Shown here: piece after piece, positions 1 to 64,000 of the stretch
Position numbering within the stretch: the stretch's first letter is position 1
Layout: the number at the start of each line of letters is the position of its first letter
NCBI GenBank assembly: GCA_964411675.1
Contig: CAYPLR010000002.1
Coordinates: forward strand, 25,536 to 89,535
Length of the DNA: 64,000 nt
Source of the DNA: an uncultured Bacteroidales bacterium
GTDB taxonomy: Bacteria; Bacillota_I; Bacilli_A; ML615J-28; CAG-698
Direction: 5' to 3'
Program-made: the position numbers and the translations under genes
The notes under the pieces: generated by a model
What the model saw: only the letters and a program-made list of their open reading frames with translations
Databases searched by the model: none
Told to the model about the DNA's origin: nothing

Positions 1-2184
1 AAAAAATCTGGTGGTGTTACTCGTAGCCATTTACGATTTGGTAAAAACCCAATTCGTTCTCCATATTTAGTTACAGAGGCGGACTTTGTATCTTGCTCTT
101 TGGATACTTACATTGAAAAATATGATATGTTAAGTAAATTAAAAGTTGGTGGAAGATTCTTACTAAATACAGTAAAGAGTGAAGAAGAATTAATTCAATT
201 TATGCCTAATTCATTTAAGAAAGAATTAGCTAAAAAGAATGCAAAATTATATGTAATTGATGCTGTTACATTGGCAAGAGAAATTGGTTTGGGTAATCGT
301 ACCAATACGATTATGCAATCATCATTCTTTAAATTAAATGAACAAATTATGCCATATGAAGAAGCAAAAGAATTAATGAAAAAATACGCTTATAAAGCTT
401 ATATTAAAAAAGGCCAAGCTATTGTTGACTTGAACTACAAAGCAATTGAACTAGGCGCAGAAGGATTAAAGGAAATTAAAGTAGATCCATCATGGGTTAA
501 TTTACCACTTGAAAAAGTTGTTGAACAACCAAACCTTCCTAAGTTTGTGAAAGAAATTGCTAACCCAGTTAATGCAATCAAGGGTTATGATTTACCAGTT
601 TCTGTATTTAATGATTTCGTTGATGGTACAATGACTCCAGGTTCAGCTGCATATGAAAAACGTTATATCGCTCAATTCGTTCCAGTATGGAATAGCGATA
701 ACTGTATCCAATGTAACCAATGTTCATTCTCATGTCCTCATGGTGTTATTCGTCCATTCTTAGTGACTCCAGAAGAAGAAGCAAAGGCACCAAAGAGTGT
801 TAATTACCTTGCTGCTAATGGAAAAGGTCTAGAAGGCTTGAAGTTTACTATTCAAGTTTCTGTTGCTGATTGTACAGGTTGTGAAGTTTGTGTGAATACT
901 TGTCCAGGCAAAAAAGGAAACAAGGCATTATCAATGGCACCAATTGATGAAGCAATTCATCAAGAGAAAAATAAAGAAGCAGAATATTTCTTTGAAAATG
1001 TAACTTATAAATCAGATTTGGTAGATATCACAGCCAATTCTAAGAATTCACAATTTGCTCAACCATTATTTGAATTTAGTGGAGCCTGTGGTGGATGTGG
1101 TGAAACTCCATATATTAAGTTAGTTACACAATTATTTGGTGATCGTATGATCGTTGCCAATGCAACGGGATGCTCATCTATTTATGGAGGTTCATTCCCT
1201 GCAACACCATATACAGTAAACAAGGAAGGAAAGGGTCCTGCTTGGGCTAATTCATTGTTTGAAGATAACGCAGAGTTTGGTTATGGTATGCGTATGGCAA
1301 CAGAAACTATGCGTGACCGTATTGGTGTATTAATGGAACAAGCAATTGCAAACTGTACAAACGATGATAGTGAAGTGAAAGGATTATTCCAAGCTTGGTT
1401 AGACAACCGTGATAGTGGTGAAGAAACAAAGAAAATTGCAAAGAAATTACTTCCATTATTAGAAGCAAGTGGGTGCGAAACAGCAAAAGAAATCCTTAAA
1501 TTAAAAGAACATCTAATCAAACGTAGCCAATGGATTATTGGTGGTGATGGATGGGCTTACGATATTGGATATGGAGGACTTGATCACGTTATTGCTAACC
1601 AAGAAGATGTTAATATTTTAGTACTAGATACTGAAGTATATTCAAATACGGGTGGACAATCTTCTAAATCATCTCCAACAGCTTCTATCGCTAAGTTTAC
1701 TGCTTCAGGTAAAAAGGGAAAGAAGAAGGATTTAGCAGCAATTGCTATGAGTTATGGACATGTTTATGTAGCACAAATTTCTCATGGAGCTTCTCAAGCA
1801 CAAATGTTGAAAGCAATTAAAGAAGCAGAAAGCTACAAAGGGCCATCAATCGTTATTGCATATTCTCCATGTATCGCTCATGGTTTGAAATCAGGAATGG
1901 GCAAAACGCAAGAACAAGCAAAATTAGCTGTAGAATGCGGATATTGGACAACATTTAGATATGACCCAAGATTAGCAGAAGAAGGTAAAAATCCATTCCA
2001 ATTAGATTCAAAAGAACCAGATTGGAGCAAGTATGAAGACCATCTAATGACAGAAACAAGATATGCACAATTGAAACAAATTAATCCAGAAAAAGCATCA
2101 GCATTATTAGCATTAAATAAAGCTGAAGCTCAAAGAAGATATAAAATGTATCAAAGATACGTAGCAATGGATTATAGTAAATAA
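1..2184 (+). CDS. nifJ: pyruvate:ferredoxin (flavodoxin) oxidoreductase, C-terminal ~728 aa (5' end outside window)
   Basis: Frame is open from nt 1 (KSGGVTRSHLRFGKNP...). It carries the 2x[4Fe-4S] ferredoxin motifs CIQCNQCSFSCPH and CTGCEVCVNTCP and the TPP-domain motif GGDGWAYDIGYGG. Full-length PFOR is ~1170 aa, so the start lies upstream of the window. Confidence 0.9.
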   Translation, partial: KKSGGVTRSHLRFGKNPIRSPYLVTEADFVSCSLDTYIEKYDMLSKLKVGGRFLLNTVKSEEELIQFMPNSFKKELAKKNAKLYVIDAVTLAREIGLGNRTNTIMQSSFFKLNEQIMPYEEAKELMKKYAYKAYIKKGQAIVDLNYKAIELGAEGLKEIKVDPSWVNLPLEKVVEQPNLPKFVKEIANPVNAIKGYDLPVSVFNDFVDGTMTPGSAAYEKRYIAQFVPVWNSDNCIQCNQCSFSCPHGVIRPFLVTPEEEAKAPKSVNYLAANGKGLEGLKFTIQVSVADCTGCEVCVNTCPGKKGNKALSMAPIDEAIHQEKNKEAEYFFENVTYKSDLVDITANSKNSQFAQPLFEFSGACGGCGETPYIKLVTQLFGDRMIVANATGCSSIYGGSFPATPYTVNKEGKGPAWANSLFEDNAEFGYGMRMATETMRDRIGVLMEQAIANCTNDDSEVKGLFQAWLDNRDSGEETKKIAKKLLPLLEASGCETAKEILKLKEHLIKRSQWIIGGDGWAYDIGYGGLDHVIANQEDVNILVLDTEVYSNTGGQSSKSSPTASIAKFTASGKKGKKKDLAAIAMSYGHVYVAQISHGASQAQMLKAIKEAESYKGPSIVIAYSPCIAHGLKSGMGKTQEQAKLAVECGYWTTFRYDPRLAEEGKNPFQLDSKEPDWSKYEDHLMTETRYAQLKQINPEKASALLALNKAEAQRRYKMYQRYVAMDYSK

Positions 2185-2191
2185 CAAAATG

Positions 2192-2222
2192 AAAGGCTCT
2201 ATCAACAAGAGCCTTTTTTTTA
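2192..2222 (+). terminator. rho-independent terminator after PFOR
   Basis: Hairpin AGGCTCT-atcaaca-AGAGCCT followed by T8. Confidence 0.75.
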
Positions 2223-2278
2223 TCGTGACTTTTTAGAAATGTGGTATAATAAGATTAATATAAGAAAGGATAAATGAT

Positions 2279-3871
2279 ATGGGAAAAATATTCAAGATTA
2301 TAATAGGCTTAATTGGAACAATTGTATTCCTTGTTATTATTGGTGTTGTGGTATTTGTAGTTATGCTTACAGGGGGTGAGATACAAACTCCTGAGTATGT
2401 ACTAGATGATGACATAAGTTCAAGCTCTTATGTTAGTTATGCTATTGGAGAAAGTATTAAAGAAACAAAAGATACCAATATTATCGATATTACGTTAGAT
2501 GAGAAAGAATTGAATTATCTTTTAAATGCAATGCTAAGGGAATCAAAAGAAGAAATAGACACTTATCCACTTGAAATAGATTACATATATACCACGATTG
2601 ATGAAGAATCAGGACTAAATGTTTTTATCCCTGCTCGAGCGTTTTCCATTAGAACAGTAGTAAAGACAGCAGTTAAAATAACTCAAGTTGATCAAGATAT
2701 AACCATTGAATTGGTGGATTTTAAAATTGGAAGAATTTCTTTTGCTTCTAAAATATTAAGGACAATCATGGGAATTAATGCGGTTGAAGCGGAAATTGAA
2801 AGAACACTAGAAAGTAAAGGGATTGAAACAGAACTTGATTTAAGTAATTTTTCCTTTACGATAACAACCAATCAACTACAAAACATCATCCTAGATGCTT
2901 TAAAAGAAGATGATAATATCGAGTTATATAAAACAGTTTTTTCTATGTTTTTTTTAGAAGATAATGTTATCAATATTAATTTCGGAGCGGATAACAAAGC
3001 AGGAGTCACACTAGATTTACAAAAAATGAACTATGACGAAATCGTGGATGGAAAAGATGATATTGATTATAGTATTGCTTCTGCAGTAGCAAAAGTAGAA
3101 ACGATGTTGAATAATGATAGTTTAAGTGAGAAGGATTTATCAGCTGCATTTAGATATTTATTATTAGGCTATGACCGAATCAAAGATCAGGATTTAGTAA
3201 TCATTAATAAAATTGATTTTTCTTCCATCGGAATTTCTAGTAAATCAAGTTATCAAGGAATTATACCTCAAGAAGATTTCACTATGGCAGATGTTTTTAC
3301 CTCTATTACATTAGCAGATTTACTAATTAATCCAGGTTGGTTTACGATAAGAATTACAGAAACAGAATTAAATAAAATCTTTTTAGGAATGGATTTAGTA
3401 GGGACAGCATTTGCTTTTCCGTATTTAGAATCAGGAGAATATCATGTTTCCTATATAGCGCTAAGCTCATTTTATGTTGATATTTTTCAAGACATCATTG
3501 AAATCAAATTGGTTCTAGATGTGAATGGAAAAGAAACCATCATAAAAACAGAATTTATGGGAACAAAAAATCAAGATTTGTTGATAGAACTCGATTTTAC
3601 TGAATTGAATCTTGGTCAAATTATCGGGAGCGAAGCAGATCGAACCAATATCCTTAGTTATCTTGCTGATGTTTTAAAAGATGAAGCTTGGTTAGAAATG
3701 GATATTCCTAATAAAAAAATAATTTTCAACTTCGCAGAAATGATAACAACCAACGAAATATTACAAGATGTGATTGTTGAAACAGGAACCAAAGAAACAG
3801 AGTTTATTGGGACCAATTTAACAACCAATGGATATATTGAATTGAAGATGGAAATATCATTACTACCATAA
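2279..3871 (+). CDS. hypothetical membrane-anchored protein (N-terminal TM, ~490-aa extracytoplasmic domain)
   Basis: 530-aa ORF with hydrophobic N-terminus IIIGLIGTIVFLVIIGVVVFVVML. Extended -10 TGgTATAAT at 2242-2250 and RBS AGAAAGGA upstream. No recognisable catalytic motifs. Confidence 0.6.
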   Translation: MGKIFKIIIGLIGTIVFLVIIGVVVFVVMLTGGEIQTPEYVLDDDISSSSYVSYAIGESIKETKDTNIIDITLDEKELNYLLNAMLRESKEEIDTYPLEIDYIYTTIDEESGLNVFIPARAFSIRTVVKTAVKITQVDQDITIELVDFKIGRISFASKILRTIMGINAVEAEIERTLESKGIETELDLSNFSFTITTNQLQNIILDALKEDDNIELYKTVFSMFFLEDNVININFGADNKAGVTLDLQKMNYDEIVDGKDDIDYSIASAVAKVETMLNNDSLSEKDLSAAFRYLLLGYDRIKDQDLVIINKIDFSSIGISSKSSYQGIIPQEDFTMADVFTSITLADLLINPGWFTIRITETELNKIFLGMDLVGTAFAFPYLESGEYHVSYIALSSFYVDIFQDIIEIKLVLDVNGKETIIKTEFMGTKNQDLLIELDFTELNLGQIIGSEADRTNILSYLADVLKDEAWLEMDIPNKKIIFNFAEMITTNEILQDVIVETGTKETEFIGTNLTTNGYIELKMEISLLP

Positions 3872-3970
3872 TCCAAAGAAAGGCTTAATTTCTACTTTTT
3901 AAAAATAAAAAGAAAAGAACCAATAAAAACAACCTTTTGATTGTTTATATATTGAGTAGCAAGGAATACT

Positions 3971-4525
3971 ATGAATAGAGAAAGTGAAAATAGTAATAAT
4001 CTAATCGGAGAAAATATAAATGAACTTGTATATCAATTAAAAAAAGGGAATCTTGATGTTTTTGATGAATTCTATGAATTGACAAAAAAACAAGTTTTTT
4101 ATGCTATTATTGCTATTTTAAAAGACCAAAGTCTAGCTGAAGACATCATGCAAGATACCTATTTACGATTTTTAGATAAAATAAATTATTATAAAGATCG
4201 AACGAATGTAGTGGCATTTCTAGTAACAATCGCTCGCAATTTAGCAATCAATACTTTTAATCGCCGTAAAAAAGAAGTTATTTATGATATTTATGATCAC
4301 GATGATTCATTCCAAGCAGAACAAAAACAAGAAACGCCACTACTTAATTTAGTTATGGAGACTTTAGAAGGCGAGGAACTAGAAGTTTTTTTGCTACATG
4401 TTGTTGATGAATTAAAGCATCGAGAAATAGCAAAAATGATGAATAAACCATTAGGAACTATTACTTGGATTTATAATAATGCGGTTAAAAAAATGAAAAG
4501 GAAGGTGGGTGAAGAAAATGAATAA
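3971..4525 (+). CDS. RNA polymerase sigma factor, sigma-70 family (ECF-sized, regions 2 and 4 only)
   Basis: 184 aa. Region-2-like DIMQDTYLRFLDKINYY...IARNLAINTFNRRKK and region-4 HTH ELKHREIAKMMNKPLGTITWIYNNAVKKMKRK. Confidence 0.8.
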   Translation: MNRESENSNNLIGENINELVYQLKKGNLDVFDEFYELTKKQVFYAIIAILKDQSLAEDIMQDTYLRFLDKINYYKDRTNVVAFLVTIARNLAINTFNRRKKEVIYDIYDHDDSFQAEQKQETPLLNLVMETLEGEELEVFLLHVVDELKHREIAKMMNKPLGTITWIYNNAVKKMKRKVGEENE

Positions 4526-5594
4526 CTATGAAAAATTTGTTAATGACTTAAAAACAGAAGCAAGCAGTAAAAAGATTGCAAATTATAGTACAGTCATAAA
4601 AGCACAATATAAAATGAATCACACTCCTTCTATAAAACAGAATAAGATGTTTTTCAAATGGGGATTTTCTTTGCTTACTATATTGATTTTAGCTTTTGTT
4701 GGCTACTTGATTTGGGAGAATGATAAAATTAAACCAGCAACAGAAATACCAGGAATAGAAACTACGGAAGAGACCTATGCATTCGAAATCGCTGCTGCAG
4801 CAAATATGGTTTATAATATGAATTTAAGTGAAAGGCTGTTAAGTAGTTTTAATAACGACTATACTACGCTTGAATTAGCTAAAAGAGGTGTTGAAGGAAC
4901 TGCAATAGAGGATGTAGCCGCGGAACTAAACAAATATATATATACCATAAAACAATTACTTGATAACGAAGTGGTGGATGCAAAAGAAACAACGCTAGTT
5001 GATGGAGATTATCAATATCAAATGTCCATTAGTGCCAAGTTAAACGAAAGTGAAATGATGGAATATCAAATTCAATATAATAAAACAGATATTACCGAAA
5101 ATGCTTATCGACTTGATGGGTTCATCGACATCGATGGGAAAACATATATGATTAAAGGAGCTCAAGAAACCTTAGAAGAGCAACAAGTGCTCATTGTAAG
5201 AATTTATTTTAGCTCTAGTAATTTTATTTCTATTCATCAAGTAGTTGAAGAAGGAATGACAAAGTTTGTATACCGTGAATTTGTTAATCATCGTCGAACT
5301 AGTGAATTAGTAATTGGAATAGGTGAAAAAAGAGGATATCGAATTATTAGTATTGATTCTCGTGAAGGAAAAGTAAGAGGAAGTTTTGATGCTTTATATT
5401 ATGATTCAGAACTGATTATTCGTAGTAGATATGAACGATATCGAGGGAATATTAGAGTTGAAATCATGGATAGATTTGAAGTTAGGTATTACTTTGTTGG
5501 GGAAAAGAAAGAAATTATTATCAAAAAAAGCGATAATCTAGAGATAGACGATCGCTTTTTATTTACGAGAAAGATGGAACTAATGTTTACATAG
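4518..5594 (+). CDS. putative anti-sigma factor / single-pass membrane protein coupled to the sigma gene
   Basis: The ATG at 4518 overlaps the sigma stop (ATGAATAA) and is preceded by GGAAGGTGG. Topology is ~55-aa cytoplasmic N-terminus, one TM (FSLLTILILAFVGYLIW), then a ~280-aa external domain. The GTG at 4509 is the ORF-track start. Confidence 0.5.
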   Translation: MNNYEKFVNDLKTEASSKKIANYSTVIKAQYKMNHTPSIKQNKMFFKWGFSLLTILILAFVGYLIWENDKIKPATEIPGIETTEETYAFEIAAAANMVYNMNLSERLLSSFNNDYTTLELAKRGVEGTAIEDVAAELNKYIYTIKQLLDNEVVDAKETTLVDGDYQYQMSISAKLNESEMMEYQIQYNKTDITENAYRLDGFIDIDGKTYMIKGAQETLEEQQVLIVRIYFSSSNFISIHQVVEEGMTKFVYREFVNHRRTSELVIGIGEKRGYRIISIDSREGKVRGSFDALYYDSELIIRSRYERYRGNIRVEIMDRFEVRYYFVGEKKEIIIKKSDNLEIDDRFLFTRKMELMFT

Positions 5595-5636
5595 TATATT
5601 TTTTATGGTAGAATATTCAATGTAGGAGTAATTGAT

Positions 5637-6221
5637 ATGGAAATTAGGAAAAATGAAAAGTTACGTGAATATGAAGTTGAAATGTTACAATTAAAGGATC
5701 ATTATTCAAGAGAGTATCATACCATTACCAGTTATTACTGGCCAATAATTGCTCAAAACAAAAAAAGCTTGAAAAACCAAATTTACTATACTGGTGCAAT
5801 GATATGCATGCTTGTTTTTTTTGTTGTGATTATTCTCCTTGGAGGATTAAAAAACGAATATCTTTTATGGGGAAGCATAGTTTTTAGTCTTGTGTTAATC
5901 GGAGTAGGAGCAATTGTTACAACAAAAACATTAAAGAAAAAGAAAATCATTACAGAAGAATGGGACAAAAGCAATAAAAAAGTTCAAGAAATTCAGGAAA
6001 AGATTCACATGGTTGCTATCAAAGCTACTGAAGAAATTCCCTATGTTATTTTTTATAGTGAACACTATGAAGATATTATTTCAAAAAAGCTACAGGAAAA
6101 CAGTGAAGAATGGAAGAATTTAATCGAACAGGAAAAACAAAAAATGCTAGACTATACGGCAGGATCTATGGCATATAATGATGTAATCGGATATTATAAT
6201 CATTGGTCAGATAATTTCTAA
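5637..6221 (+). CDS. hypothetical membrane protein (2 TM)
   Basis: 194-aa ORF, RBS GTAGGAG, extended -10 TGgTAGAAT upstream. TM segments MICMLVFFVVIILLGG and IVFSLVLIGVGAIV. Confidence 0.5.
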   Translation: MEIRKNEKLREYEVEMLQLKDHYSREYHTITSYYWPIIAQNKKSLKNQIYYTGAMICMLVFFVVIILLGGLKNEYLLWGSIVFSLVLIGVGAIVTTKTLKKKKIITEEWDKSNKKVQEIQEKIHMVAIKATEEIPYVIFYSEHYEDIISKKLQENSEEWKNLIEQEKQKMLDYTAGSMAYNDVIGYYNHWSDNF

Positions 6222-6226
6222 CAAAT

Positions 6227-6258
6227 TAAGCACTTGATAAGTCAAGTGCTTTTCTTAT
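6227..6258 (+). terminator. rho-independent terminator
   Basis: AAGCACTTGA-taa-GTCAAGTGCTT followed by TTTCTTAT. Confidence 0.7.
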
Positions 6259-6332
6259 GGAAAAAAATTATTATATTCAAAGCAAACATTAAAAAAATTT
6301 GGTATAATAGTATAAGTTAAAAAGAGGTTACT

Positions 6333-7475
6333 ATGAAGAGAGTTTTATTATTAATCAATTTTTTAATCATGATATTGGTACTTATGGGTTGTAATGCTAG
6401 TCAAAGTAAAGTATATGATTTAAATTTTGATATGTATTACAACACAGTAAATAATGTAAAGATTGTATCTACAGTAAGAAACGAAGATAAATTAGAAAGA
6501 GTATATGAAGGAATCGAAGAAATTTTATTGCGAATTGATCGCTTGTTTAATGTTCAAATACAGGAAGATCAATACGAAACAGAATTAATGTTGGTTAACG
6601 AAAATGCGGGTATCAAGCCTGTCGTAGTAAGTGATGAAATAATCTTTGTTTTAAAGAAGGCACTGGAGGTTGCAAAACTATCTGAAGTTGATGGTGTAGC
6701 ATTATTTGATCCTACAATTGCTCCAGTATGGGATTGCTGGAATTTTATAGAATCTTATTATAGTATTTATAATCCCATTATTGGAACAGTACCTGATGAC
6801 ATTGAAGAGGTTTTACCACTGGTTGATTACCGAAAGGTTATGATTGACGAAGTAGAAAAAACAGTTTTCTTGGAGATGGAAGGAATGAAACTGGATCTAG
6901 GTGGAATTGTAAAGGGATATGTAGCGGATTGCATTCGTACCTATTTACAAGAAGAAGGATTTCAAGATGCGGTAATTGATATTGGAAAGAACATCATTCT
7001 TATGGGAAAGTATCAAGGAAAGGGTTGGAAAACCTCTCTACAAACTCCCTATATCGAACGTTATAACCACTCTCAAGAAGAACAAATGTATTATTATGGG
7101 AGATTGTATTTAAGTGATAAGACGATAGTAACTTCAGGGGTTTATGAAAAATATATCATGGATAAAGACCAAAAAGAATACCATCATATATTAGACCCGC
7201 GAACAGGATTTCCTTTTGATAATTCGGTCATTAGTGTTAGCGTGATTACCGATTCATCGATTGATGCAGATGGGTATAGTACAACACTATTGGCATTAGG
7301 ATTGGAAAAAGGAATGGAATTAGTGAATAAAACAAAAGGATTAGAAGTCATATATGTGATTAAAAATCAGGACAAATATGAAGTATATATTTCTAAAGGG
7401 CTGTTAGATCAGTTCGAATTTAATGAAAATGTAAAAAGTTTAGGTTATGAATATAAAGGAGTTTTTGGTGAATAA
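6333..7475 (+). CDS. apbE: FAD:protein FMN transferase (ApbE family) lipoprotein
   Basis: Signal peptide with lipobox LMGC. ApbE core GGIVKGYVADCIRTYL and the C-terminal ApbE motif region. Extended -10 TGgTATAAT at 6300-6308 and RBS AAAGAGG. Confidence 0.8.
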   Translation: MKRVLLLINFLIMILVLMGCNASQSKVYDLNFDMYYNTVNNVKIVSTVRNEDKLERVYEGIEEILLRIDRLFNVQIQEDQYETELMLVNENAGIKPVVVSDEIIFVLKKALEVAKLSEVDGVALFDPTIAPVWDCWNFIESYYSIYNPIIGTVPDDIEEVLPLVDYRKVMIDEVEKTVFLEMEGMKLDLGGIVKGYVADCIRTYLQEEGFQDAVIDIGKNIILMGKYQGKGWKTSLQTPYIERYNHSQEEQMYYYGRLYLSDKTIVTSGVYEKYIMDKDQKEYHHILDPRTGFPFDNSVISVSVITDSSIDADGYSTTLLALGLEKGMELVNKTKGLEVIYVIKNQDKYEVYISKGLLDQFEFNENVKSLGYEYKGVFGE

Positions 7476-8301
7476 TATGAGAACATTAGAAATAAAAAAT
7501 TTACATGCACGAGTTGAAGAAAAAGAAATACTAAAAGGAATTAATTTAAAAGTGAATACAGGGGAGGTTCATGCAATCATGGGACCAAATGGTACGGGGA
7601 AAAGCACGTTAGCTTCTGTAATCATGGGACATTATCGTTACCAAGTAACCGAAGGAGAAGTGAAACTAGACGATGAAGACCTACTAGCAATGTCAGTAGA
7701 TGAAAGAAGTCGTAAAGGTATTTTTCTTGCGATGCAATATCCAAATGAAATCAGTGGAATTACCAATTCTGATTTTATTAAAACAGCAATGCAAGCACGA
7801 CTTGCTGAAGGGGAACACATTTCCTTATTTAAGTTTATCAAACAATTTGATAAAGCGGTGGATGATTTAAAAATGAGAAAAGACTTACCACATCGATATC
7901 TAAATGAAGGATTTTCAGGTGGAGAAAAGAAACGAAATGAAATCTTACAAATGAAAATGTTGAAGCCTAGTTTTGCTATTCTTGATGAAATTGATTCAGG
8001 ATTAGACGTTGATGCATTAAGAATTGTCGGAGAAAATATCAATAATATGCGAAGCGATGATTTTGGAGCAATTATTATTACTCATTATCAAAGATTACTT
8101 GATTACCTTGATGTTGATTATGTTCATATTATTATGAATGGGAAAATTGTAAAATCAGGGGGAAAAGAATTGATTTCTAAGATTGATGCAGAAGGTTATG
8201 ATTGGATTAAAACGGAATTAGGAATTGAAGATGAAGAAATAGTGAATAAAAAAGCTCATGCTGTATTAGGATCTTGTGCATTTAAGACTTCTAAGGAGTA
8301 G
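7468..8301 (+). CDS. sufC: Fe-S cluster assembly ATPase SufC
   Basis: Walker A GPNGTGKST, ABC signature FSGGEKKR, Walker B ILDEIDSGLD. GTG 7468 sits 6 nt after AGGAG; an alternative ATG is at 7477. The ORF-track start 7447 lacks an RBS. Confidence 0.85.
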   Translation: MNNMRTLEIKNLHARVEEKEILKGINLKVNTGEVHAIMGPNGTGKSTLASVIMGHYRYQVTEGEVKLDDEDLLAMSVDERSRKGIFLAMQYPNEISGITNSDFIKTAMQARLAEGEHISLFKFIKQFDKAVDDLKMRKDLPHRYLNEGFSGGEKKRNEILQMKMLKPSFAILDEIDSGLDVDALRIVGENINNMRSDDFGAIIITHYQRLLDYLDVDYVHIIMNGKIVKSGGKELISKIDAEGYDWIKTELGIEDEEIVNKKAHAVLGSCAFKTSKE

Positions 8302-8305
8302 AAAA

Positions 8306-9199
8306 ATGAATTTAGAGAAAATTCAAAATGAGATTTTAGAAAAAGAAGATAATTTTGTAATCTTAGAGAACGGGAAAATAATTTATAGCTCTTATTCAAG
8401 TACTGATTTAAAAATAGAAAAAAACATGTCATTAAAAGTGATTCATTTTATTGATAAGAAAACTGAATTTGCTATTGAGATTGCTTCGGGAATATCCGCT
8501 AAAATAGAAGAAATTTATTATAGTGTAAAGAATAATGTGGAGATTCACACCAATATTACCATAGCAGATTATGCTTGTTTAGATTATTTAAATTTCGAAC
8601 GAAATGAAGACACTCAAAAAATAATCACCCATGTTAGCATTCATTTAGGGAAAGAAGCAAGAATTAATAATAAAAGCATTGCTCTTTTTGATGGTGAAGT
8701 TTCTTCTAATCAATATATTTATTTAGATGGCGAAGGAGCTATTAATGATAGTATTAATGTCGTTATTAATAGCAGTGAAGGAAAGCAGGATTTCACTTAT
8801 CACTTATATCATCAAGTTCCAAATACAAATTCTACAATGGTTAATTATGCGATTTGTAAGAAGAAATCATTACTAAATGCTAATACGCACGGAATCATTG
8901 TAAAAGGAGCAAAAAATACGAATTTATCACAAAAGGTAAAAGGATTATTAATGGATCCTGAAGCCATGATTAGTGCGAACCCTAAACTACAAATTGATGA
9001 ATATGATTGCATGGCTTCTCATGGGGCTTCTATTGGGGCTATTGATGAAGATGAATTATATTATTTAATGAGTCGAGGATTAACCAAAGAGGCAAGCGAA
9101 ACGCTTATTGTTGAAGGATTTATTAATCCATTTTTATTAGAAATAAAGAATGAAAAATTTCAAGACTATATTAAGTATTGGAGTAGTAGACATATATAG
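8306..9199 (+). CDS. sufD: Fe-S cluster assembly protein SufD
   Basis: SufB/D family C-terminal signature ...ASHGASIGAIDEDELYYLMSRGL. ATG 8306 sits 6 nt after AAGGAG. Confidence 0.8.
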   Translation: MNLEKIQNEILEKEDNFVILENGKIIYSSYSSTDLKIEKNMSLKVIHFIDKKTEFAIEIASGISAKIEEIYYSVKNNVEIHTNITIADYACLDYLNFERNEDTQKIITHVSIHLGKEARINNKSIALFDGEVSSNQYIYLDGEGAINDSINVVINSSEGKQDFTYHLYHQVPNTNSTMVNYAICKKKSLLNANTHGIIVKGAKNTNLSQKVKGLLMDPEAMISANPKLQIDEYDCMASHGASIGAIDEDELYYLMSRGLTKEASETLIVEGFINPFLLEIKNEKFQDYIKYWSSRHI

Positions 9200-9211
9200 A
9201 AGGTGGCTATC

Positions 9212-10438
9212 ATGGTAGATGTTAAGAAAATCAAAGAAATGTTTCCAATATATAAAGAAAGCCCTCAATTGACTTATTTAGATTCGTGTGCAACCAGTTT
9301 GAAGCCACAACGAGTCATTGATAAAATGAACGAATATTATACACAGTATGGTGTTAATATTCATCGAGGAGTTTATCAGTTAAGCTATAAAGCTTCTGAT
9401 GAATACGATATTGCTCGTAATAAAGTTGCGAAATTTATTAATAGCAAATTTGAGGAAGTAATCTTTACACGAAACGCTTCAGAAGCACTTAATTTAGCGG
9501 CATTAATTTATGGTGAAAAATACCTTCAAGAAGGAGATATTGTCATTACTTCTGAATTAGAACATCATAGTTCGGTTTTACCATGGATGAAGCTTTGTGA
9601 AAGAAAGAAAGCAGAGTTAAAATATATACCTCTTGATAAAGAGGGAAGAATTACTATTTCTGCGTTTAAAAAGATAATGTCAGAGAAAGTAAAAGTAGTT
9701 GCTTTAACTTATGTATCTAATGTGATGGGGTATATCACTCCAATCGAAGAGATTATTAAGTTAGCCCATCAATATCAAGCAGTTGTGGTTGTTGATGCAG
9801 CGCAAGCAGTCATGCATGTAAAGATTGATGTAAAGAAAATGGATGCTGATTTTTTAGCTTTTTCTGGTCATAAAATGTTAGGACCAACAGGTATTGGCGT
9901 TTTATATGGGAAAGAGAAGATTCTTCATAAATTGGAACCATTATTATATGGTGGTGATATGAACGAAGAAGTAAACCTAGATAGTGTAGTTGTAAAAGAG
10001 ATTCCCTATCGTTTTGAAACAGGTACGCCAGCGATTGCGGAAGTGATTGGTTTAGGAGAAGCAATTGATGTATTAGAATCCATTGGAATCAAAACGATTC
10101 ATGATCATACAATGGCGATTAAGAATTATGCATTGAAAGGCTTATTAGCAATAGAAGGAATTACAGTGTACAATCCGACGGCAGAAACAGCAATTATTTC
10201 ATTTAATATCGATGGAGTTCATCCTCACGATGCGGCGACAATCTATGATAATGCGGATATTGCTTTACGAGCAGGACATCATTGTGCTCAGCTAATAACA
10301 AAATGGCTGAAAACAAATGGTACACTAAGAGGATCTTTTAGTATTTACAACGACTATCAAGATGCTGATAAACTAATAAAGATTACAAGAGAAGCAACTT
10401 CGTTTTTCCGTCAATTTGCAGGTGAAAATAATGAATAA
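9212..10438 (+). CDS. sufS: cysteine desulfurase SufS (class V aminotransferase)
   Basis: PLP-lysine motif SGHKMLGPTGIGVLYG and active-site Cys region RAGHHCAQ. ATG 9212 follows GAAGGTGG. Confidence 0.85.
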   Translation: MVDVKKIKEMFPIYKESPQLTYLDSCATSLKPQRVIDKMNEYYTQYGVNIHRGVYQLSYKASDEYDIARNKVAKFINSKFEEVIFTRNASEALNLAALIYGEKYLQEGDIVITSELEHHSSVLPWMKLCERKKAELKYIPLDKEGRITISAFKKIMSEKVKVVALTYVSNVMGYITPIEEIIKLAHQYQAVVVVDAAQAVMHVKIDVKKMDADFLAFSGHKMLGPTGIGVLYGKEKILHKLEPLLYGGDMNEEVNLDSVVVKEIPYRFETGTPAIAEVIGLGEAIDVLESIGIKTIHDHTMAIKNYALKGLLAIEGITVYNPTAETAIISFNIDGVHPHDAATIYDNADIALRAGHHCAQLITKWLKTNGTLRGSFSIYNDYQDADKLIKITREATSFFRQFAGENNE

Positions 10439-10862
10439 CATAGAAAATTTATATCGTCAAGTGATTATGGATCACTATAAAAATCCGCGAAATAAAGGAC
10501 TGAAGGGTTACCCTCATGTTCATATCAAAAATCCTTCTTGTGGGGATGATATTACGGTAGAAGCAAAAATAGAGAATGGCATTATTGTAGAGATAAATCA
10601 TCAAGGAACAGGATGTTCGATTTGCTGTTCTTCTGCAAGTGTATTATCGGAAGTATTGAAAGGAAAAACAGTAGTAGAAGCCAATGCTTTGATTAAGAAA
10701 TATTTACAAATGATCAAAGGAGAACCGATTACTGATGAGGAAGAACTGGAAGAAGCTTTGGTCTACGAAGGAGTTTCAAAATTTCCAGCAAGAATTAAAT
10801 GTGCAACAGTAGCATGGAAAGCTTTAGAGAAAGTAATCAATGGTGATGCCGATGAAGAATGA
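10431..10862 (+). CDS. sufU: Fe-S cluster scaffold SufU (NifU-like, Zn-dependent sulfurtransferase)
   Basis: NPSCGD...[10 protein letters not shown] cysteine motifs. Its start overlaps the sufS stop. Confidence 0.8.
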
Positions 10863-12255
10863 AAAAATAGATAACATTGTTGGCGATTACAAATATGGAT
10901 TTAAAACAGAAGCAAAAGAAATCTATAGTACGGGGAAAGGACTAAACCTAGAGGTAATTTTAAACATATCTAAGTTCAAGAATGAACCGGAATGGATGAA
11001 AGAAATTCGAGTAAAAGCCTATCAAAAATTTGTTGAAATGCCACAACCTAATTTCGGACCTAAACTTGATTTTATTGATTTCAATGAATATATATACTAT
11101 ATTAAATCAAGTAAAGGAGTAGAAAAAAGTTGGGAGGATGTTCCCGAAGAAATCAAAGAAACGTTTGATAAATTAGGGATTCCTGAATCAGAAAGAAAAT
11201 ATTTGGGAGGATTATCTGGTCAATTTGAATCTGAAGTAGTTTATCACAACACCTTAGAAGAATTAGAAAAACTAGGAGTTTTGTTTTGTGATACGGATAC
11301 TGCAATTAAAAAATACCCAGAGATTGTGAAAGAATATTTTGCAAAAGTAGTTCCTTATACTGATAATAAGTATGCAGCATTAAATACTGCGGTTTGGAGT
11401 GGTGGCTCTTTTATCTATGTTCCCAAGGGAGTAAAAATTGAAAAGCCATTGCAATCGTATTTCCGAATTAACACCGAACAAATGGGTCAGTTTGAACGAA
11501 CATTAATTATTGTTGATGAAGAAGCAAGCTTAAATTATGTGGAAGGATGCACAGCTCCCATTTATTCAAGAGATTCTCTTCATGCTGCGGTTGTTGAGAT
11601 TTATGTAAAAGATAAAGGATATTGCCGATACTCAACGGTTCAAAATTGGTCAAATAATATTGTCAATTTAGTTACGAAGAGAGCAATTTGTTATAGCCAT
11701 GCTCATATGGAATGGATTGATGGTAATATTGGTTCAGGAATTAACATGAAGTATCCAGCTTGTATTCTTGCTGGTGATGGGGCAAAGGGAACAACAATCT
11801 CAATTGCCTTTGCCGGAAAAGGTCAGATTCAAGATACAGGGGCGAAAATGATTCACTTAGCTCCGAATACGACGAGCACTATTATTTCTAAATCGATTTG
11901 TCGAGGTGGTGGGGAAGTTAATTACCGAGGAACCGTTCGTCATAGTCCAAAAGCAATCAATGCCCGTAGCCATGTTGAATGTGATACCATTATTCTAGAC
12001 AATTTATCAAGAAGCGATACAACACCATTCAATTTTGTTCAGAATCAAAAAGCAAGAATTGAACACGAGGCAACAGTATCGAAAGTTAGTGAAGATCAAT
12101 TATTCTATTTAATGAGTCGTGGACTAACAGAAGCACAAGCATTAGAGATGATTGTTATGGGTTTCATTGAGCCATTTTCAAAAGAATTACCAATGGAATA
12201 TGCAGTAGAATTAAATCAATTAATCAAACTAGAAATGACAGGATCTATTGGATAA
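10840..12255 (+). CDS. sufB: Fe-S cluster assembly protein SufB
   Basis: 471 aa with SufB/D core and C-terminal ...[25 protein letters not shown]. Start is ambiguous among ATG 10840, 10846 and 10852. Confidence 0.85.
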
Positions 12256-12351
12256 GATAGATCCTTTTAAAAAGATTAGAAAAAACAATACTTGTTTTGT
12301 TTATAAGAAGTAGTTATGAAAGTGACAAATATTTTAATGAGGAGAAAACAA

Positions 12352-12840
12352 ATGAAAAGAATTTTATGTTTAATCATGGGCATTGTTATGGTTTTAGGAT
12401 TAAGTGCCTGTGCAAAAAAAGAAGAAAAACTAGAAGGATCACTCGAAGAGATCCTAAACGAGATTTATGAAAAAGGAGACTATTCAGACGATTTTGAACA
12501 ATACATGAAACCCAATCTATTAGTTTTTGAAATTGATGAGGAAAATGTAACGTATTATTTAGGAAAAGAAATTGAGTTTGAAGAAGCAATTGCTTCTGAA
12601 TCAATGATGATGACTTCTGCTTACTCAGTTTGTCTGGTACGCATGAAAGAAGATGCTGATATCGAACAAGCAAAACAAGATATTTTAGATAATGTTAATC
12701 CCTATAAATGGATATGTGTAGGTGTTGATGAAGACAAAATTATTGTAGATAATATCGGAGATGTTATTATTCTAATTATGACAAATTATGATGGTGAAGC
12801 CATTCACGATGCGTTCTTAAGTTTGAAAAACAAAAAATAG
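12352..12840 (+). CDS. hypothetical lipoprotein
   Basis: Signal peptide with lipobox LSAC. RBS GAGGAG sits 7 nt before ATG 12352. No known domain recognised. Confidence 0.55.
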   Translation: MKRILCLIMGIVMVLGLSACAKKEEKLEGSLEEILNEIYEKGDYSDDFEQYMKPNLLVFEIDEENVTYYLGKEIEFEEAIASESMMMTSAYSVCLVRMKEDADIEQAKQDILDNVNPYKWICVGVDEDKIIVDNIGDVIILIMTNYDGEAIHDAFLSLKNKK

Positions 12841-12855
12841 ATAGCAAGGAAAAAT

Positions 12856-14259
12856 ATGCTTTTTTCTAGTATCAGTTTCTTATATTATTTTTTACCCATT
12901 GTTTTTATTGTATACTTTTTGGTTCCCAAGAAAGGGAAGAATTTAGTTTTATTGATAGCAAGTTTAATTTTCTATTTCATTGGTGAACCAATCTATAGTA
13001 TATTAATGATTGCATCATCATTGTTAGGTTTTATTCATGGTCTTTTAATAGACAAGTTCCGAGGAACTAAAAAAGCAAAGATAGCATTGATATCTTCGAT
13101 TGTGTTTGGAATTGGAATTCTTGGTTTCTTTAAGTATGCTGATTTTTTTATAAAAAACATCAATGACTTACTGAATAGCAAGCTTGGATTACTACATATC
13201 GCATTACCTATTGGGATTAGTTTTTATACCTTTCAAATCTTAAGTTATACGATTGATGTCTATCGGGGAAACGCACAAGTACAAAAAAGTTTTATTAAAT
13301 TTGCGACATATGTTACTTTATTTCCTCAATTAATTGCAGGACCAATCGTTAGATATACAGATATAGAAGAGCAACTATCGCTAAGAAAACATAATTGGGA
13401 AAATATCTATTCTGGTAGTAAAAGATTCATTATTGGGCTTGCTAAAAAAGTAATTATCGCGAATACTCTTGCTGAAATAGGAGTGCTCTTCGCTAATTCA
13501 ATCGATAGATCGGTTGCTCTTTATTGGTTAATGGCCATTGGTTTTATGCTACAAATCTATTTTGATTTTTCTGGATATAGTGATATGGCAATTGGCTTGG
13601 GTCGCATCTTCGGTTTTGATTTTCAAGAAAACTTCAATTATCCATATATTGCAAAAAGCATAACTGAATTTTGGCGTAGATGGCATATTTCTTTATCGTC
13701 TTGGTTTCGTGACTATGTTTATATCCCTATGGGTGGAAGTCGTGTTAATTTGCTGAAGTGGATTAGAAATATTTTAATTGTGTGGTTATTAACAGGATTT
13801 TGGCATGGAGCGGAATGGAATTTTATTCTTTGGGGAGTTTATTTTGGTGTTTTATTGATTTTTGAAAAACTATTTATAACAAAGATCTTTAAAAAAATAC
13901 CTTCTATCTTCCATCACTTCTATCTTTTATTCCTAGTGCTGGTAGGATTTGTTATTTTTAACGCCGGTAGCTTACCGGATGTATTCAATAATCTATCTGG
14001 ATTGTTTGGAGGTTTAGATATCCCAATCATTAACACAGAAACGATTTACTATTTACGAAATTATTTCGTGGTTATCGCTATCGCTATGATAGGGTCTACT
14101 CCACTTCTGAATAAATTAATGACTAGAATTAGAGAAAAAACAAGAGGATTAAAAACCCTTAAATTTGTAGAACCAGTATTATTTGTCTTGCTTTTGTTAA
14201 TGGTAACAGGATGTTTAATCAGCGGTTCATTTAATCCTTTCTTGTATTTTCGTTTTTAG
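12856..14259 (+). CDS. MBOAT-family membrane-bound O-acyltransferase (DltB/AlgI-like)
   Basis: Multi-TM protein with the MBOAT catalytic-His region EFWRRWHISLSSWFRDYVYIPMGGSR and FYTFQILSYTIDVYRG. Confidence 0.85.
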   Translation: MLFSSISFLYYFLPIVFIVYFLVPKKGKNLVLLIASLIFYFIGEPIYSILMIASSLLGFIHGLLIDKFRGTKKAKIALISSIVFGIGILGFFKYADFFIKNINDLLNSKLGLLHIALPIGISFYTFQILSYTIDVYRGNAQVQKSFIKFATYVTLFPQLIAGPIVRYTDIEEQLSLRKHNWENIYSGSKRFIIGLAKKVIIANTLAEIGVLFANSIDRSVALYWLMAIGFMLQIYFDFSGYSDMAIGLGRIFGFDFQENFNYPYIAKSITEFWRRWHISLSSWFRDYVYIPMGGSRVNLLKWIRNILIVWLLTGFWHGAEWNFILWGVYFGVLLIFEKLFITKIFKKIPSIFHHFYLLFLVLVGFVIFNAGSLPDVFNNLSGLFGGLDIPIINTETIYYLRNYFVVIAIAMIGSTPLLNKLMTRIREKTRGLKTLKFVEPVLFVLLLLMVTGCLISGSFNPFLYFRF

Positions 14260-14267
14260 GAGTTTAT

Positions 14268-15371
14268 ATGCAAAAAATTATTTCAAAAATTATTACAATA
14301 TTTTTGCTAATAGGCATTTTAATTTTAATCATGTTCACCAATATGGTTGTATCTGACAAAGAATATTCTTTCAATGAAAGAAGAAAACTAACACAATTTC
14401 CCCAATTAAAAGTATCTGAAATTGCTAATGGTGATTTCTTTGAAGATTTAGAAGATTATTTTCTTGATCAATTTGTCTTTCGTGATTTCTTTCTAAAAAT
14501 GGATTCTTTTATGAGACTTCGTTTATTGCAACAAAAAGAAATCAAAGGAATTTATGCAATTAAGGATAGTTTATATAAAATAGAATATCCACTAAATGAA
14601 AAATCAGTGATAAATATTGCTGAAACAATTGAACAAATTTCTAAGGAATACCAGGATTATTTATCTATTTATTATGGAGTTATTCCTGATAAAAATTATT
14701 TCGGTGCCCAAAATAGTAAGGTGTTATCTCTTGATTACCAACGAATGTTAACATTGCTACAAGAAAATATTAATCATGCGAAATACATTGATTTATTTGT
14801 TGCTTTAGAAGCTGAGGATTATTACCGTACTGATATTCATTGGCAACAAGATAAGATTTTAGATGTAGTAGGACAAATTTCTCTTAACATGAAAAGCAGT
14901 ATTAAGACAAACTTGGATTATTATGAAATACACAAATTATCGCCATTTTATGGAACATACTATGGACAAGCACCCCATAAAATCGAAGCAGATGAATTAG
15001 TATTCTTAACAAATGAAGTTATTGATCAAGCCAAGGTTTATAATTATTCTACTTTTAAATATTCACAAGTATACCATGAAGAAAACATTTCTAATGTTGA
15101 TGGTTATGATGTATATTTAGAAGGAGCAGTTCCATTATTGACAATCGAAAATACAAATAGCACAAATGAGAAAGAATTATATCTATTTAGAGATTCATTT
15201 GGTAGTAGTATTGCTCCCTTATTAATAGAAGGATATCAAAAAATACATTTGATTGATTTACGCTATGTAAGTTATGAAAAGGTAAAAGAATATATCAATT
15301 TCGAAGCAGGGAATGATATTTTATTTTTATATAGTACAACAATTATAAACAATAGTTTTACTATAAAATAA
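14268..15371 (+). CDS. DHHW-motif (AlgX/AlgJ-like SGNH-fold) partner of the MBOAT acyltransferase
   Basis: N-terminal TM anchor and a conserved TDIHWQQ (D-x-H-W) motif. Immediately downstream of the MBOAT gene, as is typical for DHHW proteins. Confidence 0.6.
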   Translation: MQKIISKIITIFLLIGILILIMFTNMVVSDKEYSFNERRKLTQFPQLKVSEIANGDFFEDLEDYFLDQFVFRDFFLKMDSFMRLRLLQQKEIKGIYAIKDSLYKIEYPLNEKSVINIAETIEQISKEYQDYLSIYYGVIPDKNYFGAQNSKVLSLDYQRMLTLLQENINHAKYIDLFVALEAEDYYRTDIHWQQDKILDVVGQISLNMKSSIKTNLDYYEIHKLSPFYGTYYGQAPHKIEADELVFLTNEVIDQAKVYNYSTFKYSQVYHEENISNVDGYDVYLEGAVPLLTIENTNSTNEKELYLFRDSFGSSIAPLLIEGYQKIHLIDLRYVSYEKVKEYINFEAGNDILFLYSTTIINNSFTIK

Positions 15372-15380
15372 GTGAAATTA

Positions 15381-15417
15381 AAAGCAGTATCCTAAGGGAT
15401 GAACACTGCTTTTTTAT
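15381..15417 (+). terminator. rho-independent terminator
   Basis: AGCAGTATCC-taag-GGATgaacACTGCT followed by T6. Confidence 0.65.
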
Positions 15418-15486
15418 TTATCAATTTGATTAGCGCTTTATTTTTTCAGAAAAATTTGATATAATAACACAAGGTGATTGGCTATT

Positions 15487-16314
15487 ATGGAATATATCAG
15501 AATACAAAAATTACAATTTAAGAACATGGAGATTGATATTTCCTTAAATAAACAAGAAATATTTGCAGTTTATTCTTGTGATAAAAAAACGACCCATGAT
15601 TTCTTAATGGTGTTGAATGGAATAAATCCCAATAATGGTAGTTGCTTATATCAAGATAAGGATATTTTTGATAACGAGGATTTTTTTAAACAAAGAATTT
15701 ACATTGATTTTAAAGAATCATATTTAAAGACTATGAACGTTGAGTTTATTCAAGAAGCATTAGCGAATCGATTTAATTTATCATTCAATAAAGAAGCTTT
15801 TAATGCTTATGTACAAGAAATGGGAATTCGGCTTGAAACAAAGGTTAGAGCAAATTACACATTTACGGATACAGGAAATACAATGGTAAATTTCGCTTTC
15901 TTTAAAGCCTTAAATATACCTTTTGTTACGATTAACAACCCTACAATTTATTTGAAAAAAGCAAAGATTATTGAGACGATAACAAATAGTCTAGTAGATA
16001 AAAGAAAATACGAAAGCATTGTTCTTGGTTTGGATAAAATTAAAAACTTTAAAGAAAAGTTAGATAGAGTGTTGGTATTTACAGATTACCAGACATATGT
16101 GGTTGTTAATCCGCAACAAGATAGTTTTTTATTAATTGAAGATAACATTCATTTGCATGATAAAATGTTTCGAACAAAAGAAATCGGTTTAGTTATATGC
16201 TTAAATAATTACACGAAAGAAGAGATGAAGAAATTTAACAATTTTAAATTTAAATATCAAAAACTATCGTTTTATGAATTGGAAGATTATTTTGGTGATG
16301 ATAATGGAAAATAG
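15487..16314 (+). CDS. ABC-transporter-like nucleotide-binding-domain protein with degenerate P-loop
   Basis: Aligns to ABC NBDs (EIFAVYSCDKKTTHDFLMVLNGINPNNGS vs canonical GxxGxGKTTLlxxlxGlxxPxsG), but the Walker A glycines are replaced (SCDKKTT) and no LSGGQ signature is present. RBS AAGGTGA sits 9 nt before ATG 15487. Confidence 0.45.
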   Translation: MEYIRIQKLQFKNMEIDISLNKQEIFAVYSCDKKTTHDFLMVLNGINPNNGSCLYQDKDIFDNEDFFKQRIYIDFKESYLKTMNVEFIQEALANRFNLSFNKEAFNAYVQEMGIRLETKVRANYTFTDTGNTMVNFAFFKALNIPFVTINNPTIYLKKAKIIETITNSLVDKRKYESIVLGLDKIKNFKEKLDRVLVFTDYQTYVVVNPQQDSFLLIEDNIHLHDKMFRTKEIGLVICLNNYTKEEMKKFNNFKFKYQKLSFYELEDYFGDDNGK

Positions 16315-16930
16315 AAAAACACAAAAAAACCTTCATCATTATGAAATCCAATTAATCGTATTGGGAATCATAATTGCTATTTTACTTATCGGTTCTTTGA
16401 TATTAATAAATGGAATAAAAAATCAAGAAATAAAAATAATCAAAAGCAATTTTATGGTAGCTTTATTTTGTAGTTCTATCATGGGGGGTGCTTTTCTCTC
16501 TTTTTCAACAACCAATCGACTTTTAAAGTTTCAAACATCGTTTGGAATTACTCGTAAAAAAATATATAAAGACTATATTCTACGAATTATTCAAGTGTTT
16601 TCTTGGATGATAGGGATCTATTTATTTTATACCATGATGGATTTTATAATAATGGGTCAAAACGTCAGCCTTATCCCAATGCTCTTTGATCAAAAAATTA
16701 TGATTTTAATTTTATTGTTTTTACTAATGAATATGACTGGTTTTTGGTGTGGAATTCGACAAATTAGAATCGAATTGTTTCTAATTATTTTACTAGCTAT
16801 ATTTGCAATAACGTTTTTGTTATATTATTTTCAAATCTATAATATTTTTGTGCTTGGAGGATTTGTAGCCATCATTGTAGGTCTATTTTTCAATAATTAT
16901 AAAACAATCACTAAAGGAAAAATTAGGTGA
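16304..16930 (+). CDS. ABC-2-type-like integral membrane protein (approximately 6 TM)
   Basis: Highly hydrophobic ~208-aa product. Start overlaps the upstream gene (GGTGATGA then ATG 16304). Probable permease partner of 15487. Confidence 0.45.
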   Translation: MENRKTQKNLHHYEIQLIVLGIIIAILLIGSLILINGIKNQEIKIIKSNFMVALFCSSIMGGAFLSFSTTNRLLKFQTSFGITRKKIYKDYILRIIQVFSWMIGIYLFYTMMDFIIMGQNVSLIPMLFDQKIMILILLFLLMNMTGFWCGIRQIRIELFLIILLAIFAITFLLYYFQIYNIFVLGGFVAIIVGLFFNNYKTITKGKIR

Positions 16931-16934
16931 GAAT

Positions 16935-18971
16935 ATGAGTATTTTTAAAAAGCATAGAAAAATATGGTTTATTGTTTTCTTCATCGTGATTAATTTAATT
17001 AATGCAATGATGATTACACAGATTAATAAGACAAACAATTGGCAAGAAACATTAGGGATGACTCTCAATAGTATTTTAGGAAATATTGGTTTCATCGCAG
17101 TTTTATTATCGCTAGCAATACTGTTTTTTGGCCAAGAAAAAAGATTCATGATTTTCTTAGTCATTGAAACAATAATGTTATCTATTTTTTTAATAGCGAT
17201 TACTATGTATTATAATTACTATAAAATGTTTCCTTCTTTTTACAACTTGACTGCTTTTAGTGGAGAATCAAGTGATAGTGCCTTAGAATTTATTATCGAT
17301 TCTCTTGGTGAATTATCAAAAAATATTAAATGGATATTTGGGTTACCAATCATTTTCATTATTGGTTTGTATATTTTTATAAAAAAAACCAATGATTTGC
17401 ATAAGGAAACACCATTTTCTTCAAGGAAGTATCAAGCAAGCATCATTTTTTTGATTGGAGTTTTATTGCTTGGTGGGTCTGAAAAGTTTTATGAACGAAT
17501 TGTTAAAGGGACGTGGCATGAAGAAAACACAACAGTTACCTTTGGATTACAGGCTAAAGGAGTATTGAATTTTTATTTGGGAGAATCGATAGAGTATTTT
17601 ATAATAGGGGAAGAAGAACCTGAACCTGAAAAAATTGAACTACAGCTAGAAGAACTAAAAAAGTATCAAAACGACTCACAGATAAGTTTTATTGACAATA
17701 GTGAAATCAATAATAATGAATTATATAAAGGAATCTTCGCAGAAAAAAACCTGTTATTAATTCAACTTGAATCTGAAAGCAATTTTTTAATTGGATTAAA
17801 AGTAAAAGTAGGTACTGAGTATATTGAAGTAACACCCAATTTGAATCGCTTAGTTGATAAATCAATATATTGTAATCAATTTTATACAACCGTGGGAATT
17901 GGGAATACATCGGATGCAGAATTTACAGCAATGACAGGAATTAATCCTAGTGGGAATCGTTACACTGTTTATGAATACAATAATCAATCCTATGAAACAT
18001 TACCAAACTTGTTCAAAGAAAAAGGTTATTTTACTTTTGCAACACATGCCAATGCAGGATTTTTTTATTCAAGAGAAGAAAACTTTATCAACACATATGG
18101 ATTTGATTTATTTCTTGAAAAAACTTATTTTGAAGAAAGCATCCAGGATTATCAAGATAAAATTGTTCACGAATGGGTGGGCGATGTTAGCTTTTTAGAA
18201 CAAACAGTAAAAGAAATGAGAGTACAAAAAGAGAATACAGGGAAAGCTGTTTTTAGCTACCCTATTACTGTATCGAATCATTTGCCTTACAATTTGAATG
18301 AGGGACAAGATTTTTATGGTCAAAAGGAGTTATTATTTCCTAATGGTGTTGAAGGTATTTCAGAAGATTATATTAATTATTTGGAACATGCTAGTTATAA
18401 TGACTATGCAATCGGGAAAGCAATTGAGGCTTTAGAAAAAGAAGGTCTTGCGGATGATACCGTAATGGTAATATATGGCGATCATGGTTGTGGAATTGAT
18501 ATCTACGAAATGTTTTATCAAACACCTGAACTATTTACCAATGAAATGAATCCAATTATTGAATATGTTGAAGAGGAAAGTTCTAGGAATCTGCTAGAAC
18601 AACAGTTCCTATTAAATGTTCCATTTTTTATCTATGATGTTTCGGAATCAGGAATATTACCACCTCAAACAATCTCTTTAGTTAGAGGGCATGAATCAAT
18701 TAAAAGGACAATTGCCAACTTATTCGGTCTGGATGCTGAGTATTATTTTGGTATCGATATATTAAGCGATGATAAAACCTCTTGTTATAATCCAAGAAAC
18801 TTAACAATTCTTGCAGATGGAATCATTGTTTCAGGAAGTTCAAAGAAAAAGGTCTTTACGGATCAATACGTGTATACAGACGCAGAAATTGATAGAATTA
18901 TTTTAGGAACCCTTGAATACAAAAACATGAATGATAAAATCTTTAAGTATAAAATTTTTCTTGATAAATAA
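16935..18971 (+). CDS. LTA-synthase-family (LtaS-like) phosphoglycerol transferase / sulfatase-fold membrane enzyme
   Basis: Five N-terminal TM helices plus an extracellular sulfatase-fold domain. Catalytic-Thr motif GNTSDAEFTAMTG (LtaS GKTSDSEF). RBS AGGTGA. Confidence 0.8.
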   Translation: MSIFKKHRKIWFIVFFIVINLINAMMITQINKTNNWQETLGMTLNSILGNIGFIAVLLSLAILFFGQEKRFMIFLVIETIMLSIFLIAITMYYNYYKMFPSFYNLTAFSGESSDSALEFIIDSLGELSKNIKWIFGLPIIFIIGLYIFIKKTNDLHKETPFSSRKYQASIIFLIGVLLLGGSEKFYERIVKGTWHEENTTVTFGLQAKGVLNFYLGESIEYFIIGEEEPEPEKIELQLEELKKYQNDSQISFIDNSEINNNELYKGIFAEKNLLLIQLESESNFLIGLKVKVGTEYIEVTPNLNRLVDKSIYCNQFYTTVGIGNTSDAEFTAMTGINPSGNRYTVYEYNNQSYETLPNLFKEKGYFTFATHANAGFFYSREENFINTYGFDLFLEKTYFEESIQDYQDKIVHEWVGDVSFLEQTVKEMRVQKENTGKAVFSYPITVSNHLPYNLNEGQDFYGQKELLFPNGVEGISEDYINYLEHASYNDYAIGKAIEALEKEGLADDTVMVIYGDHGCGIDIYEMFYQTPELFTNEMNPIIEYVEEESSRNLLEQQFLLNVPFFIYDVSESGILPPQTISLVRGHESIKRTIANLFGLDAEYYFGIDILSDDKTSCYNPRNLTILADGIIVSGSSKKKVFTDQYVYTDAEIDRIILGTLEYKNMNDKIFKYKIFLDK

Positions 18972-18987
18972 AGCCCACTTTTGAATT

Positions 18988-19026
18988 GAACCAATTTATA
19001 TATACATATAAATTGGTCTTTTATAT
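18988..19026 (+). terminator. rho-independent terminator
   Basis: ACCAATTTATAT-atac-ATATAAATTGGT followed by CTTTTAT. Confidence 0.65.
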
Positions 19027-19136
19027 AGGTGTATACTTTAAGAGACTCTATTCATTTGATAAGGCTTTATTTTTTTTGATTGCTTTTTCATTGAAGAAAT
19101 GGTGTATTCATAGTATAATATGTCGAGGAAAAAGTT

Positions 19137-20483
19137 ATGAAACGAAGGATAATTGCTTTTTTAAAAGAAAACAATATAAATCTTAACGGAAAAAAAATAG
19201 TTTTGGCGGTATCAACAGGGATTGATTCTATGGTGATGCTTCATGTATTTATGCAGTTAATAAAAGAATTAAACTTTTCTGTTGTTGTTGCTCATGTGAA
19301 TCATCAAAAAAGAGTGCAATCACAAGAAGAAGAAGAATTCATCCGGAAGTTTTGCTTGGATAATCAATTAATTTGTTATGTGAAGAGATTAGATTTTTCT
19401 CATGTTACAGAGAATTTTCAAGCAGATGCTCGAAGAAAAAGATATGAATTTTTTCAAGAAGTTTTAGAGAAGGAAAACGCCGAGTATTTGGTATTAGCTC
19501 ATCATGGGAATGATGTATTGGAGACAATTATGATGCGATTATTAAGGGGAAGTTCATTAAGTGGTTATGCAGGAATGAAAGCTATCGTGCCTTTTAATAA
19601 CAAAACCATTCTTCGTCCATTCCTTACTGTGTTGAAATGTGATATTGAACAATATCAACAATTACATCATATTGAGTATTATGAGGATCAATCAAATATA
19701 GAGGATTTGTATACTCGTAATCGACTTCGCAAAGAAGTTATTCCTGCTTTGATTAAGGAAGATCAAAATGTCCACTTAAAGTTTTTAGAATTCTCTGAAA
19801 CTTTGGAAGAAGCTAGTGCAGAAATTCATAAAATTCGTGATGATTTCATTCAAAAAAAAGTGACTTCTGATCAAGAAAAAGTATCGTTTAATATCCTAGA
19901 TTTTAAAAAGCTTTCAACATATATGCAAACGGAAGTACTCTATGAACTTCTTAAAAGTTACAATTTGGGAAAAGCGAACATTGTGGAATTGTTGAAATTG
20001 ATAAATTCTAGTAAAGCAAATCATGAAGTTTTATACAAAAAAGATTTAACATTTGTAAAAGAATACAATAAAATTTATTTCTTCTTTAAAGAGTTAATCA
20101 GTGAGAACATAAATATTGTGATTTCTGAATGTAAAAAGTATCTAGTTAATGACACTATTGCAATAAATGTAACAAAAAAAACAGCAGAAAATATTACAAA
20201 TGACAACTGTTTATGTTATAATAGTAACAACTTACCATTAGTGCTTCGTTCCCGAAAACCTGCAGATAAAATAAAACTTTCTCAAGGCTATAAAAAAGTC
20301 AAAGATTTATTGATTGACAAAAAAATAGGAATCTTACAAAGAAAAAGAGTTTTAATTTTAGAAGATGGTTCTCATGAAATATTAGCTGTTTTAGGGATCA
20401 AGAAAAGCGAAAAATTAAAAGAAATAAAAATCAAAGATATTATGATATCATTGGAGGAAAAAACAAATGGACAAATTTATTGA
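19137..20483 (+). CDS. tilS: tRNA(Ile)-lysidine synthetase
   Basis: PP-loop SGGxDS (LAVSTGIDSMVML). Conserved tilS-hpt-ftsH gene order. -10 TAGTATAAT and RBS GAGGAAAAAG upstream. Confidence 0.85.
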   Translation: MKRRIIAFLKENNINLNGKKIVLAVSTGIDSMVMLHVFMQLIKELNFSVVVAHVNHQKRVQSQEEEEFIRKFCLDNQLICYVKRLDFSHVTENFQADARRKRYEFFQEVLEKENAEYLVLAHHGNDVLETIMMRLLRGSSLSGYAGMKAIVPFNNKTILRPFLTVLKCDIEQYQQLHHIEYYEDQSNIEDLYTRNRLRKEVIPALIKEDQNVHLKFLEFSETLEEASAEIHKIRDDFIQKKVTSDQEKVSFNILDFKKLSTYMQTEVLYELLKSYNLGKANIVELLKLINSSKANHEVLYKKDLTFVKEYNKIYFFFKELISENINIVISECKKYLVNDTIAINVTKKTAENITNDNCLCYNSNNLPLVLRSRKPADKIKLSQGYKKVKDLLIDKKIGILQRKRVLILEDGSHEILAVLGIKKSEKLKEIKIKDIMISLEEKTNGQIY

Positions 20484-21006
20484 GGAAGTTTTGTTCACCC
20501 ATGAAGAAATCGTTGAAAAAAGTAAAGAATTAGGTAAAATTCTTACAAAAGATTATCAAGATAAATGTCCAGTTTTAATTGGTTTATTAAAGGGATGTGT
20601 GCCATTTATGGCTGAATTAATCAAACACATCAAATGCGATTTGGAAATTGATTTCATGAAAGCTTCTAGTTATGAAGGAACCTGTTCAACAGGAACAGTT
20701 ACCATAACAAAGGATATGAATACTTCTGTTGTTGGACGTCATGTTATTATTGTAGAAGATATTGTTGATAGTGGACTAACCTTACAACAAGTAATGAATT
20801 TATTAAGAGATCGTAAGGCAGCAAGTATTGAAGTAGTTGCCCTTTTAGATAAGCCAGCAGGAAGAACAATCAAATGTTTTGAACCAAAATATGTTGGTTT
20901 TATAATTCCACCAAAGTTTGTTGTAGGCTTTGGACTTGATTATAATGAATTGTATCGAAATTTAGATTATGTAGGAGTGTTAAAAAAATCTGTTTATGAG
21001 AAATAA
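20467..21006 (+). CDS. hpt: hypoxanthine phosphoribosyltransferase
   Basis: PRPP-binding motif VIIVEDIVDSGLTL. RBS GGAGGA. Start overlaps the tilS 3' end. Confidence 0.9.
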   Translation: MDKFIEEVLFTHEEIVEKSKELGKILTKDYQDKCPVLIGLLKGCVPFMAELIKHIKCDLEIDFMKASSYEGTCSTGTVTITKDMNTSVVGRHVIIVEDIVDSGLTLQQVMNLLRDRKAASIEVVALLDKPAGRTIKCFEPKYVGFIIPPKFVVGFGLDYNELYRNLDYVGVLKKSVYEK

Positions 21007-21019
21007 GGAGGTGGTGTAA

Positions 21020-23110
21020 ATGCCACAACAACAAGAGGGATCAAGAAAATTTAAAAAATCAGATATAGGATTATTAATTGTTTTCGTCGCTATTTTAGTG
21101 GGAATATTTATTTTAGTTAATAATTCATTAGGAAAGCCTGATGAATTAACCCAATATGATTTTCATGAGCTATTAGAAGATGAAAAATTAAAATCAATTA
21201 ATATCAAACCTATTGGAGGAGATAACAAAGATTTCTTTGAAGTATATGGTACCTATTTAGATGCTACGAACGAAGAAAAGAATTACTCCACTGTATTGTC
21301 TATTGAATATGTAAATGAAAATATTTTAAGTACTGAGGGAATGGCAAAATACAACATCAATCCTAAAATTGTAAAATTGGTTACAGTGGATTGGTTTAGT
21401 ATCATTTTTATGGTAGTTTTACCAATAGCATTAATTGTTGGTTTTGTTGTTTTCATTAGTAAAAACGCGAATAATAGTAATAATAAAGCCTTTGAATTTG
21501 CAAAAACAAGAGCAAAATTAAGTAAAAAAACAGACACAACATTTAAAGATGTTGCTGGTTGTGATGAAGAAAAACAAGAGTTAGAAGAGATTATTGACTT
21601 TTTAAAGAATCCAAGAAAATATTTTGAAATTGGAGCAAGAATACCGAAGGGTGTTTTATTAATTGGCCCTCCAGGAACAGGTAAAACTTTACTTGCAAGA
21701 GCGGTTGCTGGTGAAGCAAAAGTTCCATTTTATTCTATTTCAGGTAGTGATTTCGTTGAAATGTTTGTTGGAGTAGGTGCTAGCCGTGTTCGTGATATGT
21801 TTAAAACAGCGAAACAGACAGCCCCATGCATTGTTTTTATCGATGAAATTGATGCTGTAGGTCGTCAAAGAGGAGCAGGTCTTGGTGGTGGACATGATGA
21901 AAGAGAACAAACATTAAATCAATTGTTGGTTGAAATGGATGGATTTGCTCAAAATAGTGGTGTTATTGTTATGGCAGCCACAAATAGAGCGGATATTCTT
22001 GATCCTGCTTTATTACGTCCAGGAAGATTCGATCGCCAGATTAGAATTAGTAATCCTGATGTAAAGGGAAGAAAAGAAATCATGCAAGTGCATGCACGTA
22101 ATAAGAAATTATCACCAAAGATTAATCTTGAAGACATCGCTCGTCGTACACCAGGCTTTAGTGGTGCTGATTTAGAAAACTTACTAAATGAAGCAGCATT
22201 ATTAGCGGCACGTGAGAATCGTCGAGAAATTAAAATTTACGATATTGATGAAGCCATCGATAGAGTATTAATGGGACCTGCAAAACGAAGTCGTAAATAT
22301 TCAGAAAAAGAAAAACAAATCGTTTCTTATCATGAATCAGGACATGCTGTTTTAGGTGTTAAATTAGAGAATGCCGAGATTGTTCAAAAAGTTACCATTG
22401 TCCCACGGGGTGATGCTGGTGGATATTCAATGATGACACCAGAAGAGGAAAGATTCTTACAAACGAAACAAGGATTACTAGATACGATTACAGGCCTTTT
22501 AGGTGGGCGAGTTGCTGAAGAGCTTATGACAACCGAAATTACTACGGGAGCTCATAATGACTTCCAAAAAGCTACTTTAATTGCAAGGGCAATGGTCACT
22601 GAATATGGAATGAGCGAATTAGGACCAATCCAATATGAGCAAAGAAGCCAAACAGTCTTCCTTGGTCGTGACTATATGAGTGATAAAAACTTCTCTGATC
22701 AAGTTGCGATGGAGATTGACCATGCCGTTCGTAATATTATTGAAGAATGCTATCAAAGAGCCAAAACGGTATTAACAGAAAATAAAGATTTGTTAATTAA
22801 TATTGCTAAACACCTAATGGATATTGAAACACTAACAAAAGAAGACATTTATGAAATCGTAAATACAGGTCGTCTTGAGTGGTGGGAAAAGAAAAAAGCC
22901 AAAGAGGAAGCTCAAAAAATAGCTGCTGAGAAGGAACAAGAATTAAATGAAATCTATCAAAAGCAATTAAAAGCAATGGAAGAAGCAAAAAAAGCTAGTG
23001 GTGAAACAGCTTCACCAAGTACAAGCAATGTTGATCCAGCTGCAGATTCTAAAGAATTGTTCCGTGAAGCATTGGCTAAAGATGAGAAAGAAAAACCTGA
23101 GGAAAAATAA
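21020..23110 (+). CDS. ftsH: ATP-dependent zinc metalloprotease FtsH
   Basis: Two N-terminal TM helices, AAA+ Walker [12 protein letters not shown], and the HEXXH zinc motif HESGHA. C-terminal K/E-rich tail. RBS GGAGGTGG. Confidence 0.95.
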
Positions 23111-23364
23111 TGAGAGTAGATAAGTTTCTCAAGGTTTCGCGCTTAATTAAAAGAAGAACGGTAGCGAAAGAAGCAAGTGACAGCGATAAAATTATCGTGA
23201 ATGGAAAGATTGCTAAACCAAGTACTATTTTAAAAATAGGCGATAAATTGGAAATAAATTATTTCAAGAAAAAAATGATAGTTATCGTAAAAGCTTTGAC
23301 AACTTCAACAAAAAAAGAAGATGCCGATGCGATGTATGACGTCATAGAAATCATTGATAATTAA
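23110..23364 (+). CDS. S4-domain RNA-binding protein (Hsp15/YabO-like)
   Basis: 84 aa, [21 protein letters not shown]... S4 fold. Start overlaps the ftsH stop (TAATG). Confidence 0.7.
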   Translation: MRVDKFLKVSRLIKRRTVAKEASDSDKIIVNGKIAKPSTILKIGDKLEINYFKKKMIVIVKALTTSTKKEDADAMYDVIEIIDN

Positions 23365-23395
23365 TGCAAAGTGAAAAAAACTTTGCATTTTTTTA
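23365..23395 (+). terminator. rho-independent terminator
   Basis: TGCAAAG-tgaaaaaaa-CTTTGCA followed by T7. Confidence 0.75.
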
Positions 23396-23468
23396 TGTAA
23401 AAAAATGCTTTTGATTTTCTTTATAAAAGCAATAACATGTGGTATAATAATTAAAAAGAGGTATGGTT

Positions 23469-24761
23469 ATGAAAAAAGGTTTAAAAATTGCTATTATCGG
23501 TTCAGGAAGTACTTATACACCTGAATTAATTGAAGGATTCATTAATAAAAAAGATTCTTTACCATTAAAAGAATTGTTCCTAATGGATATTGAAGAGCGA
23601 AAATTGAATATTGTTGGGGGCTTATGCGAGCGTATGATTAAAGCAGCAGGATTAGCCTGTAAAGTAGTATTAACAACAGACTTGACTGCATCGCTTGATA
23701 AAGCAGATTTTGTATTGGCTCAAATCAGGGTAGGGAAACTTCCGGCACGAGTTCTCGACGAAAGAATACCTTTAAAATATGATTTAATTGGCCAAGAAAC
23801 AAATGGCATAGGCGGATTTTTCAAAGGAATGAGAACAATACCTGCAATTATGGAGATTGTTCATAAAATGGAAGAATTGTGTCCAAATGCTTGGCTAATC
23901 AATTTTTCTAATCCTTCCGGAATGATTGCAGAAGCGGTTTTAAATCATAGTAAAATTAAAATGATGGGTCTATGTAACGTTCCGATTAATATGATTGATA
24001 GTTTGAAAAAAAGATTAGCAATCCCTGATGCTGAAGTTGAATATGTTGGCTTAAATCACTTAAGTTGGATTACTTCAATCAAGTATAAAGGTGTTGATTA
24101 CCTACAAAAAGCAATTAATGAAGGAATCAATAGTGAAGCCATGAAAAATATTCCTGCAAGTGGGTTCACTGCTGAATTAATCAAAACTGTTGGAGCGATT
24201 CCTTCCTCATATTTAGAATACTATTATTTTAAAGATCAAAAATTAGCAAAAGCAAAAGAAGTAGAAAAATGTCGAGCTGAAGTATGTATGGAAATAGAAG
24301 AGCAATTATTAGATATCTATTCTAATAGCGAACTTCATGTAAAACCAGAACTACTAAGTAAACGAGGAGGCTCTCGCTACTCTGAAGTTGCAATTAATTT
24401 AGTAGATGCGATATACAACGATAAAAATGACATCCAAGTAGTAAATGTATTAAATAAGGGAGCAATTCCTTTTATGGGAGATAATGATGCTGTGGAAGTG
24501 TGCGCCGTTATTGGTAAAGATGGAGCGAAACCGATAAAAACGCATTTTAAGAATGAGCATATCAAAGAATATATGTTAATGATGAAAGCTTATGAAAAGC
24601 ATGCTGTGATAGCAGCATTAACTGGTGATGAGGATGAAGCAATTAGAGCATTAATGATTAATCCTTTGGTTTTTGATTATAAGAAACTATACCCTTGTTT
24701 TCAAGAATTAAAAGAAGTACATAAAACTCACTTACCTCAATTCTTTAAGAAAGAGAAATAA
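23469..24761 (+). CDS. glycoside hydrolase family 4 (NAD+/Mn2+-dependent 6-phospho-beta-glucosidase-like)
   Basis: N-terminal Rossmann motif KIAIIGSGSTYTPE and GH4 catalytic Cys region MMGLCNVPI. AAGAGGT sits 6 nt before ATG 23469. The ORF-track start 23463 has a 0-nt spacer. Confidence 0.75.
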   Translation: MKKGLKIAIIGSGSTYTPELIEGFINKKDSLPLKELFLMDIEERKLNIVGGLCERMIKAAGLACKVVLTTDLTASLDKADFVLAQIRVGKLPARVLDERIPLKYDLIGQETNGIGGFFKGMRTIPAIMEIVHKMEELCPNAWLINFSNPSGMIAEAVLNHSKIKMMGLCNVPINMIDSLKKRLAIPDAEVEYVGLNHLSWITSIKYKGVDYLQKAINEGINSEAMKNIPASGFTAELIKTVGAIPSSYLEYYYFKDQKLAKAKEVEKCRAEVCMEIEEQLLDIYSNSELHVKPELLSKRGGSRYSEVAINLVDAIYNDKNDIQVVNVLNKGAIPFMGDNDAVEVCAVIGKDGAKPIKTHFKNEHIKEYMLMMKAYEKHAVIAALTGDEDEAIRALMINPLVFDYKKLYPCFQELKEVHKTHLPQFFKKEK

Positions 24762-24764
24762 AAC

Positions 24765-25781
24765 ATGAAAGAATATATCATTGGAGTAGATGGTGGTAAT
24801 ACCAAAACAGATTACTTCTTATTTGATATTACCGGTAATTTTATTGATTTTTATCGTGGTGGGACTTGTAGTCATGAAGGATTACATGATAGTTTTACTG
24901 GCTCATATAGAGTAATGAATGAGGTTTTCACAAGCCTATTTCAGAAGAATAATATCAATATCAAGCAAATAAAGACAGCTGTGTTTGGTTTAGCGGGTGT
25001 AGACACTCCATTTCAAAAAGCAAAACTTGAAGAAGTGATACAAATGTTAGGATTCACACAATTTAAAGTTGTTAATGATTCTTTTTTAGGAATTAAAGCA
25101 GGGACTACTAACGGGTATGGTGTTTGTTCTATTAATGGGACAGGAACATCAAGTGGAGGAATTGACCTAGATGGTAAAGATCTACAAGTCGGTGGTATTG
25201 GTGCTATTGTAGGAGATGAAGCGGGTGGATCTTGGATAGCTAGACAAGCGATTAGAGTTGTTTATGATGCCTGTTACCGTTTTGGGCAACAAACTTTATT
25301 AACAGAAATTGTCATGAAAGAATTAGGTGTTAATGATAAATATTATTTAATGGAAGCAATTAGCAAAAACTTGACTCAACGCAAGATTAATCTAACAACA
25401 TTAACAATTGCTGTCTTCGAATGTGCTAATAAAAATGATCAAGTAGCACTTCAAATCTTAAAAAACATGGCTGATAATCTTGCAAGAAGCGCTGGCGGCT
25501 GTGTAGTCAATCTTAATTTTCCAGAAAAAGTTGAGATTGTATTGGCTGGAAGTGTTTGGGTAAAAGGATCATGTCCGGTTTTAATCGAAGAATTCACAAA
25601 AAAAATTGAAGAATATACCAATAAAAAATGTAACATAATTACTTTAAACGTTCCACCAGCAACAGGTGCTATTGTATGGGCATTAGAACTTGCCACAGGA
25701 AAGTTCCCTGATTATGAAACAAGAAAGTTAATCAGTGGTAACGTTGAAAAAGAATTAGGAAGAATAGAACGTCACGAATAA
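24765..25781 (+). CDS. BadF/BadG/BcrA/BcrD-type ATPase (N-acetylglucosamine-kinase-like sugar kinase)
   Basis: N-terminal phosphate-1 motif IIGVDGGNTKTD, plus GLAGVD and GTGTSSGG motifs. Confidence 0.7.
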   Translation: MKEYIIGVDGGNTKTDYFLFDITGNFIDFYRGGTCSHEGLHDSFTGSYRVMNEVFTSLFQKNNINIKQIKTAVFGLAGVDTPFQKAKLEEVIQMLGFTQFKVVNDSFLGIKAGTTNGYGVCSINGTGTSSGGIDLDGKDLQVGGIGAIVGDEAGGSWIARQAIRVVYDACYRFGQQTLLTEIVMKELGVNDKYYLMEAISKNLTQRKINLTTLTIAVFECANKNDQVALQILKNMADNLARSAGGCVVNLNFPEKVEIVLAGSVWVKGSCPVLIEEFTKKIEEYTNKKCNIITLNVPPATGAIVWALELATGKFPDYETRKLISGNVEKELGRIERHE

Positions 25782-25782
25782 T

Positions 25783-26358
25783 ATGAAAATTATATTAGGG
25801 TCAAAGTCACCACGAAGAAAAGAACTACTAAAACAAATGGGGATTTCTTTTGAAGTTTATACGTTAGATGTAAATGAAGATATTAAAGATTTTAAAGATC
25901 CTCAGGACTATGTTACTAAAACAGCATTGAAAAAGGGAAAAGCAATATCACAAGTTTTTCCTAATGACATCGTTATTTGTGCAGATACGATTGTCGCGCA
26001 TAACAATCGTATTTTAGAAAAACCTAAAACTAAAGAGGAAGCATACCAAATGATTCAGGAATTGCAAGGAGATGCTCACTTTGTTTATACAGCGGTATAC
26101 TTAGGACTAAACGATAAGATTGAAGTATTTGTTGAGGAAACAAAAGTAACAATTGATCATATGAGCGAAGCTGAAATCGAAGAATATGTCAATACAAAAG
26201 AACCCTATGATAAAGCTGGTGCTTATGCAATTCAAGGATTTTTTGGAAGATATGTACAAAAGATTGAGGGAGATTACTATAATGTAATGGGACTACCAGT
26301 GAATAGGGTATATCGTGAAATTAAAAAATTAGGATTAACATTGGAGTTAGAGCGTTGA
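25783..26358 (+). CDS. maf: Maf-family nucleoside triphosphate pyrophosphatase
   Basis: MKIILGSKSPRRKELL start, plus DTIV and AGAYAIQG motifs. Confidence 0.85.
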   Translation: MKIILGSKSPRRKELLKQMGISFEVYTLDVNEDIKDFKDPQDYVTKTALKKGKAISQVFPNDIVICADTIVAHNNRILEKPKTKEEAYQMIQELQGDAHFVYTAVYLGLNDKIEVFVEETKVTIDHMSEAEIEEYVNTKEPYDKAGAYAIQGFFGRYVQKIEGDYYNVMGLPVNRVYREIKKLGLTLELER

Positions 26359-26379
26359 AAAAGTCAACGCTCATTTTTT
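26350..26379 (+). terminator. rho-independent terminator after maf
   Basis: GAGCGTTGA-aaaag-TCAACGCTC followed by ATTTTTTA. Confidence 0.75.
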
Positions 26380-26439
26380 ATATTTGTAAATAATGTCCAA
26401 GTGAGGATATATTTCATAGATACTCCCTTTATGGGGAAA

Positions 26440-26476
26440 ATAAAAACCACCTTTTTATCATTTTAAAAAGGTGGCT
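26440..26476 (-). terminator. rho-independent terminator of the minus-strand M42 peptidase gene
   Basis: On the minus strand: CCACCTTTTT-aaaatgat-AAAAAGGTGG followed by TTTTTATTTT, 30 nt after the stop. Confidence 0.7.
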
Positions 26477-26504
26477 TGTCATCGTTCTGACTCGGATGTT
26501 AATT

Positions 26505-27536
26505 CTATTTTTTTTCATTGTATTCAATTAGTAGTTTTAATGTGTTAATTACTCCATCAATATGTGTTCTTTCCATTCCATGAGAAGCATGAACACCAGG
26601 ACCAATTAAAGCCCCTCTAATGTTGTTTCCCGCTTTTAATGCAGCAGAAACATCAGAACCATAAAATGGATAGATATCAACTACATAAGATAATTTTGCG
26701 TTTTTTGCACAGGAAATTAAATCATTGGTTAAATCTAGATTATAGGGACCGCTAGTATCTTTAGCACAAATGGAAACATCATATTCTGTACAAGACAAGT
26801 CTTCTCCAATACACCCCATGTCTACAGCGATTAATTCATCCACCTCTGGAATATAACTAGCACCAAATCCAACTTCTTCGTTTGTTGAAAAAATAAATTT
26901 CAATGTGTTTTTTGGCTCAATATTATTTTCTAGTAAATAATCGATAAATCCAAATAAAATAGCGACGCTTATTTTATCATCTAAGAATCTAGATTTAATA
27001 AAACCAGAAGGAGTAATAACTGTCTTAGGGTCTAGAACAATGAAGTCACCATTTCCGATTCCCAAATCAAGTACATCTTGTTTGTTTTTAACTTTTTCAT
27101 CAAGACGAACAAACATATTAGCATCATCACGTGGAAGCGTGCGAGAATCTTTATAAACGTGAACAGAAGGTGCTGCGGATAAAAATGTACCTGTAAACTT
27201 TCTTCCATTGCGGGTAATAATATAGCAATATTCTCCATCATAAGTTGGAAGTATTGGCCCTCCAAGGACACTAAACTTTAATTCACCCTTGCTTGTGATA
27301 CTTCTTACCATAGCTCCTAAAGTATCAACATGAGCAGAAAAACCAGTTATCTTTTTGCCTTTTCCTGGAATAGTGATTACTAAATTACCATTTTTCGAAA
27401 CCTCATGCATAAGATTGCGCTTTTTTGCTTCCTCTTTTAGAAACTCAACAGCGACATTTGTATATCCTGATGGGCTTGGAATACTTAGAATATCTTTTGT
27501 AAATGCTAATAATTTTTCTTGGTTAATTGATTTCAT
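26505..27536 (-). CDS. M42-family aminopeptidase (FrvX/cellulase-M-like)
   Basis: Metal-ligand motifs SAHVDTLG, FLDDKISV and TNEEVGFGA. ATG 27536 follows AAAGGT. The ORF-track start 27557 has no RBS. Confidence 0.8.
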   Translation of the reverse strand: MKSINQEKLLAFTKDILSIPSPSGYTNVAVEFLKEEAKKRNLMHEVSKNGNLVITIPGKGKKITGFSAHVDTLGAMVRSITSKGELKFSVLGGPILPTYDGEYCYIITRNGRKFTGTFLSAAPSVHVYKDSRTLPRDDANMFVRLDEKVKNKQDVLDLGIGNGDFIVLDPKTVITPSGFIKSRFLDDKISVAILFGFIDYLLENNIEPKNTLKFIFSTNEEVGFGASYIPEVDELIAVDMGCIGEDLSCTEYDVSICAKDTSGPYNLDLTNDLISCAKNAKLSYVVDIYPFYGSDVSAALKAGNNIRGALIGPGVHASHGMERTHIDGVINTLKLLIEYNEKK

Positions 27537-28413
27537 TTTTGTTTTTACCTTTCGCATGGACTAGTATTTTGTTTAATTCTTCTTCACTATATCGGTACAC
27601 TTCTTTACAATAGTGACAAATAACTTCCGCTTTATGATCTTTTGTAATCATTTCATTTATTTCTTCTTTTCCTAGAGAAGCAATTCCTCCAGCAAATTTT
27701 TCTTTTGAACAATTGCATTTAAATTGTATCTCTTTCGTTTCTATGATGTGATAATCATCCTTAAAAATAAGTTTTAATATCTCTTCTTGATTAGGATATT
27801 CCATTAATAATTTTGAAAAAGAACTTAGTAATTTAATTCTACTCTCAAGAAAATCGATATCCTCTTCTAATGCATCGGGTAATAACTGAATTAAAATACC
27901 TCCAAACACTTGAGCGAAGCCATCAGTTGTAAAATATGATCCTAGACTTATTAAAGAAGGAGTTTGCTCGCTAGTTGTAAAGTAATAGGTGAAGTCTTTT
28001 GCTAAGTCTCCTGTTTGAATAGGAATTGTAGATATGAAAAAATCTTTTAGTTTTAAATCTTTAATAACTTCGATATAACCATTATATCCAAGTGTTGTAA
28101 CATCATCTATGGTTTGCTTGTTATCAAAATGAACATGTTCTCTACCTACATAACCACGAACGTTGCCTTTTGCATCAGCATCGGCAACAACATTGCCAAT
28201 GGGGCCATTACCATCAATTTTAATAGTAAGGGCTTCTTCCCCTTTCAACATTGCTCCCATCATTATCCCAATAGTCATTGTCTTTCCCAGAACAGAAGCT
28301 GCACTAGGCCATAGATCATGACGTTTAATTGCTTCATTTGTGATATCAACAGAATTAGCAAGAAAAACTCTTACTCTTTCATTTAGTGCTAGAGCTTTTA
28401 TTAAAATACCCAT
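27523..28413 (-). CDS. hslO: redox-regulated chaperone Hsp33
   Basis: C-terminal zinc centre CNCSKEKF...CHYCKEVY. GGAGGAG sits 5 nt before ATG 28413; the upstream 15 codons of the ORF-track call lack an RBS. Confidence 0.85.
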   Translation of the reverse strand: MGILIKALALNERVRVFLANSVDITNEAIKRHDLWPSAASVLGKTMTIGIMMGAMLKGEEALTIKIDGNGPIGNVVADADAKGNVRGYVGREHVHFDNKQTIDDVTTLGYNGYIEVIKDLKLKDFFISTIPIQTGDLAKDFTYYFTTSEQTPSLISLGSYFTTDGFAQVFGGILIQLLPDALEEDIDFLESRIKLLSSFSKLLMEYPNQEEILKLIFKDDYHIIETKEIQFKCNCSKEKFAGGIASLGKEEINEMITKDHKAEVICHYCKEVYRYSEEELNKILVHAKGKNKNEIN

Positions 28414-28552
28414 TCTTCTCCTCCGTTTAATTACATATATTTTAGTATAAAATGTCATTTAAATCAACTTATTTGTAAATATTGTTTTCCATTATAAAAT
28501 AAAATATGTTATAATAGACAAAGAAAAATAGAAATTACTGAGAGGGACATCG

Positions 28553-29110
28553 ATGAATAAAATAGTTGTAAAAAGTCAATATTCAAAAAAAATGCATCTT
28601 GCATTTTATAAGTTTCATATGTTTAGAAAATCAACAAAAATATACTTTATCATGCTAATAGGAGTATTTACTTTATATCTAGCTATTAGATATTCGTTAT
28701 CAGCAGAAATGGATTCAACAAATCTAATGATTGTTTGGTCATTAGCAGCATTTTCTATCTTACTAACACCAATTATTATGATAACGAGAACAAGTTCTAT
28801 TGTCCGCCAAGAAGCAAATGAACGAAAAGACACTGTTGAAATCCTTGAAATCACAAAAGATAGGATTTTAAGAAAAGTGGAAAAAGCAGGTAGTGTTGCT
28901 ATTGGATGGTATAATGTAAGTAGTGTTTATGAAACAAAAGATGCTTTTTATTTCTATTTATCAGCAGAACAAGGATTAGTGGTTGTTAAAAAAGATATCA
29001 TTACTGGTGATACTGAATCATTAAGAAGCATTATCAGCAAAAACTTAAAACCGAATAAAAAGGGAAAAGTATCTTATAAAAAATGCTTTAAGGAAAGAAA
29101 CAATGATTAA
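28553..29110 (+). CDS. YcxB-like small membrane protein
   Basis: Two adjacent TM helices (IYFIMLIGVFTLYLAI / LMIVWSLAAFSILLTPIIMI) then a soluble domain. Paralogous to 45606 and 46313. -10 TATAAT and RBS GAGAGGGA upstream. Confidence 0.5.
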   Translation: MNKIVVKSQYSKKMHLAFYKFHMFRKSTKIYFIMLIGVFTLYLAIRYSLSAEMDSTNLMIVWSLAAFSILLTPIIMITRTSSIVRQEANERKDTVEILEITKDRILRKVEKAGSVAIGWYNVSSVYETKDAFYFYLSAEQGLVVVKKDIITGDTESLRSIISKNLKPNKKGKVSYKKCFKERNND

Positions 29111-29639
29111 TATTGAAGATTACAAAAGTTATTATCAAGATAATAATGATTTTTTTGCTTTGTTAATTGAAAACAATTCCTTGGTTTATGATCGACTTAG
29201 CGATGTGTTTAAAGTCTTAGGATTCATTGAGATGATGGTAGATATGTACCAAAAAATTGATGAAGAGTTAGAAATAATTTTTGAAACGGGGTTTAGTTAT
29301 TTTCATGAACAAATAGAGCAGATAAAAATCTATTACAAAGATTATTTTAAAGGAAACTTTATCAAGTTTGAACGTTATGCACAATTAATTAATTATAGTT
29401 TGTATCTAGATGACTTAGAAGAAGCACTAAATGAAAAAGAATTGTTAAACAAAGAAACAAAAGAAGCATTAACAGGATTAGGCCAAGAAATTGAAAATAT
29501 TCTTATAAAGCAAGAAAAATTTAGTGATGAAGATGTTGATCGATTTGATTTGATTGTTGGAGAACTTGTGAATTCTTCTAATCCAATTTATACAACTCAA
29601 GAAATATTTGCGATGATTGTTGAAGAATTGGAGTTATAA
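29103..29639 (+). CDS. hypothetical acidic cytoplasmic protein
   Basis: 178-aa ORF overlapping the previous stop. No recognisable motifs. Confidence 0.45.
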   Translation: MINIEDYKSYYQDNNDFFALLIENNSLVYDRLSDVFKVLGFIEMMVDMYQKIDEELEIIFETGFSYFHEQIEQIKIYYKDYFKGNFIKFERYAQLINYSLYLDDLEEALNEKELLNKETKEALTGLGQEIENILIKQEKFSDEDVDRFDLIVGELVNSSNPIYTTQEIFAMIVEELEL

Positions 29640-29660
29640 AAAAAGCCTCATAAAGAGGCT
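29634..29660 (-). terminator. rho-independent terminator of lysS (minus strand)
   Basis: On the minus strand: AGCCTC-tttat-GAGGCT followed by T7ATAA, 29 nt after the lysS stop. Confidence 0.65.
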
Positions 29661-29666
29661 ATAAGG

Positions 29667-29693
29667 CGTTAACATAGTTAACGTTTTTTTATT
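29667..29693 (+). terminator. rho-independent terminator of the plus-strand unit (overlaps lysS stop codon)
   Basis: CGTTAAC-ata-GTTAACG followed by T7ATTT. Confidence 0.65.
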
Positions 29694-31176
29694 TAGTTCG
29701 CATGTGTGGGAATAAGATAACATCCCGAATAGAATCGATTTGTCCTAGTAGCATAACGGTTCTATCAATACCGATGCCAAGACCACCAGTAGGAGGCATG
29801 CCATATTCTAATGCTTCAACATAGTCGTTATCCATCTCAGTTGCTTCATCATTTCCTAAAGCTTTTTCCTTCAATTGATTAACAAAGCGTTCGCGTTGAT
29901 CAATTGGATCGTTTAATTCACTAAAAGCATTGGCAAATTCCTTTTTATTAATAAATAGTTCAAATCTTTCAGTGAATCTAGGATCTTTGCTCTTTTTTGC
30001 TAATGGACTAATCTCAAGAGGATGCCCAAAGACAAATGTTGGTTGAATTAATGTTTCTTCAACATACTTTTCAAAGAAAAGATTAATAATATGACCGATT
30101 GATTGTTGATGTTTACCTACAACAATTTCATGCTTCTTAGCAAGCATTAGCGCTTCATCAAGATTGGTTATTTCAAAGAAATCAAGACCAGTTATTTCTT
30201 TAATTGCATCTACCATATGAATTCTTTTAAAAGGTTCTCCAATATGAATTAGATTTCCTTGGTATTCAATATCAGAATTTCCTAAAATAGATTTACTGAT
30301 TGTTTGGAAACATTCTTCGATTAAATCCATCATACCTTCCATATCAGAATATGCCAAATAAGCTTCTACTGTTGTGAATTCAGGATTATGGGTTGAGTCC
30401 ATTCCCTCATTACGGAAAAGACGACCAATTTCATAAACAGCTTCCATACCACCAACGATTAACCTCTTTAGTGGTAGCTCAGTAGCAATGCGCAAATAAA
30501 AATCCATATCTAATGTATTATGATGAGTTACAAAGGGTCTAGCATTTGCACCACCAAGAATTGGTTGTAAAATTGGAGTTTCTACTTCAACAAAACCCTT
30601 ACTATCAAAAAAGTTTTGAAAAGCTCGAATAATTCTTGGGCGCAAAAAAGCAATTTTCTTGGAATCTTCATTCACAATTAAATCTACATAACGATGGCGT
30701 CTTGCTTCTTCACGATCCTGTAAACCATGAAATTTCTCTGGTAAGGGACGTAAAGCTTTAGAAAGATGAGTATATTTATTTACTTTGATGGTAATTTCTC
30801 CAGTATCGGTTCTAATAACTTGTCCTTCGATACCAACAAAATCCCCGATATCACCTTTTTTAAAAAGTTCGTATTCAGTTTCAGTTAAATGGTCACTACG
30901 AACATAAATTTGTAATTGACCAAATTTATCTTGGATGTGCATAAAGCCGACCTTGCCCTTAAAGCGCTTAGTCATAATTCTTCCTGCAACAGTAGCAAAG
31001 ACATTCAATTCTATTAATTCTTCTTTTGTAGCATTTTCATATTTTGTTTTCAACTCTAAAGAATTTGTAGTCCGTTTAAAAGCACTGCCAAAAGGATCAA
31101 TTCCCATTTCGCGAAGAGCTTCCATTTTTTGGCGGCGGACTAGTTCTTGATCGTTTAAGTATAATTCATCTGCCAT
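29689..31176 (-). CDS. lysS: lysine--tRNA ligase (class II)
   Basis: 495 aa with class II motifs ([14 protein letters not shown]) and an N-terminal OB anticodon-binding domain. GAGGTGA sits 6 nt before the ATG. Confidence 0.95.
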
Positions 31177-31244
31177 TAGTTTTCACCTCGTATTTCTTAT
31201 ATATTATAGCATAAAAAAAATAATTTACAAATAATACTTATAAA

Positions 31245-31952
31245 TTATTCTTCAACATATGGGTATAGAAGACTTGTTATAAAACAATAACCATCTAAAG
31301 ATATATGCAAACCTTCCACTGTATATTCTTTTTTCAAACGACAATCCTCATCTAGAAGGTGAGGGAAAATATCGATATAGGTAATATTTTGTTCTTTCGC
31401 AAATGCAACAAGAGCACTATTGATTGTTTCGATATCTGCTTGTTTGCGTCTACCAACGATAATTTTACTGACAGCCATTGCCTTATCATTAATGGGATAT
31501 AAAGATATTAAATATAACTTTGTTTCTGGTAATTTTTCTATTAGAATAGAAATAATCTTCTTAATATTGTTTATAATATAGAGAGGTTTTTTATTCTCAT
31601 TTAAATCGTTTGTTCCGATTTGTAAGAAAATTTTCTTTGGTTTCATCATGATAACATTAGACTCTAGTCGATCTAGAACATCATCAGTAGTGTCGCCAGC
31701 GATACCCCGATTGTAGATGTTAAAATCACGAAGAAATTCATCAGTTCGATAAAACTCTGTTAGAGAATCGCCTAAGAATACAATGCTTTCTTTTTCAAGG
31801 TCTCGATTCAACAATTCATAATACTCTTTTTTTCCTGCTTTGCTACTTTTCATGTATTTAAGAAAAGCGTGGAAAAAAATCGAAATTAGTACAATATTAG
31901 ATAAAAAAAGAATAATAAATATAAAAAAAATCACATTTTCAAAAGTAAGCAT
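31245..31952 (-). CDS. SGNH/GDSL-family hydrolase, membrane anchored
   Basis: N-terminal TM, catalytic block IVFLGDSLTE, and GTNDL. AGGAGG sits 6 nt before the ATG. Confidence 0.75.
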   Translation of the reverse strand: MLTFENVIFFIFIILFLSNIVLISIFFHAFLKYMKSSKAGKKEYYELLNRDLEKESIVFLGDSLTEFYRTDEFLRDFNIYNRGIAGDTTDDVLDRLESNVIMMKPKKIFLQIGTNDLNENKKPLYIINNIKKIISILIEKLPETKLYLISLYPINDKAMAVSKIIVGRRKQADIETINSALVAFAKEQNITYIDIFPHLLDEDCRLKKEYTVEGLHISLDGYCFITSLLYPYVEE

Positions 31953-32060
31953 AATTTTCCTCCTAGATAATTATACCATAAATTTAAGAAAAATCATATA
32001 AAAACTTTGTCTTATAACCAAATTATGATATAATCTTATGTAATGTAAATAGGTGAAAAA

Positions 32061-32585
32061 ATGGAATGGTTTATTACGGGTGGTATCATAGCATTAGGAG
32101 TTGTTGCTTTTATCATTTTTACAATTATAAATAACAAAAACAACAACAAAATAATAGAAGAACACTTAAAAGAAATCGCAAAAAAACATAATATGAAATT
32201 GTCATTAGGAAATAAAGAAGACCATGATTATCTGATTGAGAATATGGATGTGGCGTTATATATAAAAAAAGCGATGATTCCTAGTAACTCCTCGGTTACT
32301 ATCAATGCCCGTAGTACTTGGTGTTTAAGGTGGGGTGGGAAACGCCTGGGAAGAAGTTATCCTAATATGCGGTATATGAATGAATTAATCCCATATCTGG
32401 TTCGTGATTACCAAAGCGAGAAAAAAGTAGTTAAAATAGTTTTAATTTATCCTAATACGGAAGTAATCTTAAAATATTTGAATGAAAGCGAACTAGCAAT
32501 AGTCAGTCCTCTAGATAATAATTATGGAACAAAAGTAGTCAGATTTTTAGATTTTGAAGAAACAGTTAAAGAATTAATAAAATAG
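32061..32585 (+). CDS. hypothetical membrane-anchored protein
   Basis: 174 aa with N-terminal TM. -10 TGATATAAT and RBS AGGTGA upstream. Confidence 0.45.
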   Translation: MEWFITGGIIALGVVAFIIFTIINNKNNNKIIEEHLKEIAKKHNMKLSLGNKEDHDYLIENMDVALYIKKAMIPSNSSVTINARSTWCLRWGGKRLGRSYPNMRYMNELIPYLVRDYQSEKKVVKIVLIYPNTEVILKYLNESELAIVSPLDNNYGTKVVRFLDFEETVKELIK

Positions 32586-32606
32586 AAAGTCTAATCGGAG
32601 AAAGTT

Positions 32607-33533
32607 ATGAAAAAAGCATTATTATTGTTTATTTTAATAGGAATTGTAATGATGATTACAGGGTGTAAATTAAGCGATCAAGCAGATATCTATACCACTG
32701 TTTATCCAATTGAATTTGTCACAAAGGAAATTGTGAAAGACAAAAAAATAGTCAAGTCTGTTTATCCCCGTGGAGGAGAAGTTCATGACTATGAACCATA
32801 TCCTAAACAAATTATAGCAATTGCTGATTGTGATATTTTGTTTTATATTGGATTGGGATTAGAGCCCTTCATAGAGAATGCGTTAACAACAACTTTTAGT
32901 AATTTGAAAACTGTAAAAGTAACGGATGGCTTACAACTTGTTGAAATGGATGGGACACACGTTCATGGCGAGGGAGAAAGTAACCACGAAGGTGAGATTT
33001 ATGACACTCATGTTTGGCTAGATCCGATTTCCTTAATAGGAATAACGAATACAATTCTTCAAGAATTAATCCTAATATATCCTGAATATACAGAAGAGTT
33101 CACAAACAATGCCAATGCATTAGTTTTAGAACTAGAAATACTAAATAATGAATTTGTTGAAGCATTGATGGATGAAACAATCACGAGTAAAACAATTATG
33201 GTTGATCATGATGCTTATGCTTATTGGACATTTCGTTATGGAATTAATCGTATTAAATTACGTAGTGACAACGAAAGTAATGAAGTTGATGCGGCAACTC
33301 TAATAGAAAAAATTAATCAAGCAAAAGAATTGGGAATTAAATATATAATTGCTTCTAAAAATGAAACAAAATCAGCGTTGTTCGATCAATACTTATCAAA
33401 TTTAAATGCGGAACAAGAAGAATTACATCATTTAGGAACGATAACAACCAACGAATTAAAAGCTGGTAAAAATTATTTAACAATTATGCGAGACAATTTA
33501 CAGGTATTAATTAAAGTTTTACCACGTGAATAG
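32607..33533 (+). CDS. metal (Zn/Mn) ABC transporter substrate-binding lipoprotein, ZnuA/TroA family
   Basis: Lipobox ITGC. Metal-binding motifs DTHVWLDP and HDAYAYW. No cognate permease or ATPase adjacent. Confidence 0.75.
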   Translation: MKKALLLFILIGIVMMITGCKLSDQADIYTTVYPIEFVTKEIVKDKKIVKSVYPRGGEVHDYEPYPKQIIAIADCDILFYIGLGLEPFIENALTTTFSNLKTVKVTDGLQLVEMDGTHVHGEGESNHEGEIYDTHVWLDPISLIGITNTILQELILIYPEYTEEFTNNANALVLELEILNNEFVEALMDETITSKTIMVDHDAYAYWTFRYGINRIKLRSDNESNEVDAATLIEKINQAKELGIKYIIASKNETKSALFDQYLSNLNAEQEELHHLGTITTNELKAGKNYLTIMRDNLQVLIKVLPRE

Positions 33534-33568
33534 GATAAGAATTTATACGTAAAAAAAGCAAAAAAGGC

Positions 33569-33597
33569 TTGCATTTCATCTTCATTTATAGTAAAAT
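33569..33597 (+). promoter_or_regulatory. sigma-A promoter for the tRNA pair
   Basis: TTGCAT, a 17-nt spacer, then TAAAAT, 30 nt upstream of tRNA-Tyr. Confidence 0.65.
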
Positions 33598-33626
33598 AAT
33601 AAGGCAGTTTAAAAACTGCTTAAATT

Positions 33627-33711
33627 GGTGGGGTAGCGAAGTGGCTAAACGCGGTGGACTGTAAATCCACTCTCTCCGAGTTCGGTGGTTCGAATCCACT
33701 CCCCACCACCA
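33627..33711 (+). tRNA. tRNA-Tyr (GTA), type II with long variable arm, CCA encoded
   Basis: Acceptor GGTGGGG/CCCCACC, anticodon loop cTGTAAa, long extra arm CTCTCCGAGTTCGG, T-arm GGTTCGAATCC. Confidence 0.9.
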
Positions 33712-33765
33712 TTATTCTCTTTACGTTCTAAAAAGTACCTTTATGTACTTTTTATGACAGGTTGT

Positions 33766-33841
33766 AGGGCTATAGCCAAGCGGTAAGGCAACGGACTTTG
33801 ACTCCGTCATTTCTCTGGTTCAAATCCAGATAGCCCTGCCA
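33766..33841 (+). tRNA. tRNA-Gln (TTG), CCA encoded
   Basis: Acceptor AGGGCTA/TAGCCCT, D-arm AGCCAAGCGGTAAGGC, anticodon loop cTTTGAc, T-arm GGTTCAAATCC. Confidence 0.9.
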
Positions 33842-33865
33842 TTTTTTATTTAAAATAGATCAATC

Positions 33866-33903
33866 AAATCTCTATCTACATGTAGTATAGAGATTTTTTA
33901 TAT
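33866..33903 (+). terminator. rho-independent terminator after the tRNA genes
   Basis: Imperfect hairpin ATCTCTATCTACA / TGTAGTATAGAGAT followed by T6. Confidence 0.6.
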
Positions 33904-33972
33904 TATATATAAAGTACATATCTATTATGTACAAAGCACATAATAAATATGTACTTTGTAGATTCAAATGTA

Positions 33973-34001
33973 TTGCGTAGAATAGTTAAGTGTGATAAAA
34001 T
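33973..34001 (+). promoter_or_regulatory. sigma-A promoter with extended -10 for the LRR lipoprotein gene
   Basis: TTGCGT, a 17-nt spacer, then TGaTAAAAT. Confidence 0.6.
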
Positions 34002-34149
34002 TTAATCAAAGATAGAATTTATTTGTTGGCTTTTGTTTTTGCGGTTGTTTCTAGAGAAAAACAGGTGTAAAAGCTAATAACCTCTCTAGAAGAAAACCAC
34101 ATCGTGGCTTTTTTGTTATAGATCGAAATAGATTATAGACGGAGGGAAT

Positions 34150-35622
34150 ATGAAAAAAATCTATACAATATGTTTCGTTTTATTAGGATTATTACTATTG
34201 TCAAGCTGTAAGCCAGAAAAAGAAGTAAGTAGCATTGAAGTAATTATGGATAAAGTCATGTATAATATCGAGGATTTTTCATTATCAGATATCAAGATAA
34301 AAGTAAATTATGGTGATAATTCAAATGAGACCATTCCTCTAGATAAAAGCATGATTTCAAGTGAAGACCAAACTCGCCTTAAAACACCTGGGTATTACTA
34401 TATTTGGGTTAATTACAAGGGAAAAGCAGCAGAAATGGAGATTTACTTAGCAATCGTTCATACAGTCAGTTTTGGAGAAATTTCTCAAGTAGAAGTAGTT
34501 GATGGAACCTATGTATGGAAGCCAATAGATCCGCAACAAGAAGGGAAAATTTTTGAAGGATGGTACTTAGATAGTGCTTTAACAATCATGTATAATTTTG
34601 ACACAGCGGTTACTTCCGATTTGAAACTTTATCCTAAGTGGTATGAGCAATCAATGGATACTTCCGATTTTATCATTGAATATACTTATTATGGATATAG
34701 TGTTGTGAGTTATTTAGGAAACGATCAAACAATTATAATCCCTACTACTTATAATGATGGGATAAATGGTTCTGGTCCAGTAGTTAGAATTGCTGATGAT
34801 TTATTTAGAGAAAATAGTGACCTTATTAGTGTTACCTTACCGAATAGTATTCAATATATTGGTGAATTTGCATTTGGCTATTGTGACTCATTACAAACAA
34901 TAAATTTTCCGAATGGACTTTTGGAAATTGATGATTATGCGTTTTATTCGTGTACAAGTCTACAAAACATAACATTACCTAATACAATAACAAAAATTAA
35001 TAAAGGAACCTTTGCAGATTGCGATACATTAACAACAGTGATCATTCCTCAAGGAGTTGAAAGAATAGAAAATAGTGCTTTTAATGATTGTGATAGTTTA
35101 GTAACAATTAGTTTTCCTCAAAGCTTAATCGCGCTAGGAGAAGAAGTATTTATGCATTGTCCCAATATTAAAACAATTTCACTTCCTAATAGTGTTACAG
35201 CTGTTGGCCAAGGAGCATTCAACGAATGTGATGGTTTAACTAGTATTACTCTTTCAAATAATTTACAAGCAATTGATGCATGGACTTTTGCTTATTGTTC
35301 AAGTTTGACTAGTATCAATCTTCCAACTGGAATTACTGAAATAGGAAGTTATGCTTTTACAGAAGCAACGGGTATTACGAGCATTACACTTCCAGCAACG
35401 GTAACCAAAATAGATTTTGGAGCTTTTGAATACTGCACGGCTTTAAAAACTTTATTTATTCCTAGTAGTGTTATAACAATTACTGATTCTATAGCTGAAG
35501 GATGTAATGAATTAACAATATACTGTCAAACTGGTTCAAAACCATTAGGATGGAGTGAAAAGTTTAATCGTTTAGATTCGTGGGGTGGAGTAGTTACTGT
35601 TGTATGGGGGTATAATAATTAG
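34150..35622 (+). CDS. surface lipoprotein with Listeria-Bacteroides repeat and BspA-type leucine-rich repeats
   Basis: Lipobox LLSSC. The repeat EGKIFEGWYLDSALTIMYNFDTAVTSDLKLYPKW, then ~9 tandem about 23-aa LRRs of the form IPxxVxxIxxxAFxxCxxLxxI. Confidence 0.75.
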   Translation: MKKIYTICFVLLGLLLLSSCKPEKEVSSIEVIMDKVMYNIEDFSLSDIKIKVNYGDNSNETIPLDKSMISSEDQTRLKTPGYYYIWVNYKGKAAEMEIYLAIVHTVSFGEISQVEVVDGTYVWKPIDPQQEGKIFEGWYLDSALTIMYNFDTAVTSDLKLYPKWYEQSMDTSDFIIEYTYYGYSVVSYLGNDQTIIIPTTYNDGINGSGPVVRIADDLFRENSDLISVTLPNSIQYIGEFAFGYCDSLQTINFPNGLLEIDDYAFYSCTSLQNITLPNTITKINKGTFADCDTLTTVIIPQGVERIENSAFNDCDSLVTISFPQSLIALGEEVFMHCPNIKTISLPNSVTAVGQGAFNECDGLTSITLSNNLQAIDAWTFAYCSSLTSINLPTGITEIGSYAFTEATGITSITLPATVTKIDFGAFEYCTALKTLFIPSSVITITDSIAEGCNELTIYCQTGSKPLGWSEKFNRLDSWGGVVTVVWGYNN

Positions 35623-35654
35623 CAAATACATGATAATATTGCGAAATATTTGCA

Positions 35655-35685
35655 GATTCTAAAGATTTTCTTTAGAATCTTTTTA
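35655..35685 (+). terminator. rho-independent terminator
   Basis: GATTCTAAAG-atttt-CTTTAGAATC followed by T5AATT. Confidence 0.75.
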
Positions 35686-35852
35686 ATTAAGGAGGGAAAT
35701 TCACTTTATTCTAAAAAAGCGTTGTCTTTTCCTTATCTGTATTATATAATTATGCTTAAGGGTAATTTTTTAAAGTAGATAACAAAAAACACCTTGATAG
35801 CTACTTACTTTTTATTGTGGGATAATAAGATTAAACGTAAAGAGGAAAATGA

Positions 35853-38800
35853 ATGAATCTTAAAAAAACAATTCTGGTTATTGATAAAGATTATCAAGAA
35901 TCTATTTTTTTAAACGATTTTTTAGCTAGTGAATTTGATGTTTTAACAATCAATGATGAATGTATCATAAATAATATAATCAATACCCAAAAAGAAAATT
36001 TGTTAATCATTTTAATTAGTGATACATTTATGAATGAAAATATTACAAGCAAAGGTGTTATTGATAGAATTAAGGCTCTAAAAATTCCTTTATTGGGAAT
36101 TGTGAGTCAAAAAGGGAATGGCGAAGAAAAAAAATTCTTAGACTTAGGAATTATTGATCTTTTATATAAACCCTTCACTTATGGCGATGTTTTTGGGGAA
36201 ATAGTAAATATCGTTAAAAAAGACAAAACTCAAAAACAATTACAACTTATTATGGATAATATTACTGGAGGAGTTTTGCTTATTGATGTGGGAGAAACCC
36301 TTCGATGTTTATATGTAAACCAAGGCTTTTTTAGTTTTAGTGGGTATAGTGAAGAAAAATATCATCAAAACATGCAAATAGATATTGCAAGATATATTTT
36401 TTCTGAGGATGAACCTTTTGTAAGAAACCAATTAACACAAGCTGTAAAGGATAATAAACCTTTTTCTTTTGATTTTCGTACAACAATTAAAGAAAATGAA
36501 ATTAGATGGTTTTATGCACAAGGAACACCAATAAAAGATAATGAAACTACAGATTCGATGGTATTGGTTTTATTAACTGATATAACAAAATTAAAGAATG
36601 CCGAAGAAGAACTTTCACGAACTTCCTCTCAGTTGTCAATGATTATCAAAAATTTAAACTGTGGAATTGCCATTTTTTTATTAGATGAAGATATTGAACT
36701 ACTTTATGGGAATGGAACTTTATCAAAATTAATGGGATTTAAAAATGATGAAATTCGCAATTTATCAAGCGAATCCTTATCAAAATGTGTTTATGAAAAA
36801 GATTTTGAGAAATTTAAAAAGTATTTAAAAGAAGCTAGCCAAGAAAAAACAGATTCAAAAATAGATATAAGATTTATAAAAGGAAATGCAACCATTAACT
36901 GGGTTCGATTTAACGCGGAAAGAATCAGTGAAAATAGCAATAAATCATTAGTATACGGTATATTCTTAGAAATTAATAAGGAAAAAGCTCAGGAAGAGCA
37001 TACACAAAAAACAACAGAAGAACTAACATATCGTGCCAACTATGATTTATTGACAGGCGTTTTTAATAAAACAGCATTTTGTAATGCTACCTATACGATG
37101 CTTAAAATTTATCCTCAGAAGAAATTCATTCTTACTATGTGGAACATCGAGCAATTTAAAATTATTAATGATTTATTGGGAATCAAAACAGGAGATAGAA
37201 TTTTACAAATAATCGCTAATCGTTTTGCAAACATATTATCTGGTCAAGGTACTTATGCTCGAGCTGAAGCAGATCACTTTGTAACGTGCTTTCCAAAAGA
37301 TCAATTCGATGTTGAAGAAATCTTAAATGATATCGTTAATAGTATTGGACAATTGAAAATACAAAATCAAATTAGAATTGTTGCAGGAATCTATGAAGTA
37401 GATGATATTAATATTCCTGTTGAACAAATGTGTGATCGTGCAGCATTAGCTATGCAGACAATTAAAGGAAAATTCTTAAAGAACTTTGCTTATTATGATG
37501 ATCATTTGCGACTGAGCCTAGTTGTAGAGCGAGAGATTGTTAACGAAATGATACAAGCAATTGAGAATCGAGAATTTACAATTTACTTACAACCAATTTA
37601 TAGTCTTGCAAAGAATGAAGTAATCGGTGCAGAAGCATTAGCTAGATGGATTCACCCTCAAAAAGGAGTCATCAGCCCAAGTGTATTTATTCCTGTTTTT
37701 GAAAGAAATGGGTTTATTGCAAAATTGGATTACTATATTTGGGAAGAAACATGCCGTTATATTCGTAAACGAATGGATGAAAATAAGAAACTGATTCCTA
37801 TTTCTGTCAACGTATCACGATTAAGTTTATATAATCCTTTTTTGTGCGAAGAAATTGTTGAATTGATTGATAACTATGGAATAAATCATAATTTATTACG
37901 CTTTGAAATTACAGAAACAGCGTATAACGATAATCCAAAACAATTATTATCAACAATCAGTAAAATGAAAAAAGAAAAACTAAAAATTATGATTGATGAT
38001 TTTGGTAGTGGATATTCATCATTGAACGCATTGAAAGAAATACCAGTAGACATTATCAAAATGGATATGAAGTTTCTAGAAGGAGTAAAAGAATCGAATC
38101 GTGCTGATAGTATCTTAACTTCTGTTATTAGAATGGCAAAATGGATAGACAATCCAGTGATTGCTGAAGGAGTAGAGACAGAGACACAACTACATTTCTT
38201 GAAGAGTATTGGTTGTGATCGAATTCAGGGATATTATATTTCTCCGCCATTACCAGTAGAACAATTCGATAAATATCTTGAATCGAATCCTAAAGTATAT
38301 ATCGGAGAAGCACCCCTTCAATTGGTTGTCGATCAACTTGATTTAGGTGCACTATTCAGTGGGAATCCACTCTTGACTTATTTTTTAGATAACATCGCAA
38401 GTGGTGTAGGAGTTTATGAATTTTATAAAGGGAATTTAATTGGACTTAGAGTTAATAATGCTTACTATAAAATCATGGGTTACACGAAAGAGACCTTCTT
38501 GCAAGATGCAAAAAGCATTTTACAACAAGTTTATGAAGAAGATAGAAAAAAACTTATCGATGCTTGTAAATTAGTAATTAGTAATAAGAAACCAGAAAAA
38601 TTATTATTTAGAAGATATCGTGCCGATAAAGTAATTATCTGGTTGGATTCAAATATTAATTATTTAGGTGGATCAAAGAAAAAGCCTTTGATATCGATTA
38701 CTATTAGTGATGTTACTATTAGTGTTCAAGATAGAAAACTATTGAGTTATCAAGAAGAAACCATTATGCGATCATATCGTTTCCTAGCAAAATTATATGA

Positions 38801-40427
38801 TACGATTCCTTGTGGTATTATTCAGTTTACGTTAGCAACAAATCCAAAAGCAGTTGCTGCCAATCAGTCAGCATGTAAGATGCTTGGATATGCCAATGAA
38901 AAAGATTTTGTTGAGACTGTGGGGAAAGATCTTTCTAACCTTCTTGTAAAAGGAACAAATAAGTTTGTCAATAAACAAACATACAAGGAATTAAAAGAGG
39001 GAAAACAACTCAATTACGAAGTCGAGTTTAAAAAGAAAAACGGTAGTTCAGGTTGGTATCGTATCACGATCTATCAATTAACCAATGTTGAAGGAATAGA
39101 GGTAATTCAAGGAGTATTTATTGACTTTAGCGAAGATAAAACTAAATTGATTACCACGAAAGAAAACATCTCAATTTTAAATCGTTCTCTTGATTTTTTA
39201 AGAGTTGGGGTTGTTTGCTGGGAACAAGATAGCAAAATCAAGATTGCTTTAATCAATAAAAAAATGAGCGAAATGTTGGGTTATTCTCATCAAGAATATT
39301 GTAAATTATTCTCATCGGGTAAAATTGATAATAATACTAAAATAGAAGATCTTAAGTTTAATTATGAGGAATTGAAGAAACTCCAAAGCAACGAAGAAAA
39401 AGTTGTTGAATTAACTAGAAAAGATAATAGTAAAATTATTGCTAAGATTAATTTATCTATCGATACTAGCGAAGGACAAGATTCTTATCAAGCAACAGTA
39501 ATAGATATTACCAAAGAATATCAAGAAAACAAGGAAATAAACAGTAAAATTGATTTATATGAGAATTTATTGTGTATTCCTAAAAGCTATATATTCGATT
39601 ATAATATCAACAGCAAAGTTTTAAAATACTATAGGCCAGATAAAGAAGAAAATAAAGACACGAATATTGTTGAAAACTTCAACACAAAAATTGTGAAATA
39701 TAAAAATATACACGAAGATTATATTAAAGAATTCACAAAAATCTTCTTAAAAAAATACGAACAAGAAACGAAAGACAGTTTAGAATTTCTCGCCAAATTC
39801 AATAGTCCTGATTTCAATTGGTATCGTATTACTTATAAAGTTATTAAGGATGAAGAAAAAAAAGGTTTTCGTGTCATCGGTAGTGTTTGCAATGTTCATT
39901 CCGAAGTAGAAAAAGTAATCAGGATGAAAGAGCGTTCCCAAAGAGACATTATGAGTGGGCTTTACAATCGGGCAGTTACTGAAGAATTGATAAAAAGTAA
40001 ACTTTGTGAAATGAAAAGAAATGAAACATTTACTTTTTATATGATAGATATCGATCAATTTAAAGAAATTAATGATGAATATGGTCATTTAATTGGGGAT
40101 AGATTAATTTTAAAAATATCAAACATGTTAAAGCAAAAATTCGATTCTAAAGCAATCATAGGTAGACTGGGTGGGGATGAATTTGCGGTTTTATCTATGA
40201 CAGAAAACAGTGAAGAAAAAGCAATTCTTAAAGCAGAAGATATTCTTCAAGCGACAAGAGATTTGAGTAAAACAATGAATGTTAAGCTAAAAATTACAAC
40301 AAGTGTAGGGATAGCGATGGCTCCTCGCGATGGAAAAGCATTTAAGACACTATTTATGAATGCTGATAAAGCAATGTATAAAGCTAAAAACGAAGGAAAA
40401 GATTGTTGTAAGGTTTATCAAGACTAA
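35853..40427 (+). CDS. multidomain c-di-GMP turnover/sensor protein: REC-like - PAS - degenerate GGDEF - EAL - PAS repeats - GGDEF
   Basis: 1524 aa. N-terminal CheY-like fold (VIDKDY...LLIILISD...LYKPF). First GGDEF degenerate (RAEADHF in place of RxGGDEF; DID replaced by WNIE). EAL domain with all catalytic signatures (EALARW, QPIY, VNVS, FEITET, DDFGSGYSS, KMDMKF, AEGVET, QGYY). C-terminal GGDEF intact (RLGGDEFAVL). Extended -10 TGtGGGATAAT and RBS AAGAGGAAAA upstream. Confidence 0.85.
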   Translation: MNLKKTILVIDKDYQESIFLNDFLASEFDVLTINDECIINNIINTQKENLLIILISDTFMNENITSKGVIDRIKALKIPLLGIVSQKGNGEEKKFLDLGIIDLLYKPFTYGDVFGEIVNIVKKDKTQKQLQLIMDNITGGVLLIDVGETLRCLYVNQGFFSFSGYSEEKYHQNMQIDIARYIFSEDEPFVRNQLTQAVKDNKPFSFDFRTTIKENEIRWFYAQGTPIKDNETTDSMVLVLLTDITKLKNAEEELSRTSSQLSMIIKNLNCGIAIFLLDEDIELLYGNGTLSKLMGFKNDEIRNLSSESLSKCVYEKDFEKFKKYLKEASQEKTDSKIDIRFIKGNATINWVRFNAERISENSNKSLVYGIFLEINKEKAQEEHTQKTTEELTYRANYDLLTGVFNKTAFCNATYTMLKIYPQKKFILTMWNIEQFKIINDLLGIKTGDRILQIIANRFANILSGQGTYARAEADHFVTCFPKDQFDVEEILNDIVNSIGQLKIQNQIRIVAGIYEVDDINIPVEQMCDRAALAMQTIKGKFLKNFAYYDDHLRLSLVVEREIVNEMIQAIENREFTIYLQPIYSLAKNEVIGAEALARWIHPQKGVISPSVFIPVFERNGFIAKLDYYIWEETCRYIRKRMDENKKLIPISVNVSRLSLYNPFLCEEIVELIDNYGINHNLLRFEITETAYNDNPKQLLSTISKMKKEKLKIMIDDFGSGYSSLNALKEIPVDIIKMDMKFLEGVKESNRADSILTSVIRMAKWIDNPVIAEGVETETQLHFLKSIGCDRIQGYYISPPLPVEQFDKYLESNPKVYIGEAPLQLVVDQLDLGALFSGNPLLTYFLDNIASGVGVYEFYKGNLIGLRVNNAYYKIMGYTKETFLQDAKSILQQVYEEDRKKLIDACKLVISNKKPEKLLFRRYRADKVIIWLDSNINYLGGSKKKPLISITISDVTISVQDRKLLSYQEETIMRSYRFLAKLYDTIPCGIIQFTLATNPKAVAANQSACKMLGYANEKDFVETVGKDLSNLLVKGTNKFVNKQTYKELKEGKQLNYEVEFKKKNGSSGWYRITIYQLTNVEGIEVIQGVFIDFSEDKTKLITTKENISILNRSLDFLRVGVVCWEQDSKIKIALINKKMSEMLGYSHQEYCKLFSSGKIDNNTKIEDLKFNYEELKKLQSNEEKVVELTRKDNSKIIAKINLSIDTSEGQDSYQATVIDITKEYQENKEINSKIDLYENLLCIPKSYIFDYNINSKVLKYYRPDKEENKDTNIVENFNTKIVKYKNIHEDYIKEFTKIFLKKYEQETKDSLEFLAKFNSPDFNWYRITYKVIKDEEKKGFRVIGSVCNVHSEVEKVIRMKERSQRDIMSGLYNRAVTEELIKSKLCEMKRNETFTFYMIDIDQFKEINDEYGHLIGDRLILKISNMLKQKFDSKAIIGRLGGDEFAVLSMTENSEEKAILKAEDILQATRDLSKTMNVKLKITTSVGIAMAPRDGKAFKTLFMNADKAMYKAKNEGKDCCKVYQD

Positions 40428-40457
40428 AAGAGCGCATCAAGAATGCGTTCTTTTTTT
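40428..40457 (+). terminator. rho-independent terminator
   Basis: AGAGCGCAT-caaga-ATGCGTTCT followed by T7. Confidence 0.8.
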
Positions 40458-40548
40458 ATTATTGGAGAAACAATTCAGCGAAAGCCTTTACAAAAATCAC
40501 GAATTTTATTATAATGTATATAATTATAAATACAATAAGAGGGACATT

Positions 40549-41181
40549 ATGGAAAGAACTGTGGCAAAGTGCTTATTAGAAATAAAAGCCATATTTTTTG
40601 GGTTTTCAACCGAGTATATCTCTTCTAAAGGTGAAAGATTGCCGGTTTACTGTAACAATAGAGTAATTCTATCTTATCCAAGAGTAAGAAAAGTAATCAC
40701 TAAATGGTTAACTAATGTAATTAAGGATACTTATCCTGATGTAGATATGATTATTGGAACGTCAATTGCAGGAACTTCCTTCGCTGTTTTAATCAGTGAT
40801 GCTTTAAGTGTTGCATCAGGATATGTGTTAGAAAATGATGCAATGCGTGAATCTGATGAAAGAATTAGGGAAGCGTTTAAACCTGGTGCAAAAGTAGTGG
40901 TTATTGATGACACAATTCGTACAGGAGCAACAATTATAAGTGTTACAAAAACATTGAGGAAATTTGGATGTGAAGTGCTTGGAGGCGTTGCATTATTTTC
41001 CTATGAACTAGAAAGAACAGAAAAAATGTTAGCGGAAGAACATATTAAATATACAGCACTAACAAATTTTGATACCGTTACTTTGATTGGGCAGCAAACA
41101 GGAAGAATTAGTTATAACGAATATGTTCAAGCTCTAAAATTCAAGAACGAGCCATTTGCTGATGAGTGGCATAAAAAGTAA
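40549..41181 (+). CDS. orotate phosphoribosyltransferase (PyrE) homolog with divergent catalytic loop
   Basis: 211 aa, collinear with PyrE (LLEIKAIFFGF...PVYCNNR...SYPRVR; PRPP motif KVVVIDDTIRTGATI). The flexible-loop region reads LENDAMRESDERIREA instead of the Lys-rich SKAKGHGKGNQIEG-type loop. AGAGGGA precedes ATG 40549. The ORF-track 5' extension overlaps the upstream gene and lacks an RBS. Confidence 0.65.
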   Translation: MERTVAKCLLEIKAIFFGFSTEYISSKGERLPVYCNNRVILSYPRVRKVITKWLTNVIKDTYPDVDMIIGTSIAGTSFAVLISDALSVASGYVLENDAMRESDERIREAFKPGAKVVVIDDTIRTGATIISVTKTLRKFGCEVLGGVALFSYELERTEKMLAEEHIKYTALTNFDTVTLIGQQTGRISYNEYVQALKFKNEPFADEWHKK

Positions 41182-41189
41182 GGAATTTC

Positions 41190-41909
41190 ATGGACACTTT
41201 AAAAATAGCAAAAGAAAATGTAAAGATGATTGCTCATCGTGGATTGAGCGGTTTAGAAAAGGAAAACACCATTGCTGCATTTATTGCAGCGGGTAATAGA
41301 ACATATTATGGAATGGAGTGTGACATCCACTTGACAAAAGATAATGTTTTTGTTGTTTGTCATGATGATCACACAGGGAGAGTTTCACCAATCAAAAAAA
41401 TTATAAAAGAGTTGACTTATGAGGAACTATCAGAGATTTGCTTGTTCGGATTTGAAAGTAAAACTACAAGATCGTATTTGAAGATTCCAACTCTTAAAGA
41501 ATATTTAGAAACTTCTAAAAAATATAATAAACATTGTATTATTGAAATAAAATGCGAACTAGAAAAAAAAGATGTTGATAAATTGCTAGCAGAAATAGAA
41601 GAATTAGATTATTTAGATAATGTTGTTTTTATTTCTTTTAATCTTGAAAACTTAAAAAAAGTAAGAAGAATTAATAAAAATATACCCTTGCAGTTTTTAA
41701 CATCGACCTATACAAAGGAACTACCAGAACTTTGTAAAAAAGAAAAAGTGGACATTGATATTGCGTATCATGAATTGACTTTATCAATTGTAGAGGAATT
41801 TCATAGCTCCAATATCAAGGTGAATGCATGGACAGTTAATAATCCGATTGAAGCGTTGATTTTAGTTTCTTGGAATATAGATTATATTACAACCAACATA
41901 TTAGAATAA
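41190..41909 (+). CDS. glycerophosphodiester phosphodiesterase family protein (cytoplasmic)
   Basis: GDPD motifs IAHRG...ENT, ECDIHLTKD, and VCHDD. Confidence 0.8.
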   Translation: MDTLKIAKENVKMIAHRGLSGLEKENTIAAFIAAGNRTYYGMECDIHLTKDNVFVVCHDDHTGRVSPIKKIIKELTYEELSEICLFGFESKTTRSYLKIPTLKEYLETSKKYNKHCIIEIKCELEKKDVDKLLAEIEELDYLDNVVFISFNLENLKKVRRINKNIPLQFLTSTYTKELPELCKKEKVDIDIAYHELTLSIVEEFHSSNIKVNAWTVNNPIEALILVSWNIDYITTNILE

Positions 41910-41934
41910 GCTTCAAATTTGAAGCTTTTTATTT
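41908..41934 (+). terminator. rho-independent terminator
   Basis: Palindrome AAGCTTCAAATTTGAAGCTT followed by TTTATTT, starting 1 nt after the stop. Confidence 0.7.
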
Positions 41935-41978
41935 ATAGTTTAAAAATTATGTTATAATGATTACTCGAGGTGACGATA

Positions 41979-43217
41979 ATGAGTTTATACCAAAAAGATT
42001 ATGAAGTTTATCAAGCAATTAAAAATGAATTACAAAGACAACAAAATAATATTGAACTAATCGCATCAGAAAACTTTACATCGAAAGAAGTAATGGCTGC
42101 GCAGGGTTCGGTTATGACCAACAAGTATGCGGAAGGATATCCGAATGCTCGCTATTATAGTGGCTGTGAGAATGTTGATATCGTAGAACGATTGGCAATA
42201 GAACGAGTAAAAGAGCTTTTTGGAGCTAAATTTGCTAATGTACAACCCCATTCTGGTTCACAAGCGAATATGGGAGCTTATCGAGCGTTGCTAGCAGCAA
42301 AAGATGTGGTATTAGGAATGGCTTTAGATCAAGGAGGTCACTTAACGCATGGACATCCTTTGAACTTTTCTGGTGTTGATTACCAATTTATTCCATATTA
42401 TGTAAATAAAGAAACAGAAGAAATAGATTATGAAGCATTACAACAATTAGCCTTACAAGAAAAACCAGCATTGATCGTTGCAGGTGCTAGTGCTTATTCA
42501 AAAGCTATTGATTTCAAACGATTCCGTGAAATTGCAGATTTAGTAGGCGCAAAATTAATGGTTGATATGGCACATATCGCAGGATTAGTTGCTACTGGTT
42601 TGCACCAAAATCCAGTTTTATATGCAGATGTGGTTACGAGTACAACTCATAAAACTTTGCGAGGACCTCGCGGTGGTTTGATACTAACGAATAATGAAGA
42701 AATCGCGAAGAAAATTGATAAAGTAGTTTTTCCAGGAATTCAAGGTGGACCATTAATGCACGTGATTGCAGCAAAAGCAGTTGCTTTCAAAGAAGCATTA
42801 CAACCTGAATTTAAAACATACCAACAACAAGTGATTAAAAACAGTAAAGTTTTAGCGGAAGAATTAATGAAACATGGTTTCATCTTGGTTGCAAATGGAA
42901 CAGATAATCATTTACTGATTTTAAACGCCAAAAAATCTTTAGGAATTTCTGGTAAAAAAGCAGCAAATATTTTGGACAGTGTAGGAATCACATGTAATAA
43001 GAATACTGTACCTTACGACACAGAAAAACCGATGGTTACTAGTGGAATTAGAATGGGAACAGCAGCCGTAACAACAAGGGGATTTAAAGAACCAGAAATG
43101 AGAAAAGTTGCGGAATTGATTAGTAGAACATTAAAAAATTATACAAAACAAGAAGAATTAGATCAAATTAAGAAAGAAGTTTTAGCACTAACATCACAAT
43201 TTCCATTATATTGCTGA
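41979..43217 (+). CDS. glyA: serine hydroxymethyltransferase
   Basis: PLP-lysine motif [12 protein letters not shown]. Full-length SHMT similarity. GAGGTG sits 7 nt before ATG 41979. -10 TGTTATAAT upstream. Confidence 0.95.
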
Positions 43218-43332
43218 TGAATGATTTAATTAAAATATCTTTCCTTTCATGATAAAATATGATAAGATAAAGAAAAGGAATGGGTGTGTTAGCATCACAC
43301 GAATTCTCATCGCCAAAAAAATGGAGGTGCCT

Positions 43333-44457
43333 ATGAGATATAGAATAGAGAAAGATTCGTTAGGAGAAAAAATTATTCCCGCTGAATCATATTTTGGAAT
43401 TCAAACTCTTCGCTCAAAAGAATTATTTCAAATAACAAAGCATGGTCAATGCCGCCAAAACATTAAGGCTTTTGCCCATGTGAAAAAAGCAGCTGCAAAA
43501 ACTAATCAAGAATTTGGTTTTATTCCTAAGGAAAAAGCAAATGCAATTAGTCTAAGCGCTGATGAGATATTGAATGGAAGACTTCATGGACAATTCGTTA
43601 CAGATTCTATTCAAGATGGCTATGGAATGGGAATGCATATGAATGCCTGCGAGGTAATCGCAAATCGAGCCAATGAGATGCTTGGTGGTGAAAAAGGTCG
43701 CTATGATAAAGTTGACCCAGTAGCAGATGTCAATTTGAATCAAGACAATGAAGAAGTAGTTGTACTAGCAGGAAAAATTACAACCATTCGATTAGTGAAG
43801 AAATTAATGACAGAAGCCAAGAAACTTGTGAATGCTTATTATGACAAAATCGAACAAGCTAATCTTGATAAAGAAGATCCAAAATCATTTGGGTATCAGT
43901 TGGCATCAATGGCAAGTATTTTAGAGAAAGATATCAAACGTCTCGACAAAGCACTAGACTCTATGTTAGAAATTCATTTTGGACTAGCTTTGAATCTTAA
44001 TGAAGAACAAGGAAGAGATGAATATTTAAAAAAATTTGTGAAGAACTTGAGTTTATCTAACAGTGAAAGCTACAACTATTCAAAAAACGCTTTAGATTCT
44101 ATTCGTAGTTTAAATGGTTTTATGATGGTTTCTTCTGTCTTAAAAAATATGATTATTAATTTTTCGAAAATAGCAAGCGATATGAAAATATTATCGAAAG
44201 AAGGAAAAATAAAAATCCCTCAAGTTCAGGATTTTCTAACATTTACGGATAATAATGTCGTTTTAGATATGGTTAGGCAAATCTCATTTTATATTATGGG
44301 AAATGATTTAACGATTTCTCGAGCAGTTGAAGAAGGAGATTTAGGAATCAACATCTTCAAACCAATGATCTTTGCTTGTTTATTTGAAAGTGCCAATTTA
44401 ATTAGAAGAGCTATTAGAACGGTTAGAGAAAAAGTAGTCGAACCAATGCAAATATAA
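43333..44457 (+). CDS. aspartase/fumarase-fold (fumarate-lyase superfamily) protein, truncated and catalytically degenerate
   Basis: N-terminus collinear with AspA/FumC (YRIEKDSLGEKIIPAESYFGIQTLRS; VKKAAAKTN). Signature catalytic blocks are altered (TS of GxxGTSxMN -> MGMHMN; SQSxND -> NQDNEE; no GSSxMPxKxN SS-loop). About 100 aa shorter than class II lyases. GGAGGTG sits 4 nt before ATG 43333. Confidence 0.6.
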   Translation: MRYRIEKDSLGEKIIPAESYFGIQTLRSKELFQITKHGQCRQNIKAFAHVKKAAAKTNQEFGFIPKEKANAISLSADEILNGRLHGQFVTDSIQDGYGMGMHMNACEVIANRANEMLGGEKGRYDKVDPVADVNLNQDNEEVVVLAGKITTIRLVKKLMTEAKKLVNAYYDKIEQANLDKEDPKSFGYQLASMASILEKDIKRLDKALDSMLEIHFGLALNLNEEQGRDEYLKKFVKNLSLSNSESYNYSKNALDSIRSLNGFMMVSSVLKNMIINFSKIASDMKILSKEGKIKIPQVQDFLTFTDNNVVLDMVRQISFYIMGNDLTISRAVEEGDLGINIFKPMIFACLFESANLIRRAIRTVREKVVEPMQI

Positions 44458-44491
44458 AAACTCCACTTATGTGGAGTCAGACTGATGACAA

Positions 44492-44535
44492 ACTACCTTT
44501 TTTAAAAAGCAATAAAAGGTAGTTTTTTATTTTCC
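44492..44535 (+). terminator. rho-independent terminator of the plus-strand unit
   Basis: ACTACCTTTT-ttaaaaagcaat-AAAAGGTAGT followed by T6ATTTT. Confidence 0.7.
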
Positions 44536-44640
44536 CCATTTGGCATCTAAATATATACCCCATATGATGATTAATCCCCACAAGGGGGATATATAGAAAA
44601 ATAATCCCCACTTAACAATCATATGAGAACAAAAAAATAT

Positions 44641-44663
44641 GAGCGTTGACTTTGTCAACGCTC
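44641..44663 (-). terminator. rho-independent terminator of DppA-like gene (minus strand)
   Basis: On the minus strand: GAGCGTTGAC-aaa-GTCAACGCTC followed by ATATTTTTTTG. Confidence 0.6.
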
Positions 44664-44687
44664 TGACTCCACTTATGTGGAGTTTTT

Positions 44688-45485
44688 TTATAGGATAAAT
44701 TTGAAAACAGTTAAGATATCAGTATAATTTGATGATTGACAAATGACACTGTCACTTCCTAAAAGTTTACAACCAGGAAAGAAAGAATTACGATAAGCAT
44801 CAGTATGGCGTTTATATTGTATTTCTATCTCAAATTTTTTTGGTAAAGATACTATATTCTGTGCCAAATCTTTAGTTAAAGCTTGAAAAACGCCTTCTTC
44901 AATTTCTTTACAAGTAATATGTGGATGTTTAGAAATGACAGCATTGAAACGTCCCTCTTTACTAGCTACGGTTTCAATATTAGGATTTATCTCTTTCACA
45001 AGATTTGTTAGGTTAGCATCTCCACTTAAAAAAGCAACGGGTACATTTAATAACGATGCATAATAAGAATTAATAGTAAATTCACTTGCAATTACGTTGT
45101 TTATCTTAACGTAATGAATGTTTGTATTCATGGTGTGGGACAAAGGATTTCCATTTGAGCGTGATGGGCTGTGATAGCCAATAAAAACAACAGCATCAAA
45201 AGAAGAATCTAATCCTGCCATCATACTGCATAGACTGCCTTCCCAACCACGATGAAGCTTAACCATTTCTGGTAAATCAAGAATGTTTAGATTTCTTGCA
45301 CTATCGTGAGCATCTTTAATAACAATTTCTGTTGCTCCTGCACGGATTGCACCCAGACAAGCAGCGTTTACTTCCCTTTGTAATTCTTCTTGAAACTCCT
45401 TATAACGAGGAGAAGAGACTTCTGTTTCTTCCCAATGGCAAATGCCATTGATACCTTCAATATCAATACTTAAAAATACTTTCAT
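44688..45485 (-). CDS. M55-family D-aminopeptidase (DppA-like)
   Basis: MKVFLSIDIEGINGI N-terminus and metal-ligand H/E pattern typical of DppA. AGGAGG sits 9 nt before the ATG. Confidence 0.65.
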   Translation of the reverse strand: MKVFLSIDIEGINGICHWEETEVSSPRYKEFQEELQREVNAACLGAIRAGATEIVIKDAHDSARNLNILDLPEMVKLHRGWEGSLCSMMAGLDSSFDAVVFIGYHSPSRSNGNPLSHTMNTNIHYVKINNVIASEFTINSYYASLLNVPVAFLSGDANLTNLVKEINPNIETVASKEGRFNAVISKHPHITCKEIEEGVFQALTKDLAQNIVSLPKKFEIEIQYKRHTDAYRNSFFPGCKLLGSDSVICQSSNYTDILTVFKFIL

Positions 45486-45605
45486 AAAACTAATTTCCTC
45501 CTGACAATTACAAATTAATTATACATTAAAAAGGGGATATTTTAAATATATATTTTATTTTTCTACTATTTATGATATAATAAGTTCATATTTCGGAGGT
45601 AAATA

Positions 45606-46313
45606 ATGGAAAAAATTAAAATGCGTACCAAATTTGATTATAGGACAATGAAGTATTGTAATATGTATTTATTAACATATAAAAGAAAGAGCTTCCTTAT
45701 GTATATTTTCTTAATTTTATTATCGCTTGGAGCAAGTGTTTACTTTGGATTCTTTTCTGGAGAAAACAATAATTTATTAATGGCTGGTTTATTTTTATTA
45801 GTTGCAGCATATGTTGCTTATCAAGCTTTATCGGTAGAAAAAGCTTTAGACAAGCATTTACAAAATTTCTTTTATAATCGCCCTGTTGTTGAACAAATTA
45901 TTGAAATTGATGAAGAGAAGATTACCATTACAGCATCATCAAGACCTAATGAGCCACAAACATATGACTGGAGTTTTGTGAGTGAAATTCATGAAATTCC
46001 TCAATACTATATGTTGTTTGTTGGAAAGAATACGCCAATTATTCTTGATCGTAGTGAGGAAGCTTTACTGGAAGGTTCATTTGCTGATTTAGCAGCGTTA
46101 ATTACTGAAAAAGCAGAAACAAAACCATATAAAATTCTTAATAAAAATATCATTAAGAAGCCAATTACCTATGTACACCAATATATTGAACCCGTTCATA
46201 ATATAGAAGAGGTTGAAGCAACTGATGAAAGCCAAGAAGTACCAGAAGTAGAAGTAAAAAATGTTGAAGAAGCAGAAGTAGTTGCTCCAAAAGAAGATAA
46301 CAAACAAGAATAA
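45606..46313 (+). CDS. YcxB-like membrane protein with acidic C-terminal tail
   Basis: Two TM helices (FLMYIFLILLSLGASVYFGFF / LMAGLFLLVAAYVAYQAL). C-terminal E/V-rich low-complexity segment. Confidence 0.5.
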   Translation: MEKIKMRTKFDYRTMKYCNMYLLTYKRKSFLMYIFLILLSLGASVYFGFFSGENNNLLMAGLFLLVAAYVAYQALSVEKALDKHLQNFFYNRPVVEQIIEIDEEKITITASSRPNEPQTYDWSFVSEIHEIPQYYMLFVGKNTPIILDRSEEALLEGSFADLAALITEKAETKPYKILNKNIIKKPITYVHQYIEPVHNIEEVEATDESQEVPEVEVKNVEEAEVVAPKEDNKQE

Positions 46314-46834
46314 TGAAAGTTGTTGTCAGTACTAATTTTTCTGAATCGCGAGCAAAAACTTTTTTTCGCTTTCACTTAACGAAGAAATCAAAATCTCAAT
46401 ATATTTATTTTGGGATTGGATTATTCCTAATCATTCTAGGAATATTATTCGTATTTGCTTTTCACAAAGATACGGCAGGAATGATTATTTTTATTGCTGG
46501 ATTTGCTGTTTTTATCGTTAGGCCGATACAAATAAATTCAATCGTAAATAAAATTGTGATGAGAAACAAAATTAGTGGTGGTAAATATATCATCACCATT
46601 GAGGATGATTTCATTGCCTATGATTTTGAAGGGAATGTTCGTCGTTACTCATGGAAAACGATTGAATGTGTATTTGAAACAGAGGATTGTTTTTATATTT
46701 ATACAAACCCTAACATGGCAATCATTTTACCTAAATTTACAGTTGAGGGAGCAAAGCGTAAAGAATTAATAGAATTTTTTAAAACAAAAGTCACTTATAA
46801 AAAATATCGCTTCAAGCAGAAAGCAGAAGAGTAA
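46313..46834 (+). CDS. YcxB-like membrane protein (paralog)
   Basis: Two TM helices (YIYFGIGLFLIILGILFVFAF / MIIFIAGFAVFIV). Start overlaps the previous stop (TAATG). Confidence 0.5.
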   Translation: MKVVVSTNFSESRAKTFFRFHLTKKSKSQYIYFGIGLFLIILGILFVFAFHKDTAGMIIFIAGFAVFIVRPIQINSIVNKIVMRNKISGGKYIITIEDDFIAYDFEGNVRRYSWKTIECVFETEDCFYIYTNPNMAIILPKFTVEGAKRKELIEFFKTKVTYKKYRFKQKAEE

Positions 46835-46837
46835 GCC

Positions 46838-47053
46838 ATGAAAAAAGTTCTTATTTTCTTAGGTATTCTTGCAGCATTATTGCTAGGTTTTACTACGCTA
46901 GATGGAATCGGGTTGATTATTTTCTTGCTAGTTGTTTTTCCATTGGTTTTTTTCTATTTACCAATTTTATTAAGAATTGAGAAAAAAGAAGAATTGACAG
47001 AAGAAGCCAAAAAAGAAAGAGATAAAAAAGATCGCTTTTCGCGGTGGGAATAA
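46838..47053 (+). CDS. small hydrophobic protein (71 aa, 2 TM)
   Basis: VLIFLGILAALLLGF / GLIIFLLVVFPLVFFYLPILL. Tightly packed after the preceding gene. Confidence 0.4.
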   Translation: MKKVLIFLGILAALLLGFTTLDGIGLIIFLLVVFPLVFFYLPILLRIEKKEELTEEAKKERDKKDRFSRWE

Positions 47054-47751
47054 TGAATGTCCAAACCAAAGAAGAATTATTGGTTTTATATGAAGACAAT
47101 CACGTAATAGTGGTTGTAAAACCAGAAAACATGCTATCTCAAGAGGATATTACGACTGAGGATGACATGGTTAATCTTGTGAAAGAATATTTAAAAGTAA
47201 AATATCAAAAGCCAGGAAATGTATATGTAGGTTTAGTACATCGCTTAGATCGCCGTGTAGGTGGAGTCATGGTTTTTGCACGGACATCGAAAGCGGCTAG
47301 TAGATTAAGCGAAGATATACGTAACCATCTTTTTTCTAAACAATACTATGCCATTGTTACAGGTAAGTTATTAAAAGAAGAAACAATCACTAGTTATCTT
47401 GTGAAAGAAGAGAAAGGCAATAAACACATAGCAAAAATATCATCAAGCGATGATGAAAAAGCAAAAGAAGCGATTCTTGATTATACCATTGTTAAACATA
47501 TTAAAATAAATGATAAAGATTTTACCATATTACAAATCAATTTAATTACAGGTAGATACAACCAAATCAGATTACAACTATCTAGTATAGGCCATCCAAT
47601 TATCAATGATTTTAAATATGGATATGTGGGAACAAACGTGGAAAATAGTTTAGGACTTTGGTGTTATAAGATTACATTCTTACACCCAGTTTCTAAAGAA
47701 AAAATAGAGATTTCTTACTTACCAAAGAATGGAGTGTGGCGTTTCTTATGA
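47053..47751 (+). CDS. RluA-family pseudouridine synthase
   Basis: Catalytic Asp motif VHRLDRRVGGVMVFARTSKAASRL. The GTG at 47044 is an alternative start. Confidence 0.75.
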   Translation: MNVQTKEELLVLYEDNHVIVVVKPENMLSQEDITTEDDMVNLVKEYLKVKYQKPGNVYVGLVHRLDRRVGGVMVFARTSKAASRLSEDIRNHLFSKQYYAIVTGKLLKEETITSYLVKEEKGNKHIAKISSSDDEKAKEAILDYTIVKHIKINDKDFTILQINLITGRYNQIRLQLSSIGHPIINDFKYGYVGTNVENSLGLWCYKITFLHPVSKEKIEISYLPKNGVWRFL

Positions 47752-49703
47752 AAAACAAGAAAGGTTTTATTATATTCGCCGTTATCATCATTATTTTTTG
47801 TTTCACTGTATTGGTAGGAATTCTTTCCAATTCAGATATAGCAATCGAATCCTATGATGCAATTATCGATGTTGATGAAGCAGGAAACATGACTGTTGAT
47901 GAAACGTGGGTTATTCGATATCCAGAGGATTATAACGTTCGTTTTCGTGATTTGAAATATGGAAAAGATCATCGTAACAATCCATTAATGTCAGGAATGA
48001 ATTATCAAAATGATCAGGCCAATTTGGACTTGAATACGATAAAGACAAGAGTTTCTTATATTGATGGTGATGATATCATTGATGTCACAGAAAAAATAGA
48101 CATAGGCTATTCTTATAATGGAGATAGAGATGAACTAGGTGAATTGATAGAGTGTTATCCTTATAGTTCGGAATGTGAATCCGTTTTTGTCAATTTACAA
48201 GCTATTGGTGGTATGAAAGAAAAAATGGTGTTTGAATATACCTACACCATTAATGGAGCAGTAACTGGTTATAATGATATCGCTGAATTAAATTGGGTGT
48301 TATTTAGCGGTGTTGAAGCTATGGTAAAAAAAGCCCAAGTAAAAATTAACATTTATAATAATACAAATTTAGATGCATTACGGGTTTGGGGACATGGCTT
48401 AAGTCAAGGAAACATTGACATCACTTCTGTAAAAGAAATCAATATTAGCGCTAGAAATGTAAAAGCAACGGAGGAGTTAGAATTCCGTGTTCTAATGGAC
48501 AATACTGCTGTGGCTAGTATTGCGAGTGATAATGTCATTCTAGGAACTATGCAAGAAAAGATTATCGACTATGAAACCGACTTAGCAAGACAAACAAATA
48601 TTAAAAATATAATTGCCAAGATTATAAATTTGTTAACAATCATATTAGTCATTGTGATGGCTTATATTACTTATAAGGTATATAAAAAATATGATAAAGA
48701 ATATGCTCCAGAGTTCTCAGGAGTTTATTATCGGGAATTACCATATGAATACACACCAGCAGAAATGAGTTATTTGTACTATTTTGGAAAAACAAATGAC
48801 GAGGATGTTACAGCAACTCTGCTAGATTTAGTGCGTAAAGGTTATCTAGAATTAGAAGTAACCCCATCGATTGCCAATAAAAAAGATAATAATATGACTA
48901 TCTATTTAAATAAAGATCAATCGCTTGCTGACTTATTACCTCATGAAGAGCATATCATTCAATGGTTTATCAAAGATATTGGCGATGGTGAAAAAGTAAC
49001 CATTGAGCAGATTGAAAAATATGGTAAGAAGAGTTACGCGGAAGCAACAAAATTCACTAGTCAAGGAGCTCAATTTAAACGAAAAGTGAAAGCAGAAGCG
49101 GTCAAATATGACTTCTTTGAAAATGCCGCAGAGAAAGCAAAAAATAAAGCGCAAATTTATGTGCTATTACCAATTGCTTTTGCTGTGTTATGTTTATTAA
49201 TTGTACCTATGTTTAGTGTTGATGCAAAAGTAAATGGTTTTATTTCTATAGCAATTATGGCGATTTATCTTGTTTACTTATATTCCATAAAAAGAAGAAG
49301 TAAAGAGGGAAACGAACAATTTGCAAAGTGGAAAGCTTTTAAACGATTTTTAGAAGAGTTTAGTATGATGAAGGATTACCCAATGCCAAGCGTTATTGTT
49401 TGGGAACATTATTTAGTATATGCGACATCACTAAAAATTGCTGATAAAGTGATGGATCAATTACGAGTAAAACTACCTGAGATAGATACACAAGAAGGAA
49501 CATTTTTATCTAGTCGACATGTATATCCAGGATTCTATTATGGATATATGTTTAATCGAATTCATACATCCGTTTCCATTGCTAGAACTAACGTTGTTAG
49601 TACGATTGCAAGTCATAATGCAGCTAGCGGAATGGGACGTGGTGGTGGATTTAGTGGAGGATCGTCTTTTGGTGGCGGTGGAGGCGGAGCTCGAAGCCGT
49701 TAA
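47736..49703 (+). CDS. DUF2207-family membrane protein with Gly-rich C-terminal tail
   Basis: N-terminal TM, a large external domain, two central TM helices, and tail GMGRGGGFSGGSSFGGGGGGARSR. The alternative ATG 47748 overlaps the rluA-like stop. Confidence 0.65.
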   Translation: MAFLMKNKKGFIIFAVIIIIFCFTVLVGILSNSDIAIESYDAIIDVDEAGNMTVDETWVIRYPEDYNVRFRDLKYGKDHRNNPLMSGMNYQNDQANLDLNTIKTRVSYIDGDDIIDVTEKIDIGYSYNGDRDELGELIECYPYSSECESVFVNLQAIGGMKEKMVFEYTYTINGAVTGYNDIAELNWVLFSGVEAMVKKAQVKINIYNNTNLDALRVWGHGLSQGNIDITSVKEINISARNVKATEELEFRVLMDNTAVASIASDNVILGTMQEKIIDYETDLARQTNIKNIIAKIINLLTIILVIVMAYITYKVYKKYDKEYAPEFSGVYYRELPYEYTPAEMSYLYYFGKTNDEDVTATLLDLVRKGYLELEVTPSIANKKDNNMTIYLNKDQSLADLLPHEEHIIQWFIKDIGDGEKVTIEQIEKYGKKSYAEATKFTSQGAQFKRKVKAEAVKYDFFENAAEKAKNKAQIYVLLPIAFAVLCLLIVPMFSVDAKVNGFISIAIMAIYLVYLYSIKRRSKEGNEQFAKWKAFKRFLEEFSMMKDYPMPSVIVWEHYLVYATSLKIADKVMDQLRVKLPEIDTQEGTFLSSRHVYPGFYYGYMFNRIHTSVSIARTNVVSTIASHNAASGMGRGGGFSGGSSFGGGGGGARSR

Positions 49704-49734
49704 AATATAAAAGGAAAGAAAATTGGAGGAAGTA

Positions 49735-50325
49735 ATGATGATTTTTTTAAGTGTTGGTGGAACAATTACAATTATTGTTGTAATTTTATTAGTGCTAGTT
49801 TTAGCTGGTTTTGTTATTGTAAATTATAACAAATTAGTTGAACTAAGAAACAAGGTAAAAAATCAATGGCATCAAATCGATGTTCAATTAAAACGTAGAT
49901 TTGATATGATTCCAAACTTAGCAGAAACGGTAAAAGGTTATGCTAAACATGAAGAAGCAATTTTTGGTGAATTTGCGAAAGCAAGAGGACTATATGCTCA
50001 AGCTTCACAAACAGGAAATGTTGCAGAGATGGCTGAAGCCAATAAAGGATTGGCAGGAGCTTTGAGTAGATTGCTGGTTGTTCAAGAACAATATCCAGAA
50101 TTACAAGCAAATACTAATTTCCAACAAATGATGAAAGATTTAAAAGAAACAGAAGATAAGATTGCTTATCAAAGACAATTCTATAATGATGTTGTACAAA
50201 TAAACAATAATAAAATAGAAATGTTCCCAAGCAATATTATTGCAAAATTATTTGGTTTTAAGATTGCTGAATTCTTTGCTTTAACTGAAGAAGGCGAAAG
50301 AGAAGCACCAAAAGTATCATTTTAA
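49735..50325 (+). CDS. LemA-family protein
   Basis: N-terminal TM, then the LemA core YNKLVELRNKVKNQWHQIDVQLKRRFDMIPNL. GGAGGAAG precedes the start. Adjacent to the DUF2207 gene. Confidence 0.8.
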   Translation: MMIFLSVGGTITIIVVILLVLVLAGFVIVNYNKLVELRNKVKNQWHQIDVQLKRRFDMIPNLAETVKGYAKHEEAIFGEFAKARGLYAQASQTGNVAEMAEANKGLAGALSRLLVVQEQYPELQANTNFQQMMKDLKETEDKIAYQRQFYNDVVQINNNKIEMFPSNIIAKLFGFKIAEFFALTEEGEREAPKVSF

Positions 50326-50395
50326 AAAATAAGCATGTGAATAATCTCACATGCTTTTGATATATTGGTTATAAGGTTTTACTAAGAGGTGGTTT

Positions 50396-51124
50396 GTGGA
50401 AAAATTATTTTGGGAGAAAGAGTATACGATCACAACGAATAGTTTAGATTGTCATGATCGATTATCTTTAGTAGGAATTCTCGATTTATTACAAGATGCA
50501 GCAGGATATCATGCTGCTCTTTTAGGATTGGGATTTGATGATTTAAAAGAAATAGGAATAACTTGGCTTTTAGTTAGAACAAAATTTGAGATTGTGAAAG
50601 AATTGCCACCCATTAGAAGAGTAAAAGTAAAAACATGGCAAAGTTACAAAGGCCGTGTTGATTATGAAAGAGACTATTTAGTCTGTAATGAAAATGATGA
50701 GGTACTAATCAAAGGGACTAGCAAGTGGTGTTTGATTGAACCGAAGACTCGTCGCATTGTTCCAACATCGAGGATAAGTTTTGATATTACTTATCCAGAT
50801 AAGCGTAATTATGAAAAACGATTTGAAAAGCTTGATTTTACATTGAAAGAGGTAATGAATGAGAAGACCTACACTGTTTACCAAAGTCATCTTGATCACA
50901 ATTTTCATGTAAACAACACGAAATATGGGGAGTTCATTATGAATACTATTTCTCTTTCACAGGAGGAACAAATTAAAAATTTTGAAATTAATTATATAAA
51001 AGAAGTTCATCTTCATGATGAACTGACCATTAAATTTAATAAACAAGGAAATCAATACTTTATTGAAGGATATAGTAATAATGAATTAGCAATCAGAAGT
51101 TTTTTAGAAGTTGAAAAGCACTGA
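50396..51124 (+). CDS. acyl-ACP thioesterase
   Basis: 242 aa, FatA-type double hot-dog pattern (LSLVGILDLLQDAAGYHA; HLDHNFHVNNTKY). GTG start sits 4 nt after GAGGTGG. Confidence 0.7.
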   Translation: MEKLFWEKEYTITTNSLDCHDRLSLVGILDLLQDAAGYHAALLGLGFDDLKEIGITWLLVRTKFEIVKELPPIRRVKVKTWQSYKGRVDYERDYLVCNENDEVLIKGTSKWCLIEPKTRRIVPTSRISFDITYPDKRNYEKRFEKLDFTLKEVMNEKTYTVYQSHLDHNFHVNNTKYGEFIMNTISLSQEEQIKNFEINYIKEVHLHDELTIKFNKQGNQYFIEGYSNNELAIRSFLEVEKH

Positions 51125-51133
51125 TTGCTTTTT

Positions 51134-51162
51134 ATAATAAAAAAACCCCTAAAACAGGGGAT
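51134..51162 (-). terminator. bidirectional rho-independent terminator (rpmE / thioesterase)
   Basis: CCCCTGTTTTAGGGG followed by T7 on the minus strand; A-rich on the plus strand. Confidence 0.7.
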
Positions 51163-51371
51163 TATTTATCTTTCTTTTCTAAACGTTTATTGAAACGCTC
51201 TACACGACCAGCAGCTTGAACAAATTTTTGTTGCCCTGTAAAGAAAGGATGACATTTTGCACAAGTATCTACACGCATTTCTTTCAAAACAGAACCTGTT
51301 TCAAAAGTGTTACCGCAAGATGTACAAACAACAGTTATTTTGTTGTATTTTGGATGAATTCCTTTTTTCAT
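51162..51371 (-). CDS. rpmE: 50S ribosomal protein L31
   Basis: 69 aa, MKKGIHPKY start, and CxxC...CxxC zinc ribbon. GGAAGGAG sits 7 nt before the ATG. Confidence 0.9.
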
Positions 51372-51616
51372 AGTTTTACTCCTTCCGCCATAGTTTATGT
51401 CAACTATAGTAAGTTTCCTGATATATTATATAACAAAATGTAATGAAAGTCAAGATAAAATATAGGGGATTATTAATGAACGATAGGATTGTTTTTCTTT
51501 TTCTTAATAAGAAAAAAATAAATGATTTTTATTCGGGATAAAGTTATAAAAAAACTTTATAAAACAAATTTAATATTGTATAATATATATGAGAAAATAA
51601 GTTAAGGAGATCACTT

Positions 51617-52207
51617 ATGGATTTGCAATTAAAAGACGGTTGGATAGAAGTCATTACTGGAAGTATGTATGCTGGGAAAACGGAAGAACTATTGCGAAGA
51701 ATTAGAAGAATAGAATACGCGAAACGAACTGTCATCGTTTTTAAACCTAAGATTGATGATCGCTATAGTAGCTGTGAGGTTGTTTCGCACAATAATGGAA
51801 GAACAAAGTCAGTTAATGTTACTAAAGCAGAAGATATATTAGATTATTTAGTCGAACCATATCCTTATGCGATTGCGATTGATGAGGTACAGTTTCTCGA
51901 TGAAAAAATTATTGGTGTTTGTGAGAAGTTTGCCAATAAAGGTGTTCGAGTTATTGTTGCTGGATTAGATCGTAACTTTCGTGGAGAACCATTTGGAGTA
52001 ATGCCTGAACTACTAGCAAGGGCCGAATATGTTACTAAATTAGCAGCTATTTGTAGTGTTTGTGGTGCTCCTGCAACAAGGACACAACGCTTAATTAACG
52101 GAATGCCAGCAAATTATAGCGATCCAATTATTTTAGTTGGAGCGAAAGAACAATACGAAGCTCGATGCCGACATTGTCATAGGGTCCCAGGGAAAAGCAA
52201 TGATTAA
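51617..52207 (+). CDS. tdk: thymidine kinase
   Basis: P-loop [11 protein letters not shown] and C-terminal zinc ribbon CSVCG...CRHCH. RBS AAGGAG. Confidence 0.9.
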
Positions 52208-52664
52208 AAACGATGAATACTACATGAGACTTGCTATATTAGAAGCAAAAAAAGCATATAGTAAGGGCGAGGTTCCTGTTGGTGCCATCATAGTTTATCA
52301 AGATAAAATCATTGCTCGTGGATACAATGTAAGAGAAACAAAGAAAAGTGTTTTTGGTCACGCAGAAATAGTAGCCATTATGAAAGCAACCAAAAAATTA
52401 AATCAGAAATTTCTTGATGGTTGTTCTTTGTATGTTACATTAGAGCCTTGTCTTATGTGTGCAGGAGCGATTCAAGCGGCAAGAATAAAAAAATTAATTT
52501 ATAGCGCTAGAGAACCAAAGTTTGGTTCTTTAGAGAGTCAGGGAAATGTCTACCAAATATTCAAAGGGAACCATGATGTACAGGTAATCGGGGGATTGTT
52601 AGAAGAAGTTACGTCACAGATGATGAAAGATTTTTTTAAGACAATAAGAGAAAACAAGCTATGA
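52200..52664 (+). CDS. tadA: tRNA adenosine(34) deaminase
   Basis: CDA zinc motifs HAEIVAI and [12 protein letters not shown] 52200 overlaps the tdk stop by 8 nt. The ORF-track start 52137 lies inside tdk. Confidence 0.85.
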
Positions 52665-52671
52665 TATTACC

Positions 52672-52700
52672 TTGCCAAAATCGAACATTAATGGTATAAT
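52672..52700 (+). promoter_or_regulatory. sigma-A promoter of the SRP RNA gene
   Basis: TTGCCA, a 17-nt spacer, then TATAAT. Confidence 0.65.
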
Positions 52701-52705
52701 TTACG

Positions 52706-52830
52706 GGTAATAATCTCGCTTTAAGTACCCATATTCAATATTAAGCAGTGAATCAGGTCAGGTCGTGATTGAAGCAGCCTTAAGCTTAACTTAGTATGTG
52801 AGTATGGGTACTTAAGGTGAGATTAATTAG
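52706..52830 (+). ncRNA. ffs: signal recognition particle RNA (small 4.5S/scRNA type)
   Basis: Conserved domain-IV sequence AUCAGGUCAGGUCGUGAUUGAAGCAGCC (cf. CCAGGUCAGGUCCGGAAGGAAGCAGCC). About 23-bp terminal helix UAAUCUCGCUUUAAGUACCCAUA / UAUGGGUACUUAAGGUGAGAUUA. The tadA-SRP RNA position is as in Bacillus. Confidence 0.8.
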
Positions 52831-52837
52831 GAAAGTG

Positions 52838-52870
52838 GAAGCTCTTATTGATAAGAGTTTTTTATTTTTT
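52838..52870 (+). terminator. rho-independent terminator of SRP RNA
   Basis: AAGCTCTTATtgATAAGAGTTT followed by T5ATTTTTT. Confidence 0.75.
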
Positions 52871-52881
52871 AGGAGAAAAAT

Positions 52882-53859
52882 ATGTTTAAAATTGGAAATG
52901 TAGAAGTGAAAAATTCTATTGTGCTTGCTCCATTAGCTGGATATACAAATCAAGCCTATCGAAAAATAATCAAAGAATTCGGTGTGGGACTTGTTTATAC
53001 AGAAATGATTAGTGCAAAAGGACTCATTTACGATAATGATAAAACTTGGTATTTAACGGAAATAGCAGATAATGAACATCCGATAGCTGTGCAACTATTT
53101 GGTGGAAACGCTGAAGATTTAGTCAAAGCAGCGATTATGATTGATCAAAAAACAAAGGCTGATATTATTGATATTAATATGGGATGCCCAGTAAAGAAGG
53201 TTATCAAAGCTGAATCTGGTGTAAAAATGATGCTGGATATCAAGAAAGCCTACAACATTGTTAGTCAGGTAGTGCAAGCCGTAAAAAAGCCAGTTAGTAT
53301 AAAAATGCGAGCAGGTTGGGATCATCAAAATATCAACTGTTCTGAATTTGCAAAAGCGATGGAACAAGCGGGAGTGGCATTAATTACCATTCATGGTAGA
53401 ACTAAAAGCGATTTGTATGGAGGGCATGTTAACCTAGACTATATAAAAAAGGTAAAAGAAAGTGTTAAAATCCCTGTTATTGGTAATGGTGACATCAAAT
53501 CCGTGAAAGATGCAGTAAAAATGTTAGAGTATACAAATGCCGATGGAATCATGGTTGGTAGGGGAACCTTTGGTAACCCATGGTTAATAAGAGATTTAGT
53601 AGATTATTTCTCTGGTAAAACAACCGATGCACCACCAACAAAAAAAGAAAAAGTCACTATGATTAGACGACATTTTCAAGAATTATTGCAAATAAAAGCG
53701 GAAAAAATCGCAGTATTAGAAATGCGCACATTAGCAGCATGGTATGTGAAGGGATTTCATTACGCAAAAGAATTCAAACAAAAATTAATCAGTATCAAAA
53801 CAAAAGAAGAAATGAATTTACTAATAAATGAACTGGAAAAGAGTATAGACGAGGAATAA
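52882..53859 (+). CDS. dusB: tRNA-dihydrouridine synthase
   Basis: FMN/TIM-barrel motifs LAPLAGYTN, DINMGCPVKKV and catalytic Cys. RBS GGAGAAA. Confidence 0.85.
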   Translation: MFKIGNVEVKNSIVLAPLAGYTNQAYRKIIKEFGVGLVYTEMISAKGLIYDNDKTWYLTEIADNEHPIAVQLFGGNAEDLVKAAIMIDQKTKADIIDINMGCPVKKVIKAESGVKMMLDIKKAYNIVSQVVQAVKKPVSIKMRAGWDHQNINCSEFAKAMEQAGVALITIHGRTKSDLYGGHVNLDYIKKVKESVKIPVIGNGDIKSVKDAVKMLEYTNADGIMVGRGTFGNPWLIRDLVDYFSGKTTDAPPTKKEKVTMIRRHFQELLQIKAEKIAVLEMRTLAAWYVKGFHYAKEFKQKLISIKTKEEMNLLINELEKSIDEE

Positions 53860-53862
53860 TAA

Positions 53863-56070
53863 ATGATAACAAAATCGATGCATGTTCAAGACAATGTTTT
53901 ATATATGGGAGAATATAGTTTAGTAGATCTTGCAAAAAAGTATGGAACTCCCCTATATGTATATGATGAAGTAGGAATAAACAATAAAATAGAAAAATTT
54001 AAAAACAATTTTAAAAGCAATCAATTCGAATGTGAAGTAGTATATGCTTCTAAAGCATTTATCGCACCATATTTATGCAAGATTCTTGCTCAAAATAATT
54101 TTAGTATTGATTCTGTGAGCGAAGGAGATTTATATTTAATTAATAAAAGTGGCTTCCCAATGAATAAAGTAGTTGCTCATGGTAATAATAAACTAATGAG
54201 TGAATTGATGCTAGCTTTAGATTATGGAGTAGAATATTTAGTTGTTGATAATCTTACTGAATTATTAAAATTAGAATATTTAGCTAATCGAAAGCAAAAA
54301 CCCTTAAAGACATTAATTAGAGTTAATCCAGGGATTGAAGCTCATACACATGCTTACATTGAGACTGCAAATTTAAGCTCTAAGTTTGGTGAGTCAATTT
54401 TTGCTACCGATATTTTAGAACAAATGATAGCTGTTTATCGCAATTCAAAATATTTAACTTTAGAAGGATTCCATGCGCATATAGGTTCACAAATTAATAA
54501 TCCCAATAGTTTTCTTTCAGAAGTAAAAACGATGTGTCAATTCATGCGTAACTTTTCAGAAAAAACAGGATTTTCTTTTCGAGCATTAGATATTGGTGGT
54601 GGCTTTGCTATTAAATATTTGGATGATGATGTTGAAATAGATTTACCTACCATGTTACAGTTAATTGTGAAAGCAGTAGAAGAAGAAAATGCAAAATCAG
54701 AAACAATGAAAATTGAAAAATTGATGATAGAACCAGGAAGATCACTAGTAGGTGATTCTGGAGTTACGCTTTATACATGCGGAAGTAAAAAGACAACCTA
54801 TAATGGTAAAAATTATATCTTTGTTGATGGTGGAATGTCAGATAATATTCGTCCCGCTTTATATCAGGCAAAATACTCAGTTGATGTAGTGAATCATGTC
54901 GTTTCACCAACAAAAGAAAAATATGATGTGGTTGGAAAATGCTGCGAAAGCGGGGATATCATTGTCACTGATACAATGATTGGTGAAATTCATAAAGGCG
55001 ACATTATGGTAGTGTATTCTACTGGTGCTTATTGCTATTCAATGTCAATGAACTATAACAGCTTAGCAAGAGGTGCAGTTATTTTTGTAAATGGGGATAA
55101 AATTACAACAGCAATAAGGAGACAAAGTTTTGAACACATGTTTGAAACCTGTGTTTTTGAGGAGAAAGATATGAAGATATTTGATATTCACAGCGATATG
55201 TTATATGATTTGAATAAACAAAGCTTATTAGGAAACCATACAAGATTTAAAGATTACCATGTTCCTCAATTGCAAAATAGTTGCATTAAAGGAGCAGTTT
55301 GGACGATGTATTCACCTGATGATTTCAATTTATTGGAAGCGGTGAAGCGAGCAATCAACAAAATTGATTTACAGGAGTTACCAGGGTTTGAAGTTATCTT
55401 GGGGCTTGAAGGGCTACGAAACCTAGAAAAAGTGGAAGATATCAACCAATTATACGAACTAGGCTTTAGACATGCGATGCTAACATGGAATGAAGAAAAC
55501 AAATATGCGACGGGTGTTGGAGGCAATGCAAATAGAGGATTAACTGAAGAAGGCATACGTCTAGTAAAACGCATGGAAGAACTAGGTATGATTATTGACT
55601 TGGCGCATTTAAATGAAAAAAGTTTTTATGATGTCTTAAAAGTTGTAAACAAGAATATTGTTTATTCTCATGGATGTGTAAAAGACATTTGTAATCATCG
55701 TCGTAATGTCACAAATGAGCAAATGCTTGCTTTAAAAGCAGTTGATGGTTTGTTAGGATTAACACTAGCAAAAAACTTTGTGAGTCCAATAGAAGAAGAA
55801 AAAGATTTGGCCCACTTCTTAAATCATCTAGATAAAGCGATAGATGTAATGGGAATCGATCATGTTTGCTTTGGCTTTGATTTCATGGATTATTTGTCAG
55901 AATTTCCTAATGATAATATCATTGATGTACCAAATGCAACAAAAGCATTTCGCATTATTGATGGAATGAGAGAAAGAGGTTACACGGAAGAAGAAATAGA
56001 AAAGATTTGTTGGAGCAATTTTTACAATCGATATAAAAACAAGGTTGTCTTAAGAGGAGAAAAGAAATGA
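53863..56070 (+). CDS. lysA: diaminopimelate decarboxylase (LysA, aa 1-436) fused in frame to an M19 membrane-dipeptidase-family domain (aa 437-735)
   Basis: N-terminal part has LysA motifs (YASKAF PLP-Lys, GGGF, EPGRSLVGDSG, CCESGD). C-terminal part starts MKIFDIHSDMLYDL with M19 His/Asp/Glu metal ligands. An intact SD GAGGAG sits 6 nt before the internal ATG 55171. The junction is on T5 (55154-55158). Confidence 0.7.
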   Translation: MITKSMHVQDNVLYMGEYSLVDLAKKYGTPLYVYDEVGINNKIEKFKNNFKSNQFECEVVYASKAFIAPYLCKILAQNNFSIDSVSEGDLYLINKSGFPMNKVVAHGNNKLMSELMLALDYGVEYLVVDNLTELLKLEYLANRKQKPLKTLIRVNPGIEAHTHAYIETANLSSKFGESIFATDILEQMIAVYRNSKYLTLEGFHAHIGSQINNPNSFLSEVKTMCQFMRNFSEKTGFSFRALDIGGGFAIKYLDDDVEIDLPTMLQLIVKAVEEENAKSETMKIEKLMIEPGRSLVGDSGVTLYTCGSKKTTYNGKNYIFVDGGMSDNIRPALYQAKYSVDVVNHVVSPTKEKYDVVGKCCESGDIIVTDTMIGEIHKGDIMVVYSTGAYCYSMSMNYNSLARGAVIFVNGDKITTAIRRQSFEHMFETCVFEEKDMKIFDIHSDMLYDLNKQSLLGNHTRFKDYHVPQLQNSCIKGAVWTMYSPDDFNLLEAVKRAINKIDLQELPGFEVILGLEGLRNLEKVEDINQLYELGFRHAMLTWNEENKYATGVGGNANRGLTEEGIRLVKRMEELGMIIDLAHLNEKSFYDVLKVVNKNIVYSHGCVKDICNHRRNVTNEQMLALKAVDGLLGLTLAKNFVSPIEEEKDLAHFLNHLDKAIDVMGIDHVCFGFDFMDYLSEFPNDNIIDVPNATKAFRIIDGMRERGYTEEEIEKICWSNFYNRYKNKVVLRGEKK

Positions 56071-57155
56071 TAAAGGGTAAAGTCGAAGGATTAGATAATC
56101 TAATTAAAAAAGCACTGGAAGATGAAACATTTCCAGGAGCAAACTATTGTTTAATTACTGATAAAGATGAAATCTATGGATGCTTTGGAAAGAAAGCAAT
56201 TTATCCAGAAGTAGAAGAAAATGATATTGATACCTTATATGATATGGCTTCCTGTAGTAAGGTAATCAGCACAACAACTTCGATTATGATGTTATTAGAG
56301 CAAGGTAAATTAAGACTTTATGATTCGGTTAAAAAATATATCCCTCGTTTTCGCTATGATAAGATAACCATATGGGATTTGCTAACTCATTCATCGGGAT
56401 TACCTTCTGATATTATTCGAGCATCTCGATTACAAAGTCGTGAAGAAGCATTGGATAAAATCTTTGATTCGCTATTAATCTACGAAAAAAATACAAAAAT
56501 TGTCTATTCGGATTTAGGATTTATTTTGTTGGGGTTGGTTGTTGAAGAAATCAGTGGAATGAAACTTGATGAGTTTGCTCAAAAAAATGTATTTATCCCA
56601 TTAGAAATGACATCAACAGGCTATAATCCTAAAGATGAAAAAAGATGTGCACCAACAGAAGAACGAAAAGATGATGTATACCATGGGGTTTTACGAGGAA
56701 AAGTCCATGATGAAAAAGCGTATATCCTTGGAGGAGTAGCAGGACATGCTGGACTGTTCTCTTGTGTTAAAGATTTGAGTCATTTTATTAAAATGATTTT
56801 AAATGATGGCGTTTATAAAGGAAAACAAATCTTAAGTAAAGCAACGATTGATTTATTATTTACACCACAAGTAGCCATGAAAAACAGTATCTCTTTAGAT
56901 GACGATACGAGAGGATTGGGATGGATTGTTAGAGGAACTGTATGTTCTGCAGGTGATTTAGCAAGTCCACAAACCATATTACATACAGGCTTTACAGGAA
57001 CTAATATTTTTATTGATCGTATTAACAGGGTTGGTTTTTCTATGCTATCTAATCGTGTTCATCCAACACGGGAGAATGTGAAAATCATACCATTTAGAGG
57101 TATGTTAGGCAATTATATCATAGCTAATTTTGGAGGAAGAAATAATGGAAATTAA
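56067..57155 (+). CDS. beta-lactamase/transpeptidase-fold serine hydrolase (S12-like)
   Basis: SxxK motif MASCSKV, YSDLGF, and HTGFTG. No signal peptide. Start overlaps the upstream stop (ATGA). Confidence 0.7.
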   Translation: MIKGKVEGLDNLIKKALEDETFPGANYCLITDKDEIYGCFGKKAIYPEVEENDIDTLYDMASCSKVISTTTSIMMLLEQGKLRLYDSVKKYIPRFRYDKITIWDLLTHSSGLPSDIIRASRLQSREEALDKIFDSLLIYEKNTKIVYSDLGFILLGLVVEEISGMKLDEFAQKNVFIPLEMTSTGYNPKDEKRCAPTEERKDDVYHGVLRGKVHDEKAYILGGVAGHAGLFSCVKDLSHFIKMILNDGVYKGKQILSKATIDLLFTPQVAMKNSISLDDDTRGLGWIVRGTVCSAGDLASPQTILHTGFTGTNIFIDRINRVGFSMLSNRVHPTRENVKIIPFRGMLGNYIIANFGGRNNGN

Positions 57156-58128
57156 AAGTTTTAATAAGGAAATGGTTAGTGATGTAGTAAAACTATGGAA
57201 TGAGAGTGTTGTACCCTATTCTATATTTGCAGAGTTTACCGATGAAAGCTTCACAGAAAAATTTTTAAACAATCCTTTTTATGATAATGATGGTAGTTGT
57301 GTTGTCTTTGAAAAGGGTAAAATTATTGCTTTTGGTAATGCTACTTATAACAACAATGGCCTAGAACCAGAAAAAACACCAGGATATATTACTTGTATCG
57401 CTGTCGATAAAGATTATTGGCGTCAAGGAATTGGTAGTAAAGTGTTACTTTATCTTGAAACATTCTTAAAAAGCAAGGGGAAAACATTTATTCGTACTTT
57501 TTTCGCAAATCCAATCAACTTAAAATGGTATGTTCCTGGTTATCATAAACACGAACATGCTGGAGCTCCTGCGGTTGAAATCAATAGTCCATTTTACTTT
57601 TTGCTAATGGCCAATGGATATAATACTAATGGCCAACAAGATGCTTATCATGTTGATCTAACAAAATTTAAAATGCCACAAAAGGTATTAGACAAAATCG
57701 CTGAAAATGAAAAAGATGGATATACAATTACTATTTATGATGAGAAAAAGCATCACGGCTTTAATGAGTTGTTTGATGCTTTAGGCAGTGAAGGTTGGAG
57801 ACAAGCAATCAATAATAATCTTGCGAAAGAAAAGCCATTACCAATTTTAATAGTTCAAAAAGATGGAGAAATTCTTGGCTTTACTGGCCCAATTAACAAC
57901 GAACCAAGCGGTAGAGCATATTTAGCGGGTGTAGCAATTCATCCTAAAGCTCAGGCTCGTGGTTTAGGAAAAACGATGTTTTGTTCGTTGTGCCAAGTAT
58001 CCAAAGAAAATGGCTCTACCTTCATGACATTATTTACAGGTTCAGATAACAAAGCGAGAAATATATATCTATATGCAGGATTAAGAGTAATTCGTTCATT
58101 TGCAATTATGAGAAAGGAACTTGTTTAA
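57145..58128 (+). CDS. GNAT-family N-acetyltransferase (tandem GNAT-like domains)
   Basis: Acetyl-CoA motif RQGIGSKVL in the first half and RGLGKTMF in the second half. GGAGGAAG sits 5 nt before ATG 57145. Confidence 0.7.
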   Translation: MEIKSFNKEMVSDVVKLWNESVVPYSIFAEFTDESFTEKFLNNPFYDNDGSCVVFEKGKIIAFGNATYNNNGLEPEKTPGYITCIAVDKDYWRQGIGSKVLLYLETFLKSKGKTFIRTFFANPINLKWYVPGYHKHEHAGAPAVEINSPFYFLLMANGYNTNGQQDAYHVDLTKFKMPQKVLDKIAENEKDGYTITIYDEKKHHGFNELFDALGSEGWRQAINNNLAKEKPLPILIVQKDGEILGFTGPINNEPSGRAYLAGVAIHPKAQARGLGKTMFCSLCQVSKENGSTFMTLFTGSDNKARNIYLYAGLRVIRSFAIMRKELV

Positions 58129-58129
58129 A

Positions 58130-58819
58130 ATGGCAAAAACATTTATGGCAATTGGAGGACATGTTGGTGATATGGAACTAACAGCGGGGTGCGTATTAGC
58201 CCATCAAGCTGTTCACCAAGATAAAATTATCACAGTTGCTCTAACTGCTGGGGAAAGAGGAAACCCCAAAAACATGAGTCAAGCAGATTACCGTGTGCAA
58301 AAAGTAAAAGAAGCACAGGAGTTTGCAGAAATGTTAAATGGTGAAGCAATCGTTCTTGATTATCCGGATGGTGAACTTCCTGATAACGAAGAAGTGAGAT
58401 GGCAAGTAGCCGCTTTAATTAGAAAATATCGACCTAATGTCATATTTACTCATTGGGAAAAAAGCATGCACAAAGACCATGCTACAACAAATAAAATAGT
58501 TGTAGATGCTTCTTTTTGGGCAGGTATCGATGTAGGAAATAAATTAGAAGGAACTCCTTGTTGGGCACCTGTTTATTTTTGTGAAAACTGGGAAGATAGA
58601 GAAGATTTTGATCCTTACATGATTGTTGATTGTAGCGATGGCTATGACTTATGGTGTAAGGCGATTCAAAAACATTGGTTTATTATGAATAGCCCTTCGT
58701 TTAGATATTATGATTATTATACACACTTGACTTATGTGCGAGGAGCATTAGGAAAATATCAACATGCACAGTGCTTCAATGTCAAAGGATATCAAAAATT
58801 TACCAAGGTTACTTTTTAA
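58130..58819 (+). CDS. LmbE/PIG-L-family N-acetylglucosaminyl deacetylase
   Basis: N-terminal AIGGHVGDME (AHxDDE-like) and HxDH block MHKDHATT. Confidence 0.55.
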   Translation: MAKTFMAIGGHVGDMELTAGCVLAHQAVHQDKIITVALTAGERGNPKNMSQADYRVQKVKEAQEFAEMLNGEAIVLDYPDGELPDNEEVRWQVAALIRKYRPNVIFTHWEKSMHKDHATTNKIVVDASFWAGIDVGNKLEGTPCWAPVYFCENWEDREDFDPYMIVDCSDGYDLWCKAIQKHWFIMNSPSFRYYDYYTHLTYVRGALGKYQHAQCFNVKGYQKFTKVTF

Positions 58820-58821
58820 CT

Positions 58822-59760
58822 ATGAAGAATAAACCAAACAAGTTGAAAACGAATGATACCATAGGTTTGGTTTGCCCGGCCTTTAAAAACCCAGATTCCT
58901 CCTCAACAGAAAGAGCAATTGAATATCTTACAAGCAAAGGTTATCGTGTAAAAGTCGGAGAAACTTGCTATGCTAGTGAAGGATACCTAGCGGGAAGTGA
59001 TCAATTACGGGCACAAGATTTGGAAAAAATGTTTCTCGATGATGAAGTGAAAGCAATTATTTGCATGCGCGGTGGTTATGGGGCAAGTCGAATGGTAGAC
59101 TTGATTGATTATGAAAAAATAAAAAACCATCCTAAAACATTTATTGGATATAGTGATATTACTGTATTGCTAAATGCAATTTACCATAAAGCAAAAGTGC
59201 CAACAGTTCATGGAATGGTAGGGTTTGCTTTTGGAACAGAGAAGTTTGCTGGTGAAAGCGAAAACGACTTTTGGAAATTTATACTGGAAAATCAAGAGAA
59301 ACGGGTCTTAAAAGACCCATTAGATCAAACAAAAACCCTAGTAGGAGGGACATGTTGTGGTGAACTTGTTGGTGGTAATTTAAGCTTATTAGCAACAATG
59401 ATCGCTAGCGATTATGGAGCCGATTTCTCAAATAAGATTCTTTTTATTGAAGAAGTCGAAGAGGAACCCTATAAGCTAGATCGATATTTTTCAACTTTAC
59501 GTCTTTCTGGTAAACTTGAAAAAGTAAAAGGATTTGTCTTTGGCTACTTTACAGAGTGTGAACCTTCAGAAAAAAGAAAAGGGACACAGACGTATGTTGA
59601 TCTAATTAAAGAGTATTTTGCTCATTATCAAAAACCTATTATTTATGACTTCCCATCAGGACATTCTTATCCATTCATTAACCTTCCAATTGGTGTTAAA
59701 GTAAAACTAGATGCTGATGAAAGAAGTATAACCATTATGGAAGAATTCTATAAAGAATAA
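58822..59760 (+). CDS. ldcA: LD-carboxypeptidase (S66, muramoyltetrapeptide carboxypeptidase LdcA-like)
   Basis: Catalytic Ser motif FIGYSDITVL, Glu and His (PSGHSYPF) triad context. About 313 aa. Confidence 0.75.
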   Translation: MKNKPNKLKTNDTIGLVCPAFKNPDSSSTERAIEYLTSKGYRVKVGETCYASEGYLAGSDQLRAQDLEKMFLDDEVKAIICMRGGYGASRMVDLIDYEKIKNHPKTFIGYSDITVLLNAIYHKAKVPTVHGMVGFAFGTEKFAGESENDFWKFILENQEKRVLKDPLDQTKTLVGGTCCGELVGGNLSLLATMIASDYGADFSNKILFIEEVEEEPYKLDRYFSTLRLSGKLEKVKGFVFGYFTECEPSEKRKGTQTYVDLIKEYFAHYQKPIIYDFPSGHSYPFINLPIGVKVKLDADERSITIMEEFYKE

Positions 59761-59773
59761 AAAAGGAGAAAGT

Positions 59774-61078
59774 ATGCAAAAAGCACTTAAGAGATTTACA
59801 CTTCCAGGATATGTCACTTATTATGGAACAACCAAAAAGGTTATGATACCTACAGAATATGAAGAAAAAGATGAGGAATTACGAGGAGTATGGTTTTCCA
59901 CTGTTGCTAATATTGACATTCCTCAAATGACTAATCCAGATGAAATTAAGCAATATTTATTGGGAGTTATTCAAAAAGTAAAAGAGTTCAACATGAATAC
60001 TGTTGTCTTTCAAGTTAGACCTATGAATGATGCTTTTTATCCATCAAAACTTAATCCATGGAGTCGTTATATCACAGGAACTGAAGGAAAAGATCCCGGG
60101 TTTGATGTGTTTGGATATTTTGTTGAAGAGGCGAAAAAAGCGGGTATTACAACACATGCTTGGATAAATCCATATCGTGTTACTGGTCAAGAACTGAATA
60201 AAATAAGCAAGACAAAAGAAGAATTCTTAGAAACACTAGATAAGAAAAATTTTGCTCGTAAACATCCTGAATGTGTTATTAAGACATCATTATCAAAACT
60301 AATTCTTGATCCTGCAAACGCTAAAGTTAGAAAGTTTGTTACGGATACGGTATTAGAAATTGCTCAAAACTATGATATAAAAGCTGTCCATATCGATGAT
60401 TATTTTTATCCATATGAACCAATTGCAGATGAAGACGAAGAAAGAAAATTCAAAGAAAGTAAGTTTGATAAACTATCTGATTTCAGAAGAAATAATGTTG
60501 ATAAACTAATTAAAATGATTTCACAAAAGCTAAGAAAACTGGATAAGAAGGTTGAGTTTGGTATTAGTCCTTTTGGTATCTATCGAACGAATTCTAAATT
60601 CTTTGAAAAAGAAGAAGCAGATGAAGCTTCGTGGGACAAAGGTTCTAATAATCATAAAGGTTGCTATAGCTGTTACAAAGGATTATATGCTGATGTATAT
60701 TTGTGGATGAAAAAGAAATGGATTGACTATGTAACACCTCAAAACTACTTTGATTTTAGTAATACTAAAATTGATGAAAAAGGTGAGGAAACTTGTCGAG
60801 TTCGTTATGCTGACTTAGCTAAATGGTGGAGTTGGGTTTCAAAAAAAACAGGGATAAAACTATATATGGGACAAGGATTTTATCGATATTCTGATGAAGG
60901 AGATTGGTCTAATCCAGAAGAAATTATCAATCAATTAAAATTCAATCAGACGTTTCCAAATGTAAAAGGAACTATGTTTTTCACATATAAAAATTTTGTT
61001 GAAGAAAAAGTCCAATCAGCAGTTAAAGCTCGAAAATTATTAAAAGAAATTTGGAAAAATCCAGTAAAAGAAATATAA
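59774..61078 (+). CDS. glycoside-hydrolase-like family 10 (GHL10/YngK-like TIM-barrel) protein, cytoplasmic
   Basis: RGVWFSTVANIDIPQ N-terminal block typical of GHL10. RBS AAAGGAGAAAG. No signal peptide. Confidence 0.55.
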   Translation: MQKALKRFTLPGYVTYYGTTKKVMIPTEYEEKDEELRGVWFSTVANIDIPQMTNPDEIKQYLLGVIQKVKEFNMNTVVFQVRPMNDAFYPSKLNPWSRYITGTEGKDPGFDVFGYFVEEAKKAGITTHAWINPYRVTGQELNKISKTKEEFLETLDKKNFARKHPECVIKTSLSKLILDPANAKVRKFVTDTVLEIAQNYDIKAVHIDDYFYPYEPIADEDEERKFKESKFDKLSDFRRNNVDKLIKMISQKLRKLDKKVEFGISPFGIYRTNSKFFEKEEADEASWDKGSNNHKGCYSCYKGLYADVYLWMKKKWIDYVTPQNYFDFSNTKIDEKGEETCRVRYADLAKWWSWVSKKTGIKLYMGQGFYRYSDEGDWSNPEEIINQLKFNQTFPNVKGTMFFTYKNFVEEKVQSAVKARKLLKEIWKNPVKEI

Positions 61079-61084
61079 AACGAG

Positions 61085-61112
61085 TAGCACTTTTTAGTGC
61101 TACTTTTTAATA
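61085..61112 (+). terminator. rho-independent terminator
   Basis: GTAGCACTttttAGTGCTAC followed by T5AAT. Confidence 0.75.
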
Positions 61113-61218
61113 TAGGAAATAATTGTTAAGATATCTTGTATTTAAAAAAGGTTTCTTAATAAAATGTAATAAAATATATTTGTTAAAACAAAAAACCATA
61201 AATTATTTAAAATTGGTC

Positions 61219-61247
61219 TTGAAAAAAAATCGATTTTATAGTATAAT
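61219..61247 (+). promoter_or_regulatory. sigma-A promoter for the GH20 gene
   Basis: TTGAAA, a 17-nt spacer, then TATAAT. Confidence 0.65.
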
Positions 61248-61312
61248 TGTAGAAACTATTATATGGTTAATTTTTTCCGTTTTGATTAAAAAAATATAAC
61301 TAGGAGAAAGCT

Positions 61313-63190
61313 ATGTATAAGATATACCCTAACGTCAAGAAAATTTCTTTGGGACAAGGAGAGTTTCTTGTAAAAGAAAAATTAACTGTTTTTTTTCAAG
61401 GTGAAAAAGAAAACGTTTTTACCATAACCAAAGAGTTTATTGATGATAAGAAAAAAGTTAATGAAGCAGAAGCTGATATCATTTTCATAAAAGATGAACA
61501 ATTAAGCGAAGAAGCTTACAAGTTAGAAGTCAAAGAAAAGATTTACATTACCTATCAAACAAGAAGGGGAGCACTTTTTGCTCTACAAACATTAAAACAA
61601 ATTGTTAAGCAAGGAAAAACAAAAATAGACTATTTGCAAATATTTGATGAGCCAGATATAAAAATAAGGGGATATATGTTGGATATCAGTCGCGATAAAG
61701 TCCCAAAAATTGCGACAATCAAATCGATCATTTCAAGAATGGCAGAACTAAAGATGAATCATTTTGAATTATATGTGGAAGGATTCTCTTTTGAATATCA
61801 GAGTTTTCACCAATTTTTAGAAGAAGATGGATACATAAGTGTCAAAGAATATCAAGAACTTGAAAATTATGCGAATGATTTAGGAATTGATATGGTACCA
61901 AATCAAAATGGATTTGGTCATATGGCAAAATGGTTAGCAACAGAGGAGTTTAAAGATTTAGCAGAGTGCCCAGAAGGAATTTTCTTATGGGGAAGAAATC
62001 GTGAACCAAGTACATTAAATCCATTGGATTTGCGTTCGCTTGAGCTAATTAGAAAAATGTATTTAGACATGCTACCCTATGCTAAGTCTTCTTATTTTAA
62101 CATGAATTTTGATGAACCTTTTGAATTAGGAAAAGGGAAAAGCAAAGAAGAATGTGAGAAAAAGGGAATTGGCAACGTCTATATTGATTATGTTCTGAAA
62201 GCTTATGAAATAATAAAACAATATCAAAAAACGCCATTAATTTGGGGTGATGTTTTAATTAAACATCCTGACTTATTAGGCCGTTTACCAAAAGATATGA
62301 TTTTTGTTGATTGGGGGTATGATGCAACCCACCCATTTGATAAAAATTTAGGTCTTTTAAAAAAACTTGGAATTTCTTTTATGGCAGCACCAGGTACAAC
62401 AAGCTGGTCGAGTTTTACAGCGCGCAATCGTGATTGGTCAGAAAACATTACTAATGCTTGTTTAGCAGTAAAAAAACATGGTGGAGAAGGTGTTCTCTTA
62501 ACTGATTGGGGAGATTTTGGCCATTTGCAATTCTTACCAATTTCTTATCCAGGGCTTGTTTATATGGGACTATATTCTTGGAGAATGAAAGAAGGAACAT
62601 ACTTAAGTTTAAAAGACTACTTAAACACTTATATTTTCGATGACAAAGCAGAAATTATGGGTGAATGTTTACTAGATCTAGGTAATTACTACCGTTTTGA
62701 AAATGACTATCGTGGCAATGGTGTACCAACATTTTATAATTTTATGTGGGCTAGCCTTGCTAATGGTGAAAAAGATAGTATTCAATATTATATCGACCGG
62801 GTTAAAACAACGTTTTTAAGTGAAAAGAAGTTTGCTTTGATGCAAAGATTTTTGGATTTCAAGGAATTTGAACTTGGATTAACTGAAATGAAATGTAGTG
62901 ATGCTGACTTAATTAAAGCAGAAATGAAGCAAGCGATTCGCTTTATTCGTATGGCACAGAAAGTTAACATCGGTTTAAACAAACAAATTGATATGAATCT
63001 TCGAAAAAAATACTTGGAAGAAATAGTATCTGAAAAGAATAATTTTATAAGTGAACAAAAAAGACTTTGGCATACTAGAAATAAATCGGGGGGATTCAAG
63101 GATAGTATATTCCTTGTAACGGAGTTTATCGACTTTGCTGAAAGCATGTTAGAATTTTTAAATAAAAGAGGTGAAGATTATGAAATCTAA
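61313..63190 (+). CDS. GH20-family beta-N-acetylhexosaminidase-like enzyme (cytoplasmic)
   Basis: GH20 motif IRGYMLDISRDKVP and catalytic D-E pair region NFDEPFE. RBS TAGGAGAAAG. No signal peptide. Confidence 0.7.
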   Translation: MYKIYPNVKKISLGQGEFLVKEKLTVFFQGEKENVFTITKEFIDDKKKVNEAEADIIFIKDEQLSEEAYKLEVKEKIYITYQTRRGALFALQTLKQIVKQGKTKIDYLQIFDEPDIKIRGYMLDISRDKVPKIATIKSIISRMAELKMNHFELYVEGFSFEYQSFHQFLEEDGYISVKEYQELENYANDLGIDMVPNQNGFGHMAKWLATEEFKDLAECPEGIFLWGRNREPSTLNPLDLRSLELIRKMYLDMLPYAKSSYFNMNFDEPFELGKGKSKEECEKKGIGNVYIDYVLKAYEIIKQYQKTPLIWGDVLIKHPDLLGRLPKDMIFVDWGYDATHPFDKNLGLLKKLGISFMAAPGTTSWSSFTARNRDWSENITNACLAVKKHGGEGVLLTDWGDFGHLQFLPISYPGLVYMGLYSWRMKEGTYLSLKDYLNTYIFDDKAEIMGECLLDLGNYYRFENDYRGNGVPTFYNFMWASLANGEKDSIQYYIDRVKTTFLSEKKFALMQRFLDFKEFELGLTEMKCSDADLIKAEMKQAIRFIRMAQKVNIGLNKQIDMNLRKKYLEEIVSEKNNFISEQKRLWHTRNKSGGFKDSIFLVTEFIDFAESMLEFLNKRGEDYEI

Positions 63191-64000
63191 GATTAAATAT
63201 AACCCCGAAGTTACTAAAAAAGTAGTTATATGGCTAATTTTATTAGCGATTGTAGGACTATTTGGTGGTTCAATCGTAAAGAGTTATGAATCAAATCATA
63301 TAACATCTAATTCAAAACTATTGGATGTGGAAATACCATCTGGAAGTTATGAAGATTATCTTAAAGTAAAAGCAGGAATCAATCCCAATCGTTTAGAAGA
63401 ATTCGATTTGGCTGATTATTGGCAATATTTAAGTTTCCCTGAAAATAAAACTATTTATGTAGATGGAAATACAGCAAAAGCTAGTGAAGAAGCTACTGAT
63501 TTTGCTGCTAACTATTTAGTAGATGGCAAAAAAGGTTATTACACAGGAGAAAATGGAACAGCGACTTGGGATGTAAAGAATGTTCCTGAAGCTGGACTTT
63601 ATAACGTGATTATCAACTACTACATGCCACAAGGTGGTGGAAGTAATGCTGAGAGATTAATTAAAATAAATGATGAAGTATTATTCAGCGATTTAAATAA
63701 TATTACTTTTTATCGTGTTTGGGCTGACAAAGGACCCATTGAACAAGACGTTACAGGTAATGATTTAAAACCAACACAAGTAGAAATATTTTCAGAGAGA
63801 ACTAATTATTTACGTGATGAAACAGGATATGTAGCAGAACCGTTTATGATTTATTTCAAAGCAGGTGATAACACAATTTCATTTACATCATTACGAGAAA
63901 ACTTAGTAATTTTTAGCTTTGAAATTGTTTCAGTTAAAACTAGTTTGACCTATGCAGAATATTTAGAAGAAAACCAAGATAAAGCAATAGGTAGCAATCA
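63180..64000 (+). CDS. membrane-anchored extracytoplasmic protein, 3' end outside window
   Basis: GAGGTGA sits 6 nt before ATG 63180. N-terminal TM VVIWLILLAIVGLFGG. Open frame to the window end (>273 aa). Absent from the ORF track because no stop is reached. Confidence 0.55.
   Translation, partial: MKSKIKYNPEVTKKVVIWLILLAIVGLFGGSIVKSYESNHITSNSKLLDVEIPSGSYEDYLKVKAGINPNRLEEFDLADYWQYLSFPENKTIYVDGNTAKASEEATDFAANYLVDGKKGYYTGENGTATWDVKNVPEAGLYNVIINYYMPQGGGSNAERLIKINDEVLFSDLNNITFYRVWADKGPIEQDVTGNDLKPTQVEIFSERTNYLRDETGYVAEPFMIYFKAGDNTISFTSLRENLVIFSFEIVSVKTSLTYAEYLEENQDKAIGSN

Follow-up and report, generated by a model that had tools for sequence, protein, structure and literature searches.

In E. 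coli, murein recycling runs through AmpG, NagZ, AmpD, LdcA, MpaA and Mpl, and the diaminopimelate (DAP) that is released can be used for lysine. AmiE of B. subtilis is an S12 enzyme with the beta-lactamase fold. Its gene lies in the muropeptide rescue operon murQ-murR-murP-amiE-nagZ-namZ (PMC8054146, PMC5061867), and the E. coli PBP4B gene is part of the murQ-murP-yfeW (MurNAc) operon (PMC5061867). Clostridium acetobutylicum rescues cell-wall material intracellularly, using the kinase MurK and the GlcN/glucosaminide N-acetyltransferase GlmA (Reith & Mayer 2011, via PMC4974736); no LysA, M19, S12 or S66 module is known from that system. Tannerella forsythia is a MurNAc auxotroph that scavenges exogenous murein sugars (PMC5790795, PMC6721243).

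The window analysed here, a 64-kb stretch of DNA, holds a two-unit locus that rather probably serves the uptake and cytoplasmic catabolism of muropeptides, with a peptide branch ending in lysine. All steps of the pathway are read from homology and gene context. An anchored giant sugar-binding protein (SBP) and a CUT1-type ABC permease would import glycan-peptide fragments; a GlmA-like tandem-GNAT protein would re-acetylate GlcN at the non-reducing ends of de-N-acetylated murein, enabling a GH20 hexosaminidase, which needs the acetamido group, to remove GlcNAc; a PBP4B-like S12 hydrolase would free or trim the stem peptide; a Cwp19-like GHL10 protein would split the MurNAc-GlcNAc bond; and an S66 peptidase would take the terminal D-Ala off the tetrapeptide. 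An M19 dipeptidase would hydrolyse L-D peptide bonds to yield meso-DAP (candidates are mDAP-D-Ala, L-Ala-D-Glu and mDAP-mDAP cross-link remnants), and LysA, fused to it, would decarboxylate meso-DAP at its D-centre, forming L-lysine. We found no gamma-D-Glu-mDAP hydrolase of the MpaA or YkfC type in the locus, so the release of free DAP from tripeptide is left unexplained.

As in E. coli, imported muropeptides would be dismantled in the cytoplasm by an exo-acting GlcNAc-ase, an amidase and an L,D-carboxypeptidase, and peptide DAP could reach LysA. However, all components except the S66 family are non-orthologous: AmpG or Opp is replaced by an ABC importer that has a giant SBP, the GH3 enzyme NagZ by GH20 and AmpD by an S12 hydrolase; GHL10 is additional, and MpaA and Mpl are lacking. 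Since LysA sits inside the operon and is fused to M19, the route would be catabolic and end in lysine, not in re-use for the wall. The B. subtilis operon has a similar sequential logic of exo-acting GlcNAc-ase, MurNAc-L-Ala amidase and muramidase, and AmiE resembles the window S12 in fold, but B. subtilis secretes these enzymes and takes up only monosaccharides and peptides, whereas the window enzymes have no signal peptides. The glycosidases differ as well (GH3 and GH171 against GH20 and GHL10); the window cluster lacks MurP and MurQ, while the B. subtilis operon lacks a peptide-degrading or LysA module. Intracellular muropeptide cleavage and a GlmA-type tandem GNAT for de-N-acetylated fragments are features of C. 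acetobutylicum too, although the GlmA homology of the window protein is remote. A dependence on cell-wall fragments shed by neighbours would recall T. forsythia, but that organism scavenges MurNAc for its own wall, whereas the window pathway appears degradative, with lysine as its distinctive output.

An ORF scan places six overlapping or abutting genes at 53863-61078: LysA::M19, S12, tandem GNAT, PIG-L, S66 and GHL10, all on the plus strand, as are the other coding genes and the two signals below. The initial annotation had described tightly packed genes at 52882-61078 with gaps of at most 13 nt, and the ORFs lie where it put them: at the junctions, neighbours overlap by up to 11 nt or stand up to 13 nt apart, the gene calls of a public contig with the identical sequence (L004) agree with the coordinates, and all Pfam families that it named were recovered above gathering thresholds. 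Its statement that the enzymes lack signal peptides also holds, with no hydrophobic N-terminus in any of them (Kyte-Doolittle maximum 0.2-0.8). An intrinsic-terminator-like hairpin at 61082..61105 (10-bp stem with 4 GC pairs, T-rich tail) closes the first transcription unit. Between it and the GH20 start at 61313 lies a predicted promoter-like site of the GH20-SBP unit, TTGAAA-17-TATAAT (61219..61247; consensus match alone, 11/12), in agreement with the earlier suggestion that GH20 has its own promoter. Neither a lysine riboswitch nor a T-box was found ahead of the operon, and neither MurQ nor MurK in or next to the LysA-containing clusters; both results count against salvage.

LysA::M19, previously noted as a possible fusion, is one uninterrupted 735-aa frame (53863-56070). 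Residues 1-432 (53863..55158) form a predicted PLP-dependent meso-diaminopimelate decarboxylase: the domain scores 404.9 bits against the TIGR01048 equivalog cutoff of 297.9, solved LysA structures match it at E 1e-73, and the motifs YASKA, HxHxGS, GGGF, EPGR, CESGD and RPxLY are kept in 41-45 of 45 orthologs. Residues 437-735 (55171..56070) form an M19 (renal-dipeptidase family) domain (PF01244, 203.8 bits) with invariant HxD, bridging E, two H, R and D in A1 and A3; catalytic motifs are conserved in both halves. Comparison of fused and split ortholog junctions leaves a linker of four residues, EEKD (55159..55170), joining the native LysA C-terminus to the native M19 N-terminus. The linker has only 4-6 residues in fused orthologs, and the free-standing M19 ortholog of one relative (L005) begins MKIFD at the same position as the fused domain. 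The fusion is inherited: 27 species-level genomes carry it, in 16 LysA and M19 are adjacent overlapping genes, and the two are never apart. Of the best 120 protein clusters, 108 contain both domains. Because the AF2 monomer (pTM 0.64, pLDDT ~70 at the junction) does not fix the interdomain geometry, substrate channelling is unsupported. Bacterial M19 enzymes such as Sco3058 and Lmo2462 prefer L-Xaa-D-Xaa dipeptides; the window domain shares their binuclear-zinc amidohydrolase fold with all ligands kept, but its clade is cluster-specific and fused or translationally coupled to LysA. We propose that it releases meso-DAP and/or cleaves L-Ala-D-Glu; that M19 and LysA are fused, or translationally coupled as split genes, points to meso-DAP as the compound connecting their activities. 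We found no earlier description in the literature of such a LysA-M19 fusion in a murein-salvage cluster.

The S12 serine hydrolase (56067..57155), which is cytoplasmic, resembles E. coli K-12 YfeW (PBP4B; 33% identity, E 3e-59, 392 aa) and lacks its first 38 residues; SxxK, YSD and HTG are kept in 52-54 of 54 orthologs. It had been assigned to the D-stereospecific peptidases; the S12 family stands, but a murein hydrolase of PBP4B/AmiE type is likelier, and we propose a MurNAc-L-Ala amidase or a DD-peptidase acting on stem peptides. For the S66 peptidase of the LdcA/MccF family (58822..59760; PF02016 and PF17676) the longest ORF starts at GTG 58771, but both the gene caller and the way the genes overlap favour ATG 58822. 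All 35 of 35 orthologs carry the nucleophile motif G[FYL]SD[IV]T. S66 occurs in 29 of 39 LysA-containing clusters and in none of the 7 complete LysA-less ones (Fisher p ~4e-4, not corrected for phylogeny). Several findings count against salvage: both proteins score below NCBIfam equivalog cutoffs (S12, 194.9 bits against 385 for NF002968; S66, 151 against 378 for NF008424), S66 is missing from 10 of the 39 clusters, and among solved structures MccF proteins come closest to it (5e-40, against 1e-25 to 1e-31 for LdcA structures). Of the earlier label, an LD-carboxypeptidase specific for murein tetrapeptide, the family is retained; trimming of D-Ala off the tetrapeptide is our proposal.

The tandem GNAT (57145..58128) has two GNAT domains; a profile of 16 orthologs matches PDB 5KF1 (328 aa; E 3e-15), which is GlmA (PMC10936415), over the length of both domains, and the runner-up stands at 5e-9. 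We take the protein from this match to be remotely homologous to GlmA, which re-acetylates GlcN in muropeptides. The PIG-L/LmbE-family protein (58130..58819; PF02585, 80.6 bits) has H-V-G-D-M-E in place of H-P-D-D-x-E when aligned to TT1542 and BshB; its orthologs carry H-[IV]-G-D-x-E in 28/30 and H[KR]DH in 30/30. The canonical general-base Asp is missing, a further point against salvage; the GlcNAc deacetylase first annotated is right as to family, but the protein may be a deacetylase or an amidase on an amino-sugar derivative, and its role is uncertain.

The MccF immunity proteins, as the best solved matches of S66, also suit a detoxification role, in which S66, the beta-lactamase-fold S12 and M19 would guard against peptide or beta-lactam antibiotics; M19 enzymes are able to open beta-lactams, and GliJ and renal dipeptidase are among the relatives of this one. 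In a variant of this view, PIG-L, the tandem GNAT and M19 would form a low-molecular-weight-thiol module, acting like MshB, MshD and a Cys-Gly dipeptidase: the PIG-L and tandem-GNAT pair recalls MshB and MshD, with 81 bits to TIGR04001 (BshB1) and a weak mshD match. We regard either version as very improbable, given that the enzymes are all cytoplasmic, that the wall target of beta-lactams is probably absent in many hosts, that no glycosyltransferase or Cys ligase is present, that no other solved tandem GNAT comes nearly as close to this one as GlmA does, and that LysA, GHL10, GH20 and the sugar importer are left unexplained.

The GHL10 TIM-barrel protein (59774..61078) is ~45% identical to Cwp19 of Clostridioides difficile (5OQ2, E 1.8e-71), a murein lytic transglycosylase (PMC6016235). 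It keeps W36, Q77, W127, R132, D195, D196, Y197, S250, Q295, Y297, G328 and F367, and S368T is the one change among the proposed active-site residues of Cwp19 (compared with PMC5765458); we propose that it cleaves the MurNAc-GlcNAc bond. Cwp19 is a secreted autolysin anchored to the wall by CWB2 repeats (PMC6016235, PMC5765458), whereas the cytoplasmic GHL10 has neither signal peptide nor CWB2 repeats and would have to work on imported oligomers. The second unit opens with a cytoplasmic GH20 exo-beta-N-acetylhexosaminidase (61313..63190; PF02838 and PF00728), whose nearest solved relatives are the intracellular GcnA (2EPK) and GH20C (5A69); the catalytic D-E pair in FNMNFDE is kept in 47 of 48 orthologs. 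It is followed by the N-terminus of a membrane-anchored CUT1-type SBP (63180..64000, cut by the window end) with a TM anchor (Kyte-Doolittle 2.95) and a beta-sandwich-like region. On the identical contig the full-length protein has 1039 aa (~1040), with SBP_bac_1 and SBP_bac_8; its C-terminal ~350 aa resemble sugar SBPs and an extra region spans ~700 aa. Two ABC permease genes come after it in relatives (L003 and about 15 other loci). The initial annotation had GH20 and a membrane-anchored protein follow the operon; both are there, but we place them, with the permeases, inside the salvage system as its likely exo-glucosaminidase and importer.

It is conceivable, if quite unlikely, that GH20, PIG-L, GNAT, the SBP, the permeases and perhaps GHL10 serve chitin/chitosan oligomers or other GlcNAc glycans, with LysA and the peptidases as unrelated neighbours. 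GlmA acetylates chitosan oligomers too, PIG-L weakly matches diacetylchitobiose deacetylases (E ~1e-8), three GH18 genes lie upstream in one relative (L001), and the SBP is similar to oligosaccharide binders in its C-terminal part. Non-murein activities are also reported for GHL10 members (PMC9967864). LysA would then have its ordinary biosynthetic role. Such a role, and with it a full dap pathway, is possible since relatives keep aro and met biosynthetic genes near the cluster, which counts against salvage. However, GHL10 is ~45% identical to a proven murein lytic transglycosylase, LysA and M19 are physically fused, S66 follows LysA, and M19 and S12 stay with the glycan genes even in distant LysA-less clusters. 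In the cultured Haploplasma modicum ATCC 29102, moreover, M19, PIG-L and GNAT form a co-directional run with GH20, a BadF-type kinase and MurQ. This MurQ is 48% identical to that of E. coli, and its substrate is a murein-specific sugar; kinase and MurQ are a further likeness to C. acetobutylicum.

The initial annotation had named synteny across relatives as a check, and an order not conserved there as evidence against it. Among Acholeplasmataceae-like Bacilli, ~45 species-level genomes show the same gene order at 50-65% amino-acid identity, which is far beyond chance; it recurs and also on metagenomic contigs only ~55% identical. With this order, the fusion, the co-occurrence of S66 with LysA, and the likeness of GHL10 to Cwp19, S12 to PBP4B and GNAT to GlmA, its proposal that imported muropeptides are dismantled in the cytoplasm and their meso-DAP turned into lysine gains support as an inference. 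H. modicum is wall-less, and the genomes closest to the window carry Acholeplasmataceae, Acholeplasma, Tenericutes or Mollicutes MAG labels. For these orders, peptidoglycan is predicted to be lost or eroded, and muropeptide scavenging has been speculated on (PMC10868615).

Whose murein is degraded is a separate matter. The locus might recycle the host's own thin m-DAP-type wall, foreign murein being no food and LysA draining surplus DAP. The fused cluster of Coprobacillus sp. CAG:698 (L032) fits this, since most members of its ML615J-28 family, CAG-698, are predicted to have a wall and m-DAP-type synthesis, which counts against salvage of foreign murein; LtaS-like and DltB-like envelope genes lie in the window, and a MurC-like ligase adjoins the LysA-less clusters of Erysipelotrichaceae-type genomes. 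Against it, the Acholeplasmataceae are predicted to be without peptidoglycan, no mur genes were found in the window or in the flanks of any LysA-containing cluster, the wall-less H. modicum retains MurQ, GH20, M19, PIG-L and GNAT, and the extra region of the giant surface-anchored SBP suggests capture of external polymer fragments. We think this reading unlikely. Because the hosts' lineages have lost or are losing the wall, the degraded murein probably comes from other bacteria, a source no less likely than the host's own wall, although thin-walled members may recycle theirs.

Upstream, dusB (tRNA dihydrouridine synthase B; 52882..53859; 378 bits to TIGR00737, whose cutoff is 293) ends 3 nt before LysA::M19 with no terminator between them, and the two are probably co-transcribed. 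A strong promoter-like site at 52672-52700 is that of an SRP RNA gene at 52722-52817, and neither dusB nor the operon owns it. The adjacency claimed for dusB in a seven-gene operon is real but its membership is not borne out: the pair of SRP RNA gene and dusB is kept independently of the cluster, and in five relatives (L003, L007, L029, L041 and L074) dusB lies 1.1-3.8 kb away from it, so that dusB is a detachable neighbour and not a functional member of the salvage system.

A single forward-strand ORF of 735 aa (53863-56070) joins a diaminopimelate (DAP) decarboxylase domain, LysA, to an M19 dipeptidase domain; the physical fusion that the initial annotation had raised as a possibility is therefore real. 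The LysA domain scores 404.9 bits against TIGR01048, well past the equivalog cutoff of 297.9, while the rival decarboxylase models (DokD, exosortase-associated decarboxylase and SpeA) fall far under their own cutoffs, and solved DAP decarboxylases are matched at E 1e-73. The motifs YAxKA, HxHxGS, GGG, EPGR, CESxD and RPxLY, which in LysA structures carry the PLP-lysine or bind substrate, occur in the window protein, recur in 41-45 of 45 orthologs and are invariant in an alignment of the fused proteins. The M19 domain matches PF01244 with 203.8 bits (gathering cutoff 26). Its residues H443, D445, E544, H582, H603, R614 and D673 do not vary among 38 fused proteins or in the free-standing orthologs, and the binuclear-zinc ligands (HxD, the bridging Glu and two His), the catalytic Asp and the carboxylate-binding Arg are all retained. 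Specificity of M19 enzymes for L-Xaa-D-Xaa dipeptides is established for Sco3058 and renal dipeptidase.

The pairing is not peculiar to this genome. Of the best 120 protein clusters, 108 contain both LysA and M19 (~730 aa), and the 11 other full-length ones are free LysA. The two domains form one ORF in 27 genomes; in 16 they are encoded separately by neighbouring genes that overlap. Where they are split, LysA terminates in TC[NVD]F followed by 2-4 residues and M19 opens with MKIFD; where they are fused, the same ends are linked through 4-6 residues. The fused state makes up one large clade of the M19 tree, with at least two or three further switches elsewhere. It is mainly the fusion, its inheritance in 27 species and the strict adjacency elsewhere that lead us to think that DAP connects the two activities. 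M19 enzymes accept a C-terminal residue of D configuration and LysA attacks the D-centre of meso-DAP, and the stereochemistry of the two halves would thus match; from this shared preference, DAP peptides acylated on the D-centre amine (remnants of cross-links) would be natural substrates. An AF2 monomer model of the fusion has confident domains (pLDDT 89), a pTM of 0.64 and a junction of moderate confidence: rigid packing of the domains was accordingly rejected, and substrate channelling is unsupported by the monomer model. We found no description of a LysA-M19 fusion, or of lysA within a murein-catabolic operon, in the literature searched.

Five further enzyme genes follow on the same strand: an S12 hydrolase (56067-57155, overlapping LysA::M19 by 4 nt), a tandem GNAT (57145-58128), a PIG-L protein (58130-58819), an S66 peptidase (58822-59760) and a GHL10 protein (59774-61078). 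A strong hairpin terminator (61082-61105) stands after GHL10 and a promoter-like site (61219-61247) ahead of the GH20 gene (61313-63190), in keeping with the promoter of its own that had been proposed for GH20. The last ORF starts 11 nt inside GH20, at 63180, and is truncated by the window end. It alone has a hydrophobic N-terminus, as expected for the membrane-anchored protein foreseen after GH20; none of the locus enzymes has one, which agrees with their predicted lack of signal peptides. The ORF map, together with gene calls on an identical contig (L004), bears out the gene layout of the initial annotation, and Pfam recovers each of its family names.

The upstream end fares differently. The dusB gene (52882-53859, +) does adjoin the cluster, but its membership of the operon is ruled out by synteny: in five relatives it lies 1.1-3.8 kb off the cluster and yet keeps its partner, the gene for the small bacterial SRP RNA. 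In the window this RNA gene (52722-52817, +; Rfam, 53.4 bits) sits between a tadA-like deaminase gene and dusB. The good promoter match at 52672-52700 directly fronts the SRP RNA gene, whose promoter it is, and so does not serve the operon as a dedicated promoter. The SRP RNA-dusB pair is also kept, apart from the murein cluster, in three related loci (L007, L041 and L074). A second tRNA-modification gene, queH (epoxyqueuosine reductase), is placed between GHL10 or S66 and GH20 in L001, L003, L018, L020, L025 and L027-L029, and is inserted likewise in L037, L040, L042, L044, L046 and L055; a functional link behind the recurrence of queH inside the cluster and dusB upstream of it is not obvious.

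To follow the cluster across genomes, we ran a one-genome-per-species scan seeded with the M19 half, which yielded 79 loci, and BLASTed the window proteins against the ORFs of these loci. The gene order recurs in about 45 species-representative genomes at 50-65% identity: LysA and M19 (fused or split), S12, GNAT, GHL10, GH20, a giant sugar-binding protein (SBP) and a permease, with PIG-L and S66 present in some between GNAT and GHL10, and QueH in some between GHL10 and GH20. The full product of the truncated last ORF, seen in L004, is a membrane-anchored SBP_bac_1 protein of ~1040 aa whose C-terminal third resembles oligosaccharide-binding proteins, and in relatives it is followed by two ABC permease genes. 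The limits of the system are thus redrawn, with an importer unit added and dusB removed. Accessory inserts in related clusters (LytTR, M64/LRR, MetA/MetB, an aldo-keto reductase and DUF6273) gave no coherent further clue.

The S12 enzyme had been placed in the family of D-stereospecific peptidases; its family assignment stands, and we reinterpret it as a PBP4B-like enzyme. It aligns over almost its full length with E. coli K-12 PBP4B/YfeW (33% identity, E 3e-59) and carries the catalytic motifs SCSK, YSD and HTG, the unusual YSD second motif being common to E. coli YfeW. Its score against the NCBIfam equivalog NF002968 is 194.9 bits, below the cutoff of 385, and judged by sequence it is a homolog of YfeW rather than an equivalog. 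Database annotations are of no help in naming it: each of the best 120 homologs goes by 'serine hydrolase' or 'CubicO peptidase'. The alignment starts at YfeW residue 39: the window protein is without the first 38 residues of YfeW and without a hydrophobic N-terminus, and thus has no export feature. B. subtilis AmiE (YbbE) is an enzyme of the S12 fold; this fold, and the like operon positions of amiE and yfeW, suggest a link between our S12 protein and AmiE. In E. coli, the murQ-murP operon for MurNAc recycling has yfeW as its third gene, and amiE, which encodes the MurNAc-L-Ala amidase, holds the equivalent operon place in B. subtilis (PMC5061867, PMC8054146).

Among the sugar-directed enzymes, GH20 (PF00728 50.3 bits, PF02838 52.5 bits) keeps its catalytic D-E pair (FNMNFDE) in 47 of 48 orthologs, and the solved structures nearest to it are those of GcnA and GH20C, both intracellular. 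The GHL10 protein, a single domain of 434 aa (PF02638 180.8 bits), matches C. difficile Cwp19 (5OQ2) at E 1.8e-71 and retains every active-site residue proposed for Cwp19 (PMC5765458) except for a Ser-to-Thr change, S368T. Cwp19 is a murein lytic transglycosylase by experiment (PMC6016235). Whereas Cwp19 is secreted and wall-bound, with a signal peptide and CWB2 repeats, the window protein has neither this architecture nor a hydrophobic N-terminus. The GNAT has 327 aa and two GNAT domains, and its significant solved relative is 5KF1, a 328-aa tandem GNAT identified as the glucosamine N-acetyltransferase GlmA (PMC10936415). A profile of 16 orthologs matches 5KF1 over both domains (positions 8-290) at E 3e-15, as compared to E 3e-5 for the single sequence; the homology to GlmA is remote. 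GlmA itself reportedly puts the acetyl group back on GlcN at the non-reducing end of muropeptides when cell wall is rescued, as described by Reith and Mayer in 2011 (cited in PMC4974736). For the PIG-L protein (PF02585), earlier called an LmbE-type GlcNAc deacetylase, the family and the zinc ligands hold (the H13 and D16 equivalents in GHVGDME, and HKDH). However, the general-base Asp, the first D of H-P-D-D-x-E, is Gly in the window protein, and 28 of 30 orthologs read H-[IV]-G-D-x-E. With this Asp replaced we do not confidently call the protein a deacetylase; the Gly is a conserved trait of a distinct PIG-L subfamily, which may catalyse something other than deacetylation.

Both domains of the S66 protein are present (PF02016 143 bits, PF17676 119 bits), and the Ser nucleophile motif, GYSDIT in the window, is found in 35 of 35 orthologs. 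The protein scores 151 bits against the LdcA equivalog NF008424 (cutoff 378), and its best solved relative is B. anthracis MccF (5e-40), followed by LdcA structures at 1e-25 to 1e-31. In the more distant clusters, which come from genomes of the Erysipelotrichaceae type, S12, GNAT, PIG-L, M19, GHL10 (as two or three copies), GH20, the SBP and the permease are retained; LysA and S66 are absent. Across all clusters, S66 occurs in 29 of 39 with LysA and in none of the 7 complete ones without it (Fisher p ~4e-4, uncorrected for phylogeny), a co-occurrence that favours a DAP-related role for S66, even though it is dispensable, being missing from about one quarter of the LysA-containing clusters. In one locus (L026 11927-13891) a 654-aa ORF apparently joins the GlmA-like GNAT to S66; this is either a second fusion in the pathway or an assembly or frameshift artefact.

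The LysA-less clusters have features of their own. In L063, L064, L067, L069-L071 and L073, tandem GHL10 paralogs flank M19, some of them 730-850 aa in size with long C-terminal extensions. A MurC-like Mur ligase gene lies just upstream of the cluster in L067 (3233-4513), L073 (1093-2358) and L071 (1-1029); in L067 a LacI regulator and tyrS come after it. We considered Mpl for this gene and rejected it, as the L067 ligase scores 263 bits against NCBIfam murC versus 123 bits against mpl, each below cutoff. The MurC-like enzyme may be a ligase for peptide re-use in walled relatives, unlike the LysA/S66 branch of the Acholeplasma-like clade.

Of the genomes that carry the cluster, the one closest to the window, at 91-96% identity, is a MAG with the label Acholeplasmataceae, and other carriers bear the labels Acholeplasma sp., Tenericutes, Mollicutes, Bacilli and 'Coprobacillus sp. 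CAG:698'. [quoted passage not shown] In the 64-kb window there is no gene for murein synthesis and no dap gene, and a low-power search of the window and 1.45 Mb of flanking sequence with the Asd, DapA, DapB, DapF and Mur proteins of E. coli gave no match at LysA-containing loci. Neither is there a lysine riboswitch or T-box before the cluster according to Rfam, which in the window and seven loci finds only the SRP RNA, tRNAs and a tyrS T-box. On the other hand, genes for aromatic and methionine biosynthesis lie near the cluster in relatives, and an ordinary dap pathway may therefore exist; in L042 (14593-16873) a metB-like gene (Cys/Met PLP enzyme) and metA (homoserine O-acyltransferase) are found between queH and GH20, and some carriers thus retain amino-acid biosynthesis.

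The most telling host context comes from Haploplasma (Acholeplasma) modicum, a cultured mollicute that we take to be wall-less. In strain ATCC 29102 a single co-directional run of genes (L050 393-13317) encodes a BadF-type kinase, a MurQ with 48% identity to that of E. coli, a small GNAT, a GH20C-type GH20, an esterase and an NAGPA phosphodiester glycosidase, followed by two unknowns (191 and 806 aa), M19, PIG-L, a GlmA-like tandem GNAT and a HAD hydrolase (HAD phosphatase). The kinase is MurK-like in that MurK is of the BadF family. By its gene content the run resembles an operon for MurNAc/murein catabolism, here in a murein-free organism. If H. modicum is indeed wall-less, it keeps machinery for MurNAc, a sugar specific to murein, and the M19, PIG-L and GNAT trio would be part of it. 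MurQ and MurK were not found beside the LysA-containing clusters.

Taken together, homology and context support the salvage of muropeptides in the cytoplasm with conversion of DAP to lysine at its end, as first proposed: the feature is conserved and functionally coherent, with S12 and GNAT cast in new roles. Glycan-peptide fragments would be imported by the anchored SBP and the ABC permease, and the GlmA-like GNAT would restore the acetamido group on GlcN ends, which would enable GH20 to act. The PBP4B-like S12 enzyme would detach or trim the stem peptide and GHL10 would cleave the MurNAc-GlcNAc bond. The tetrapeptide would then lose D-Ala through S66, M19 would hydrolyse L-D bonds to release meso-DAP, and the fused LysA would turn this into lysine. 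The locus contains no hydrolase for the gamma-D-Glu-DAP bond. The fragments are no less likely to come from scavenging than from self-recycling. A more far-reaching scenario, which we consider possible though rather doubtful, is that Acholeplasma-like Bacilli devoid of a wall or of DAP synthesis live in part by eating the murein of others, with LysA kept as an M19-fused salvage enzyme rather than as the last step of biosynthesis, and wall debris as their source of lysine, an essential amino acid. In walled relatives LysA and S66 are missing from this core module, and within this scenario the lysine branch would have been recruited during wall loss.

In its overall logic the locus would work similarly to cytoplasmic peptidoglycan recycling in E. 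coli and to the NagZ-AmiE-NamZ system of B. subtilis. What it has in common with them is limited to the S66 family and a homolog of PBP4B: the importer, the glucosaminidase and the candidate amidase and muramidase belong to other families. Pfam and NCBIfam detect no AmpG, GH3, Amidase_2, M14 MpaA or Mpl in the locus. Of the components defining the canonical AmpG/NagZ/AmpD/LdcA/MpaA/Mpl pathway only the S66 family is represented, which places the locus outside that pathway, functionally similar to recycling as it may be.

Peptidoglycan recycling is understood chiefly from Proteobacteria and a few Firmicutes, and chiefly as the rebuilding of a bacterium's own wall. The present locus would be a largely non-orthologous cytoplasmic route, built of an ABC importer, GH20, a PBP4B-like S12, a Cwp19-like GHL10 and a GlmA-like GNAT, with an output that a gene fusion couples to the making of lysine, in lineages on the way to losing their walls. 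Its confirmation would give a clade of bacterial M19 enzymes a physiological substrate class and the PBP4B and GHL10 families intracellular roles, and would explain the retention of lysA in reduced Mollicutes-like genomes. Abundant uncultured Bacilli of guts and digesters would then be consumers of muropeptides, which also act as signals to host immunity, and this would offer a nutritional clue for their cultivation.

Several other genes of the window touch on the same physiology. At 23463-25781 (+), a GH4 glycosidase gene is directly followed by one for a BadF/BcrAD-family ATPase, which is weakly similar to GlcNAc kinase (NagK 84 bits). Considered as a possible MurK ortholog, the ATPase shares only 26% identity with the MurK-like kinase from H. 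modicum; it may phosphorylate amino sugars within the same catabolism. An M55 DppA-type D-aminopeptidase (44688-45485, -), encoded 8 kb upstream of the operon, scores 270 bits in Pfam and 132 bits, below cutoff, against NCBIfam DppA; it adds a further enzyme for peptides that begin with a D-amino acid. Envelope-related genes at 12856-18971 (+), which code for a DltB-like MBOAT scoring 154 bits, a DHHW protein and an LtaS-like member of the sulfatase family whose 131 bits fall far short of the cutoff, suggest modification of a lipoglycan or teichoic-acid-like polymer. A 1524-aa multi-PAS/EAL/GGDEF cyclic-di-GMP protein (35853-40427, +) and an LRR surface protein of the BspA type that bears Listeria-Bacteroides repeats (34150-35622, +) are both uncommon in reduced Mollicutes-like genomes. 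Finally, a 402-aa ORF of the aspartase/fumarase family (43249-44457, +) aligns to positions 1 to ~390 of models of ~470 residues and may be C-terminally truncated.

Follow-up and report, generated by a model that had tools for sequence, protein, structure and literature searches.

The window, i.e. the 64-kb stretch of DNA analysed here (GC 31.6%), exhibits a single ORF of 735 amino acids in which a diaminopimelate decarboxylase (LysA) runs into an M19 dipeptidase. The ORF list of the window gives an uninterrupted translation across the junction, reading ...ETCVFEEKDMKIFDIHSD..., and the bases at 55147-55188 are acc tgt gtt ttt gag gag aaa gat ATG aag ata ttt gat att cac. A previous sequence-only reading of this DNA had placed the ORF, its T5 run, the GAGGAG and the internal ATG correctly to the base. 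A mass of about 82 kDa for the 735-aa product is an estimate taken from that reading. The features of the locus and of the genes around it are collected in Table 1.

Table 1. Features of the lysA::M19 locus and its surroundings (positions are those of the window)
Feature	Position	Strand	Basis and remarks
Best promoter-like site, TTGCCA-17-TATAAT, extended -10 TG	52672..52700	+	Upstream of dusB
dusB (tRNA dihydrouridine synthase)	52882..53859	+	3-nt gap upstream of the fusion; syntenic in most related loci
Fused lysA::M19 ORF	53863..56070	+	735 aa; ORF list, domain matches, homologues, exact database protein
Diaminopimelate decarboxylase (LysA) domain, aa 1-432	53863..55158	+	TIGR01048, 1HKV alignment
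T5 run, codons GTT TTT, crossed by the LysA frame	55154..55158	+	Read from the sequence
Linker EEKD, 4 residues	55159..55170	+	GAGGAG (55159-55164), Shine-Dalgarno-like, then 6-nt spacer AAAGAT
Internal in-frame ATG, Met437	55171..55173	+	Equals the start codon of the dipeptidase in split loci; candidate internal initiation site
M19 (renal-dipeptidase family) domain, short cytosolic Lmo2462 type, aa 437-735	55171..56070	+	PF01244, 3NEH profile alignment
PBP4B/AmpH-like beta-lactamase-fold serine hydrolase	56067..57155	+	ATG overlaps the TGA of the fusion (ATGA)
Double-GNAT acetyltransferase	57145..58128	+	Family match, called-gene coordinates, synteny
PIG-L family de-N-acetylase	58130..58819	+	Family match, synteny
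LD-carboxypeptidase (peptidase S66, LdcA-like)	58822..59760	+	Family match, synteny
GHL10 glycosyl-hydrolase-like protein	59774..61078	+	Family match, synteny
Terminator-like hairpin after GHL10	61082..61105	+	Terminator/promoter scan
GH20 beta-N-acetylhexosaminidase-like protein	61313..63190	+	Family match, synteny
Solute-binding protein gene, 5' part (1039 aa in full)	63180..64000	+	Called genes of L108

The N-terminal half matches the lysA model TIGR01048 with 404.9 bits (cut-off 297.9), aa 9-428 covering model positions 5-414 of 417. Its residues 15-427 align with residues 26-442 of Mycobacterium tuberculosis LysA (1HKV, chain length listed as 453; E-value = 4e-74), and Foldseek gives target-normalised TM-scores of 0.86-0.89 against solved diaminopimelate decarboxylases, a family with the structures 1HKV, 5X7M and 1TWI. 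In 81 fused proteins, residues K64, H206, G245-247, E290-R293, R330 and Y334 are invariant, as are C361, E362, D365, G388, A389 and Y390; the PLP lysine and the GGG, EPGR, CESGD and GAY motifs of fold-type III decarboxylases are retained. The difference from a standalone LysA is that lysA has no stop codon here and leads through a four-residue linker into a second enzyme. LysA is likewise joined to another enzyme in the aspartate kinase/diaminopimelate decarboxylase family NF006515, the C-terminal half of which is matched by our LysA half with a score of 170.7, far below the cut-off of 802. In that family, however, the partner catalyses the opening step of LysA's own biosynthetic pathway and is N-terminal, whereas here it is a peptidase and C-terminal.

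The C-terminal half exhibits a score of 203.8 bits against Pfam Peptidase_M19 (PF01244; cut-off 26). The LysA and M19 content proposed by the sequence-only reading is thus borne out, both models scoring above their cut-offs. This half belongs to the same TIM-barrel binuclear-zinc family as the M19 dipeptidases Lmo2462 (3LU2/3NEH), Sco3058 (3ID7), human DPEP1 (1ITQ) and GliJ (5LWZ), from all of which it differs in being joined to LysA. Among profile matches, the short cytosolic type from Listeria comes closest: the M19 part aligns from its second residue with the Listeria structures 3NEH and 3LU2, and positions 2-288 of the M19 family profile align with residues 4-308 of 3NEH. Residues H443, D445, E516, H582, H603, R614 and D673, again invariant in the 81 fused proteins, correspond to the binuclear zinc ligands (HxD, a bridging Glu and two His), the catalytic Asp and the substrate-carboxylate Arg, and the conserved sites align with IGIEGL, DLSH, YSHS, HARN and GSDF of GliJ and with RVIDTHCD of 3NEH.

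The histidine of the classical M19 LTH motif, which we take to be His152 in human DPEP1, is absent. Its place is occupied by Trp542, invariant in the fused proteins, in a motif (LTWNEEN) resembling that of uncharacterised Listeria proteins. M19-only relatives and Listeria 3NEH (LTWNNAN) share this tryptophan; the replacement is a subfamily trait not tied to the fusion. Because the LTH histidine is a tryptophan here, substrate handling may differ from that of the characterised M19 enzymes, which reportedly take dipeptides with a C-terminal D-residue. By their invariant residues, the LysA and M19 active sites are both preserved in the fused proteins. An AF2 model of the fused protein has a mean pLDDT of 91.3, its domains being confidently modelled, and a pTM of 0.63; with such a pTM there is no confident inter-domain interface, and we therefore make no claim about an inter-domain channel. 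A Foldseek search of the PDB returned only LysA-sized matches, and no solved structure covering LysA and M19 together.

The fused architecture is not confined to this locus. More than 100 clusters (90% identity) contain the LysA-M19 fusion, with lengths of 725-739 aa, all three Pfam domains, 53-92% identity and 99-100% coverage, and the loci that were fetched were classified as fused (45), split (25) or M19-only (20). The linker is short and variable among 106 full-length fused proteins. A single 50% cluster (representative P0003) takes in every fused protein, and no second, independent LysA+M19 architecture was found in an exhaustive representative search. The exact 735-aa protein is recorded in both NCBI and Logan, together with many 735-aa members of its cluster; public records name the fused protein only "diaminopimelate decarboxylase".

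These data bear on three options that the sequence-only reading had left: a genuine but unusual fusion, a 1-nt miscall in the T-run, and a phase-variable tract. If the true run were T6 (or T4), this organism would possess two separate coupled genes. One base more or less would indeed end the LysA frame at a TGA beside the Shine-Dalgarno (SD) sequence and the ATG: T6 gives TGT GTT TTT TGA, as that reading had correctly derived, and T4 gives the TGA of an aTGA overlapping the internal ATG. Moreover, separate coupled genes with near-identical junctions are known in other lineages. Nevertheless, the frame is kept in relatives of 83-91% identity in which TTTAT replaces TTTTT (L002, L003, L050), and independent T5 assemblies are fused as well (L023, and L001/L049, where the internal ATG is ATA). 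The identical protein stands in two databases, and the fusion is shared by more than 100 diverged homologues. As a homopolymer, T5 is short; A/T runs of at least five bases number 20 in the ORF and 673 in the window, and the run is unremarkable. A sequencing or assembly error is accordingly very improbable. Even more remote is a phase-variable run toggling the locus between a single fused product and two separate ones. Nature does offer viable examples of both frame states, but among close relatives no variant of T-run length was seen, all having T5 or TTTAT in frame, and the tract is not conserved across the fused clade; five bases are also short for slipped-strand switching. Programmed frameshifting at the run was considered separately and rejected: the zero frame (GTT TTT GAG) lacks an X XXY YYZ heptamer, the SD is located downstream and not upstream of the run, and the run itself lacks conservation.

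What the sequence-only reading had named as the deciding check, orthologues with the same in-frame junction, is found in diverged homologues from independent assemblies. The 735-aa gene is thus very likely a genuine, evolutionarily conserved bifunctional fusion derived from two merged coupled genes. The word "unusual" holds only in part: our full-text literature search found no publication on a LysA-M19 fusion or on a role of M19 enzymes in peptidoglycan or lysine salvage, yet within its clade the fusion is common. With the suspected assembly error removed, the gene should therefore be annotated as bifunctional, and neither split nor flagged as frameshifted.

The origin of the fusion can be traced in the 25 split loci, where lysA and the dipeptidase gene are separate and linked by an ATGA or TAATG overlap, or by a stop codon followed by AGGAGG and ATG. 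The split junctions read gaggtggaagaATGa (L068), gaggtggaaTAATG (L025), tttTAGgaggaataATG (L026, L028 and L076) and ttTAAaaggagaattttATG (L008). From a conserved TTT to the ATG there are 11 nt in the split junctions against 12 nt in the fused window, and the linker EEKD matches the SD and the lysA end of split relatives. The single base that was previously thought to separate a fusion from coupled genes is therefore right as evolutionary history, the split junctions being one base shorter. We conclude that lysA and a short cytosolic M19 gene, adjacent and translationally coupled, merged by a 1-nt length change at the stop/start overlap, the old ribosome-binding site (RBS) and start codon becoming the linker Glu-Glu-Lys-Asp-Met. 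Fitch parsimony on neighbour-joining (NJ) trees gave 3-4 fused/split changes in 100/100 bootstraps, with a split root; the shares of fusion and fission among these changes are uncertain because the NJ trees were built without a species tree. In much of an Acholeplasmatales-like clade of Bacilli the fused state has become fixed, and it was reached or reverted 3-4 times. The locus offers a natural series of separate genes, ATGA/TAATG overlaps, fusions with a live-looking RBS and fusions with a decayed RBS, which should be useful for studying how operon neighbours turn into multidomain enzymes.

In the window the former translation signals of the dipeptidase are intact inside the fused frame. GAGGAG is an atypical way of writing Glu-Glu in this genome: GAG accounts for 6 of the 56 Glu codons of the fused ORF, and of the 57 Glu-Glu pairs encoded by neighbouring genes only 3 are written GAGGAG. 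Within the KEE/EEK lineages, the fused ATG/GTG junctions shown all keep GGAG (11/11), as AAG GAG GAA or GAG GAG; L103, an additional ATG junction, is an exception with a weak SD. This conservation persists despite 56-82% protein identity and variation at neighbouring synonymous sites. Start-less junctions read AAA GAA GAA in L004, L099 and L100 and GAG GAA in L001; L098, with ACG, still possesses the SD. GAG makes up 3-32% of Glu codons in the ORFs compared, and the joint probability of a rare-codon SD in five deep lineages is 1e-7 if these lineages are independent; the start losses comprise only about three independent events. By this comparison, selection appears to have kept the former SD and ATG in the window's lineage. 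Since they are intact and apparently selected, the locus may well yield two products, the full-length LysA-M19 protein and a free dipeptidase initiated internally at Met437, a prediction to which we give about an even chance. A promoter scan yielded 50 sites against 53.8 expected and no evidence of a promoter just upstream of Met437; of its hits, only the top two lying between genes were retained. In-frame internal starts giving two products are known for IF2 (alpha/beta), CheA (long/short) and ClpB (long/short). The present case is similar in having an SD and an ATG inside the ORF, in frame and at a domain boundary, and differs in that the candidate site is the inherited start of a once-separate gene.

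A somewhat less probable account accepts the fusion and regards the internal SD and ATG as the undecayed relic of a fairly recent event, only the 735-aa protein being made. The window's clade (window, L001, L002, L003 and L023) is only 82-92% identical, so that little time has elapsed, and the tree puts it beside split lineages; in L001/L049, members of this clade, the ATG and one base of the SD are already gone. L098 and L103 show that SD and start can uncouple. The internal Met is not conserved across all fused proteins, and the other large fused clade (L005-L030 and others) works with neither an internal Met nor an SD, so a free dipeptidase is not needed for function in general. What argues against a mere relic is the sister KEE clade, where the rare-codon SD is kept over 66-82% protein identity if the start codon is present and is relaxed to AAA GAA GAA if it is absent.

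The fusion lies in a conserved neighbourhood. Synteny of the neighbours holds in 34/34 genome loci, fused or split; each of these carries lysA+M19, with the PBP4B/AmpH-like gene coming after the M19 gene. The NCBIfam matches of the neighbours are all below the equivalog cut-offs; for instance, the LD-carboxypeptidase scores 151 bits against the muramoyltetrapeptide carboxypeptidase model NF008424 (cut-off 378). Two ABC permease genes follow the solute-binding protein gene on the same contig, as seen when the L108 genes 8538-11657, 11672-12664 and 12666-13661 are placed on window coordinates (offset 54642). The N-termini of the PBP4B-like, GHL10 and GH20 proteins show no apparent signal peptide. 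The promoter-like site upstream of dusB is a possible operon promoter, although a weak one, site counts not exceeding those of shuffled sequences. No dap or mur genes occur within the 64-kb window, which is too short a stretch to call a pathway absent, and the operon revealed neither MurQ, MpaA/YkfC, an epimerase nor an enzyme acting on the gamma-D-Glu-mDAP bond.

The most coherent reading of this conserved operon, we infer, is the salvage of imported peptidoglycan fragments. The fusion would head a cytoplasmic operon comprising the PBP4B-like, double-GNAT, PIG-L, LD-carboxypeptidase, GHL10 and GH20 proteins and a sugar-type ABC importer. The M19 domain would hydrolyse an L-Xaa-D-Xaa dipeptide derived from the stem peptide (L-Ala-D-Glu or mDAP-D-Ala), and the LysA domain would turn freed meso-DAP into L-lysine. 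From gene content and synteny, the chances of this assignment seem evenly balanced. Possible, though clearly less so, is a real fusion unrelated to peptidoglycan salvage, in which LysA simply completes de novo lysine synthesis and the M19 domain works with PIG-L and GNAT on another substrate (e.g. in thiol-conjugate or amino-sugar metabolism) or replaces an N-acyl-DAP deacylase. In Haploplasma modicum and other Acholeplasmataceae, an M19 gene is accompanied by PIG-L and double-GNAT genes with no lysA, LdcA or PBP4B-like gene, and because of such loci the primary partner of the dipeptidase may not be LysA. The PIG-L protein weakly resembles BshB1, and LysA scores above the equivalog cut-off of the biosynthetic enzyme. 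Against such a role stand the LD-carboxypeptidase, PBP4B/AmpH-like hydrolase, GH20 and importer genes, which keep synteny with lysA+M19 across the 34 genome loci, as well as the window's lack of dap genes; the recurrence of the fusion also speaks for a functional link between its two halves.

Building on the salvage reading, we tentatively suggest a wider scenario in which thin-walled or wall-less Acholeplasmatales-like bacteria would feed on their neighbours' peptidoglycan through a dedicated cytoplasmic pathway. Its last steps, with the dipeptidase freeing meso-DAP or clearing L-Ala-D-Glu and LysA making lysine, would reside in one polypeptide; their coupling would have been selected strongly enough for the fusion to arise several times independently, some lineages, that of the window among them, keeping the old RBS for the production of both fused and free dipeptidase. 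As a Rosetta-stone link, the recurrent LysA-M19 fusion provides a first testable functional hypothesis for the short LTWN-type M19 dipeptidases (3LU2 and 3NEH type), and the same hypothesis covers a conserved operon that may supply reduced-genome Bacilli with lysine and amino sugars from the cell walls of others.

Peptidoglycan recycling in E. coli involves LdcA, MpaA, YcjG and PepD, and a gene order murQ-murP-yfeW(PBP4B). AmiE possesses a beta-lactamase fold. Compared with this set and with murQRP-amiE-nagZ-namZ and ykfABCD of B. subtilis, the present operon is alike in its LD-carboxypeptidase, PBP4B-like beta-lactamase-fold hydrolase, hexosaminidase and importer. In B. subtilis, NagZ, AmiE and NamZ degrade peptidoglycan sequentially (PMC8054146). 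The pathways described in E. coli and B. subtilis include neither LysA nor an M19 dipeptidase; unlike in those sets, all operon enzymes here appear cytoplasmic, and as glycosidases GH20 and GHL10 take the place of GH3 and NamZ.

The junction in the window reads tgt gtt ttt gag gag aaa gat ATG aag ata ttt gat att cac, within one ORF and exactly as the sequence-only reading had described it (table below). One more T would indeed stop the LysA frame, at TGT GTT TTT TGA; with one T less it would terminate in aTGA, at a TGA that overlaps the internal ATG. The N-terminal part scores 404.9 bits against TIGR01048 (cut-off 297.9; model positions 5-414 of 417), and residues 26-442 of the M. tuberculosis LysA chain align to query residues 15-427. 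Judged from these matches, it is a bona fide diaminopimelate decarboxylase (LysA). The C-terminal part scores 203.8 bits against Pfam PF01244, and the M19 family profile matches the Listeria structures 3NEH and 3LU2 from its second residue on, as for a complete M19 dipeptidase. LysA residues K64 (the PLP lysine), H206, G245-247, E290-R293, R330, Y334, C361, E362, D365 and Y390, and M19 residues H443 and D445 (HxD), E516, H582, H603, R614 and D673, are invariant in 81 fused sequences and agree with the GliJ, DPEP1 and Listeria alignments; both halves look active. Classical M19 enzymes have the histidine of an LTH motif where the fusion has Trp (LTWNEEN). This Trp is common to the whole short Firmicute-type M19 subfamily, including dipeptidase genes without an adjoining lysA (L042-L048) and PDB 3NEH. 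The solved but uncharacterised Listeria M19 proteins also carry it. AlphaFold predicts two confident domains (mean pLDDT 91.3), the relative orientation of which is not fixed by the model (pTM 0.63). A structure search found no solved structure spanning both domains.

Features of the fusion, its operon and other loci (window positions unless a locus handle is given)
Feature	Position	Strand	Remark
T5 run TTTTT	55154-55158	+	read directly in window sequence
GAGGAG (Shine-Dalgarno-like, SD)	55159-55164	+	read directly; 6-nt spacer follows
Internal ATG (Met437)	55171	+	read directly
Single fused ORF, 735 aa	53863..56070	+	ORF listing; protein across junction ETCVFEEKDMKIFDIHSD
MLTWNEE of LTWNEEN	55477-55497		aa 539-545
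dusB end / lysA ATG	53842-53865		3-nt gap; GAGGAA within dusB end
Downstream operon	56067-64000		onward on L108 (same contig) 8538-16436
Gene 1 after fusion			PBP4B/AmpH-like beta-lactamase-fold hydrolase; ATGA overlap with fusion's stop
Gene 2			double GNAT acetyltransferase
Gene 3			PIG-L deacetylase
Gene 4			S66 LD-carboxypeptidase
Gene 5			GHL10 protein
Past hairpin			GH20 hexosaminidase, 1039-aa solute-binding protein, two ABC permeases
M55 D-aminopeptidase (DppA-like)	44688-45485	-	9 kb upstream of operon
L029 junction	L029 4080-4121		split; M19 start a few codons further 5'
Haploplasma modicum ATCC 29102 (L036)	L036 6055-9371		M19, then PIG-L, double GNAT, HAD phosphatase
1524-aa protein	35853-40427	+	several PAS, EAL, two GGDEF stretches
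BspA-type leucine-rich-repeat protein	34150-35622		just upstream of 1524-aa protein gene
MBOAT acyltransferase, DHHW partner, 678-aa sulfatase-family (LtaS-like) protein	12856-18971	+	

Among 5.8 billion proteins searched, the fusion with all three Pfam domains is shared by more than 100 distinct clusters at 90% identity (725-739 residues, 53-92% identity, 99-100% coverage). Their sources are MAGs of Bacilli or Acholeplasmataceae and numerous metagenomes. Aligning 106 of these homologues reveals a short, variable linker, with I, V, T, Q or K often at the internal Met position. DNA was fetched for 48 genome and 49 metagenome loci, among which 45 junctions are fused, 25 are split into two genes, and 20 loci have the dipeptidase gene without an adjoining lysA. 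The sequence-only reading had left a genuine fusion, a 1-nt homopolymer miscall and a phase-variable tract side by side, and had proposed comparing T-runs among orthologues. The in-frame junction recurs with the same T5 in L023, identical to the window's, and in L001 and L049 (92% identity; tgtgtttttgaggaaaaagagATA), fused without the ATG. It also recurs in L003 and L050 (91%) and L002 (83%), where the T-run is interrupted and the fusion kept (tgtgtttAtgaggag...ATG). The exact 735-aa protein is recorded in both NCBI and Logan sources, and a T5 is ordinary here, A/T runs of at least 5 numbering 20 in the ORF and 673 in the window. A miscall is rejected on all these grounds, and phase variation because relatives with T5 or interrupted runs are still fused and the T5 is ordinary. 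The fusion is genuine and clade-wide. Databases label these proteins just "diaminopimelate decarboxylase", and a literature search found no published description of a LysA-M19 fusion or its operon. LysA fusions as such are not new, aspartate kinase/LysA (NF006515) being known. Two other proteins, P0250 (757 aa; residues 16-430) and P0207 (636 aa; residues 226-627), match through the LysA part only, a hint that LysA is fused in other ways elsewhere.

The state of two coupled genes, which had been envisaged for the window itself, occurs in other lineages: L068 (tgtaattttgaggtggaagaATGa, ATGA overlap), L025 (gaggtggaaTAATG), L026, L028 and L076 (catttttTAGgaggaataATG), L031-33 (aaaggagataaaTAATG) and L008 (ttTAAaaggagaattttATG). 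Between the conserved Phe codon and the ATG lie 11 nt in these split junctions and 12 nt in the window, so that a 1-nt change merged the frames; by this comparison the linker EEKD-M is the old SD and start. That overlapping neighbours in an operon become fused is well known. For 64 unique LysA+M19 concatenates, Fitch parsimony on neighbour-joining trees places a split state at the root and requires 3-4 fused/split changes in 100/100 bootstraps. Origin from coupled genes is documented. In the split loci L029 and L073-75 a new start lies a few codons upstream and the dipeptidases (MESINKKDNIK..., MEIK..., MKDIK..., MEEIK...) keep former linker residues, as if a fused ancestor had secondarily split. 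At 50% clustering every fused protein falls in one cluster and, with no unrelated LysA+M19 architecture among the best 150 of 1.84 billion representatives, the fusion is restricted to this clade.

The internal SD is written in rare codons: GAG makes up 18% of the Glu codons of neighbouring genes and 6/56 of those in the fused ORF, and GAGGAG encodes just 3/57 Glu-Glu pairs. All 11 listed fused junctions whose first M19 codon is ATG or GTG, from the window's clade and the KEE clade (fused relatives with a Lys-Glu-Glu linker), keep GGAG, as GAG GAG or AAG GAG GAA, though protein identity between deep branches is only 56-82%. Flanking synonymous sites vary (ACC/ACA/ACG/ACT, TTT/TTC, CAC/CAT). Start-less lineages have AAA GAA GAA (L004, L099, L100) or GAG GAA (L001, L049). 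The exceptions are L098, nearly identical to L102, with ACG instead of the start and the SD still present, and L103, with ATG and a weak SD. This joint retention in rare codons argues that SD and start are selected together, and we give an even chance to internal initiation that would yield a free dipeptidase. The main rival, an undecayed relic, would fit the few independent start losses, the youth of the window's own clade and the other large fused clade, which lacks both elements. Against it speaks an SD kept with the start and relaxed without it; the joint chance of AAG-GAG in five deep KEE lineages is ~1e-7 if the lineages are independent.

The fusion begins 3 nt after dusB, and this gap, together with the GAGGAA in the dusB end, makes translational coupling to dusB likely; the dusB-lysA adjacency is kept in most loci. 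The order dusB-lysA-M19-PBP4B-like-(GNAT)-(PIG-L)-(LdcA)-GHL10-(GH20) is found in 34/34 genome loci with lysA and M19, fused or split. NCBIfam matches of the neighbour genes are all below equivalog cut-offs. The GHL10 and GH20 genes are separated by a hairpin resembling a terminator and a site resembling a promoter. Beyond the permeases, L108 encodes a 581-aa protein without a Pfam hit, Yip1 and DUF5696. The M55 enzyme is another acting on D-amino-acid peptides near the operon.

Stem peptides of peptidoglycan are substrates for LD-carboxypeptidase and PBP4B-like enzymes. M19 enzymes can use L-Xaa-D-Xaa dipeptides, a class to which L-Ala-D-Glu and mDAP-D-Ala belong. The only established sources of meso-DAP are the DAP pathway and peptidoglycan. 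The N-termini of the operon hydrolases show no apparent signal peptide. The most coherent model, which we hold about as probable as its negation, is a cytoplasmic salvage in which imported muropeptides would be catabolised to lysine. The model is tempered by the NCBIfam scores of the neighbours, all under the equivalog cut-offs, and neither a gamma-D-Glu-mDAP peptidase nor MurQ was seen at the locus. A further caveat is that in H. modicum and relatives M19 lies beside PIG-L and double GNAT without lysA or LdcA; the H. modicum cluster also lacks the PBP4B-like gene, and L034 and L037 show the same trio in synteny, which may be a separate module of its own. The downstream genes look to be an undescribed locus for the use of muropeptides or amino-sugar glycopeptides, and the functional model and the dual-product idea are both plausible.

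Elsewhere in the window, the 1524-aa protein is a large c-di-GMP signalling protein for a small, AT-rich Acholeplasmatales-like genome. The MBOAT, DHHW and LtaS-like genes suggest synthesis and modification of envelope polymers, a point relevant to whether the organism truly lacks a wall.
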